From Haliotis rufescens (taxonomy: Eukaryota): 64,000 nt of DNA. How positions within the stretch are numbered: the first letter of the stretch is position 1; each line of letters opens with the position of its first letter. The DNA is taken from positions 42,346,001-42,410,000 of the forward strand of contig NW_025963890.1 of NCBI RefSeq assembly GCF_023055435.1. Direction: 5' to 3'. The notes below the pieces were generated by a model. That model was not told the origin of the DNA. It was given only the letters and a program-made list of their open reading frames with translations, and did no database searches. Of the stretch, positions 1-64,000 are shown in pieces. The translations under genes and the position numbers were made by a program.

Positions 1-1396
1 AGTGTTACGACCTTGGGATGAATTAATAAATTAATTTGCACTTTTAGAAACGATTTTCTTTCGTGAATATTATTATTAAAAAATATCCAGTACATGGTAC
101 TTTTGGATTGCACTGCGGATTTCTTTTATTAATTTCTAAAACTGTTTGTTTTCCCCTTTCTGACCACGTGATCTCCTAGCAACCACGCCCCATGAGCGCA
201 TCGAGTTGCTGCTTACAACTGTCAAGAACTTTGCAATTTCGTTTGTCTTCAATATGAGCAACAAAACATTTCCATGTGAAGCCTAATTTGATGAAGAGTT
301 GTTCGAGATAATCAGGGAGCCTTTGGCTATTTCCATTATGACATTGGTGACTTTTTTGTGGAGAAAGTTTCAATTCGAGATGACATCATTCCGAATCACA
401 AATCGAATCGACAAGATGGCGCCTCTCTCCCCGCTCTTGCAAGTGTAACAGAAACTTCAGGGACGTTCAGACAAATTCAGGGAATCAGTGACACGGCGAG
501 ATTTCATTGTGGAACCAGATGAAGCCGAATATGTATGTTCACATTTCTTTTGTCAACCATGCGTGACACGGCACAGGCAATCGCAGTTAGGGAATGGTGC
601 GGCCACCATGTTGCAGACATTCGTCGATTCGAACACATTGCTTCTGGACTGAGCTAAATAAACGAAGTGTTTGGAGAGATCGCAGATACTTGGACTTGAA
701 GAAACGGATATTAAACGTTGTAGCAGATGAAGGATTGGTGTAGACAAAACAGGAAAAGGATCCCAGATAGTATTTTAAAACTTGTGCACGAAGTGTATTC
801 AAATACCCCGAACAAAAATACATGTGACAAGTGTGGATCTAATGGTCAAATTCAATTTTGTGTGTGAAAATTCTGTGAAGGAAAAGGAAATTCATAATTA
901 AAGTTGTCTTGGAATATGTGTATTAGACTTTTCGTTTATCGTAAGTATAATATTATCTGGATACGCCTTATGTAGGTCAAAACATCAAGTATATTTCGTT
1001 ACTTATTTAGCAGTTGCTTATGTGCATTGTTATGTTGATACACGTGACACATTCATCTATTGTAGTTAAGCTGAGAAATATTGGCGCAACTTCTGGCGCT
1101 TCAAATTACGCCCCTTCCCTAACAATAGTTGAAAAATCTGTGTAATAATTTAAGTTTTATAAATATGATCTGATTATTGTGTGGCACATATCTAACTGTT
1201 GAATGCAAATGACCACAACTAAAACAAATATCTCTAATTTTCGGATTGAACTGAAAGAATCGTGTCGTCAATTTCGTATTTAAGTATTGTCACTGTTACA
1301 TTAACCGAAACCGATGTTCTGCTGCTGGTCTGCCGTAAAAATAAACAACGCAATGCACTTTGACCACAAATACATTGAATGTGTCACATGTACACA

Positions 1397-1930
1397 TGAG
1401 AGGACTTCCCGCAACCTATGCCTGTTGCTGGGGACCTATACACCTCTAATCTGCCCGGGTTACAACCCTGAGAGGAGTTCGCGCAACCTATGCGTGTTGC
1501 TGGGGACCTATACACCTCTAATCTGCCCGGGTTACAACCCTGAGAGGACTTCCCGCAACCTATGCGTGTTGCTGGGGACCTATACACCTCTAATCTGCCC
1601 GGGTTACAACCCTGAGAGAACTTCCCGCAACCTATGCCTGTTGCTGGGGACCTATACACCTCTAATCTGCCCGGGTTACAACCCTGAGAGGAGTTCGCGC
1701 AACCTATGCGTGTTGCTGGGGACCTATACACCTCTAATCTGCCCGGGTTACAACCCTGAGAGGAGTTCGCGCAACCTATACCTGTTGCTGGGGACCTATA
1801 CACCTCTAATCTGCCCGGGTTAAAACCCTGAGAGGAGTTCGCGCAACCTATGTTTGTTGCTGGGGACCTATACACCCCTAATCTGCCCGGGTTACAACCC
1901 TGAGAGGACTTCCCGCAACCTATGCTTGTT
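1397..1930 (+). repeat. 72-bp minisatellite, about 7.3 copies
   Basis: Unit TGAGAGGACTTCCCGCAACCTATGCCTGTTGCTGGGGACCTATACACCTCTAATCTGCCCGGGTTACAACCC starts at 1397, 1469, 1541 ... 1901. Confidence 0.97.
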
Positions 1931-2105
1931 TTAAGAAGCGATACTGACTCGTTCCTCTGGTTGATGCATGTCATCGCATCTCAACTAATTTCGTTGATCG
2001 ATCCTCATGGTGTCGGCAACTGGATTGGCTGGTCCAGAGTTGATTATTTAACGTCATATAGCTGGAATATTGCTGTGTGCGGCGTTAAACAACACGCAAA
2101 CAAAA
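1910..2105 (+). mobile_element. Degenerate copy of retroposon family 3
   Basis: Matches 21550-21821 (GCAACC.ATGCTTG ... TCATATAGCTGGAATATTGCTG.GTGCGGCGT.AAAC). Confidence 0.7.
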
Positions 2106-2536
2106 AACACATTTGTGCCGACATGGTAAGGTTTTCAAACCATGGGCTGAGTTAGCATACGACTGACATTAGATGTTTAACAGTCAGGCTGCCATTCATA
2201 TCAGTATGTGCTTAAGTAGCCAAAATGATGTTTAGTTATATTTACACTCTCTTCATCACTTTTTGGTTTGTCACGTGTTACATCAAGATACAACCTTAAA
2301 GGTTACTTTTTCTTCTGACTTAGTGTATGCACTGCACGGCGCACTGAACGCTAGTGTGTTCAGGGTGAGTAAGTTCTTGATGACGAATACTTAGCATGAC
2401 TGTTGTAATAAGGAAGGGGGAAGCTAAAACTCGCGTAAAATTGTTCTATGAAGTGGCTACTTTCAATATGAAGAGTGGCTGATGCCTAGTCACAAGTGTC
2501 AGTCAATTCCTTAGAACCAAATCTGCTGGTCTCAAA

Positions 2537-5500
2537 ATGGGGAAAACTGCAGTAATCATGACAACCATCTGTTTCATCGCATCAACTTACGGTGAGTTTC
2601 AAGTTTCACTGAATTCTATAATTTCAATAAGAGTCGAAGCGGGTAGTCGAAAATAAGATTCATATAACGTATTCATCCATTCTCGTTCACTTGTATTGTT
2701 ATCTAACACATTCATACAAACAAACTTGTGTTTACTGTGTTTGCTTAAACGATTGATCACCGCCTCCACAATGAGCGTAAACACTGGCGGACTATAGCAT
2801 CCAAATCCATCGTTTCGATTGCTAGTCTTTGCTCAATGAATAATAACCCTCAGTTTATGCAGCATTGTACCCTTTTGTTAAACCAAATGCAAAATACATT
2901 CTTCTGAAAGGGAAAGTTAAATTCCCTTTTGACTATATAGACCAATTCTTATCCGGAATGCCCACGTAATTAAATACCTACCACACGAACTATAAAAATC
3001 CGCTGTTTCTATCTATGAGTTTATTCAAAACACATGTTCCAGAGAAATGTGAATGATTATCCCAGAAAAGGCTGTTTTCGTTTTGAAACGTTACGCTCTA
3101 AATGAAAATCATTGTCGCAATACTGAGTACACATTTATTATACCCAGCCATGCTTCACTTCACATGTTAAGTTTGTGCACAGCTATTTGAAATATCCATT
3201 GTCAGTTCTATGGGTTTTATTTCCGTGTCCCGTACATTTATAAAGCGTGCGTGTAACATTTAGGAGGACGATGGTTTTGTACATCTGTTTCCGTTTCTCA
3301 ATGTTTAAATGTTTGTTAGCATCAAACATATTTGGCAGTATCATGATCACAATGTATACGTTTGTATTTATATTGAAATATGTATAAGGAAAATATCCCC
3401 AGGCCATGAATAGCTTGAAAGGTTGTATGCAGCAGTGAAAAAAACCAGAATTCGGATGAACAGTTTATGTATTCTGTCCTTGACGGGTTTCAGCTTGTGA
3501 AGACACTCGACACTGTGTGGACATGGAATGCGAGTACATAGATCGTCACCCAGTGTGTTCACATGGGTGCAAAGATGGCAGGTCAGGTCGATACTGTAAA
3601 GAAGAGTGTATCAACTGGTGTGTGGCGTGTAAAAGAAACGCTCCTCGTGAATGTACCAAATGTACAAGTGGTCGTTATGGAAACAGATGTGAGGATTTCT
3701 GTGGAAATTGTACAGGCGGCAACTGTTCCATCAATGGAACTTGTCAAGATGGTTGCATCCTTGGCTTCTGGGGAACACACTGTAACCAGCGGTGTTCTCA
3801 ACACTGTACGGATGAAGGAATGGCCAGTCCCTGTGAACATCATACAGGAGAATGCATCAACGGTTGTAAGGACGGATACTTTGGGGAATCCTGTGACGCC
3901 ATGTGTCCAGATGACTGTGAGGGGTGTAACAGTACAAGCAGAGATTGCAAAATATGTAATGACGGGTTCTATGGTATTGAATGTTATCATCCTTGTCCAC
4001 AGAACTGTAAGCAGTGTCTTGATTCAAACACAACATGCAAGACTTGCTCGGATGAGGATGGGATGTGTTCTAGAGGTTGCACTCATGGTTTCTATGGCCC
4101 GACGTGCAATCAAACATGTCCACAGAACTGTAAGCAGTGTCTTGATTCAAACACAACATGCAAGACTTGCTCGGATGAGGATGGGATGTGTTCTAGAGGT
4201 TGCACTCATGGTTTCTATGGCCCGACGTGCAATCAAACATGTCCACAGAACTGTAAGCAGTGTCTTGATTCAAACACAACATGCAAGACTTGCTCGGATG
4301 AGGATGGGATGTGTTCTAGAGGTTGCACTCATGGTTTCTATGGCCCGACGTGCAATCAAACATGTCCACAGAACTGTAAGCAGTGTCTTGATTCAAACAC
4401 AACATGCAAGACTTGCTCGGATGAGGATGGGATGTGTTCTAGAGGTTGCACTTATGGTTTCTATGGCCCGACGTGCAATCAAACATGTCCACAGAATTGC
4501 AAAGACTGTAACGAATCAGGTTGTCAACAACCTTGTCCTGAGAACTGTCTTCAGTGTAACATGACCGGGAACTGTGATGACTGTATGATATTTCTGCGTA
4601 GTAGTAACTGCGCCCTGATCTGCCAAACGTGTCCGTCCGTACGTCCGTATATTAACTGTACAGTGGAGTGTAAAGACGGTATTGATGGAGCAAGGCGTGA
4701 CATTACAACTCAACTGACAAGGACTAAGGACAACGAAGACTTCTTTGGCAAATTATCAGAGCTGATAAAAGAAAAAGGTGTATTTTTTTGTTAGTTTGTA
4801 ATAAGGTCTTGCATCGATTGTGTTGTCACTGAAGGCTATGTTTATCATATCCTTTATAGTTTATTGAAGACCCCAACTTGACAATCCAGACATATGAGGT
4901 GAGGTGAGGTGAGGTGAGGTGAGGTGAGGTGAGGTGAGGTGAAATGGGGTTTAACGTCGCGTCCAAGATTATTGCAATTATATAGCGACGTGCATGCACG
5001 TGTATGTGTGTGTGTGGCTGCTTGTACTAGTCCGGACTGCTGCCGATTTATAGTGCTAGCCCACGGAGATACCATGCCGCAGTTTAACATCAATATCCCA
5101 CTCAGACACAGTATACTGACTCCAAGCCGACCAGTCCTTGCTTCAGCCCGAAAATGCCGAGCGCCAGACAGGGTAACAAACAATTACCATCTTTTAACGT
5201 CTTTTGGTATGACGCGGCCGGGGATCGAACCCCGGACCTTCCGCTCTCCGGGCGGACGCTCTACCACTAGACCACGGAGGCGGTCCTCCAGACATATGAA
5301 ACGCGCATACGAAATAAAAGACCTGCAATTATGCCTCTCCTGACATGCATATAGCTAAAGCCACACATTTAAAAAGCCACAATGAACACAAACGAACAGC
5401 AGGTACACGTACATGCATGTTTACTACGTTATCTGTTCTCATCATCTTATTTTTTTTCAGAGTATCTTCTTCCATTTTTGGCCAGTGCTCTTGTTTTGTG

Positions 5501-7010
5501 CATAGGTCTCTTGGCCTTCATTTTGTGGAAATACAAGTAGGTGAAACAGGTTCATGTTATATGAGGCAAATGTATTAAGAAACCGGTTTAAAGTGAATTC
5601 TACCTTGACATTCGGTATCGATTATAGTTGAAAAATATTTTTATGAGCAGTCAGCAATACCTCAGCTTCATTTAGTCCGCCCTAGAACCCTGAGGGTTTA
5701 ACATCCGCGTTTAACAGTAATCTAGTTATATTGCGGCGTGTCAGCTTCATGTAGGAGGACAGCCCAAAGTGATGCAGGTCTCAGACGTTTACCACTTCGG
5801 TGAAACCCACGAGCACGGGCATGGTGCTCACAAACCTAGAAACATAATAGGGGCGAACCAGGATTTGAACCCACAATCATAAGTTTCTGGCGTGACCAAG
5901 GGACGTAGCTCTGCAGAGCGCATCGCGGTGCCTTAGACGACTGGGCCACCCGTGCCCCCGAATTTTCAGTGATGTTGATCTTATTGTCTCTAATAAATCT
6001 CTCTTATAAAGTACGTTATCGGATAGGGGACAGACGCTGGTTAAAACTAATCGTATTAATCCATGAAATCGTAATAATCCACTCAACCTGCCTCATGCCT
6101 TCCACCGCCAACCACCACTTATTAAAGTTAAGAAGCAACGAAATGCATCAGGTGGTCAGGCTCGGTGACTTACTTCACTCTGTGTCGTGGTACCCACGAC
6201 ATTACAGATGTTTTCTTTTTACCTTAAAACAAATATTTATGTCTTATTATGTCCACAAAATGAATGATAGAAGCATTGGTGTCTGGTGTGATGCATATCT
6301 GATACATCCTTATTTCTCCCAGGAAGACCCGCAGGGAAAGACTTTCAGCGGCGAACAATGGCTGTTTGGCATCAGAGGAAGAAGTGTTCCAGAAATGTGG
6401 AGACATTTACCACGAAATACACGATGAAGATCTGGATACGAACATGTCTTTCATACCAGCAGGACAGAGACCGCTACCCGACAGGCCCAGATTACCCATT
6501 CCCCTTGAAGCAGTAACCAGTGCCGTAGACCATGCCTGTTCCTTAACAGAGACCGGTGCGAGTGGACACTCGTCTGTCGGGTATCTGACGCCTCAACAAA
6601 CGCAAGACGTAGAACAGCCAAGATACACGTCCTCTAGGACTGATGATGGTGTATACCTTGATGCTCGGCAGAGTAATAACACTGAATGTGTTGGTGAAAC
6701 CTCGTTTACTGTCACACCTGAGGAAGCTGGTAAGAGGCACCTGCTTCAAGGACATTCATCTGCCGGGCGAACAATCAGCCATGTCACGATGTCAGCCAAT
6801 GCAGAAGCTTTGATGCGAGATATCAGGACTAGAAAATGTGGAAAAAAGCACCTCTCCTGCGGTTCCAGAACGCACCTTGGCTATTGTTTTGTATCGAATG
6901 ATGCTCCTCAAACTACGAATGAGGATAAAGCTGATAAAAACCTGTTCAATGTACGTGTTCCAGTATGTGAGAAGACAGTGTTCAACCCAAATGGATCGTG
7001 TGGATTTTAA
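2537..7010 (+). CDS. Receptor A: multiple EGF-like-domain type I membrane protein (MEGF10/SREC/Draper-like), about 700 aa; join(2537..2591,3494..4777,5461..5536,6323..7010)
   Basis: All introns are GT-AG with consistent phases (1,1,2) and the join is 2103 nt, in frame. Exon 1 MGKTAVIMTTICFIASTY is a signal peptide. Exon 2 is Cys-rich with repeated C..G(F/Y)(Y/W)G..C motifs (ORF 3517..4794). Exon 3 YLLPFLASALVLCIGLLAFILW is a TM helix followed by KYKKTRRER. Exon 4 matches ORF 6366..7010. Confidence 0.88.
3994..4485 (+). repeat. Coding tandem repeat, 4 x 123 bp (41 aa) inside exon 2 of receptor A
   Basis: CPQNCKQCLDSNTTCKTCSDEDGMCSRGCTHGFYGPTCNQT occurs four times, nearly identical at DNA level. 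Confidence 0.97.
4898..5286 (-). mobile_element. tRNA-headed SINE (family 4) with (CTCAC)n tail in intron 2 of receptor A
   Basis: A box TGGTCTAGTGG and B box GGTTCGATCC on the - strand; 13-bp TSD TCCAGACATATGA at 4885 and 5287; second copy at 33910-34086. Confidence 0.9.
5693..5959 (-). mobile_element. SINE family 2 (long tRNA-like head) in intron 3 of receptor A
   Basis: Similar to 19703-19979, 21053-21334, 30370-30643 and 53946-54225; B box GGTTC(G/A)AATCC. Confidence 0.85.
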
Positions 7011-10000
7011 GTATAAAGTTGCCTTGTTTGTCGAACCTACCTATGATGATCATATGGTTTGCTTTTTAAGGATTCTGTAATGTCAATTGATGTATAGTTG
7101 TTGATGCAGGGCGGATCCAATACAACACTTGGCCTGCTCACTGTATGCCTGTGTTATCTATGTGAATAGTTGTGTATCATTGTGAATTAAAGTGAATTAC
7201 CATTAATGAGAATCAACATAAAATTGTAAAACTGTTATTCTTTACCATGGTCTTCTTCCCACATAAACTATATCAGATTAACTTCAGCTGAACTACAGCT
7301 TACATAAGCAAGCAAATATAAGAAATTGTATGCTGCGCCTTATTATAAATTCATCTTTTACGACTGCGAATTGTGACATAAGTGGACATATTATTAGCAT
7401 ATGACGACCAGCGTTACCCTTCGCCCAAATTACTTGCCAAGACAAGATAAAGGGCGGTGTACAATATTAGATGGGTGGAACTGCCTCATTTCAATTGTAA
7501 AACATGGTTCTCTGACACAGTTCCGTTCCCACAAAGATTGTGTTAAGCTGGGTGACCATCATTACCAACTGTCAAGTTACCAGTTACATTTTAAATTGGG
7601 AATGAGTTAAGGTAAAGTGTATTGTTATGTTAACATCGCATATTTCGCTGTGTACAGTATACAAGTTAAAGTGTTTCACCCTTCTATCAAGTTGGAATGT
7701 TGCACCAAGTCTTTATGCAAGGTGATGGAAGTTCACATGAATATTACTTTATCCCGTACTTGGGAAACTACATACCGTTTAAATGGAATATTTTGTCATC
7801 TAAAAGCATATAAAGTTATACCGCCTTACTGCTGAAAGGACAATTTTGAGTTACTAAAAAGTACAACTGTATCTTCACAACATTCAGAAGACGTTTACAG
7901 CAGATTATAATTTATATATCTTAGATATTCAACTGTCCTAATACACTGTCGTTTAGGTAAGGTGACATTTTAATAACTTTTAGTCAATCATTTATGATGT
8001 CGATACATGTTTGTTTGGTTTCAGATGTCCGGGCGATAAATTTAACAAAATAAAAGCTATCTAGGAAGAAAAATGCCTGGAAGCTGTGTAAAATTAATTA
8101 TACCTTGAATCAGACATGTGAAATGTGTGAAGTTCATGCAATCATGCTATTAAAGGAGAATAAACACCCCAACAAAGGCACGTGTGAAGCAGGGGTTACT
8201 GGCGGAAATCTTTCAATTAGATATATTCTGAGACGGGAACTCCCCGGATAGTGAGCAAAATTTGATGTAAGTTAAGGTGTGATTAATATCACACAACTAC
8301 AACAACTATTTATTTATTTATCTTAATCTATCAAACCAGCTTTAATATCGTCCAATTTACAGTTTAGCCCCGACATCTATCAGCAAACAATAAGTGTATC
8401 TACATCAGCAATGACTTAGTAAACAATTTTAAAAGGCCACTTTACCGAAATAATTCTTTAATATGCATTTAGCACAGTTGAATATAAAATATATTAAACT
8501 TAAATCTGTGGTAAGCTTCTTATTCTGAATGCTGTCAAGATACATTTAAGTTTTATTATGACTCATTGTCATTTCAGCAGTTTTGCCCTCTACATTGACA
8601 TGCCTCTTTAAGATTATGATATATACCTGAATCCCTGGCTCAATCCCTGACTGCACAAGCTGAGGCACCTGCTTCAATCGTATATTGTATACCGGATGTT
8701 AACAAAACTAAACACTTTACCGTGATTCATTCACAGTTTTCAGTGTAAACTTGTACCCGTTGACAGTTGTGAAAAGACAAGCACCCATCTTAACACACAG
8801 CCTGTGTAGGGACGGAACACAATAGTAGCCAGCATATGTCCACAAGTTCAAATGGAAGGGAGGCAACTCTGAAATCTTTGAGGTACATATCTGGAATCTT
8901 AAACTACCTTTGGGAGACAAACAATATAACAAGTTGCACATATCAGAATATATATAATTAATAGCATCAAGCTATAGGAAAACATGAAGTAATAGTTTTG
9001 AGTTTCAAGACAATATGAACATTAGTTTTATCACAGTTGTGTATGTGTTTTCAAGCAAATACAAATGTGAAAATGGGGTTTGATAAATATATTTCGAATA
9101 GTATGGTACTCATATTACATACATACTATAGCCAAAGTTACATCTTGAGAAATTACTGCTTTATTCAAAGATGCAGACAATCCCATTTGGAAACGGTTTA
9201 GATACCTTGCCAACACCATATCCCGACCAGTCTCACATATTATAACAGCAATGTTTCTGACCATAAATTTTCTGACAAAAGATTTCATTAAAATTGTGTT
9301 TGACAAGAAAGTGTTATATATAAGGCATATGTGAATACTTACAAAATATTTTGACTTCCTTAAACAATATCTACCACATTCACCGTACAACTATTCGTTT
9401 CTATTCTGTTTCAAAATTAACATTTAACTAGCTGCAGTTACTATTCTCTCTCATCTGTTCATTGTGAAATATTTCTAAAATGTACATTCCAATACCTCCA
9501 AATACGTATACTTCTATTCTTAGAAATTGACTTCTGCCGGCCCGTAGCCCCCAATTGAGATATAGGACAACTCATATTAATCAGTGAATGAGAATATGTA
9601 GTAAATGCTGCAAATTTTTAACACTCGCTTGGGAGGACATACATGGGAAGAGAAATAGATGTAACTCACGTGAACCTTCAGACAGCAGTCAACACTTGAA
9701 ACTGACAAGCAAATGAACAGGAAACTGCTTCGTAATAGCGGAAGTGGCATGGCCGTTCAAAATCAAAATCACCTCTGTTACTGGGAAAATATTGAAAAGA
9801 ATATATTGTTGTGACAGAAAAAAAATAGCGTTGCATTAATGTCGGAAAGAATCATTTCAGGGTAGACTGCAGTATTTGGGTCCCCACTTCGGAACGAACG
9901 TTTTTACGTGTTTACGGAAGTTGTCGAATGAAAAACGTTCCACGCATGCGCACTTCGTTATTTACGGTCGAAGCGATAGGAAAATAGGCCGCCATTTTTT

Positions 10001-10344
10001 GTACCCCACCGAACGCTGTTGAATGTTTTAGGTGAAAAAGGGGGGTAAATGGGGGTGGAACCCCCTTTTTTCAAAATTTAAGGTAAAAACGGGCGTAAAG
10101 CGTATTTAAATAATATTCATCCTCACGTTTTAGAAAAGTACATATCAATTCGTAACTGCGGGCCTTGTGTCATTTAGCAGACGACACTCCCATATGTCGT
10201 TATGCGTTGTTGATGTTAGGGGATTATGTTTGAAACGGGTCACAGGTGCTATAGTTTGACACGCTCACCCGCTTCTCGCATACGATGCCTTTATCATGCG
10301 GCCTGTTGTGTCACGAAACACCTTCCCTCATATACAGCCAGCCT

Positions 10345-11145
10345 TATTATCCCCCGCCACGAAGCTGAAGGGGGATATAGGAATGTATACTTTCAGTCCC
10401 TCTTTCCGTCCTTCTTTCCGTCACATTTGTTTCCGGAGCAGAACACAAAAACCATGAGAGATATCCTAACCAAACCTGGCGCATAGATAGGTCTAGTGGT
10501 GATAGTATGTGATTTAAAAATAATTATATTTTCGAGTTTCCATGGCAACGACTTTGATTGGACTTAAAATGGGCGTAGTGCTCGTTTCCGGAGCAGATCT
10601 TGAAAACCGTACAATATTTCTTCAACAAACTTGGCACATAAATTGTAGTAAACAAAAAAGCATTAGATGAGATGACTAGATTGCGGAATGAAAGACTGTT
10701 CACCTGGGCACACCCTGTAGAGAACATTGATGGTGATGGACTCAAGGTGGCTTACTTGAATGTTCGATCCCTCAATGCTCATTTCGAAGATGTGAAGAAA
10801 GATAAGTTTGTTGAAGTGGTTCAGGTTCATTTCACAGAAACACACATCAATCATTACAGTGAAAGAGACCTGCAAGGATATCAAGCCTATCCAGGAAACA
10901 CTACACATGGTATTGCTGTGTATGTTTCTGCATTGCTTGTGTGTCTGTTCCTACAAAAGTGTTATGGACACGGTTGTCGTATTCGCTTACTGCAGAAGGC
11001 AAAACAACACCTGTAATAACTTTTTTTACTGCTTGCAATTAGGCCATTTACAAAAACGTTCAGTGAATATAGTTCACATGAGCAAATGCCTTGCACACAA
11101 CCGGACATGTCATATTGACGGGGGATATGAGTATTTGATGCTTGT
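10345..11145 (+). mobile_element. Non-autonomous Helentron/DINE-like element carrying an EEP endonuclease fragment
   Basis: 5' ATCCCCCGCC...GGGGATAT stem, TCCGTC-type microsatellite and two TTTCCGGAGCAGA core repeats. Fragment LKVAYLNVRSLNAHFEDV...FTETH...HGIAVYV (ORF 10672..11016). 3' GACGGGGGAT inverted to the 5' motif. Absent from the homologous site near 16515. Confidence 0.7.
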
Positions 11146-12043
11146 TATATATAACATACATATTTTACACATTAGAACATAACAAAATTCATGAGCCACA
11201 CGTTTAGGGTTATGAGACATCATCTTTACAGTAAAGAAATACGACACTATTATTAAAACATTCATTCATAGAATAATTCAGCAAAAGCTTTAAAATACAT
11301 ATGACTGACATGAATCATAAGAAATTTTCTAAAATTCATTCGAAGGTTTTGGCAGTTAAAAAAATGTCATGGCTGGACAGGATAAAATACATATTCTCTA
11401 CATCATTAAAATAGGTAATACTATTGCCCCTTTCTATACATTATCTGAATGACTGTTTCTGGGGGCAATATGCACAGGACGGTGCAGCAAAACATGAAAT
11501 TCATCTCTAACAACATCTTTAGAAATAAAATAAACTCTCTCATGAAGTGGAATGTTAGTAAATCTCCTAGTTTCTGCTCTAATTGGCGCGACGCCGGATT
11601 TTATACTGTCCAGTGCACTCCCATGCTCCCATGCTTCTACGCAAAAGATAATTCGGGTAATTCTCCACACTAACTAACTAACTTTTCAGTGATTGTATAA
11701 TCGTAGTGTGTGTGCTCTCTCTCCTCCTGTCAGGATAATAAAACATTACTATTGTTGAAAGTTTCCTAATACAACTTAGTTTTCCTATTGTAAACCTCTC
11801 CTGTTGTAAGGTTGTCGGCCATTGTTCTGCATGTCTCGTACAAAGCACACTTATGTGTCCAAATGAATGTGAGAGTCTATGTTGTGGTAAAACAGATAAT
11901 TGTTTGTAACATCTAACAACACTTTCAACTGAGGGTGTGTGTGTTTGTGTTTGGGGGGGAGTCTATCCCGATCATGAACTGTGTGGTAGTAGGCATGGTG
12001 CTCTGCCAGATGTCTTTTAGTCTTGGAAGACTGGAATTTCCAA

Positions 12044-12125
12044 TCGTTGATGAACAGATTGAACAACAAGGTGACATGAGGCATCCTTGGCGTAATCAAC
12101 ACTTGACACCAAACCATGAAGTTGA
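12044..12125 (-). mobile_element. Short LINE reverse-transcriptase fragment (also about 17345-17430 and 50480-50560 on -; 19180-19295, 20205-20322, 52295-52412, 53090-53210 on +)
   Basis: Copies translate to variants of FDVECGLRQGCLLS..FNL.IND, the RT QG motif region. Confidence 0.7.
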
Positions 12126-12368
12126 TGCATCATTAAACTATATCAGCTTTAGTAGCTTTTATTAAATCCAACTTATGCACCAAGACGAATGCATAGTTTG
12201 TGGATTATATAGACACAAGCATAGGTTTTACATGTATGAATAATCACTTCCAATGGTTATAAATTATGTTATTATACTGTGCCATAATTCTTGGAATAAC
12301 TACAGTTGAAGTCATCAACAAAATAATAAAACGTGTGGTTCATAATCACAAGGATATTGTAATAACAC

Positions 12369-13369
12369 TATTTATCATATGATAGTTAAGTTTCTCAGCA
12401 GGAAAATGCCAACGGATAAAAACGACATCCGTTGGGGTCATATGCGGATAGAGATGCAAATATCAAAGGTCAAGTAGGACTACTTTCACTGTTTATATGG
12501 CGTCGCCCTCGTCATTCGGCAATCGAGTCAGAATTAACCATCGGGAATCTCGATAAACTACAGGGATAATTGCTATCAATATCAAAAGAACAGTCTTACA
12601 TACTGAAAATCAGTGTTTAACTGTGTCGTAGCTAAGGCATTTTTTGGCAACTTTGGAGATATAAATTTCGAAACAATTTTGCGAGGGCACGAGGCCTAGC
12701 CAAGCGGGATCAGTAGCAATATCTGTGCTTGTAGACCTCTGCGGCTTGAAACCTTCTCCACAAATTAAAATAGTTTGGATTTGGCCGAAATATGTTTGAA
12801 TTGTTACCTTGTTTCGTTTTGTCACTTCGTGTACATCTGACTACACTTTTTAACGTTATGACAGGACAGACCGACTGTCAACAACGTCTGAACGTGGCCA
12901 TGACGTCTCATAGACTAGGGTTAGAGTAGCTTCCTTTTGAAAAAGGGCAGTTACTCTAGCGGACAACCGGATGGATTGCCGCGAAAGGCAATTAAAAACA
13001 ACTGTTGTTTTGCGTATGTGTTGCTTCGCCACTGTATAAGAAACAGATTTCAGTTGGAACTATATTGGCTACTGTCACTGTCCGACTGACAAATCACTTA
13101 CCCTGTGACGTAATAAATATTAATGCGCGCATTCCAGGAAAACTCGCAATGTTTCGGTAATGTTTGTGAGCTAGAGAGGGGAAGCGATTTTAAAGCACAG
13201 AATTAAAGAATGACATTATATGATAAAGAGGTTATCACGATTGTGTGTTTGGGGATGGTAAATATCCTGTATTAGAAATAAACATTATGTATTTAGCTCG
13301 CCTGCAATACAATGTTTATTCCTAATGCAGGATATTTACCATCCCCAAACACACTCGCGTGATAGCCTC
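12369..13369 (+). mobile_element. About 1-kb non-coding DNA element with terminal long hairpin (13228-13369)
   Basis: Inverted copy at 41548-42445; the empty site near 18045-18060 (AATAACAAC|ATGAAT) shows no obvious TSD. Confidence 0.8.
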
Positions 13370-16300
13370 CATGAATCAATTAAGTGTATTGACAATGTTA
13401 ACATCTCATAGGTATACAATATTAAATTGGAGGAGTTTCCTCCCTTCCGTCCTTACACAGGCTGTGTGTTAAGATGGGTCCTTGTCTTTTCACAACTGTC
13501 AACGGGTACAAATTTACATTGTAAACTGTGAATGAATCACGGTAAAGTGTTTAGTTTTGTTAACATCCGGTATACAATATAAGATTGGAGGAGGTACCTT
13601 AGCTTGTGCAGTCAGGGGTTGAGCTTAAAGAGGCATGTCAATGTATAGGGCAAAACTGCTGAAATGACAATTTTTAGTCATAATAAAACTTAAATGTATC
13701 TTCACAGCATGTAGAATAAGTGCCTTTTCGCAGATTTTAGTTAAATATCTTAGAAGTTTGATAGATTAATGTCAGGTAGCTCTTTAGAATTACTATCATA
13801 CCCTAACTAAGACACTGTGAAATCTTATTATGCTCAATATAGGGGACTAATCACTGTAGACAAGTTGAACATATCAGAATATATCTGATGGGTATTTAAC
13901 CCTAACCCTACAAAGATGACTTTTAATACTTCTAACCAAGGGTTATGATTTTGTTTAAATTTCGAGACAGGGATAACGATCAGAGGTTATAACTATCTAT
14001 TAGTATGAAACTTCAGGAGAAATAGGGTACGAAAAGTAAAAAACATCAGTTTTATCAACATTAGTAGATGTGTTTTCCAGCAAATCAAATGTTAAAAGAT
14101 GGTTTAAGATATATTTCTCTCAGGAGTTTTGTGTGTAGAATCCTCACAGTTACAAAGAAAATTTGTAGCAATACCTTTTGGAAACGTTTTAGATATCTGG
14201 TCTGGTGTAGGAAACATAACACAGATCATATCCCCATCAGTGAGATGTATAACAGCCATGTTTCTGACCATCACTTTTCAAAGTTTCTATAAATAAAAGT
14301 GTTTTACAATGCAGACCAGTGTTTTAGGGATACATGAACACAAACTTCAAATGGTTGACATCCTTAAACCATTCTGACACATTGCCCGTACTGCAAAGCA
14401 TACAAATATATATCTCTATTACGATATACAATAATACACGTCTAACTAGTTGTAGTTACCATATCTCCTCATCGGTTCATCATAACATATTTCTGAAATG
14501 TTCATACCAATCTCTTCTTCATTCGCACCTCCACATACGTATACTTCTATTCGTAGAAAGTGAATTTTGAATCGGCATTCGAGATGTTTTGGAAAATCAA
14601 AATGGACACCGCCGGTTTTGTTTTTGGATTTGGAATCTTTTCAAAGTTCAAATCGACGATTGAACAAACACGTATTTGGAGGTAATTGTTTAAGGAAGAG
14701 ATTTCAAAAACATTTTGTAGACAATCGGAGATGTAGAAGTTTACTGTGTTTCCTGCAGCGCACATTAGCACACATATCTAATGGGAGTGTCCGTAGCCTT
14801 GAAATACAGAAACACTCATATTAATGGGTGAACAGATGATGAAATATAGTGATCACGGCTAATTGCTAACAGTGGATTGAGAGGACGTAAATTGAAAGGA
14901 ATATAAGTCAAACTCACCTTGGACTTCAGTCCCGTTTACGCAGCAGTCAACACTTGCCAGTTAAAATCAAATATATAGTCACAATTTCGTTTTCAACAAT
15001 GTTCGAACGAACATCAACTTTCATTGCCTCAAAATGACGGAAACGGAAGTCGCATCACGGAGCAAAATCTCCTCTGTTACAGGGTTCGTTGAAAAGGATA
15101 TATTGTTGTGACAGAAAAAATAACGTTGCATTAATGTCTGAAATACTAGTGACCTTTTCGATTTAAATTATAATCATCACGTTTTAGTAGAGTACATATA
15201 ACTTCTTGACTGCGGGCCTCGCGTTCTTTAGCTGATACTTCCGTGTACTGGAACATTCCATAGTTCGATATGTCTTGTTGATGTTGGGGGAATACGTTTG
15301 AAACAGGTTACATGTAGTAGAGCGTGACAACCTTACCTGCTTGTTACACCTGGTGTTTTATTATATGGGATGTGATGTCACGAACCGCCTTCTCTCATAC
15401 ACAGAGATAGGTGATGCATTAAAGACTCACCACATTAAATAAAACATACATATTTTACACACAAGAAGATAGCAAATTGTATGAGCCACCCGCTTAAATA
15501 ATTAAATGAATACATTATTATTATTAAAACATTGATAAAGAGAATGATACACCAAACGCATTAAAATACATCTATTTGACACGATACATTAGCCATTATC
15601 TAAAATACATTTTCAGGTTTTGGCACTGGAGAACAATATTTCTGGGCAGGACACAATAAAACACATTTTCTCCACATCATTAAAATATGTATTGCACCGT
15701 TACCTACATTTCTCTAATAGTCTAGGGGTATAACAAAACATGACAGTAATCTTTACAACTTAAACACTTCCATGAAGTGGATTTAGTGTATCCACGTACT
15801 TGAAAAATTACATTCAGTTGAGATGAATATATTGTCATCTATAAGCATATACATTTATACCGTCTTACTGCTGAAATGACAATCCTGAGTCACTAAAAAG
15901 TACAAATGTATCTTCACAGCATTCAGAAGAAGTTTACGGCAGATTTTTATTTTTATATCTTAGATATTCAGCTGTCTTTATACACATTTTAGAGTATGTT
16001 TAGACAAAGTGGAAACGGTTTAGATACCTTGGCTGTAAGAAACACAACACATACCATATCCCTATCGGCCTTACATAATATAACAGCAATGTTTCTGACC
16101 ATATAGAGATTTTTCTGAACAAAAGTTTCTATAAAAAAGTGTTTGACAAGAAAGTATTATATGTAAGGCATATATGAATACCAACAAAAAAACGTTTGAC
16201 TTCCTTAAACAATATCCACCACATTCATTGAGAACTATTCGTTTCAATTAGGATATATTTCAAAATTAACATTTAACAAGCTGCAGTTACAATACTCCCT

Positions 16301-18997
16301 CACCCCTTCATTGTAAAATATGTCTAAAATCTACATTCCAATACGTATACTTCTATTCGTAGAAATATGTCGTTATGTGTTGTTGTTGTTAGGGGATTAT
16401 GTTTAAAACAGGTCACAGATACTATGGCGTGACACGCTCAGCCGCTTCTCGCATACGATGCCTTTATCATGTGGCCTGTTATGTCACGGAACTCCTTCCC
16501 TCATACACATCCAGCTTTATCATATAATACATACATATTTTAGACATAAGAACATAACAAAATGTATAAGCGATACGTTTAGGGTTATGAGACACCATCT
16601 ATACAGTTAATAAATACGACATTATTATTAAAACATTCATAAATAGAATAATGCAGCCAAATTGGTGTTTTGGCAGTTAAGAACAAGATGTCTTGCCTGG
16701 AAAGGATAAAACACATATTCTCCCCATCATTAAGAAAATAGGGAAAACTATAGTCCCNNNNNNNNNNNNNNNNNNNNNNNNNNNNNNNNNNNNNNNNNNN
16801 NNNNNNNNNNNNNNNNNNNNNNNNNNNNNNNNNNNNNNNNNNNNNNNNNNNNNNNNNNNNNNNNNNNNNNNNNNNNNNNNNNNNNNNNNNNNNNNNNNNN
16901 NNNNNNNNNNNNNNNNNNNNNNCTTGGATTCCAGTTTCTCTTGTTAATAACAGGACACTTGTTTGTCCAAATTAAATAAAATGTGAGAGTCTATGTTGTG
17001 GTAAAACGGATAATTGTTTGTAACAACACTTTCCACTGACCAAGGGGATGGGCTCTATCCCGATCGTTGGGTATATGTTCTAAATCCAATAACATTGCAT
17101 AGCTCTGTTATGAACTGTGAGGTAGTCGGCAAGGTGCTCTGTCAGGTGTCTTTTAGACTAGGATTGTGGACTGTAATTGTCCACCACATCCATTCGAAAA
17201 TCCAAACCTTTAGATTTGGATACAATAACACACATTTTAATGTTGATACACCAGCAGTTAAGAGAGAGTCAAGCAGTAAATTCAAAGCACTGGTAAAATG
17301 TCATCAGCTAAAATACCAATAATAATGATTATCTACGTTAACAATCAAATCGTTGATAAACAGATTGAACAATAGGGGTGATAGGAGGCATCCTTGGCGT
17401 AATCAACACTTGAAACCAAACCATGAAGTTGAAGCATCATTAAACTATATCAGCTTTTGTAGCTAAAAATACTTTAATTAAATCCAACTTATGCACCAAG
17501 ATGAATGAAACTAACTATTCTAATGCACGTTTAAACTTACAACAGGTATAGCGAAGTAAAAAAATGCAACCAGTATTGACCAAAAAATCTTTTCGAGGGA
17601 ACATATTCAATGCATACTATAAATATTCTTGATGTCACGTTGTCTTACAGAAGAAAAAATCATTTGAAGTGAATAGGCATGACATACCATCCAGTTTAAA
17701 GATATATATTCAAACAAATTTCATTTCACAAATGAGAAGGATAAATGATATGCTTTGTTGGAAATACCCTCAAACATTTTCAGTGAATTATTCAAATGAA
17801 ACTCTAACCAGGCTGCAAGCGCCTAATGGGCACAGCAGGAATACATTACACTTAAGGTCACCGATACAGGAATAGAACTGTAGTTTGTAGATTATGTAGA
17901 CACAAGCATAGGTTTTACATGTAGGAATAATCACTGTCAATAGTTATAAATTATGTGGTACTGTGTCAAAATTCTTGGAATAACTATAGTTGAAGGCATC
18001 AACAAAATAGTAAAACGTGTGGTTCGTAATCACAGGGATATTGTCAATAACAACATGAATGAATTAAGTGTATTGATAATGTTAACATCTCACAGGTATA
18101 GAATATTAGGTTGGAGGAGTTGCCTCCCTTCCATTTGAACCTGTGGACATATGCTGGTTACCAGTGACTGTTCTGTCCCAACACAGGCTGTGTGTTACGA
18201 TGGGTGGTTGTCTTTTCGCAATTGTGAACGGGTACAAGTTTACATTGTAAATTGTGAATGAATCACGGTAAAGTGTTTAGTTTTGTTGACATCCGGTATA
18301 CAATATGGAGGAGGTACCTTAGCATGTGCAGTCAGGGGTTCAGGTATATATTATAATCTTAAAGAAGCATATCAATGTATATAGGGCAAAACTGCTGAAA
18401 TGACAATTTTGAGTCATAATAAAACGTATATGTATCTTCACAGCAGACTAAGAAGCTTACCACATATTTTAGTTAAATATCTTAGATATTTAACTTTGCC
18501 AAATGCATATGATACATTTTGATAACTTTTAATAATTCATTGCTGATGTAGATACACTTATTGTATGCAGTAAGATGTCGGGGCTAAACTGTAAATGTGA
18601 CGAAATTAAAGTTGGTTTGATAGATTAAGAAAACATAAGAAATGGCAGATATAATAAAGCCTTATTATTTGGTTTACAACGTAAGGTTATCAGTTAAACA
18701 ATTTACAATATGTATGCCAGAAGTTAAGAGAACAATAACACACACACACACATATACGCACACATACTCACGNNNNNNNNNNNNNNNNNNNNNNNNNNNN
18801 NNNNNNNNNNNNNNNNNNNNNNNNNNNNNNNNNNNNNNNNNNNNNNNNNNNNNNNNNNNNNNNNNNNNNNNNNNNNNNNNNNNNNNNNNNNNNNNNNNNN
18901 NNNNNNNNNNNNNNNNNNNNNNNNNNNNNNNNNNNNGAAAATAACGTTCCAAAACTGGACGTGTAGAAGCGTCTCGGAAAACAGACGCTTGTAGCAG

Positions 18998-19121
18998 TGA
19001 GTGAGTGAGTGAGTAATGTTTTACGCTACTTTTAGCAATATTCCAGCAAAATCACGGCGGGGGACACCCGAAATGGGCTTCACACATTGTGCCCATGTGA
19101 GGAATCGAACCCGGGTCTTCT
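18998..19121 (-). mobile_element. SINE family 1, truncated
   Basis: Reverse complement of the 3' part of 47929-48098 with (GTGA)n tail. Confidence 0.8.
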
Positions 19122-19702
19122 GGGCTAACGTACAACTGACTTGTATAAAAGGCAACGTGCATAATGCTATAATAATTGAGAAGTGTTGGCAAGTGTTTTG
19201 TGAGGATTAATCTGCTTCATGGTTTGATGTCAAGTGTGGATTACGCTAAGGATGCCTCCTGTCATACCTGTTATTCAATCTGTTCATCAATGATTTGGGC
19301 GTTAACAATGATAATCAATGTTTTAGTGTAGCTGATGCAATCATACTTTTAGCAGAAAATGCCCGTGATTTGACACTCTGAACTGCTGGTGTATCAACAA
19401 CTATTCGGAGGAAACACCGTCCTTTGTACAGAAGAGTTTGTGATGGCGAGCAAAACCAGAAGATGAATCTACGTATTGAACTTAGACGTAGTGTTCTGTT
19501 ATATCATTACCCAAAATGTAACAATAAATTGAACAAACCTTTTCTTCTCTTGCACAGGATTGGTGTATAATAGTCAGGACACTAATTTCTAGGGCATATA
19601 TAATATAATATCTGATTTACACGCACCGTTTACACATGTGTGCAATTGTTTGTTGTTTAACTCCGCACTCAGCAATAGTCTAGCCATTTGACAGTAGTCT
19701 GT

Positions 19703-19979
19703 AGTGAGTGAGTTGGGTTTCACGCCGCTTTTAACAGTATTCCAGTTATAGCACGGCGTGTCAGCATTATGTGGGAGGAAAGCCCGAAGTGATGCAGGAC
19801 TCAGACGTTTACTACTTCGGTGAAACCGACGAGCACGGGTATGGTGCTAACAAACCTAGAAACATAATCGGGGCGAACCGGGATTCGAACCCACAATCAT
19901 AAGTTCCTGGCGTGCCCAAGGGACGCAACTCTGCACAGCGGATCGCGGCGCCTTAAACGACTGTGCCACCCGTGCCCCC
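19703..19979 (-). mobile_element. SINE family 2
   Basis: Full length: head GGGGGCACGGGTGGC.CAGTCG, B box GGTTCGAATCC, (CTCA)n tail. Confidence 0.9.
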
Positions 19980-21052
19980 TAACGTCAGTCTGTAAATAAT
20001 CGAGTATGAATCAGACAATTTAGTGATTGACATCATGAGCATCAAGCAACGTAAATCGGATACGACATGCATCAACCAATCCCAGGGGTGGGTGGTATAT
20101 CTACAAATTTGATCATATGCATATGTTTGTAAACATTTAACATGAATGAACTTGGTACAATTGCGACATTTACATCAAGTCTAGATGTATTTTGCTATAA
20201 TAATTGAGAAGTGTTGGCAAGTGTTGTGTGAGGATTGATCTGCTTCATGTTTTGATGTCGAGTGTGGATTACGCCAAGGATGCCTCCTGTCATACCTGTC
20301 ATTCAATCTGCTCATCAATGATTGCTGAGGTTCATTTTGACAATTTTGTAAATACACAAAGAATGATTTCCACCTTCTCCGATAGGCGCGAGACACAAGG
20401 TACATGTATCCTCACTACATGTGTTCGTTACAATGCATGGCAAGGAAGAGGGAAGGTGAAACCTGTTCAGCAGAACACAATGCGGTCACTTCCGTGTCAA
20501 ACGTACTTTAGTTTCCCACATTTGCTGCTACACATTGGTAAGTCACATGTGCTTTGTATGGAGCCCGTCAGAGTCATACTCGGGTAGAAGAGGTAGAACA
20601 AGAACCGACAAATGAGCATCGAGTGATTTCCCGGGTTTTATTCAGTTTTACAATCGATTTTGTATGTGTTTGTGACTGATGGCACCAGTATGGCAGGGTA
20701 CGTAACTTTTTCGCCTGGTATCATCACTATTTATGATATGATTTAGTCGGAAAGGACTCTGTTTTGGCAGATGTTTCTTTTGATAATGAAAGGGTTTTGT
20801 CGCTTATACTTAAAGTATGATCTGGCTGAGTTTATGTCTGTGTGCTATATTACTGATGGTGGGGTTATGCAAAGTTCACTCTCTCACTCACTTCAGTAGC
20901 AATATTTTGATACAAAATGCAAATATTATCGTAGTATTGAATACTTCCTGAGATTTCTAATTTTAATTTCTTATTCTTTAATTCTGTTTATGTGTTCGTA
21001 AAAGTGCCATATGCACACAACTTTGTTTCATATATTATGATAACATCAAACT

Positions 21053-21334
21053 AGTGAGTGAGTGAGTTGGGTTTAACGCCGCTTTTAACATCATTCCAGT
21101 TATATCACGGCGTGTCAGCTTAATGTGGAAGGAAAGCCTGAAGTGATGCAGGTCTCAGACGTTTACCACTTCGGTGAAACCCACGAGCACGGGTATGGTG
21201 CTGACAAACCTAGAAACATAATCAGGGCGAACCAGGATTCGAACCCACAATCATAGGTTTCTGGCGTGTCCAGGGGACGCAACTCTGCACAGCGAATCGC
21301 GGCGCCTTAGACGACTGGGCCACCCGTGCCCCCC
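21053..21334 (-). mobile_element. SINE family 2
   Basis: Full-length copy; counterpart in the duplication at 53946-54225. Confidence 0.9.
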
Positions 21335-21549
21335 TAACATCAAAATAGGACTATACAATACCTAAAATCGCTTTAATGTAAATTGATACACAGTCGAAGT
21401 ACATGTGGATCATGTACGGTCCTCTTCCTATTTGTATTAAGTGAATAGAGATTTGTATCAAACCATCATGGTTAGCGAGGGAATTGGTAGTATTTCAGTT
21501 TTATCACATCGCGTCAGCTTGATCAAGGTCTTAGTCTATAACTGCTGAG

Positions 21550-21821
21550 GACCCGTGAAGATCCGGGGTAGAATAGGTCTTCAGCAACCCATGCTTGCCG
21601 TAAAAGGCGACTATGCTTGTCGTAAAGGGCGACTAACGGGATCGGGTGGTCAGGCTCGCTGACTTGGTTGATGCATGTCATCGATCCCAATTGGGTGGAT
21701 CGATGCTCATGACATCAATCACTGGATTGTCTGGTCCAGACTCGATTATTTACAGACCGCCGTCATATAGCTGGAATATTGCTGAGTGCGGCGTAAAACA
21801 ACCAACCAATCAACCAACCAA
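21550..21821 (+). mobile_element. Short retroposon family 3 (no tRNA head seen), (CAAC)n tail
   Basis: 14-bp TSD CTATAACTGCTGAG at 21536 and 21822; copies at 54443-54687, about 63445-63630 and about 1910-2105. Confidence 0.88.
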
Positions 21822-22199
21822 CTATAACTGCTGAGTAGCAGCATCGCACACATATTTCAGCATCATTGTCCCTTGCAGTTTCTGTGTACGCTGTCAAAGT
21901 TGTCATAGTCATTTCATTACTAGAAAGTAACACAAAGTGTTTGATCGAAGAGTGTGTGATATTTTACTGCTCAAATATATTCATGAATATCATTTGTTAG
22001 ATATAAGGAAAAATAACTCAAAAGTTATAATTGAAATTATCTCAACTCAGATAAGTCCTTATAGATCGCTACTTACAATTGCCACAGACTTTTAATCATC
22101 ATTATGGCGTAAAACTAAATAGAGCGACAAAATTATTTCCATTATTATATGGAATCTCTGCTAAAACAGTCTGTTGTATGACTTTGACTATAGCATGTG

Positions 22200-22600
22200 T
22201 ATATGAATCACTATCAACCTGTAATGATACCAGGTATCTGTGAAATGGTAAAAACCGGTGGAACCCATCACAAACACATGCAAAGGCAAGTCAATTGATC
22301 ACCTAAACAAACACAAGAACATATGGCATAAGTCGACATAGAGAATTGCATCTCACATAAATTTGGTCAATGATGCGTCAAATTTGGAAATGTCCTCCAC
22401 ATTTTGAAGTTTTACGGCCACCTCAAATGTTGTAACCTTGATCAAACAACTTCTGAGCAAGAGTCGTATGACACGCTTTGAAATCTTGGTAGAAAGAGCT
22501 TGCTCGATTGTATCTCAAAAGTTGTGAAATGTAAACACCACAGGCTGTTTGTATTCGGAATCGTACATTCTATTGGATATGGAAAGGGTTTTGTTGCTTT
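22200..22600 (-). mobile_element. Penelope-like RT C-terminal relic (duplicate about 55075-55480)
   Basis: Reads AYGVYISQLLRYNRASSFYQDFKACHTTLAQKLFDQGY; similar to 44780-45200. Confidence 0.7.
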
Positions 22601-23005
22601 AATCTTTATGATTACGAAGAGGAAACTGTCGCTTTCATTCATAATTTTAGATTCGTCCGAATCCTGTATGCGAAAGAAGATCATGAAACAATGTGTGATG
22701 TGACAGTTTTCATGACAAGGACATAATTTGGTTACAAAGACAGTATTTTCCACAACATGTACAACTTCCGTGTTTGTTTACGATACATCAAGACAATAGG
22801 AACCTTTCTCTAATCGACTCCAGTTCGCAATATTGTAAGATTGTCGGGTAATCTCTTGTAGATTATGACCAGTTTCCTGTAGCAAAAGATGCATGTGTTC
22901 ATATTATTGGCACATCTTGATTATTTGCCAGTATCATCATTGACGAAGTGGTACGCTGACTTTATCGTTCTACAATCACAAGCCACCTCAAGTATGTTGA
23001 CACAT

Positions 23006-26000
23006 TTTGATCATCTATTGCCTGCCTTGGGGTAAACATTGACTGAACAAAGCAGTAGTGTTTGATCATCTATTGCCTGCCTTGCGGTAAACATTGATTT
23101 AACAAAGCAGTAGGTGTTTGAGCATCTGTTGCCTGCCTTGCGGTAAACATTGACTGAACAAGGCAGTAGTGTTTGATCATCTATTGCCTGCCTTGCGGTA
23201 AACATTGACTGAACAAAGCAGGAGTGTTTGATCATCTATTGCCTGTCTTGCGGTAAACATTGACTGAACAAGGCAGTAGTGTTTGATCATCTATTGCCTG
23301 CCTTGGGGTAAACATTGATTGAACAAAGCAGTAGTGTTTGATCATCTATTGCCTGCCTTGCGGTAAACATTGACTCAACAAAGCAGTAGTGTTTGATCAT
23401 CTGTGGCCTGCCTTGCGGTAAACATTGAACAAAGCAGTAGTGTTTGATCATCTATTGCCTGCCTTGCGGTAAACATTGACTGAACAAAGCAGTAGTGTTT
23501 GATCATCTATTGCCTGCCTTGCGGTAAACATTGATTTAACAAAGCAGTAGTGTTTCGATCATCTATTGCCTGCCTAGGGGTAAACATTGAACAAAGCAGT
23601 AGTGTTTGGTCATCTATTGCCTGCCTTGCAGTAAACATTGACTGAACAAAGCAGTAGTGTTTGATCATCTATTGCCTGCCTTGCGGTAAACATTGATTTA
23701 ACAAAGCAGTAGTGTTTGAGCATCTGTTGCCTGCCTTGCGGTAAACATTGACTGAACAAGGCAGTAGTGTTTGATCATCTATTGCCTGCCTTGCGGTAAA
23801 CATTGACTGAACAAAGCAGTAGTGTTTGATCATCTATTGCCTGTCTTGCGGTAAACATTGACTGAACAAGGCAGTAGTGTTTGATCATCTATTGCCTGCC
23901 TTGGGGTAAACATTGACTGAACAAGGCAGTAGTGTTTGATCATCTATTGCCTGCCTTGGGGTAAACATTGACTGAACAAAGCAGTAGTGTTTGGTCATCT
24001 ATTGCCTGCCTAGCGGTAAACATTGACTGAACAAAGCAGGAGTGTTTGATCATCTATTGCCTGTCTTGCGGTAAACATTGACTGAACAAGGCAGTAGTGT
24101 TTGATCATCTATTGCCTGCCTTGGGGTAAACATTGATTGAACAAAGCAGTAGTGTTTGATCATCTATTGCCTGCCTTGCGGTAAACATTGACTCAACAAA
24201 GCAGTAGTGTTTGATCATCTGTGGCCTGCCTTGCGGTAAACATTGAACAAAGCAGTAGTGTTTGATCATCTATTGCCTGCCTTGCGGTAAACATTGATTT
24301 AACAAAGCAGTAGTGTTTCGATCATCTATTTCCTGCCTAGGGGTAAACATTGAACAAAGCAGTAGTGTTTGGTCATCTATTGCCTGCCTTGCAGTAAACA
24401 TTGACTGAACAAAGCAGTAGTGTTTGATCATCTATTGCCTGCCTTGCGGTAAACATTGATTTAACAAAGCAGTAGTGTTTGAGCATCTGTTGCCTGCCTT
24501 GCGGTAAACATTGACTGAACAAGGCAGTAGTGTTTGATCATCTATTGCCTGCCTTGCGGTAAACATTGACTGAACAAAGCAGTAGTGTTTGATCATCTAT
24601 TGCCTGTCTTGCGGTAAACATTGACTGAACAAGGCAGTAGTGTTTGATCATCTATTGCCTGCCTTGGGGTAAACATTGACTGAACAAGGCAGTAGTGTTT
24701 GATCATCTATTGCCTGCCTTGGGGTAAACATTGACTGAACAAAGCAGTAGTGTTTGGTCATCTATTGCCTGCCTAGCGGTAAACATTGAACAAAGCAGTA
24801 GTGTTTGATCATCTATTGCCTGCCTTGGGGTAAACATTGAACAAAGCAGTAGTGTTTGATCATCTATTGCCTGCCTAGGGGTAAACATTGACTGAACAAG
24901 GCAGTAGTGTTTGATCATCTATTGCCTGCCTTGGGGTAAACATTGAACAAAGCAGTAGTGTTTGATCATCTATTGCCTGCCTTGCGGTAAACATTGACTG
25001 AACAAAGCAGTAGTGTTTGGTCATCTATTGCCTGCCTTGGGGTAAACATTGACTGAACAAAGCAGTAGTGTTTGATCATCTATTGCCTGCCTAGGGGTAA
25101 ACATTGACCGAATAAGGCAGTAGTGTTTCGATCATCTATTGCCTGCCTAGGGGTAAACATTGAACAAAGCAGTAGTGTTTGGTCATCTATTGCCTGCCTT
25201 GCAGTAAACATTGACTGAACAAAGCAGTAGTGTTTGGTCATCTATTGCCTGCCTTGGGGTAAACATTGACTGAACAAAGCAGTAGTGTTTGATCATCTAT
25301 TGCCTGCCTTGGGGTAAACATTGACTGAACAAGGCAGTAGTGTTTGATCATCTATTGCCTGCCTTGCGGTAAACATTGACTGAACAAAGCAGTAGTGTTT
25401 GATCATCTATTGCCTGCCTTGCGGTAAACATTGATTGAGCAAGGCAGTATTGTTTGATCATCTATTGCCTGCCTTGTGGTTAACATTGACTGAACAAGGC
25501 AGTAGTGTTTGATCATCTATTGCCTGCCTTGCGGTAAACATTGATTGAGCAAAGCAGTAGTGCTTGGTCATCTATTGCCTGCCTTGCGGTAAACATTGAC
25601 TGAACAAAGCAGTAGTGTTTGATCATCTATTGCCTGCCTTGGGATAAACATTGACTGAACAAGGCAGTAGTGTTTGGTCATCTATTGCCTGCCTTTGGGT
25701 AAACATTGACTGAACAAGGCAGTAGTGTTTGATCATCTATTGCCTGCCTTGGGGTAAACATTGACTGAACAAAGCAGTAGTGTTTGATCATCTATTGCCT
25801 GCCTTGCGGTAAACATTGATTGAGCAAGGCAGTATTGTTTGATCATCTATTGCCTGCCTTGTGGTTAACATTGACTGAACAAGGCAGTAGTGTTTGATCA
25901 TCTATTGCCTGCCTTGCGGTAAACATTGATTGAGCAAAGCAGTAGTGCTTGGTCATCTATTGCCTGCCTTGCGGTAAACATTGACTGAACAAAGCAGTAG

Positions 26001-26442
26001 TGTTTGATCATCTATTGCCTGCCTTGGGATAAACATTGACTGAACAAGGCAGTAGTGTTTGGTCATCTATTGCCTGCCTTTGGGTAAACATTGACTGAAC
26101 AAGGCAGTAGTGTTTGATCATCTATTGCCTGCCTTGGGGTAAACATTGACTGAACAAAGCAGTAGTGTTTGATCATCTATTGCCTGCCTTGGGGTAAACA
26201 TTGACTGAACAAAGCAGTAGTGTTTGATCATCTATTGCCTGCCTTGCGGTAAACATTGACTGAACAAAGCAGTAGTGTTTGATCATCTATTGCCTGCCTT
26301 GCGGTAAACATTGACTGAACAAGGCAGTATTGTTTGATCATCTATTGCCTGCCTTGTGGTTAACATTGACTGAACAAAGCAGTAGTGCTTGATCATCTAT
26401 TGCCTGCCTTGCGGTAAATATTGACTAAACAAGGCAGTAGTG
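23006..26442 (+). repeat. 55-bp satellite, about 63 units, with higher-order blocks
   Basis: Unit TTTGATCATCTATTGCCTGCCTTGCGGTAAACATTGACTGAACAAAGCAGTAGTG; some 51-bp variants. Confidence 0.98.
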
Positions 26443-26940
26443 TACACGTTACTGGGGATGGCTGCAGCTTACATTCTGTGTAACTCACAGTCACTTGTTG
26501 ATTGTGTGAAACAAAATTTATACTTCTCATTTCTGATTTAACTTGTAATTGAAAAATTGCTATGAACCATACCCAGTGTTTTATCTGGATGTGTCCGTGA
26601 CGTCCTCTGTAAGAAGCTGTATGCCAAGATGGATGGTTTCGATTTTCAGCTGTGAATTAACCCTTCATTTCCAGCAATATGTCATCAGCTCCAGTGTATT
26701 TATTCTACATTTGTCAGTTGCTAAGGTACTTACTTAAGAGCATATATACTTTATTCAAATTTCATGGAAAGACACATGATGCTTACAACAGAGCTTTTCA
26801 TTCAAGTACCTGGTTAAGTAATTCGAGATTCTGACAAATATGACAGTTGACGATGCCATATCATGCTATTTGACCTTTTATGAGGAACTTTCACAGTTCT
26901 CACATACTGAACATTTTGTGAGTTGCGGGTACTACCAGTA

Positions 26941-27102
26941 GTGAAGTGAGTGAGTATTGTTTTACGCCGCTTTATGCAATATTCCAGCAATATCACGGCT
27001 GGGGACACCAGAAATGGGCTTCACACGTTGTACCAATGAATCGAACCCGGGTCTTCGGTTCGACGAGCGAACACTATAACCACTAGGCTACCCCGACGCC
27101 CC
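26941..27102 (-). mobile_element. SINE family 1
   Basis: Reverse complement of family 1; counterpart at 57004-57168. Confidence 0.85.
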
Positions 27103-27358
27103 ACCAGCTGTGATGACCATGCTTGGATGTATACCCATTTCGTGAACAACTTGTGTGTTTACTGATTTTCAGTGTTCTATTCACATAATTTTCATCACTA
27201 AATTGCATTTTACTTCATATGGCATCTGTTATTCTATGGCGTTTACGTTTTAAATTAATTCACTTCCCGTGGGATTTCACATGACAATCGTATTATACAT
27301 TATCGAAGTGTCTAACGTAGTGTATAATATTTCACAGGTATAGTTTGCTGATACAACA

Positions 27359-30300
27359 ATGGCCACACCATCTGCAGTCATTGCTGTCGCCGCTCACATC
27401 ATCGTACTTACCCATGGTAGGTATCACTCTTCCGTTCACAATTTTACTTACTTTGAACGCAGCAATAATATAGTTTCAAATTGTTTGATGCCCTTATGTC
27501 TGACTATATAGAGATTATTTGCCGAGTGTGCCGGACATTAGGCATATATATATTAGGGATAAACATTGTCTTATAAATGCGATCCTTTTATTTCTAATAT
27601 ATGATTATTACGACGACGTTACGGAAACACAAGAATATAATTTCAAATTGTGTCATTCTTGAAGTAATTTCACCTCAAGGAGTAACTAAAGAAACTGCAT
27701 CAATAAAGAATGCGAACCGCCCCATTAATGATAAAGTGCAGATAGTTTGCCTGCAAACAAAACCCACACACATTGGGAACCCACGAGCACGGGTATGGTG
27801 CTGACAAACCTAGAAACATAATCGTGGCGAACCAGGATTCGAACCCACAATCATAGCTTTCATAGCATTGATGTGTGGAGATTAAGAGTAGTTCTTGGTG
27901 GCTTCATTTGCATATTTATCGGCCCGTGATCAAGTATATGTCACTAAGAGACAGGTCACTACTTTAAACACTTTCCATTCTGTCATAATTTCTATTTACA
28001 AGTATATTTCATATTATGCTAAGTAGAGGAAAATGGCAAAACTTAGAATTGGTAAGGAATAGAGGGATCTTGGTACCATAACTGAGCATGAACTAAATCT
28101 TATAAAGACGGGGCGGTCGGGTAGCCTAGTGGTTAAAGCGTTCGCTTGTCACGCCAAAGACCCGGGTTCGAATCCAGACATGGGTACAATGTGTGAAGCC
28201 CATTTCTGGTGTCCCCCGCCGTGATATTGCTGGAATATTGCTAAAAGCGGCGTAAAACCATACTCACTCACTCACTCTTATAAAGATGACATTTACCATA
28301 AATGGGCCATAAAGATTGCATGTATCGCGTCGTTTAAGTCTTTTTGATGTCGATACAACTATTTTCTTCCTGTTTTCCTGTTTTTTACACAGAACATCAT
28401 AACTTTCAAATTCCTCTTTTGGAATAGAAACCTGCCAAAAATAGAAAAATAACATTAAAATTACCGGCAACTATTACGAAGAATATATTATTGATAAAGA
28501 TGGACACGTATGTGTCGAAAACAAAACAGTTCCGCAAGATACCAGTTCGAATCAGCGTTTTCAGATAACTTAGCTTGCTACGATATTTGTTTTACAATAT
28601 GTATATTTCAGCCCTCGTATTTGTTTTCGCTGCTGGGAATGTTATGCTGGAATACCCTTTTAAGTTTCTATATTTTGATATTAAAGCTGTAGATGGATTG
28701 TAAGTGCTATTTGGTTGAAGTGTTTGAAGATTACATAAAGAAATAGATTTATATCCTGTGTATTCAGTGTTTCTGTTCCCACTTCCAGCCTGTAGGGATC
28801 CCACAAATTGTATCAAGTTAAATCATGTTGATACAACCGGCAAACCTACGTGTGAGCTCGGGTGTATTGATGGATGGTCCGGCGACTGCTGTCGGCAGCA
28901 CTGTCTCGACAGGTGCATGGCTTGTTCCTCCAGAAATAAACGTGAATGTACAAAGTGTGAATCTGGTCGTTATGGAATCAGATGTGAGGATCTCTGTGGA
29001 CAGTGTCATAAGGGCAACTGTTCCATCAATGGGACATGTCATGATGGGTGTAAGCCTGGCTTCTGGGGAACACGCTGCAGCAATCCGTGTTCTCAACACT
29101 GCAAGGATGAAGAAATGGACAGTCCCTGTGAACACCATACAGGACATTGCATCTATGGTTGTAAGGGCGGATACTTTGGGGAATCATGTGACGCCATGTG
29201 TCCAGATGACTGTGAGGGGTGTAACAGTACACACAGAGATTGTCAAGTATGTCGGGGTGGCCGATGCTCCACACAGTGTAATGACGGGTTCTATGGTATT
29301 GAATGTAATCAGTCTTGTCTACAGAACTGTAAGCAGTGTCTTAATTCAAACACAACATGCAAGACTTGCTCAGATAAGGATGGGATGTGTTCTATAGGTT
29401 GTATTCATGGTTTCTATGGCCCGACGTGCAATCAAACATGTCCACAGAATTGCAAAGACTGTAACGAATCAGATGTAGGTTGCCTAAAATGTGGAAGAGA
29501 GGATGGAGAATGCTCTCAAGGATGCAGGGAAGGGTATTATGGACGCCACTGTCAAATCACGTGCCCTGAGAACTGTCTTCAGTGTAACACGACCAGGGAC
29601 TGTGACGACTGTATGGTGTCTCATCGTGGTAGCAACTGCACCCTGTTATGTCACACGTGTCCGTCCGTACGTCAGTATATAAACTGTACAGTGAAGTGTA
29701 AGGACGGTATTGATGGAGAAATGAATGACATTACAACTCACAAGGCCAGTTCTAAGGACAACGAGGATTTCTTCGGTACCATCTCAGACCTGATAAACGA
29801 AAAAGGTATACCTTGTGTTAGTATGCTTGTAATGTGTTTTGGCATCGATGGTGTAGTCACTGAAATTAATGTTTTTTATGTCATTTACATGTGGAGGTAA
29901 TAATCAACATTTATTAAATTTAAGACTTATACTACTCAAAATAAGTTTCACACCCGATTCTTATATATTACTACTGCTATTTTTCATGGCATGACATGGG
30001 TGTTCTTTGTCTTCTTTTGAGTAGTATACAACGACACAACACACTAATAAACATCATCGTCGCACATGAAAGGACAGATGTATAAAACACATATTACGTT
30101 TCACCTAACTAATACAAGTAAAATACATTCGCACAAACTCCATGGAGGTATGTGTATAACTACACACATTACACAATTAACACAAAAACGCCTAAAAACT
30201 GTATTATGTCTCTTTCCAAACGTAAACAATATCTATCATCATTTTGTTTTTCAGAGTATCTTCTTCCATTTTTGGCCAGTGCTCTTGTGTTGTGCATAGG

Positions 30301-31406
30301 TCTCTCTGCCTTCATCTTGTGGAGATGCAAGTAGGTTAAACTAAGTATGGTTATGTGAGCCAATGTAAAGAGTGAGTGAGTCAGTTGGGTTTAACACCGC
30401 TTTTAACAGTATTCCAGTTATATCACAGCGTGTCAGCTTAATGCGGGAGGAAAGCCCGAAGTGATGCAGGTCTCAGACGTTAACCACTTCGGTGAAACCC
30501 ACGAGCACGGGTATGGTGCTGGCAAACCTAGAAACATAATCGGAGCGAACCGGGATTCGAACCCACAAACAGGTTTCTGGCGTGCCCAAGGGACGCAACC
30601 CTGCACAGCGAATTGCGGAGCCTTAGACGACTGGGCCACCCGTCTCACCATTGGGTACGTATACAATAGCAATCCGCCAAGTCACAGACAATTACCGCAA
30701 TTAAGTGTATAAAATTAATAATAGAAGCATGGAGTCTGGTGTGATGAATATCTAATACATCCTTGTTTTATTTAGGAAGACCCGCAGGGAAAGACTTTCA
30801 GCGATGGACAATGGTTGTTTGGAAGTAAAGACGTCAGAGGAAGAAGTGTTCCAGAAATGTGGAGACATTTACCACGAAATACACGATGAAGATCTGGACA
30901 CGAACATGTCTCTCATACCAGCAGGACAGAGACCTCTACCCGACAGGCCCAGATTACCCATTCCCCTTGAAGCAGTAACCAGTGCCGTAGACCATGCCTG
31001 TTCCTTACCAGAGACCGGTGCGAGTGGACACTCGTCTGTCGGGTATCTGACGCCTCAACAAACGCAAGACGTAGAACAGCCAAGATACACGTCCTCTAGG
31101 ACTGATGATGGTGTATACCTTGACGTTCGGCAGAGTCATAAGCCGGAACTGGTAGGTGAAACCTCGTTTACTGTCCCAACTGGAGAAGTTGGTAGGAGGC
31201 ACCTGGCACAAAGACATTCAAGGAGAGATATCAGGACTAGAAAATGTGGAACAAAGCAACTCTCTTTGGATTCTGGCACTTGTTTTGTAACGAATGAGGA
31301 TCCTGAAACTACAAAGAAGGATAAAGCTGGTAACAGACTGTTCAAAGTACGTGCTCCAGTGTGTAAGAGAACAATGCTAAACCCACGTGGGTCGTGTGAA
31401 TTTTAA
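27359..31406 (+). CDS. Receptor B: multiple EGF-like-domain type I membrane protein, about 593 aa; join(27359..27416,28789..29805,30255..30330,30776..31406)
   Basis: GT-AG introns, same phases as A, 1782 nt in frame. Signal exon MATPSAVIAVAAHIIVLTH, EGF exon (ORF 28758..29900), TM exon YLLPFLASALVLCIGLSAFILW, cytoplasmic exon (ORF 30804..31406). Confidence 0.88.
27776..27858 (-). mobile_element. SINE family 2 fragment in intron 1 of receptor B (longer at 57842-57998 in C)
   Basis: AACCCACGAGCACGGGTATGGTGCTGACAAACC...GGATTCGAACCCAC. Confidence 0.8.
28110..28275 (+). mobile_element. SINE family 1 (tRNA-Asp-like head) in intron 1 of receptor B
   Basis: A box TAGCCTAGTGG, B box GGTTCGAATCC, (CTCA)n tail, 11-bp TSD TCTTATAAAGA; shared with C at 58250-58415. 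Confidence 0.92.
30370..30643 (-). mobile_element. SINE family 2 in intron 3 of receptor B
   Basis: Near full-length family 2 copy. Confidence 0.88.
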
Positions 31407-32738
31407 GGCGCACACGATTATGGCGGTCTTATAAAGTAAGGCATTCATAGTATAAAGGCGTGTCAAACCTACCTGTGATGATTATAGGTTTCTAAACGTC
31501 AATTCATATACAGTCGTAGATGTAGGGCTGATCCTCCTATATGTGGAGTAGTTATGTATCTTTGAGAATTAAAAATTAAAAATTTAGCTTTGTGTTCAAC
31601 CTACACGAACTAAATCAACATTAAATTATTGACTTCAGCTAATGCCATCATATTGAAAGAAACTTAATATGATGCGAACCGTATAAAACTTTAAGCCGGT
31701 AAGTTAGAGTCTTAAAAATTGAATACCATTTTATAATGCTTATTATCCGTAAACTGGCTAGCTACTTTTGATATGCTTAACCGGATGACATGTCTGTGGC
31801 CATCGAGGAATTCATCTTCCTGTTGCTCGCTCCTGTTTCAACAGTTTCGATACATTCACATTGTTCAGGTATGATGTGAATTGCACTACGGAGATGAGTG
31901 TTAATATTTACCGTGTGATGATTCATACTGAAATGAAACTATTCTGGTTGCTATTATTTGATTTTCAAATAAAACTGATCGCAAAACCATATAATAATTA
32001 GTACTTTTCAAAATAATAAAGCCCGTGATAAGTTCATAAAGAATTGTCCTGGCATAAATTGATTTGAGCCTGGCGTAACTGGATTTCTACACAATGAAAT
32101 GAGTGTCTTTTTAACAATGGTCCAGCAATATGACGTCATGGGGAAACAATAAATGGGCGCCGTACATCGTATACATGTGGGGAATTCAACAACTTTTAAA
32201 AAATCGAAAAAAAAATTAAATCGAAGACCTCAAGCAAAACCTCGTACTTGTGTATGTTAATCAGTCGTGTCTTCTGTCATTAGTAAATGAAATGGCTATT
32301 TGTCTCTTTTGTTTGTGTTTATGTTTGACATTTTACAACGGTCAGCGTTATTCAAGCCAGATCATTGTAGTCAGAGAAAGCAAAGGTCAATATTAATGGC
32401 TGAGGTACAAGGACAAGCGTGTCACCGACCACCTTACCACCTGACCACCTGGCCACCCGATCCATGTTGTTGCCTCGTACGACACCCAATAAAGTGATGG
32501 TGGACACATCTATACCGATTACCCATGGGACGTTTGATATCTCGATGGATAATTGATTATAAGGAACCGATAAAATATTTCCTTGAAAAAATATAGAAGG
32601 ACAATGAGAAAGGGTCATGAATCCAACCTTCCTGTCGACAATTCCAGATAATAAAATTATGATGATGTTTGACCAAATAGGTTTTAACAAGTCTCATGGA
32701 CAGGGAAGTTGGTAAAATTTGGTTTCGAGGCATTAACA

Positions 32739-32880
32739 GGGGCGGTCGGGTAGCCTAGTGGTTAAATCGTTCGCTCGTCATGCCGAAGGTACAATTAGTG
32801 AAGCCCATTTCTAGTGTCCCCCGCCGTGATATTGCTGGAATATTGCTAAAAGCGGCGTAAAACCATACTCACTCACTCAC
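32739..32880 (+). mobile_element. SINE family 1, internally deleted
   Basis: 14-bp TSD TCGAGGCATTAACA; the B-box segment is missing. Confidence 0.9.
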
Positions 32881-33909
32881 TCGAGGCATTAACATGGACA
32901 CAGTTTTGAAAGAATGACAAATAAGCTCAGATTCATTCATTTAAGTAAAAACATACAATGTAATATACATTCTCACATAAAAGCGCCAGATGGGATTAAC
33001 GCGGGGCAATTATAGATAAAAGGGACAAAACAGTTATGTAACAATTGATAACGCCGAGAAAACACGACTTTTCGTGGGTTTGGAACCCGCTTTATTCAGG
33101 AGACGTAGAAGGAGAATATTTATACCCTCTAAACATATATTATAATTATATGAACGTCACAGTATAGATCATATCACAGTGGTATCACAGATTCGATGCA
33201 AGATGAAATGGAGATAACAGAGGTACGCTTGTCACATTGTCACATTTATAAAAAAAATAAAATACATTTAATGACAATTATTTTCCCTTTCAGTTATTTC
33301 ATTTACATAATGAAACTTGTTGAATAGTAGGGATTTATAAACAATACATATATTCTCCACATGAGAATGTAATTAACATTTTAATATTTGTGACCCAACA
33401 GGAGAAAAGGGTCCTCATGGGTGCTAGCATACACTTGAGCTGTGATGTCATAAAGACGTTTGACGTCAGCGTGCAGACTGTACAAAACGATCTTATTTTT
33501 TCTCTCGTTATTTCGTAACGTAAAAAAAACCTTTATTTCAAAGCCTCAGCTTACATGTCTGCTTTCAATTCATCAGACATTATGTGTAAAATCTACAATT
33601 ATTACATACACAAAGGACAGGCAAAGTGAATACCATGAATAATACTGTTGCCCACAAACCTGCTTGACACAAACAAGAAATGTTTTTGTATAACTTTTTA
33701 TTGACTTCTTAAATAAAACAAAATACAACGTGAAAACGACACTGCTGCAGAGATTCCAAACCATATCATAAGCACGTGTTCATGAATCACCAGTGTCAGC
33801 TTATTGTGGGAGTCAAGCATTAACTGACGCAGGTTGAACATGTTGACCACCAGCAGGGGTATCGAGCTGACGAGCATCATTAAGCTTAATATAGACGCAT
33901 GCGGTGATA

Positions 33910-34086
33910 GTGCAGTACTGACTCCGAGCCGACCAATCCTTGTTTTAGCCCCCTAATGCCGCGCGCCAGACAGGGTAACAACAAACACCATCTTTTAACG
34001 TCTTTTGGTATGACGCGGCCGGGGATCGAACCCCGGACCTTCCGCTCTCCGGGCGGACGCTCTACCACTAGACCACGGAGGCGGTT
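33910..34086 (-). mobile_element. SINE family 4, 5' part
   Basis: Nearly identical head to 5160-5285. Confidence 0.85.
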
Positions 34087-34313
34087 CATTAATACAGGAC
34101 CCTCTGATGTTACTGTTGTCTTAATAGAAATCAAATCTGACATGTCTCTGGCGTCAATGGTTGCAGGATGCAAACTATTCCTTAATACATAAGACACGAC
34201 AAGGCACTGACCTTTAAACGAAAACATATCTTAGCCTTCAATTTCTCTATTCAGTATAAAGGCCACAGGCCCAAATAAATATTGACATATAGAATATACA
34301 TATTGATGCAACA

Positions 34314-34920
34314 TTAAACAAGTATTACAAAAGGGATGAACGTAATAGCCTCTTTAATATATTTACAGCATTGAAGTAAATCATGATCAGTTAGTTTGCC
34401 TGAGCTTATAAGCTTAAATAACTGAGATTTAAAATATATATTTGGAATGTGTTTCTGTCTGATATAATCATATAATGGACATGATAGTATAAAATGTAAT
34501 TCAGTTTCAATGATGTTCTTACAAAAAGGACACAATCTAAAATTAAAATCAATATTACTTTTTCTTCCAATATTCACCATGATATTTAATTCTCCAATTC
34601 TTAATAGTGATAACATTCTTCTTAGTTCTTTACAAGTGATTTTTAAAATATACGGTTCAATAACAAATGCTTTTTTGAGTGACGAATAAAATTCTAAATG
34701 TGTATAATCATTAACTTGTGAATGCCATTGCTTAATGGGAATAAGGGCTTTATTAGCTTTCTGGACTAAAGTTTGCAAACATTTTGACAATGATAATCCG
34801 TTTGAAAATACAACATCTAAATAACTATAATATGTTCCTATCTTTATATGTACATCATCATAAAACCATTTTTCAACATTTTAAAGTTTTCCACCATTTC
34901 GGAAAACTAATATTAACCTT
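34314..34920 (-). mobile_element. LINE ORF2 3' fragment
   Basis: VFRNGGKL...YLDVVFSNG (post-RT region) and the C-terminal RLCPFCKNIIETELHFILSCPLY zinc-knuckle-like motif (ORF 34314..34790). Confidence 0.8.
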
Positions 34921-35599
34921 GACAGATTGGATACATCAAACATTTCTACAGCAATACTGGCTACCGTCATGAATACACTTGTGCAGATCTCACAGGTCCG
35001 AGGCATTAATACATGGCAGCTCCCATCATGATAAGGTGTTGATGTCCGCAGTCTAGACATTGTCATCATGGAGTATTTGACATATCTTTAAGGAGTTTCA
35101 TATGGCACAACTCCAGCCCTATAACAAGGCAGAACTTAAACACTGGTGGACGTATTTGGTTGTTTGGACGGACGTACCATTCTTTCCTCCTGATAAAGTT
35201 TCCATTTGTTTTCCCCATCACACATATGGGTACCCTGTGAAAATAGAAAACAAAAGTAAGTAGTTACTATCAAACATCCATCTTCTAGCTGTCTTACTAG
35301 GATACCTACTAGTAGAAATTCCTTCAGGTGTGTTATCAATTTTGGCCAAATTATATCCGTTAAAAAAGAATTAAGCAACCAACACAAATTATTTTATTTA
35401 ACACAAGTGTCAAATTTTTGAATGATGTAACAGCAAAATTAAAATTATGTGCACAATAACCAAAAGTGACAGAAAAAGTCATTGAACAGATTTAAAAGTG
35501 CAAACACATACACCCTTGAAAACATCGTCCGATCGATCATAATTATTTCACTTCGTGCAGTCATTTTGGGAATGGCCAAATAATATTCAATAACGTGAC

Positions 35600-36310
35600 T
35601 GCCCACAGTTGGCAAAAAAAACGGGCTTCTTAACGTCTTAGTATTGACCAAATGAGTTGTTGCTGAGGAATATTCTGCCATTCTACCCGCATCCCAAGGG
35701 TGTCCCAAGCAGGTTGAATCGGATTTAGGTCTGGTGATCTCTCCGTCCAGTCCAAACGTGCGATATTGTTGCCCTGAGAGACATCAGTGACGGCTCATGT
35801 TCCATGCGGATAGGCTTTATCACCCATACAGATGAAGTAAGGCCCAGCTTGTTGTGCTAGAGGAATGATGATAGGCGTGATAATCTCATCTCTGTAACGT
35901 ACGCCAGTTATAGTACTTCGTATGATGACCACAAGATCGGTTCTTCAGCCAATCTGGATGCCACCGAACATGATCAAGCTTCCTCCTTCAACATGATCCT
36001 GTTCCGCAATGGTGCAGTTGCGTATTGTCCAGAGTTGTTCCTCCAGACACGTTCCCTTCAGTCTTGGCAGTAGCTGGACTCATCTCTGAAAAGAACATTT
36101 CGCCATAGGCCGACCCTCCAATTGCGATGCTGATTTGACAAAATCATCCCCTGTTGTCAATGGTGTTCAGGCAATGGTATGGATGGTACCGGTCTTCTAG
36201 ACCACAATTCTTTCTGCATGGAGTCTGTTTAGAAGTGTTTGTGTTGAAACCCTAGTGCCTGCAAAACTTTGAAGGTCATTCTGGAGAGCTCTTGTTGTGG
36301 TGAACCTGCT
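35600..36310 (-). mobile_element. Tc1-family transposase relic
   Basis: NVLFRDES and SPDLNPIQPAWDTLG readable on the - strand with frameshifts. Confidence 0.75.
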
Positions 36311-39300
36311 TCTCTGCTTTTCCAGGTGCAGTTCAATGGCGTCTAACTATGTTTCTGATCATACTTACATCGACTTTCATCATACCAAAAACACAGTAAC
36401 TGCATGTCAACTGATGCTAGGCAAAATATATTTATTCCAGATACCTTTGGAAATAATAAGAATGATTACTTAATGATATCAAACACATCGAGTTACAGTA
36501 ATTGCACTTATTCGAAAAGTACATTCAAGAGTAACAACAGTCTCACTTACCTCTTCCACTGATAACTGAAGCGCATCCCATTCATGTTGTAGAAATAGTG
36601 ACATAACATGTTCAGCGAATTTATTTCTCAACAAATCTGATTAAATAACAGGATTTGGGCTGTACAGAAGTTGTGCTTACGACTGGTTGGCCAGAAATAC
36701 TTCCCCAATAGTAATAGAATGACTATCTCTCCATAAGGAACTTCGACCTGGCTGAACCTCATTTACTTGCGTTGTTTTACTCTTACAATATGGTTGTTCA
36801 CATTGACAGTACTATTCACAAATTGCCTGAACCTAGCGGACAATCCCAATATTTAGTTATGTTCAATATTGACCTGATGATGTACCGATGGAAATGAGCC
36901 TGCTTGCACAGCCGTTGCCTACGGAATCACCCTAAGTATGTCTGAATGTCCCCTTTATTGAGCTTGAGCAACATGTGAGATTGCTCCCTTTTCTAACAAT
37001 GGTTAGTGTATGTTTCATTTAATTTATGTATCCTGACATTGAATCATAATGTTTGTTGTGATCAAGAGCTTGTGCAGTGTACCAGTGAGCGACAAAACCA
37101 TTTGATAATGTAACGAACGAGCGCTGGACAACTCTGATCCCCAATATAAATGGTGTTCTTAATCAAATTTGAAATTTTAAGCATAAATTGTATGTTTATA
37201 TACATATCTATCTCATACTATGCATATCTTAAAGGGTTCAAGCACGTTTCCACATGGGATCGATGAAGAAAGAAAATATGCATTGTATGAGATAGGATAA
37301 GTTTAATTATTATTCAATATATTCTATTTTCAACTTTCCATCTGTAACACACAGCACGTTTAACATGGTCCTTGTCTATGAAAATACCTCGTGACTATTG
37401 GTATTTCCCGAAATGTGAACCCACTTTATTTTTCTGAATGGAAATGACAGCAAGTGGGCCTACATTTTAGAAAACCAGTGTAGTTGAAAGCGGTATTTGG
37501 TTGGTTTGGTGCTAATCATTATTTTCTGAAATGGGCGACCCTCTTTTCCCCCTCATAATTGGCGATTGAAACAATTTGTCAATTGGCCAACAATTGTACA
37601 AACGGACGACAGACAGACGAAGGTATGACACAAATATTGCCAACACATCATGTATAAACTCACATTGCTTCAGACTTGTATTATGTCCGTCAGTCAGAAA
37701 ATAATACAAATAAAACGGATTTGTTAAGAACTTGAATTCTACAGAATTCAAGAATAATCTGCCAGATATTTATTTCATCAGGAAAATATTCTTTCATTTT
37801 TTCTGCAGAAATGCATTTTTGAGCCCATTTGTAGGCAAATGTCTATGAATACATATTGGGATTTAGATCAATTCTTCTCATCCAAGGCGTTTCAATGATA
37901 TGTTTGTTCATGTAGCTGGATTCCATCTATGTGGGCAAGTTCGGATTGATGACCATTCCGAAGATATTCCGCTCTGCATTAGTTCCAATGGGTTATCAGC
38001 ATCCTTTGTTGCATACTTTGATTTGTATTCAAGATGTATTCACACGCAAGCTTTAGGGTGAAAAGGCTTCTCAACTTTAGGCATCAAATAGTGCACAATA
38101 TTAGATGGGAGGAGTTATCTCTCTTCCATTAGAATCGTTGTTAATTGGCAGGTTACCTGTCGCTGGTCCGTACGTACTCTGGCTGAGTGGCACGCTGGGT
38201 GACTGTCCTTTTACAACTGTGGAATTAGATACCAGATTTTTATGTTATTTTGACCAATCAGAATCAGGCATTCTTCAGCGTCATGGTTATGAAAGATAAG
38301 TCTATTTCTTTATGAGTGAATGAGTAAAAGTTGCTTAACACCGTATCAGCAATCTTCGAGTTTCCTGTGAGTGTTTATTTATGTGTGCATGTATGTACAT
38401 CATGCGATAATAGCTGTGCTGTGTATGACGAATTGCTGTGTATGTCTGAATATATCAAGCCATATTATGATGCACATGAACCAAATTAACCCGACAATAA
38501 ACTCTTTTTCAACAGCTGCCAGAAAAAAAATGCCTTCACACAATAAAGTATTTAGTAATGAAACATTTAAGGAAGAAATAAACTTTAGGAGTCATTTGTA
38601 GAAAGCATATTATTACATCCGTTGCTATATGTTCTGTACTTACAACATTTACGGCAACAGTAATTATAGCTGAAAGAAATAATAAAAAATATATACACTA
38701 TGTGGAATTCCCTGAATCTACATTTATACTACATTGCATTCACAAATTGTATAAAAGATTATGAAGGCAGAATTAGATATTAATATCTACTACCTACACT
38801 ACCCTTCTCTATTATAGACATTAGTAGTTGGATGTAAACATGGCATACATTCCATTAATATGTTTCACAACCTTGTTTAACATGGCTAAATAAATGATTG
38901 CATCAGTTCATTTTCCTTACCATAACTCGATTTCCCTTGGACAATGTAAATATTTCGATACTGCCACAGCAATCAGGACGAAAATGCCTGTCAGTTTGAT
39001 TACTTGGTATAGTTGTAAGATCCAGCTTGTGGAACTGTCTGCATGCAATCCTAAGAAAATTTACGACAATGTAAATAGTTGCCTTTTAATTATGTTGGCT
39101 GTAGAAAATGTATCACTTATGAACATCGTCACTGTATCCTCGTTGGTATCATTATATATATACACGCATTCTTAGGGAAGTAGGGAATCATGACATATAA
39201 CTGTTGATAGAACGTTTTTGTCTGGAAAAACCTCACAGCAAAACACATCCTATAGTTTTCACGTGCCGCACGTAGTAGCGCAAAACACGTGCGTAGGGTG

Positions 39301-39369
39301 ACATTCGTGATTTTGACACTTTCAAGGAAGGTCGATTAATCTCTCTGGCTCATTATTTCTGTCAATCAA

Positions 39370-39499
39370 GCAATATTCCAGCAATATCACGGCGGAGACA
39401 CCAGAAATGGGTTCACACATTGAACCCATGTCGAGAATCGAACCCAGGTCTTGGGCATGACGAGCGAACGCTTTAACCACTAGGCTACCCGACCGCCCC
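39370..39499 (-). mobile_element. SINE family 1, tail-less
   Basis: Reverse complement of the family 1 head and body. Confidence 0.85.
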
Positions 39500-39880
39500 T
39501 GTATTGTGCAAGGAAGGGTCACTGGACAGTCCTATTGGGACAACATGCTGACACTCTATGCTGTCCCGTTTTTCCCGTTTTCAGGACGACAACGCCCGTG
39601 CTTACCGTGCGCGAATCGTCAATGCGCACCTCCAGCAGCACTACATCCAAAGAATGCCATGGCCAGCAATGAGCCTAGATCCTTACCAATATTGAACACC
39701 CCTGAGACGTGATAGGGAGACGTTTGCGTCAACGTCATAGGCCGCCGACAACGTTTCATGAACTTGGCCTCTGCAAGAGGAGTTAGACAGACTCCCACAT
39801 CGCTTTTGGGAGACTCGTACGCAGTAAGCCTCGTCGTGTGAATGAATGTTTGACAAACGTGGCGGTATTACTTACCATTG
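39500..39880 (+). mobile_element. Tc1-family transposase 3' relic (intron of gene D)
   Basis: QDDNARAYRAR and a degenerate WPAMS..IEH motif. Confidence 0.7.
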
Positions 39881-41547
39881 ATCCCAAGACGTCAACTTTG
39901 CAATTGCCTATCGTGCTTCAAGATCGTTGGCGGTCATAACGTCTACTGTCATACTTCACTACCGGTTGTTATGTGTTTCCAATTCGTTCATTATTATCAT
40001 ACAAGCATAACCAGAAAATAATCTCTCTCACAATTTTTGAAATTTTAAGTTATTTCCGATTATCCCCTACTTTTGGAAAGGGTGAATAGATGAAGTTTTT
40101 GCTTTCACACGATATCAAAGATATTTTTTAAAATAAAAGTATAAAATATAGTTCAGCTATTTTACTCCTAATTTCTTGTTTTCATTTATCGTACCTCGAT
40201 TTTGGAATGTCTGTTCAGGGCGGGTAGTCCATTCCTGAGAATTTGAATCCGCTGAAACATACAATTTTATCCCTAAGCACTGAGATAAGGATGATTCACT
40301 TAAGCCACGATCATCTAAAAGTCTGAAATGTTCTATCCGTTCTTTTCCGTTTTTACATTGCTAATTACCTCCGCAGAAGCAAGGATATATTCTACAATCT
40401 TAATGATTTATCGTATTTAGGGCGGCACAATATTTACAACTCATCCCTTTTGGAATATGCAGACAGGTTAGCTATTATATGACTCTCTGTGTGTTTTATG
40501 TATGTCTTATACAGGCACCTTTCTGCTTTGTATGTAAGTGCTACCCACCAGATGTTTTAGAAGCACATTTGTCATTGCAGACTCCACCACGCATACACTT
40601 GGGTGGACACGATCTGTCACAATCGTCTCCCAAAAACGTTTTGTTACTGCAGGATCTGGTGCAATTCCCATTTACAAATCGTCGTTCACATATGGGACAG
40701 GGAACAGTACAGTTGTCGCCCTTATATCCTGTTCTGCAACAATCACATGGCTGACTGTCTTTCTTAAAGGAAAGGCACAGATCGATTGGTGTAGTGCTGA
40801 GACCTGAAACTATAAGAGCAATCTCATGAAACAGACAGTTCTAAAGACGTTTCCTTGTATTGATTCCGTACATTGAGAGAAATATGTGTGCAGTGAAACA
40901 TAAGACATGCTACTTTCATCAGACAAAAACGACCAGCTTCGTTCCAGCCATGTCAAAGAGTCTGGCCAACCGATCCATTTCAGTTGATTCTTGCTTCACG
41001 AGATGGTTTTGTGGGGTATTTTTATCTGAGAATATGTAATATGTCATAATAATGAGAAAATATTACCCATTTCACTGAGCATTTACCTGACGACATAAAA
41101 CATTTATCGTAGAAATGTATACTCGGTTTGGTCACATACTTCAACGTGAACTATAAATATATACTAATGAAATACTCTCTTAGGAGTTCGGTAAAAATCG
41201 ATCAAACAATCGCTTTGATAAGTATTTCAGTTCTATCATAGAGTAACACATTTAATGTTGGTCTCGGGTTCCTAAATTCGCCCCTAGTACCATTCAACAT
41301 GTTCAATACTTCGTGGGTTTCATGAAATTGGACTACTTGCATCAATTCGGTTCATTAAACTGGTATGGTGTAACTAACCAATTTCAATTCACTATATGTT
41401 TTATGCTTAAACATATTGAAAAAGTCTTACATATACAGCACGCTGACAAGGCTATGGCAGCATGCGCGAGGGATGTCATTGCCACTGCATCTGGAACAGA
41501 TCATAAGAGATATGTTATTGAGCATGATATACCTATTGAGTACATAT

Positions 41548-42445
41548 AGGTTATCACGCGAGTGTGTTTGGGGATGGTAAATATCCTGCATTAGGAATAA
41601 ACATTGTATTTAGCGAGCTTTGGCGAGCTAAACACATAGTGTTTATTCCTAATACCGGATATTTACCATCCCCAAACACACAACCGTGATAACCTCTTTT
41701 TCATATAATGTCATTCTTTAATTCTGTGCTTTAAAATCGCTTTCCCTCTATCAAACATTACCGAAACATTGCGAGTTTTCCTGGAATGCGCGCATTAATA
41801 TTTATTACGTCACAGGGTAAGTGATGTGTCAGTCGGACAGTGACAGTAGCCAATATAGTTCCAACTGAAATCTGTTTCTTATACAGTGGCGAAGCAACAT
41901 ATACGCAAAACAACAATCGTTTTTAATTGCCTTTCGCGGCAATCCATCGGTCTGTCCGCTAGAGTAACTGCCCTTTGTCAAATGGAAGCTACTCTAACAC
42001 TAGTCTATGAGACGTCACGGCCACGTTCAGACGTTGTTGACAGTCGGCCTGTCCTGTCATAACGTTAAGAAGTGCAATCAGATGTACACACAGCGAAACA
42101 AGGTAACAATTCAAACATATTTTGGCCAAATCTAACTATTTTAATTTGTCGACAAGGTGCCAAATGCCTTAGCTACGTCACAGTTAGACACTGATTTTCA
42201 GTATATTTAGACTGTTCTTTTGATAACTATAGCAATTATCCCCGTAGTCTATTAAGATTCCCGATGGTTAATGCTGACTCGATCGCTGAATGACAAGGGC
42301 GATGCCATGTTTGTTTATTAACACTGAAAGTAGTCCCAACTTGACCTTTGATATTTGCATCTCTATCCGCATATGACCCAAACGGATATCATTTTTATCC
42401 GTTGGCTTTATCCTGCCGAGAAACCTACCCATTATATTATAAAAT
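41548..42445 (-). mobile_element. Second, inverted copy of the 1-kb hairpin element
   Basis: Reverse complement of 12400-13369; hairpin at 41548-41695. Confidence 0.85.
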
Positions 42446-42577
42446 GATGTATCCATCTCCAAATTATTTTTTATTTTATTTTTCGGAAACTAAGTACTTG
42501 TTTCCCGGGGTTATATAGGTTTGGATAGCTGTTTGTCTACCATCTGTGGTTCCACACTTTCATATGTAATGATAATA

Positions 42578-44054
42578 AACCGCTGGGCAAAATACACTTA
42601 TCAGTAGCTTTATAAAAAGAAAGGAAGATGTTAATTGTATGATGATTTTTCGAAGTCTGTACAAAATTGCAATGCTATATCTATAGTGCACTTGCCATAA
42701 GGCCGATCGAAAGAGACATGGGGTCAAAATTAAACAAAAAACAATAAGAGTCAAACAGTCCACTCAAAAGGTGCTCACAAAGTCAAATCATGTGACAATA
42801 CATGTCCTTAGTAGCGTGTGTGACCACCCCCAATACCAACGTGTCACGTGGATGTCGTCAATCGCCGGATGACGTCAGCAAGAATTCTGCGCCACTCATC
42901 CAATAAATCCTGTTCAAGCTGCTGTCAGTTTGCTCGGGGAGGTACGCATGCCCTCAGCCGTCGATCACGATAATCCCAGAGATGCTCTGTGGGATTCATG
43001 TCTGGAGAACAAGGCAATATGTTGACGTTAACGTTGTGCAGATATTGCTGAACAAGTGTGACGGTATGGGGTTGTGCATTGTCCTGCTCCAAAAAGGTAC
43101 CCCTTGGCTCTCCACGTAAGAATAGCACTACAAAAGGTCACAACACCTGATTTCAGTATCTTTGGCCAGTCAGATTCCCACGGATGATGACAAGCCTTGC
43201 TGTCCGCTGACCGCAAAAACCGCCCCACACCACACCGCCGCCGCCACCACAAAGGTGCAGATCTTGGATGCAGTTAGGTGCTTGTCACTCTCCCCTAGGT
43301 CGATAAACACGGACTCGTCCATCTTTTCGGAACAAGTTAACGCGTCTTTCATCTGTGAACAGCAATCTTTCCCAATCACGTCGCTGCCACCGACGTACAG
43401 TTCTTGCCCATTGTAATCTGCGTTGACGGTGTAGAAGGGTCAAGGCCATTCCATTGAAGGGTCGGTAAGCTCTGTTACCACTAATGCGGAGTCGTCGAAA
43501 GACTGTTCGTCTGCTGACCGCAGTTGACGTCGCAGTCACATATCGGTTCCGCAGGTGGGTTGTTCGGGGTGCAGCGGTCTTGACCTGGCTTTGTGATTCT
43601 TGGTCTTCCCGATCTTGGACGGTCTTGTGGCTGGCCTGTTTGCTGATAACGCCTCAACAAGTTGCTGATACTGGTTTGACTGCAGTTAAAGGTTTGTTTT
43701 TCAATCTGCCATTGAGATGCCCCCATATCGGCCATACCAATAGCTCTGTCACGTTCCTCTTGTGTGAGTCTCCTCATTTCTCTGATGTTCTTTTTGATGC
43801 TGTATCTTTGCTCTGCCCCACACCGGTATTTATGTAATAAGCATGCACGAATATGTTTAACAGTTCCCCAAAATCTTGTTATTCCAATTTTTCAAAACTG
43901 CATGAAATTCACTAAATCCTGCAAAAAGTGACTTTCATGTGTGCACAGGGTGTGTTTTGGTGAATATTTTCTGATAACGTTCTAACTTATCGCTCCGTCT
44001 TTAATTCAGATAAAACCTAATTTACAAGTGATAAGTTTATTTTGCCCGGTAGTT
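42578..44054 (-). mobile_element. Full-length defective Tc1 transposon (about 1.48 kb)
   Basis: Frameshifted transposase in ORFs 43481..43777 (HTH), 43285..43539 (LLFTDE) and 42925..43128 (QDNAQPH, SPDMNPTEHLW). Imperfect TIRs of about 25 bp (GGGCAAAATA.ACTTATCA) flanked by TA. Confidence 0.88.
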
Positions 44055-44779
44055 TAGAACAGTAATTGCCAGGCCGCATCTCAGAGGCGTTAGTCAGCCA
44101 ACCTGCCTATCCACGCTCCCAAGGTCAAGACCTTACAAATATAAAGTATACTACATTTAAACCCATGGCAAATTACTGTCAGACTGCCACGGATCGTTTT
44201 GCGATGTCTGTATGGTCAGCTTGTATTGTCCCACACCTCGTCCACAATGTCAGGCTTAATTGTCAAGCCGGCCATTCGCTATCTTGGTTCCTAATTCATT
44301 AACACCTGGTGTCAACACTCATTTTACGTCTTGCCTTTTGCATCCAATAGAGACTGTTTCGGTAAATAATCAAGCTGATTATTCTCTGACGTTGATGTTC
44401 TGTATTTGATAATCGGCAGCTGACCCGTACATGCTGCTGCCCGTAAAAATAATATCGCAGCTGGTGTGAACTAATTTGTATTGGCTGCACTGAGATTATT
44501 TAAATATATATATTTAACATACTTGACTCAGGAAATATTTAAAATTTATATAAAATCCCTGAGGTTACATAGTGTATTTTTTTTACTTGCATGGAATAGT
44601 GACTTATCATTACGAACTAGAGTGAGGAGGAATAATTTTTAAAATGGTGTCGGAAAATTATATTAACTGCTCTACCCATATATCAGCTTTTGTGGTAAAA
44701 TGAAATGTATTAACATCAACTTGTACGATGTACGATTCCGACAATATTATGGGCATGTACTTATAAATCATTATCAACT

Positions 44780-45530
44780 AGTGATGATACCAAGAGTTCG
44801 CAAAAAAATGAGCGTGACCTGCCCCACCGGTGGCACCAATCACAAACACATTTAAAGGCAAGTCAAATGTTCCCTTAAAAAACACGGGACTATATGGTAC
44901 AAGTCAAAATATATGTGCATCGGACATCAGTCTTGTCACTGATATGACCTCCACGCGTCAACTATAAAACATTTTGAAAGCTTTACTGAGGCCTTGATTG
45001 TTGTAACCTTGAACAAACAACTTCGGAGCAAGACTAGTATGGCTCTCTTTGAAATTTTGGTAGAAGAGGCAAGTTCGATTGAACCTCAAAAGTTGTGAAA
45101 TGTGGATACCAAAGGCTGGAGCTGCTGGAAAATTGCTCGACATGAAGGGCAAGTTGTCTATTGGAAAGTTGAATTCATTCTTTGTCACACAGTCTTGTGT
45201 TTTGTCACTCTGAATCCTTCTTCATAGATCTAAATATGAAATCGGTCTAACTAAGATGCTTCGGTCTAACTGGTCTCCTATATTTCTAGTTCAGATGGGT
45301 AAATCAGTGGAAGGGAATTGTCTATATTATTGGGATTGAACGATATCAGATCATCGATATACCTGAAGCTTAAGTTAAACTTCTTGGCCAAATTACCTTG
45401 TGTTGACTGCCAATTCGAGCTGAAATTCAGATTCATATGCATCAAGAAACAGATCAGCAAGATGTGGAGCACAGTTAGTCCCCATGATGGGGGATGCCTA
45501 AATTCTTGGAATGACTTTAGCTGAAGTCAT
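44780..45530 (-). mobile_element. Penelope-like reverse transcriptase relic
   Basis: MGTNCAPHLADLF, FRYIDDLISFN..IYPSELEI, NFPIDNLPFMSSNFPAAPAFGIHISQLLRF. Confidence 0.85.
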
Positions 45531-47928
45531 CACCAAAATAATATACATGATATAACATGTGGTTCACAGACACAAGGATATTGTAAATAATTGTATGAAC
45601 CAATTAAGTGTATTGATAATGCTAACATCCCACAGGCGGTATACAAAATTAGTTTGGAGGAGTCGCATCCCTTCCGCTGGAATCATTGAAAATTCGCTTT
45701 TTAACTGTCGCTGTTGTGTAACTGCAACTGTGTGTTAACCTGGGTGGCTGTCTTTTCGCAACTGTCAGCGGTAACCCGTTTACATTGTAAATTATGAATG
45801 AGTTAAAGTAAAGTGTATTGTTATGTTAATGTCGCGGTATACAATATACAACAGGAGACGTTTCCTCCCTTCCTTTAACTTGCAATGCTGCACTTGATTC
45901 AAGTTGATACACATTCAAGAATCTTACTTTATCTTGTGGATACAAAATACATCCACTTGAGACTGGAGTTCAAGTATATATTGAAATATTAGGCAGATGA
46001 CTTTATACGGCCTTACTGTTGAAATAATAATTTTTAGTCATCATAAAACTTTAAAATATCTTCACATCTTAGATATTTAACTATGCAAAATGCATATGAT
46101 TGAATATGTTTTGTTAAAGTGAAATTTCAATTACTTTTTATAATTCATTTATTATTTGCTATTAGTTTTGGGATATAAACTGTAAATTGGATAGAAGTTT
46201 GATAGATTAATGTCTGGTAGCGGTGTAGAATTACTTTCATAACTTAACTAAGACACTGTGAAATCTTATTATACTCAATATTTGGGACTAAAGACGAGTT
46301 GAACATATCAGAATATATCTAATGGAAAGCAACTGCTGCTTAGCTTCAATTGCTTTCCTGGGTACCTATTATCCTAACCCTACAAAAATGACTTTTAATA
46401 CTTCTAGCCAAGGGTTATGATTTTTCTTTAATTTCGAGACAGGGATTACGGGCAGATGTTTTAACTATCTATTAATATCAAATTGGAGGAGACATAACAT
46501 AATAGGGTACGAAAAGTAAAAACATCAGTTTTATCAACATCAGTATATGTGTTAAATGTTAATGTTAAAATCAAATGTTAAAAGATGGTTTAAGATATAT
46601 TTCTCTCAGGATTTTTGTGTGTAGAATCCTCACAGTTACAAAAAAAATCTGTAGGAATTATTGGTTTATTCAAGAATGAAGACAATACCATTTGGAAACT
46701 TTTTAGATATCTGGTCTGGTGTAGGACACATAACACAGATCATATCCCCATCAGTGAGATGTATAACAGCCATGTTTCTGACCATCACTTTTCAAAACAA
46801 AAGTTTCTATAAATAAAAGTGTTTTACAACGCAGACCAGTGTTTTAGGGATACATGAATACAAACTTCAAATGGTTGACATCCTTAAACCATTCTGACAC
46901 ATTGCCCGTACTGCAAAGCATACAAATATTTATCTCTATTACGATATACAATGATACACGTCTAACTAGTTGTAGTTACCATATCTCCTCATCGATTCAT
47001 CATAACATTTTTCTAAAATCTTCATACCAATCTCTTCTTCATTCGCACCTCCAAATACGTATACTTCTATTCGTAGAAAGTGAATTTTGAAGTGGCATTC
47101 GAGATGTTTTGGAAAATCAAAATTGACACCGCCGGTTTTGTTTTTGGATTTAGAATCTTTTCAAAGTTCAAATCGACGATTGAACAAACACGTATTTGGA
47201 GGTAATTGTTTAAGGAAGAGATTTCAAAAACATTTTGTGGACAATCGGAGATGTAGAAGTTTGCTGTGTTTCCTGCAGCGCACATTAGCACACATATCTA
47301 ATGGGAGTGTCCGTAGCCTTGAAATACAGAAACACTCATATTAATGGGTGAACGGATGATGAAATATAGTGATCACGGCTAACTGCTAACAGTGGATTGA
47401 GAGGACGTAACTTGAAAGGAATATAAGTCAAACTCACCTTGGACTTCAGTCCCGTTTACGCAGCAGTCAACACTTGCCAGTTAAAATCAAATATATAGTC
47501 ACAATTTCGTTTTCAACAATGTTCGAACGAACATCAACTTTCATTGCCTCAAAATGACGGAAACGGAAGTCGCATCACGGAGCAAAATCTCCTCTGTTAC
47601 AGGGTTCGTGGAAAAGGATATATTGTTGTGACAGAAAAAATAACGTTGCATTAATGTCTGAAATACTAGTGACCTTTTCGATTTGAATTATAATCATCAC
47701 GTTTTAGTAGAGTACATATAACTTCTTGACTGCGGGCCTCGCGTTCTTTAGCTGATACTTCCGTGTACTGGAACATTCCATAGTTCGATATGTCTTGTTG
47801 ATGTTGGAGGAATACGTTTGAAACAGGTTACATGTAGTAGAGCGTGACAACCATACCTGCTTGTTACACCTGGTGTTTTATTATATGGGATGTGATGTCA
47901 CGAACCGCCTTCTCTCATACACAGAGAA

Positions 47929-48098
47929 GGGGCGGTCGGGTAGCCCAGTGGTTAAAGCGTTCGCTCGTCACGCCGAAGACCCGGGTTCGATTCCCGACAT
48001 GGGTACAATGTGTGAAGCCCATTTCTGGTGTCCCCCGCCGTGATATTGCTGGAATATTGCTAAAAGCGGCGTAAAACCATACTCAGTCAGTCAGTCAG
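47929..48098 (+). mobile_element. SINE family 1, young insertion
   Basis: TSD TCATACACAGAGA at 47915 and 48099; empty site at about 15395-15410. Confidence 0.93.
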
Positions 48099-49959
48099 TC
48101 ATACACAGAGAGATAGGTGATGCATTAAAGACTCACCACATTAAATAAAACATACATATTTTACACACAAGAAGATAGCAAATTGTATGAGCCACCCGCT
48201 TAAATAATTAAATGAATACATTATTATTATTAAAACATTGATAAAGAGAATGATACACCAAACGCATTAAAATACATCTATTTGACACGATACATTAGCC
48301 ATTATCTAAAATACATTTTCAGTTTTTGGCAATGGAGAACAATATTTCTTGGCAGGAAACAATAAAACACATTTTCTCCACATCATTAAAATAAGTATTG
48401 CACCGTTCCCTACATTTCTCTAATAGTCTAGGGGTATAACAAAACATGACACTCATCTTCAACAGCATCTTTACAACTTAAACACTTCCATGAAGTGGAT
48501 TTAGTATATCCACGTACAAATTACATTCAGTTGAGATGGAATATATTGTCATCTATAAGCATTTACATTTATACCGTCTTACTGCTGAAATGACAATCCT
48601 GAGTCACTAAAAAGTACAAATTTATCTTCACAGCATTCAGAAGAAGTTTACGGCAGATTTTTATTTTTATATCTTAGATATTCAGCTGTCTTTATACACA
48701 TTTTAGAGTATGTTTAGACAAAGTGACATTTTAATAGCATGTAGTCAATCATTTCTGATGTCGTTACACTTTTGTTTGGTATCAGATGTCCTGGCGAAAC
48801 TATAAATTTAACAAAATAAAAGCTATCTTGGTAGATTAATGCCTGGTAGCTGTGTAGAAATAATTATACCTTGGATCAGACATTGTGAAATCTTTGAGGT
48901 CCATATCCTGAAGCTTCATACAAAGCTAAACAACCTTTGGGAGATAAACACCATAAAACGTTGCACATATTAGAATATATCAAAACAACATAAACATAAG
49001 TTTTATCAACAGTTGTCTATGTGTTTTCTAGCAAATACAAATGTTGAAAAGGGGTTTAATAAATATATTTCAAATAGTGACGAACTCATATTCAGGAGAC
49101 GTTTTTAATAGAATCACATACTATAGTCAAAGTTAGAATTTGGAAACGGTTTAGATACCTTGGCTGTAGGAAACACAACACATACCATATCCCTATCGGC
49201 CTTACATAATATAACAGCAATGTTTCTGACCATATAGAGATTTTTCTGAACAAAAATTTCTATAAAAAAGTGTTTGACAAGAAAGTATTATATGTAAGGC
49301 ATATATGAATACCAACAAAAAAACGTTTGACTTCCTTAAACAATATCAACCACATTCATTGAGAACTATTCGTTTCAATTAGGATATATTTCAAAATTAA
49401 CATTTAACTAGCTGCAGTTACAATACTCCCTCACCCCTTCATTGTAAAATATGTCTAAAATCTACATTCCAATACGTATACTTCTATTCGTAGAAATATG
49501 TCGTTATGTGTTGTTGTTGTTAGGGGATTATGTTTAAAACAGGTCACAGATACTATGGAGTGACACGCTCAGCCGCTTCTCGCATACGATGCCTTTATCA
49601 TGTGGCCTGTTATGTCACGGAACTCCTTCCGTCATACACATCCAGCTTTATCATATAATACATACATATTTTAGACATAAGAACATAACAAAATGTATAA
49701 GTGATACGTTTAGGGTTATGAGACACCATCTATACAGTAAATAAATACGACATTATTATTAAAACATTCATAAATAGAATAATGCAGCAAAAGCATTAAA
49801 ATACATGACATAAAACATACATAAAACATTTTCCATTATCTAAAATTCATTTGGTGTTTTGGCAGTTAAGAACAAGATGTCTTGCCTGGACAGGATAAAA
49901 CAGATATTCTCCACATCATTAAGAAAATAGGGAAAACTATAGTCCCTTTCTGTGCATTA

Positions 49960-49961
<2 letters not shown>

Positions 49962-50029
<68 letters not shown>
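49962..50029 (+). repeat. (GT)n microsatellite
   Basis: Direct reading; corresponds to the N gap 16758-16922 in duplication copy 1. Confidence 0.97.
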
Positions 50030-50034
<5 letters not shown>

Positions 50035-52099
50035 GTATCTTTGAGTGCCCTCTTGGATTCCAGTTTCTCTTGTTAATAACAGGACACTTGTTTGTCCAAA
50101 TTAAATAAAATGTGAGAGTCTATGTTGTGGTAAAACGGATAATTGTTTGTAACAACACTTTCCACTGACCAAGGGGATGGGCTCTATCCCGATCGTTGGG
50201 TATATGTTCTAAATCCAATAACATTGCATAGCTCTGTTATGAACTGTGAGGTAGTCGGCAAGGTGCTCTGTCAGGTGTCTTTTAGACTAGGATTGTGGAC
50301 TGTAATTGTCCACCACATCCATTCGAAAATCCAAACCTTTAGATTTGGATACAATAACACACATTTTAATGTTGATACACCAGCAGTTAAGAGAGAGTCA
50401 AGCAGTTAATTCAAAGCACTGGTAAAATGTCATCAGCATTAGCTAAAATACCAATAATTGATTATCTACGTTAACAATCAAATCGTTGATAAACAGATTG
50501 AACAATAGGGGTGATAGGAGGCATCCTTGGCGTAATCAACACTTGAAACCAAACCATGAAGTTGAAGCATCATTAAACTATATCAGCTTTTGTAGCTAAA
50601 AATACTTTAATTAAATCCAACTTATGCACCAAGATGAATGAAACTAACTATTCTAATGCACGTTTAAACTTACAACAGGTATAGCGAAGTAAAAAAATGT
50701 AACTAGTATTGACCAAAAAGTCTTTTCGAGGGAACATATTCAATGCATACTATAAATATTCTTGATGTCACGTTTTCTTACAGAAGAAAAAATCATTTGA
50801 AGTGAATAGGCATGACATACCATCCAGTTTAAAGATATATATTCAAACAAATTTCATTTCACAAATGAGAAGGATAAAGGATATGCTTTGTTGGAAATAC
50901 CCTCAAACATTTTCAGTGAATTATTCAAATGAAACTCTAACCAGACTGCAAGCGCCTAATGGGCACAGCAGGAATACATTACACTTAAGGTCACCGATAC
51001 AGGAATAGAACTGTAGTTTGTAGATTATGTAGACACAAGCATAGGTTTTACATGTACGAATAATCACTGTCAATAGTTATAAATTATGTGGTACTGTGTT
51101 GGAATAACTATAGTTGAAGTCATCAACAAAATAGTAAAACGTGTGGTTCGTAATCACAGGGATATTGTAAATAACAACATGAATGAATTAAGTGTATTGA
51201 TAATGTTAACATCTCACAGGTATAGAATATTAGGTTGGAGGAGTTGCCTCCCTTCCATTTGAACCTGTGGACATATGCTGGTTACCAGTGACTGTTCTGT
51301 CCCAACACAGGCTGTGTGTTACGATGGGTGGTTGTCTTTTCGCAATTGTGAACGGGTACAAGTTTACATTGTAAATTGTGAATGAATCACGGTAAAGTGT
51401 TTAGTTTTGTTGACGTCCGGTATACAATATGGAGGAGGTACCTTAGCATGTGCAGTCAGGGGTTCAGGTATATATTATAATCTTAAAGAAGCATATCAAT
51501 GTATATAGGGCAAAACTGCTGAAATGACAATTTTGAGTCATAATAATACTTATATGTATCTTCACAGCATTCAGACTAAGAAGCTTACCACATATTTTAG
51601 TTAAATATCTTAGATATTTAACTTTTCTAAATGCATATGATACATTTTAATAAGTTTTAATAATTCATTGCTGATGTAGATACACTTATTGTATGCAGTA
51701 AGATGTCGGGGCTAAACTGTAAATGTGACGAAATTAAAGTTGGTTTGATAGATTAAGAAAACATAAGATATAATAAAGCCTTATTATTTGGTTTACAACG
51801 TAAGGTTATCAGTTAAACAATTTACAATATGTATGCCAGAAGTTAAGAGAACAATAACACACACACATATACGCACACATACTCACGCACNNNNNNNNNN
51901 NNNNNNNNNNNNNNNNNNNNNNNNNNNNNNNNNNNNNNNNNNNNNNNNNNNNNNNNNNNNNNNNNNNNNNNNNNNNNNNNNNNNNNNNNNNNNNNNNNNN
52001 NNNNNNNNNNNNNNNNNNNNNNNNNNNNNNNNNNNNNTCGAAAATAACTTTCCAAAACTGGACGTGTAGCAGCGTCTCGGAAAACAGACGCTTGTAGCA

Positions 52100-52240
52100 G
52101 TGAGTGAGTGAGTGAGTGAGTGAGTGAGTGAGTATGGTTTTACGCTACTTTTAGCAATTTTTCAGCAATATCTCGGCGGGGGACACCAGAAATGGGCTTT
52201 TCACATTGTGCCCATGTGGGGAATCGAACCAGGGTCTTCT
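52100..52240 (-). mobile_element. SINE family 1, truncated, with long (GTGA)n
   Basis: Counterpart of 18998-19121. Confidence 0.8.
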
Positions 52241-53945
52241 GGGCTAAATTACAACTGACTTGTATAAAAGGCAACGTGCATAATGCTATAATAATTGAGA
52301 AGTGTTGGCAAGTGTTGTGTGAGGATTAATCTGCTTCATGGTTTGATGTCAAGTGTGGATTACGCCAAGGATGCCTCCTGTCATACCTGTCATTCAATCT
52401 GCTCATCAATGATTTGATTGTTCCTATCAAAGAATTATCTGTGGGCGTTAACAATGATAATCAATGTTTTAGTGTAGCTGATGCAATCATACTTTTAGCA
52501 GAAAATGCCCGTGATTTGACACTCTGAACTGCTGGTGTATCAACAACTATTCGGAGGAAACACCGTCCTTTGTACAGAGTTTGTGATGGCGAGCCAAGCC
52601 AGGAGATGAATCTACGTATTGAACTTAGACATAGTGTTCTGTTCTATCCTTACCCAAAATGTAACAATAAATTCAACAAACCTTTTTCTTCTCTTACACA
52701 GGATTGATGTATAATAGTCAGGACACTAATTTCTAGGGCATATATAATATAATATCTGATTTACACGCACCGTTTACACATGTGTACAATTGTTTGTTGT
52801 TAAACTACACACTCAGCAATAGTCTAGCCATTTGACAGTAGTATGTAGTGAGTGAGTGAGTTGGGTTTCACGCCGCTTTTAACAGTATTCCAGTTATAGC
52901 ACGGCGTGTCAGCTTAATGTGGGAGGAAAGCCTGAAGTGATGCAGGTCTCAGACGTTTACTACTTCGGTGAATGTCTGGTGGTATGTCTACAAATTTGAT
53001 CAAATGCATATGTTTGTAAACATGTAACATGAATGAACTTGGTACAATTGCGACATTTACATCAAGTCTAGATGTATTTTGCTATAATAATTGAGAAGTG
53101 TTGGCAAGTGTTGTGTGAGGATTGATCTGCTCCATGGTTTGATGTCGAGTGTGGATTACGCCAAGGATGCCTCCTGTCATACCTGTCTTTCAATCTGCTC
53201 ATCAGTGATTGCTGAGGTTCATTTTGACAATTTTGTAAATACACAAAGAATTATTTCCACCTTCTCTGATAGGCGCGGGACACAAGGTACATGTATCCTT
53301 ACTTACATGTGTTCGTTACAATGCATGGCAAGGAAGAGGGAAGGTGAAACCTGTTCAGCAGAACACAATGCGGTCACTTCCGTGTCAAACGTACTTTAGT
53401 TTCTCACATTTGCCGCTACACATTGGTAAGTCACATGTGCTTTGTATGGAGCCCGTCAGAGTCATACTCGGGTAGAACAGGTAGAACAAGAACCGACAAA
53501 TGAGCATCGGGTGATTTCCGGGGTTTTATTCAGTTTTACAATCGATTTTGTATGTGTTTGTGACGGATGGCACCAGTATGGCAGGGTACGTAACTTTTTC
53601 GCCTGGTATCGTCACTATTTATGATATGATTTAGTCGGAAACGTACAAAGGAATCTGTTTTGGCAGATGTTTCCTTTGATAATGAAAGGGTTTTGTCGCT
53701 TATAGTTAAAGTATGATCTGGCTGAGTTTATGTCTGTGTGCAATATTACTTATGGTAGGGTTATGCAAAATTCACTCTCTCGGTCACTTCAGTAGCCAAA
53801 TTTTGATACATAATGCAAATATTATCGTAGTATTGAATACTTCCTGAGAATTCTAATTTTAATTTCATATTCTTTAATTCTGTTTATGTGTTCGTTAAAG
53901 TGCCATATGCACACAACAACTTTGTTTCATATATTATGATAAAAT

Positions 53946-54225
53946 AGTGAGTGAGTGAGTTGGGTTTAACGCCGCTTTTAACATCATTCCAGTTATATCG
54001 CGGCTTGTCAGCCTAATGTGGGAGGAAAGCCCGAAGTGATGCAGGTCTCAGACGTTTACCACTTCGGTGAAACCCACGAGCACGGGTATGGTGCTGACAA
54101 ACCTAGAAACATAATCGGGGCGAACCGGGATTCGAACCCACACTCATAGGTTTCTGGCGTGTCCAAGGGACGCAACTCTGCACAGCGAATCGCGGCGCCT
54201 TAGGCGACTGAGCCACCCGTGCCCC
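53946..54225 (-). mobile_element. SINE family 2
   Basis: Counterpart of 21053-21334. Confidence 0.9.
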
Positions 54226-54442
54226 TCTAACATCAAAATAGGACTATACAATACTTAAACTCGCTTTAATGTGAATTGATACACAGTCGAAGTACATGTG
54301 GATCATGTACGGTCCTCTACCTATTTGTATTAAGTGAATAGAGATTTGTATCAAACCATCATGGTTAGTGAGGGAATTGGTAATATTTCAGTTTAATCAC
54401 ATCGTGTCAGCTTGATTAAGGTCTTAGTCTATAACTGCTGAG

Positions 54443-54687
54443 GACCCGTGAAGATCCGGGGTAGAATAGGTCTTCAGCGACTATGCTTGTCGTAAAAGGC
54501 GACTAACGGGATCGGGTGGTCAGGCTCGCTGACTTGGTGGATGCATGTCATCGATCCCAATTGGGTGGATCGATGATCATGATATCAATCACTGGATTGT
54601 CTGGTCCAGACTCGATTATTTACAGACCGCCGTCATATAGCTGGAATATTGCTGAGTGCGGCGTAAAACAACAAACCAACCAACCAA
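54443..54687 (+). mobile_element. Short retroposon family 3
   Basis: Same TSD CTATAACTGCTGAG as 21550-21821. Confidence 0.88.
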
Positions 54688-55883
54688 CTATAACTGCTGA
54701 GTAGCAACACCGCACACATATTTCATCGTCATTGTCCCTTGCAGTTTCTTTGTACGCTGTCAAAGTTGTCATAGTCATTTCATAACTAAAAAGTAACACA
54801 AAGTGTGTGATCGAAGAGTGTGTGATACTTTACTGCTCAAATATATTCATGAATATCATTTGTGAGATATAAGGGAAAATAACTCAAAAGTTAAAATTGA
54901 AATTATCTCAACTCAGATAAGTCCTTATACATCGCCATTTACAATTGCCACAGACTTTTAATCATCATTATGGCGTAAATCTAAATAGAGCGACAAAATT
55001 ATTTCCATAATCATATGGAATCTCTGCTAAAACAGTCTGTTGTATGACTTTGACTATAGCATGTGTTTATGAATCACTATCAACCTGTAATGATACCAGG
55101 TATCTCTGAAATGGTTAAAACCGGTGGAACCCATCACAAACACATGCAAAGGCAAGTCAATTGATCACCTAAACAAACACAAGAACATATGGCATAAGTC
55201 GACATAGAGAATTGCATCTCACATAAATTTGGTCAATGATGCGTCAAATTTGGAAATGTCCTCCACATTTTGAAAGCTTTTTGAAAATTTTACTGCCACC
55301 TCAAATGTTGTAACCTTGATCAAACAACTTCTGAAGAAGAGTCGTATGACACGCTTTGAAATCTTGGTAGAAAGAGCTTGCTCGATTGTATCTCAAAATT
55401 TGTGAAATGTAAACACCAAAGGCTGTTTGTATTCGGAATCGTACATTCTATTGGATATGGAAAGGGTTTTGTTGCTTTAATCTTTATGATTATGGAAAGG
55501 AATTTGTCGCTTTCATTAATAATTTTAGATTCGTCCGCATCCTGTATGTGAAAGAAGATTATGAAACAATGTGTGGTGTGACAGTTTTCATGACAAGGAC
55601 ATATTTTGGTTACCAAGACATTTTTTCCCACAACATGTACAACTTCCGTGTTCGTTTACGATACATCAAGACAATAGGAACCTTTCTCTAATCGACTCCA
55701 GTTCATAATATTGTAAGATTGTCGGGTAATCTCTTGCAGATAAAGACCAGTTTCCTGTAGCAAAAGATGCATGTGTTCATATGATTGGCACATCTTGATT
55801 ATTTGCCAGTATTATCATTGACGAAGTGGTACGCTGACTTTATCGTTCTACAATCACAAGCCACCTCAAGTATGTTGACACAT

Positions 55884-56543
55884 TTTGATCATCTATTGCC
55901 TGCCTTGCGGTAAACATTGACTGAACAAAGCAGTAGTGTTTGATCATCTATTGCCTGCCTTGCGGTAAACATTGACTGAACAAAGCAGTAGTGTTTGATC
56001 ATCTATTGCCTGCCTTGCGGTAAACATTGACTGAACAAAGCAGTAGTGTTTGATCATCTATTGCCTGCCTAGGGGTAAACATTGACTGAACAAAGCAGTA
56101 GTGTTTGATCATCTATTGCCTGCCTTGGGGTAAACATTGACTGAACAAAGCAGTAGTGTTTGATCATCTATTGCCTGCCTAGGGGTAAACATTGACTGAA
56201 CAAAGCAGTAGTGTTTGATCATCTATTGCCTGCCTTGGGGTAAACATTGACTGAACAAAGCAGTAGTGTTTGATCATCTATTGCCTGCATTGCGGTAAAC
56301 ATTGACTGAACAAAGCAGTAGTGTTTGATCATCTATTGCCTGCCTTGCGGTAAACATTGACTGAACAAAGCAGTAGTGTTTGATCATCTATTGCCTGCCT
56401 AGGGGTAAACATTGACTGAACAAAGCAGTAGTGTTTGATCATCTATTGCCTGCCTTGGGGTAAACATTGACTGAACAAAGCAGTAGTGTTTGATCATCTA
56501 TTGCCTGCCTTGCGGTAAACATTGACTGAACAAAGCAGTAGTG
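55884..56543 (+). repeat. 55-bp satellite, 12 units
   Basis: Same unit and same flanks as 23006-26442. Confidence 0.98.
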
Positions 56544-57003
56544 TACACGTTACTGGGGATGGCTGCAGCTTACATTCTGTGTAACTCACAGTCACTTGTT
56601 GATTGTGTGAAACAAAATTTATACTTCTCATTTCTGATTTAACTTGTAATTGAAAAATTGCTATGAACCATACCCAGTGTGTTATCTGGATGTGTTCGTG
56701 ACGTCCTCTGTAAGATGCTGTATGCCAAGATGGATGGTTTCGATTTTCAGCTGTGTATTAACCCTTCATTTCCAGCAATATGTCATCAGCTCCAGTGTAT
56801 TTATTCTACATTTGTCAGTTGCTAAGGTACTTACTTAAGAGCAGATATACTTTATTCAAATTTCATGGAAAGACACATGATGCTTACAACAGAGCTTTTC
56901 ATTCAAGAACCTGGTTAAGTAATTCGAGATTCTGACAAATATGACAGTTGACAATGCCATATCATGCTATTTGACCTTTTATGAGGAACTTACTGAACAT
57001 TTT

Positions 57004-57168
57004 GTGAGTGAGTGAGAATTTTTTACGCCGCTTTAAGCAATATTCCAGCAATATCACGGCGGGGGACACCAGAAATGGGCTCCACACATTGTACCCATGT
57101 GGCGAATCGAACCCGGGTCTTCAGTGTGACGAGCGAACACTTTAACCACAAGGCTACCCCGACCCCCC
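57004..57168 (-). mobile_element. SINE family 1
   Basis: Counterpart of 26941-27102. Confidence 0.85.
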
Positions 57169-57424
57169 ACCAGTTGTGAAGACCATGCTTAGATGTATAC
57201 CCATTTCGTGAACAACTTGTGTGTTTACTGATTTTCAGTGTTCCATTCACATAGTTTTCATCACTAAATTGCATTTTACTTCATATGGCATCTGTTATTC
57301 TATGGCGTTTACGTTTTAAATTAATTCACTTCCCGTGGGATTTCACATGACAATCGTATTATACATTATCGAAGTGTCTAACGTAGTGTATAATATTTCA
57401 CAGGTATAGTTTGCTGATACAACA

Positions 57425-60400
57425 ATGGCCACACAATCTGCAGTCATTGCTGTCACCGCTCACATCATCGTACTTACCCATGGTAGGTATCACTCTTCCG
57501 TTCACAATTTTACTTACTTTAAACGCAGCAATAATATAGTTTCAAATTGTTTGATGCCCTTATGTCTGACTATATAGAGATTATTTGCCGAGTGTGCCGG
57601 ACATAAGGAATATATATATTAGGGATAAACATTGTCTTATAAATGCGATCCTTTTATTTCTAATATTTGATAATTACGACGACGTTACGGAAACACAAGA
57701 ATATAATTTCAAATTGTGTCATTCTTGAAGTAATTTCACCTCAAGGAGTAACTAAAGAAACTGCATCAATAAAGAATGCGAACCGCCCCATTAATGATAA
57801 AGTGCAGATAGTTTGCCTGCAAACAAAACCCACACACATTGGGAACCCACGAGCACGGGTATGGTGCTGACAAACCTAGAAACATAATCGTGGCGAACCA
57901 GGATTCGAACCCACAATCATAGCTTTCTGGCGTGCCGAAGGGACGCAACTCTGCACAGCGAATCGCGGCGCCTAAGACGACTGGGCAACCTCTGTCCCTT
58001 CATAGCATTGATGTGTGGAGATTAAGAGTAGTTCTTAGTGGCTTCATTTGCATATTTATCGGCCCGTGATCAAGTATATGTCACTAAGAGACAGGTCACT
58101 ACTTTAAACACTTTCCATTCTGTCATAATTTCTATTTACAAGTATATTTCATATTATGCTAAGTAGAGGAAAATGGCAAAATTTAGAATTGGTAAGGAAT
58201 AGAGGGATCTTGGTACCATAACTGAGCATGAACTAAATCTTATAAAGACGGGGCGGTCGGGTAGCCTAGTGGTTAAAGCGTTCGCTCGTCACGCCGAAGA
58301 CCCGGGTTCGAATCCAGACATGGGTACAATGTGTGAAGCCCATTTCTGGTGTCCCCCGCCGTGATATTGCTGGAATATTGCTAAAAGCGGCGTAAAACCA
58401 TACCCACTCACTCACTCTTATAAAGATGACATTTACCATAAATGGGCCACAAAGATTGCATGTATCGCGTCGTTTAAGTCTTTTTGATGTCGATACAACT
58501 ATTTTCTTCCTGTTATCCTGTTTTTCACACAGAACATCATAACTTAGAACATCATAACTTTCAACTTCCTCTTTTGGAATAGAAACCTGCCAAAAATAGA
58601 AAAATAACATTGAAATTACCGGCAACTATTACGAAGAATATATTATTGATAAAGACGGACACGTATGTGTCGAAAACAAAACAGTTCCGCAAGATACCAG
58701 TTCGAATCAGCGTTTTCAGATAACTTAGCTTTCTACGATATTGTTTAACAATATGTATATTTCAGCCCTCGTATTTGTTTTCGCTGCTGGGAATGTTATG
58801 CTGGAAAACCCTTTTAAGTTTCTATATTTTGAAATTAAAGCTGTAGATGGATTGTAAGTGCTATTTGGTTGAAGTGTTTGAAGATTACATAAAGAAATGG
58901 ATTTATATCCTGTGTATTCAGTCTTTCTGTTCCCACTTCCAGCCTGTACGGATCCCACAAATTGTATCAAGTTAAATCATGTTGATACAACCGGCAAACC
59001 TACGTGTGAGCTCGGGTGTATTGATGGATGGTCCGGCGACTGCTGTCGGCAGCACTGTCTCGACAGGTGCATTGCTTGTTCCTCCAGAAATACACGTGAG
59101 TGCTCGAAGTATGAATCTGGTCGTTATGGAATCAGATGTGAGGATCTCTGTGGGCAGTGTCATAAGGGCAACTGTTCCATCAATGGGACATGTCATGATG
59201 GGTGTAAGCCTGGCTTCTGGGGAACACGCTGCAGCCATCCGTGTTCTCAACACTGCAAGGATGAAGAAATGGACAGTCACTGTGAACATCATACAGGACA
59301 TTGCATCTATGGTTGTAAGGACGGATACTTTGGGGGATCCTGTGACGCCATGTGTCCAGATGACTGTGAGGGGTGTAACAGTACAAGCAGAGAGTGCAAA
59401 ATATGTAATGACGGGTTCTATGGTATTGAATGTTATCATCCTTGTCCACAGAACTGTAAGCAGTGTCTTGATTCAAACACAACATGCAAGACTTGCTCAG
59501 ATGAGGATGGGATGTGTTCTATAGGTTGCACTTATGGTTTCTATGGCCCGACGTGCAATCAAACATGTCCACAGAATTGCAGATACTGTAACGAATCAGA
59601 TGTAAGTTGCCTAAAATGTGGCAGAGAAGATGGAGAATGCTCTCAAGGATGCAGGAAAGGGTATTATGGACGTCACTGTCAACACACGTGTCCTGAGAAC
59701 TGTCTTCAGTGTAACACGACCAGGGACTGTGATGAGTGTATGGTGTCTCAGCGTGGTAGTAACTGCACCCTGGTGTGTCACACGTGTCCCTCCGTGCGTT
59801 GTCTACCTGATGGTAACTGTACATTGGAGTGTAAAGACGGTATTACAGGAGACAGGTGCGACATCACAACTGAGACAAAGGTTTCACACAAAGACGTCTT
59901 TGGCTACATCTCTGAGCTGATAAAGAATAACGGTCAGTCTCATGTAATAAATACTTTAGGAGATAAACATTATGTGTTTTCAGAGTTCGACAGATCTGAG
60001 GACATCCCATTGCGGGTCATGTCAGACCGACCTTTCATCTGACCAATCAGGACATCGCTTATCAGATCATGAAAGTGACAGCTGGAATGTGATTTTTGAT
60101 CATGCAACCTCGAATAATAAAACACAGGGTACTCCAAACGGCAGTTATGGGCTTTATGCCTGTATTCATACAATCTAGACCATCTATTAGCCATTCCGGG
60201 CTGTTCTTTTGTTCAGTTTTTCATTTGTTTATGTCAAAATATGTTTCGAAGCGTAGTCGCCAGTTTGAAACTCGTACCGTAAAGCTCGATTAAGCTGCCT
60301 TCTGAATGGCTAATATCGACTTCTTGTTAGTCATTCCATTGGTCGGTCAGACGTGACCCGTAATGGGATGTCCTCAGATCTTTGTTTAGCGGGAGCGAGA

Positions 60401-62205
60401 ACTAAGATCAGATTTTAATGAGATTGATCCTTACGTGAACATTTACAGATGTGGGTCATGCATGACGTCACTCTGGAATGTCATTACGTCATAATAATAA
60501 TTTCTGCCACTGTAACTAACCTCGTCTGTTTAGTATGATGTTGACGACATAGAAGTTTGTTCAAATACATATTTATCCAGCTTAATATCGCATTAGTGCA
60601 GTATCCGTCTGGCCAAAACGAATGGTGCGCTGTTGCTTTTTAAATTAGAGATTGCGAAAAAATACATACTCATTGAAATCCAGCATCCAATCCTATGAAA
60701 CAACGGGTTTTTATTCACCAAGCTGATGAAACATATTTCCATTCAGTTTACAATAATCGGCATTTGTCAAAGAATTTGTATCACGTGTCTTTATATGTAC
60801 CAATGTACAGAAAATAATGCATTGATGTATGTGATGTTTTCAGGATATTTTCTTCCATTCCTGGCAAGTGCTCTTGCCTTGTTAATAGCCCTGTGTGGTT
60901 TCCTATTTTGGAGATGCAGGTTTGTGACATATATTATCCATACCTTTTTCGGGTTTAATGTGTTTCAGAGTGGCATTAACTTAAGCCAATCATAGAGTCA
61001 AATAAATAAATATCATAATGTAAGATGAAGTTGATGTTTGCTTTTTCAAACAGTATAATTTAAGAGATCACATGGCCTGAGGGAAATTGTTATCTGGCAA
61101 ACTTTATTCATGATTTGTGTTGCACTTTATCAAGGAATACAAAGAAACATTTTACGAAAAAGCTTAGAGAAAATATTATATGTCAGTAACATGACGATAA
61201 ATAAAAGTTGTGTTTTGAAAGTTCTATGTTCATCAAATTAAATTATGCTTAATCATTCAGTGTTCAGCATTCAATCCTCAGCATTCGGTGTTCATTGCGA
61301 GAGTCTTTTAAGGCACTGATTTAGAAGGGGGATAAATTTATTACAAGGAGTATTGTTACTATACATACACAAGGTTTCAGGACTACTTCTTGCCCCTTCA
61401 TCAGGTGTCCTGTTCTCCCACCGTGTCATTTACATGATGAACGGGCAAAACGTATCACTGAAACCTTGTGTAAGTGATAAAAATAAGTTTTTTATCAATA
61501 ACATTCCTTGTCATAAATGTTCAATGCATTTTGCTGCTAAGAGACTGAATATGTTGCAGCAAGAGTATTTATTGTATTTCTCATTTTGTCTTTACAAATA
61601 GAAAGATCCACCGAGACAGAGCTGCCTCATTACCTACATGTGGCTACTCAGACGTGATGCATTCCACGGAAGAAACGGTACATAAATCTGGAGACATTTA
61701 CGACGAAATAATAGATGAAGACCTGCATATTGACCATATCGAAATGAAGCCATTGTTCTTATCAGGGCCAAAATTGCCAGCACCTCCCCATGCAGGTTCA
61801 ACTGATGTCGATGATGACTACACATTGTCCACAGACACTGACACCCAGGAGGTTACAGTATGTCAGCAAGGATCTTCAGGGTATATAACACCAAGGCAAA
61901 ATCTCTCCGGTGAAGGTGACTATCCGGAGGTTCCTGCAGCTGTCAGTGGAAATGTTCCTGGTGAAACTGACAACAGGACTGTCATACAAAGGGGTGCCCA
62001 AATGGAACAGAAGGTCGACCTCAGTACGATATCAGCCAAAGTGGAGGTGGTTACTTTGAGTCAAGCTATCATACCTGGAACACGTCGGATCACGGAGGAT
62101 TATTTAAACTTAAGAAGATCTGATGAACCAAACTCCCTGGAAATGAGCTTGGTTTCAATAGTTAATGTTTATTCTCAGTGCAATGGGAATGTGCATCAAC
62201 AATAA
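57425..62205 (+). CDS. Receptor C: multiple EGF-like-domain type I membrane protein, about 575 aa; join(57425..57482,58943..59932,60844..60919,61602..62205)
   Basis: GT-AG introns, same phases, 1728 nt in frame. Signal exon MATQSAVIAVTAHIIVLTH, EGF exon (ORF 58897..60042), TM exon YFLPFLASALALLIALCGFLFW, divergent cytoplasmic exon (ORF 61654..62205). Confidence 0.88.
58250..58415 (+). mobile_element. SINE family 1 in intron 1 of receptor C
   Basis: Same TSD TCTTATAAAGA as 28110-28275. Confidence 0.92.
59992..60381. mobile_element. MITE-like element with inverted repeats of about 41 bp in intron 2 of receptor C
   Basis: AGATCTGAGGACATCCCATTGCGGGTCA... at 59992 pairs with ...TGACCCGTAATGGGATGTCCTCAGATCT ending at 60381. 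Confidence 0.7.
61366..61472. ncRNA. Inverted pair of minimal hammerhead-ribozyme-like motifs (Penelope-type)
   Basis: - strand CTGATGAA GGGGC AAGAAGTA GTCCT GAAAC; + strand degenerate ATGATGAA CGGGC...CACT GAAAC. Confidence 0.5.
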
Positions 62206-62926
62206 TTATTTTATTATGATTATATTAAGGAAGAGAATATATGGATGTCAACTTCTTTATTATGAGGAACACAAACTTTCGGAGTATATGCTTACTCCTT
62301 CATCATATAAGCATATACTCCGAAACGTTAATCACTTCTAAATGCCTTTCAAAGACCTGATGATTATTATTTCCTCCAATTCAGGGAGAGTACAGACATA
62401 CGGTTATACATTTATTTTATTTACAAGCAAGAGATGCATTCTTGTTGTACACGTACGCATTTTATACATGCACTGATTCTGGTCTTCTTCACTTAGTGAC
62501 GTTGACATTGCAAGACAGCAGTGATACCCGTCTCGTTCACTCACACTCATGGTGTAAGAATACACTTAAGTCTGTTGGGCCAATATTAATGACATCACAG
62601 AATGTTTCCTGTATGGTTCACATGCTGTGAACATGTTGGTTAATTGATCTACAACAATAGTCTACTCTTGTGACTCAGCTTCTGGTCAGCGTCGACGTCT
62701 GTTAGCACAGTACATGCACTGGCAACGACATGAGATACACATGGGAATTGGGTGGTCATCAAGCCCCGAAGGCGTAGGGCGTTGTCTCAATCTAATCAAC
62801 CATAAGTTTACTTGGCCCATCTGGATGCATGTACATATGTATATAGTTTTAGTACTTTTCCGCTGAAAATTGGAATTAAAAACAACTTGGGCATGCCGTG
62901 CGTGTTTGAACCTGTGATCTCAGTTA

Positions 62927-63083
62927 TGAGTGAGTCAGGTTTTACGCCGCGTTTAGCTATAATCCAGCAATATCACGGCGGGGGACACCAGAAATGGGCT
63001 TCACATATAGTACCCATGTCGGGAATCGAACCCAGGTCTTCGGCGTGACGAGCGAACGCTTTGTTCACTAGGCCGACCGACCA
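62927..63083 (-). mobile_element. SINE family 1
   Basis: Reverse complement of the family 1 consensus. Confidence 0.85.
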
Positions 63084-63444
63084 GACCGACCCTCAGTTGT
63101 GACAATTACATTCAAGATAAGTATTAACATGTTCTAAGTTAATTAATTTCCCTTTAGAAGGGGTAATGTACAGTATCAGTTAAATTGTTCTTGCATTAAT
63201 TAGTCACAGTTCGATTCCGCCTTGTTCTGACATATCGATAAATAAACATGTAAACCACATTTGCTTGCTATCTTCAAACATTCTTTTTAAAGAATCCTTA
63301 TTCATTGATACTCCTTGTACATCGACATGTTTAGGTTTATAAATACACTTACAACAAGGTAATTGAAACAGCAACACTACCGGCCATACCCGGATGTCCG
63401 ACGTCATGAGGCTGCCTCTGATGTGGAATGCGTATTAGGTCAGT

Positions 63445-63630
63445 GGCCCCGTGAAGATCCGGGTTGGAATTGGTCTTCAGCAACCCATGCTTGTCATAAG
63501 ACACGACTTAAGGGATCGTTCGTGATGTCAATCACTGAACTGTCTGGCCCAGCCTTTATTATTTACAGACCGCCGTGATATAGCTGGAATATTGCGGAGA
63601 GTGGCGTTAAACAACAAATAAACAAACATA
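63445..63630 (+). mobile_element. Short retroposon family 3, internally deleted
   Basis: CCCGTGAAGATCCGGGTTGGAATTGGTCTTCAGCAACCCATGCTTGTC ... GCTGGAATATTGC ... GGCGTTAAAC. Confidence 0.8.
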
Positions 63631-64000
63631 CTAGGATATTGAGGTTTATCACTTTTCAGACATTGTACCAATTTCAGGTCTTCTCCGTGACGAACAAGAG
63701 CATGTCACGCGTCGATTTATGGGTGCCCTTAATGCTCTTTTCAAAACTTTTGACCCGGCATTTTTCCTTTTTAACGTGACGTATTTTTGAATGATAAAAA
63801 ACCAATTTGAGTGAGTTAAAATAAATTAAAGTCACAACAACGATGTAAGGGGGAGTAGTGAGTGGATTAATTGTAACCAGCATGGACAATATTGCAATAA
63901 TGAATTGATAATCACATTAAGAGAACGTAAATAGAGGTGAAAACGTTTAGTTTACCAGAACAGGCAGCGTATACTCGAGTAGGGGTGCGTCCGTTCGGTA

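What the first reader, a model, noticed from the sequence alone, without database searches (positions are those of the whole stretch)
27359..31406. Receptor B is a chimera: C-type upstream region and ectodomain on an A-type TM and signalling tail (paired-receptor arrangement)
Seen: B matches C through upstream DNA, signal exon, intron 1 and most of exon 2 (DPTNCIKLNHVDTTGKPTCELG... is identical). It switches at about CPSVR (about 29660-29672) to A-like sequence: YINCTV.CKDGIDG...KDNEDFFG, TM exon, KTRRERLSA tail and 3' flank. C continues differently (CLPDGNC..., KIHRDRAAS tail). Inference: unequal crossing-over inside the large EGF exon (anti-Lepore type) produced two receptors with nearly the same ligand-facing end but different cytoplasmic outputs (B vs C), and two with different tips but the same tail (A vs B). 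A/B introns look more diverged than the B/C block, so more than one event is likely.
Basis: partly seen in the sequence, partly recalled or inferred. Interest (0 to 1): 0.8.

Follow-up and report, generated by a model that had tools for sequence, protein, structure and literature searches.

The report
Chimeric EGF-repeat receptor gene in abalone
The middle of three neighbouring red-abalone receptor genes really is a hybrid, with the front of one neighbour type and the back of another, joined inside an exon by recombination between gene copies; this is a clean but ordinary case of how tandem gene families reshuffle.

Summary
The window holds three intact, already annotated single-pass receptor genes with EGF-like repeats: A (2537-7010), B (27359-31406) and C (57425-62205).

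- **Switch point:** B follows C, then follows A, switching in an 8-bp interval at 29655-29662, in the CPSVR codons. To the left, 98 informative sites are C-like and 12 A-like. To the right, 14 are C-like and 57 A-like (permutation p = 1e-4).
- **Size of the shared block:** the C-like part belongs to a roughly 16-kb duplicated block, 13751-29662 against 46192-59789, with mean substitution divergence 2.8%.
- **Which gene is the hybrid:** B. The H. asinina protein is C-type over its whole length and the H. cracherodii protein is A-type over its whole length.
- **Assembly:** contigs from four independent studies cross the junction, so it is not a local misjoin.
- **Mechanism:** one A x C anti-Lepore crossover does not fit. 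The spacers that model predicts as duplicates are not homologous. B's tail branches outside the A/H. cracherodii pair. The block is more diverged at its edges (7-11%) than inside (0-4%), which suggests later homogenisation. A separate 265-bp C-to-A conversion tract also exists.
- **Paired-receptor idea:** not supported. Neither B nor C has a charged transmembrane residue, an ITIM or an ITAM. Both tails are long, homologous and share one tyrosine motif.

This is a new example of a known process, of modest interest.

The parts
27359..31406 (+). Gene B, the chimera. Exons 27359-27416, 28789-29805, 30255-30330 and 30776-31406; 593 aa. It equals the database protein P0001, 'scavenger receptor class F member 1-like', H. 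rufescens.
29655..29662 (+). Exchange interval inside exon 2, 8 bp wide, in the CPSVR codons. It lies between the last C-type informative site (29654) and the first A-type site (29663). It corresponds to A 4627-4634 and C 59782-59789.
13751..29662 (+). Duplicated block, copy 1: non-coding upstream DNA, a 55-bp satellite, and B's exon 1, intron 1 and most of exon 2.
46192..59789 (+). Duplicated block, copy 2: the same content in front of and inside gene C. Mean substitution divergence from copy 1 is 2.8%; the edges are at 7-11% and the interior at 0-4%.
57425..62205 (+). Gene C, C-type throughout. Exons 57425-57482, 58943-59932, 60844-60919 and 61602-62205; 575 aa; equals P0002.
2537..7010 (+). 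Gene A, A-type throughout. Exons 2537-2591, 3494-4777, 5461-5536 and 6323-7010; 700 aa; equals P0013.
29663..31406 (+). A-type 3' part of B: the end of exon 2, the TM exon and the tail exon. Protein identity is 79% to A and 38% to C.
59311..59576 (+). Second exchange tract, C side. C and A are 98-100% identical here and share a 27-bp deletion relative to B 29250-29276. The A side is 3862-4127 and B's counterpart is 29157-29449.
3994..4496 (+). In-frame 123-bp tandem repeat in A's exon 2 (4.1 copies, 99% matches). It adds EGF-like modules that the H. cracherodii A-type protein lacks.
23006..26443 (+). 55-bp satellite inside block copy 1, 63 copies. The same satellite has 12 copies at 55884-56544 in copy 2.

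Best explanation
B is a real hybrid gene in a tandem cluster of SCARF/MEGF-like receptors in red abalone. These receptors have a signal peptide, EGF-like repeats, one TM helix and a tail of about 200 aa.

Non-allelic homologous recombination put about 16 kb of C-type DNA in front of the 3' end of an older A-type paralogue. That DNA carries the promoter region, a satellite, exon 1, intron 1 and about 85% of exon 2. The paralogue contributed the end of exon 2, the TM exon and the tail. The right-hand exchange point is an 8-bp interval in a stretch of exon 2 conserved in all three genes. The left-hand end abuts low-copy repeats found only at this locus.

The two blocks were later partly homogenised. 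A further 265-bp tract moved between C and A, probably from C to A.

Shown here: the mosaic structure, the breakpoint, the polarity and the reality of the junction. Inferred: the exact mechanism (long-tract conversion or double crossover, as against unequal crossover followed by loss) and the timing.

The product is a receptor with a C-like ligand-facing part and an A-type intracellular tail. Whether the two tail types signal differently is unknown.
For: - **Breakpoint statistics:**
- **Extent and divergence of the duplicated block:**
- **Protein trees:** the 5' tree is ((A,Hcra),(Hasi,(B,C))) and the 3' tree is ((C,Hasi),(B,Z,(A,Hcra))), each main split with 100/100 support. The AU test rejects B+C in the 3' part (p = 3e-7) and B+A in the 5' part (p = 2e-47).
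- **Polarity:** the H. asinina protein P0004 is C-type before and after the junction, and the H. cracherodii protein P0003 is A-type throughout.
- **Copy number:** genome-wide, only B and C carry this 5' block.
- **Junction in independent data:** contigs from public runs cross it. X1 covers 29576-30288 with 0 differences, X5 covers 29576-30276 with 0, X12 (another species label) covers 29599-939 with 1, and X15 (possibly RNA) covers 29565-29803. Six sites on the left tell B from C, and 25 to 58 sites on the right tell B from A or C.
- **Later homogenisation:** block edges are at 7-11% divergence and the interior at 0-4%; heterogeneity p = 1e-23.
- **Fold:** the predicted ectodomain fold matches EGF-like repeats, with human SCARF1 among the best hits.
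Against: - The timing, and whether the junction is recent or an old one later homogenised, therefore stay open.
- Synonymous divergence near the junction (B-C dS 0.20 on few sites) is close to the B-A tail dS of 0.14. The two halves may differ less in age than the non-coding identity suggests.
- The evidence comes from short-read contigs, not long reads. The tandem order of the two 16-kb blocks rests on the published HiFi assembly (PMC9709998).
- The AU test on the 5' protein alignment does not formally reject grouping B with the A-type proteins (A + Hcra) against C + Hasi (p = 0.085). The DNA evidence carries that point.
Confidence: 0.8

Rival explanations
1. A single anti-Lepore unequal crossover between present-day A and C produced B.
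For: - The gene order A - B - C, with B carrying the 5' end of the downstream gene and the 3' end of the upstream type, is the anti-Lepore layout.
- The breakpoint lies in sequence shared by all three genes.
- B-A tail dS (0.14) is not far from B-C dS next to the junction (0.20).
- Intron 3 of A and of B both carry a SINE in the same order, at 88% identity.
Against: - The model predicts that 7011-13750 duplicates 31407-46191. Only scattered locus-specific repeat fragments match.
- B's tail branches outside A + H. cracherodii (95/97 support).
- Introns 2 and 3 and the 3' flank of A and B align poorly or not at all, while the B/C block is 96-99% identical over kilobases.
Confidence: 0.12
2. Assembly artefact or structural polymorphism. 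B and C would be alternative haplotypes of one locus placed in tandem, so no single chromosome carries A, B and C.
For: - Mean block divergence (2.8%) is within a factor of two of the reported heterozygosity of 1.37% (PMC9709998).
- N runs lie inside the blocks.
Against: - The flanks of the two blocks differ on both sides. The right edge is a sharp intra-exon switch to a 3' half that is 38% identical in protein, not an allele-like difference.
- The assembly was built from HiFi reads with a mean length of 15 kb.
- B-specific contigs occur in all 14 DNA runs listed, from five studies. In run X5, contigs with C states lie alongside B-specific ones at similar depth.
Confidence: 0.06
3. B and C form a functional paired-receptor system. 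They would have the same ligand-binding face and opposite or distinct signalling, maintained by selection as in KIR, Ly49 or SIRP pairs.
For: - The ectodomains are 90% identical up to the junction, while the tails are 38% identical.
- C's tail has extra tyrosine motifs (YSDV, YPEV, YLNL) that B lacks.
- Both genes are intact, and dN/dS is below 1 (0.27-0.35 for B-C exon 2).
Against: - There is no charged TM residue, no ITIM or ITSM, no ITAM and no short-tailed partner.
- Both tails share the membrane-proximal GDIY[HD]EI and PxxP motifs.
- No expression or ligand data exist.
- C has lost a conserved cysteine and 9 residues that B retains.
Confidence: 0.1

Closest known systems
Hybrid genes from non-allelic homologous recombination in tandem families: haemoglobin Lepore and anti-Lepore, GYPA/GYPB hybrids, red/green opsin hybrids; 'chimeric duplicates' as reviewed in PMC3449122
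   Same: There is a sharp intragenic breakpoint in shared sequence, the two halves give different phylogenies, and the hybrid sits between the two parental types in a tandem array.
   Different: Here the two halves differ in apparent age, and the reciprocal duplicated spacer expected from a single crossover is missing. The copied piece carries about 13.6 kb of upstream DNA and shows later homogenisation.
Gene-conversion mosaics in vertebrate paired immune receptors, for example KIR2DS4 formed by conversion with KIR3DL2 (PMC2768862)
   Same: A tandem receptor family recombines ligand-binding and signalling parts by interlocus exchange.
   Different: There is no activating/inhibitory dichotomy here: no ITIM, no charged TM residue and no short tail. 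The fold is EGF-like, not Ig-like, and no ligand is known.
Class F scavenger receptors (SCARF1/SREC) and MEGF10/Draper/CED-1-type EGF-repeat receptors
   Same: The architecture is the same: signal peptide, tandem cysteine-rich EGF-like modules, one TM helix and a long tail. The predicted fold matches the human SCARF1 N-terminal fragment 8hna (probability 1.00, 30% identity over 168 columns). RefSeq names these genes this way.
   Different: No Pfam model hits even at E = 10, and there is no sequence match to any PDB chain. The tails have no NPxY or ITAM. Close relatives were found only in Haliotis; bivalve proteins are 30-35% identical or less.

Membership tests
Anti-Lepore-type hybrid gene (single unequal crossover) | The 5' and 3' parts have different nearest relatives, with one sharp breakpoint in homologous sequence. 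| tested here: met
   The break lies between 29654 and 29663 (98/12 against 14/57 informative sites, p = 1e-4). The AU tests reject the alternative groupings.
Anti-Lepore-type hybrid gene (single unequal crossover) | The hybrid lies between the parents and carries the 5' end of the downstream parent and the 3' end of the upstream parent. | tested here: met
   The order is A (2537) - B (27359) - C (57425), all on the + strand. B has C's 5' end and an A-type 3' end.
Anti-Lepore-type hybrid gene (single unequal crossover) | The whole interval from one parental breakpoint to the other is duplicated, and both halves of the hybrid are the same age. | tested here: not met
   7011-13750 against 31407-46191 shows no collinear homology beyond local repeat fragments. 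B/C non-coding divergence is 0-4%, whereas the A/B introns are mostly unalignable. B's tail lies outside A + Hcra.
Paired activating/inhibitory receptors | The ectodomains are nearly identical. | tested here: inconclusive
   Amino-acid identity up to the junction is 89.8%. There is a 9-residue indel, and C has a Cys-to-Tyr change at 59110-59112.
Paired activating/inhibitory receptors | One member has an ITIM or ITSM in a long tail. | tested here: not met
   Neither B's nor C's tail matches [ILVS]xYxx[ILV] or TxYxx[IV].
Paired activating/inhibitory receptors | The other member has a short tail and a charged TM residue for an ITAM adaptor. | tested here: not met
   Both TM segments are uncharged, and the tails are 212 and 203 aa long.
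SCARF/MEGF-like EGF-repeat receptors | The ectodomain is made of tandem EGF-like modules. | tested here: met
   The cysteine pattern is conserved in 21 aligned proteins. The AlphaFold model (pLDDT 69) matches SCARF1, DLL1, Tie2 and laminin LE modules.
SCARF/MEGF-like EGF-repeat receptors | The protein is recognised by curated EGF, EMI or laminin-EGF profiles. | tested here: not met
   There were no Pfam families for the exon pieces at E <= 0.1, and none for the ectodomain exons of A and B or for the full H. asinina protein at E <= 10.
SCARF/MEGF-like EGF-repeat receptors | The tail carries an NPxY and/or ITAM engulfment-signalling motif, as in Draper, MEGF10 and CED-1. | tested here: not met
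   None was found in A, B, C or the H. cracherodii and H. asinina proteins.

The most novel reading that the evidence does not exclude
B and C could be a mollusc version of a paired receptor: one recognition surface wired to two different tails (A-type and C-type). The arrangement would be created by recombination and then kept similar in the ligand-binding part by continuing gene conversion. That would be an innate-immune diversification strategy convergent with vertebrate KIR or SIRP pairs.
Probability: 0.1. Interest if true: 0.6.

Novelty: new member of a known kind. Interest (0 to 1): 0.3.

Why it matters
This is a well-resolved natural example of exon-level domain swapping in an expanded mollusc receptor family. 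The breakpoint is narrowed to 8 bp, the polarity comes from two outgroup species, and there are signs of ongoing concerted evolution.

It shows how abalone can recombine recognition and signalling modules, and it offers a natural 'tail-swap' pair (B against C) for testing what the two tail types do.

It does not reveal a new mechanism or a new kind of gene. All three genes are already annotated.

Tried and rejected
- **Pfam** on the exon translations of A, B and C and on the H. asinina protein gave no family, even at E = 10.
- **Sequence search against PDB chains** with the ectodomain exon and the tail exon gave nothing.
- **The look-up of encoding contigs** for the H. cracherodii and H. asinina loci was closed, so I made no synteny comparison and could not date the events against speciation.
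- **Genes inside the duplicated upstream block:** no convincing ORF was found.
- **Repeat at the block's left edge:** I first took it for a genome-wide transposon. The genome search shows it is a low-copy repeat confined to this locus.
- **Haplotig duplication** was considered and judged unlikely, because the flanks differ and the junction occurs in many runs.
- **Convergent evolution** as a cause of B/C similarity is excluded by the near-identity of 13 kb of non-coding DNA.
- **Literature searches** found no paper on this cluster, on MEGF/SREC chimeras in molluscs, or on invertebrate paired receptors of this type.
- **Limits kept:** Searches were made exon by exon, and the full-length proteins used in alignments are database entries returned by those searches. 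The N runs were left untouched.
Full report
**What is in the window**

The window is G000:C112:42346001-42410000 of a 1.33-Gb, 615-contig genome. The protein searches bear this out: the proteins encoded here are catalogued as Haliotis rufescens.

Three genes lie on the + strand, each with four exons, canonical splice sites and open frames:

| Gene | Span | Exons | Length | Database protein |
|---|---|---|---|---|
| A | 2537-7010 | 2537-2591, 3494-4777, 5461-5536, 6323-7010 | 700 aa | P0013 |
| B | 27359-31406 | 27359-27416, 28789-29805, 30255-30330, 30776-31406 | 593 aa | P0001 |
| C | 57425-62205 | 57425-57482, 58943-59932, 60844-60919, 61602-62205 | 575 aa | P0002 |

The conceptual proteins are identical to these database entries. 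The genes are therefore already annotated, under automatic names such as 'scavenger receptor class F member 1-like' and 'MEGF10'. Each protein has a signal peptide, a large exon of cysteine-rich repeats, a one-exon TM helix and a one-exon tail of about 200 aa.

**Checking the observation**

Self-BLAST shows that B aligns with C from far upstream into exon 2, and with A only in parts of exon 2, the TM exon and the tail exon.

In a three-way alignment:
- B-C identity is 97-100% from 28600 to about 28940, where A cannot be aligned.
- B-C identity is 92-98% on to about 29650, apart from one tract described below.
- After that, B-C drops to 80%, then 58%, then random, while B-A is 85-93%.

Informative sites give a maximum chi-square break between 29654 and 29663. 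The counts are 98 C-like and 12 A-like on the left, and 14 C-like and 57 A-like on the right (Fisher p = 8e-22; permutation p = 1e-4). The exchange interval is the 8 bp at 29655-29662, within the conserved CPSVR codons.

Downstream:

| Part | Differs from A | Differs from C |
|---|---|---|
| TM exon | 7.9% | 26% |
| Tail exon | 10% | 50% |

The 3' flank of B does not align with A's.

**The chimera is part of a larger duplication**

The C-like part of B is the right end of a duplicated block, 13751-29662 against 46192-59789. The block holds no convincing gene other than the receptor's 5' part. It includes a 55-bp satellite with 63 copies before B and 12 before C.

Substitution divergence averages 2.8% but is very uneven (heterogeneity p = 1e-23):
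- 10.7% in the first 400 bp.
- 0-2% over 14959-18772.
- About 4% over 18937-22923.
- 1-2% through the promoter and intron 1.
- 6-7% in the last 600 bp before the junction.

Edges more diverged than the interior are what repeated homogenisation of an older duplication would leave. Genome-wide, only these two copies of the block exist. Only A, B and C are close in the ectodomain; the next hits are 44% identical or less.

**Polarity**

Exon-wise protein searches returned two informative outgroups:
- H. asinina P0004 has the B/C-type N-terminus and also the C-type sequence after CPSVR, the C-type TM and the C-type tail.
- H. cracherodii P0003 is A-type from signal peptide to tail.

The C-type and A-type whole genes are therefore old combinations, and B's combination is the derived one.

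The trees agree:
- The 5' tree is ((A,Hcra),(Hasi,(B,C))).
- The 3' tree is ((C,Hasi),(B,Z,(A,Hcra))).
- The main splits have 100/100 support.
- The AU test rejects B+C in the 3' part (p = 3e-7) and B+A in the 5' part (p = 2e-47).

Z is a fourth A-type tail exon, found 36 kb upstream of the window.

**Is the junction real?**

Logan contigs from public runs cross the junction:

| Run | Study | Span | Differences |
|---|---|---|---|
| X1 | P1 | 29576-30288 | 0 |
| X5 | P2 | 29576-30276 | 0 |
| X12 | P5, a different species label | 29599-29939 | 1 |
| X15 | P6, possibly RNA | 29565-29803 | 6 |

- The left part of these contigs contains 6 sites that tell B from C and 16 that tell B from A.
- The right part of exon 2 contains 58 sites that tell B from C and 25 that tell B from A.
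- All 31-mers across the junction are unique in the window.
- The X15 contig stops within 2 nt of the exon 2 donor site. It carries 25 further letters that do not lie on the intron. This fits splicing but does not prove it.

The junction is thus a real DNA molecule in several animals.

The tandem order of the two 16-kb blocks rests on the HiFi assembly (mean read length 15 kb, heterozygosity 1.37%).

**Mechanism**

A single A x C anti-Lepore crossover would duplicate everything from A's breakpoint to C's breakpoint. It fails on three counts:
- The predicted duplicate spacers, 7011-13750 and 31407-46191, share only fragments of low-copy repeats confined to this locus.
- B's tail branches outside the A + H. 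cracherodii pair (95/97 support).
- Intron 2 of A and B is largely unalignable and intron 3 is 29% diverged, whereas the B/C block is near-identical.

The better reading is that an older A-type paralogue stood at B's position. Its front was replaced by the C-type block, either by long-tract interlocus conversion or double crossover, or by unequal crossover followed by loss. The event was anchored on the right in exon 2 and on the left beside U-derived local repeats at 11844-13754 and 45500-46066.

Timing remains uncertain. B-C dS is 0.08-0.20 in exon 2, against 0.14 for B-A and 0.21 for B-Z in the tail. With homogenisation evident, the junction may be older than the 97-99% identity suggests.

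**A second exchange**

Over B 29157-29449, A and C are 98-100% identical (dS 0.026). They share a 27-bp deletion that B, H. cracherodii and H. asinina all lack. Within the tract A has B/C-type residues where its H. cracherodii orthologue differs, so the transfer probably went from C to A.

A then amplified the adjoining 123-bp unit to 4.1 copies.

**What kind of receptor, and is it a 'paired receptor'?**

- Pfam finds nothing, and there is no PDB sequence match.
- The cysteine pattern is conserved across 21 mollusc proteins.
- An AlphaFold model (pLDDT 69) matches EGF-like repeats. Human SCARF1 is among the best hits.

The defining features of paired receptors are absent:
- Both TM helices are uncharged.
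- Both tails are long, at 212 and 203 aa.
- Neither tail has an ITIM, ITSM, ITAM or NPxY.

The B and C tails are divergent homologues that keep the same GDIY[HD]EI and proline-rich motifs. C has extra YxxV/L motifs, so different outputs are possible but not shown.

The B and C ectodomains are 90% identical, with dN/dS 0.27-0.35. That indicates purifying selection, not diversifying selection.

**Limits**

- The N runs were not touched.

**Verdict**

The event history is more layered than one anti-Lepore crossover, and the paired-receptor analogy is unsupported. This is a new, well-documented member of a known kind of event in already annotated genes.

Noticed in passing
G000:C112:42305900-42310392 (36-40 kb upstream of the window; loci L040, L002): There is a fourth A-type relic, 'Z'. 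It has an A-like promoter and signal exon and an intact 227-codon A-type tail exon (dN/dS 0.5-0.7 against A and B). No EGF exon or TM exon lies between them; a tandem-repeat array of about 1 kb sits there instead. Exon phases 1 and 2 would not join in frame, so it is probably a pseudogene or a remnant of another rearrangement.
   Followed up: partly
window 59110-59112: Gene C has TAT (Tyr) where B, A, H. cracherodii and H. asinina have a conserved cysteine (CTKC/CSKC motif). This leaves an odd number of cysteines in that module.
   Followed up: no
window 3994-4496: A's exon 2 has a 123-bp in-frame tandem repeat (4.1 copies, 99% matches). It adds three EGF-like modules that the H. cracherodii orthologue lacks, so it is a recent intragenic expansion.
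   Followed up: partly
window 23006-26443 and 55884-56544: The same 55-bp satellite lies about 0.9 kb upstream of both B and C. It has 63 copies before B and 12 before C, which accounts for most of the length difference between the two blocks.
   Followed up: partly
window 18773-18936 and 51891-52037; also 16758-16922: Two N runs sit at homologous positions in the two duplicated blocks, which suggests masking rather than assembly gaps. The third N run has readable sequence opposite it in the other copy. None was filled or looked up.
   Followed up: no
window 7785-8869, 11844-13754, 45500-46066, 48581-48839 and others: Fragments related to 16923-18772 recur many times within this locus but almost nowhere else in the genome. 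They look like low-copy local repeats left by older rounds of duplication, and they flank the young block.
   Followed up: partly
window 29565-29803 (run X15, record 17): A possible RNA contig from another study carries the chimeric junction. It has C-gene states at 29606 and 29609 and four other differences. This is an allelic B variant whose mosaic differs slightly from the reference.
   Followed up: partly
window 1397-1930: A 72-bp tandem repeat (7.4 copies, 95% matches) lies about 600 bp upstream of gene A's first exon.
   Followed up: no
window 28106-28277, 26940-27102, 30367-30643 and many others: tRNA-derived, SINE-like elements are abundant genome-wide (thousands of candidates at 95-99% identity). 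Copies sit in intron 1 of B and C and in intron 3 of A and B.
   Followed up: no
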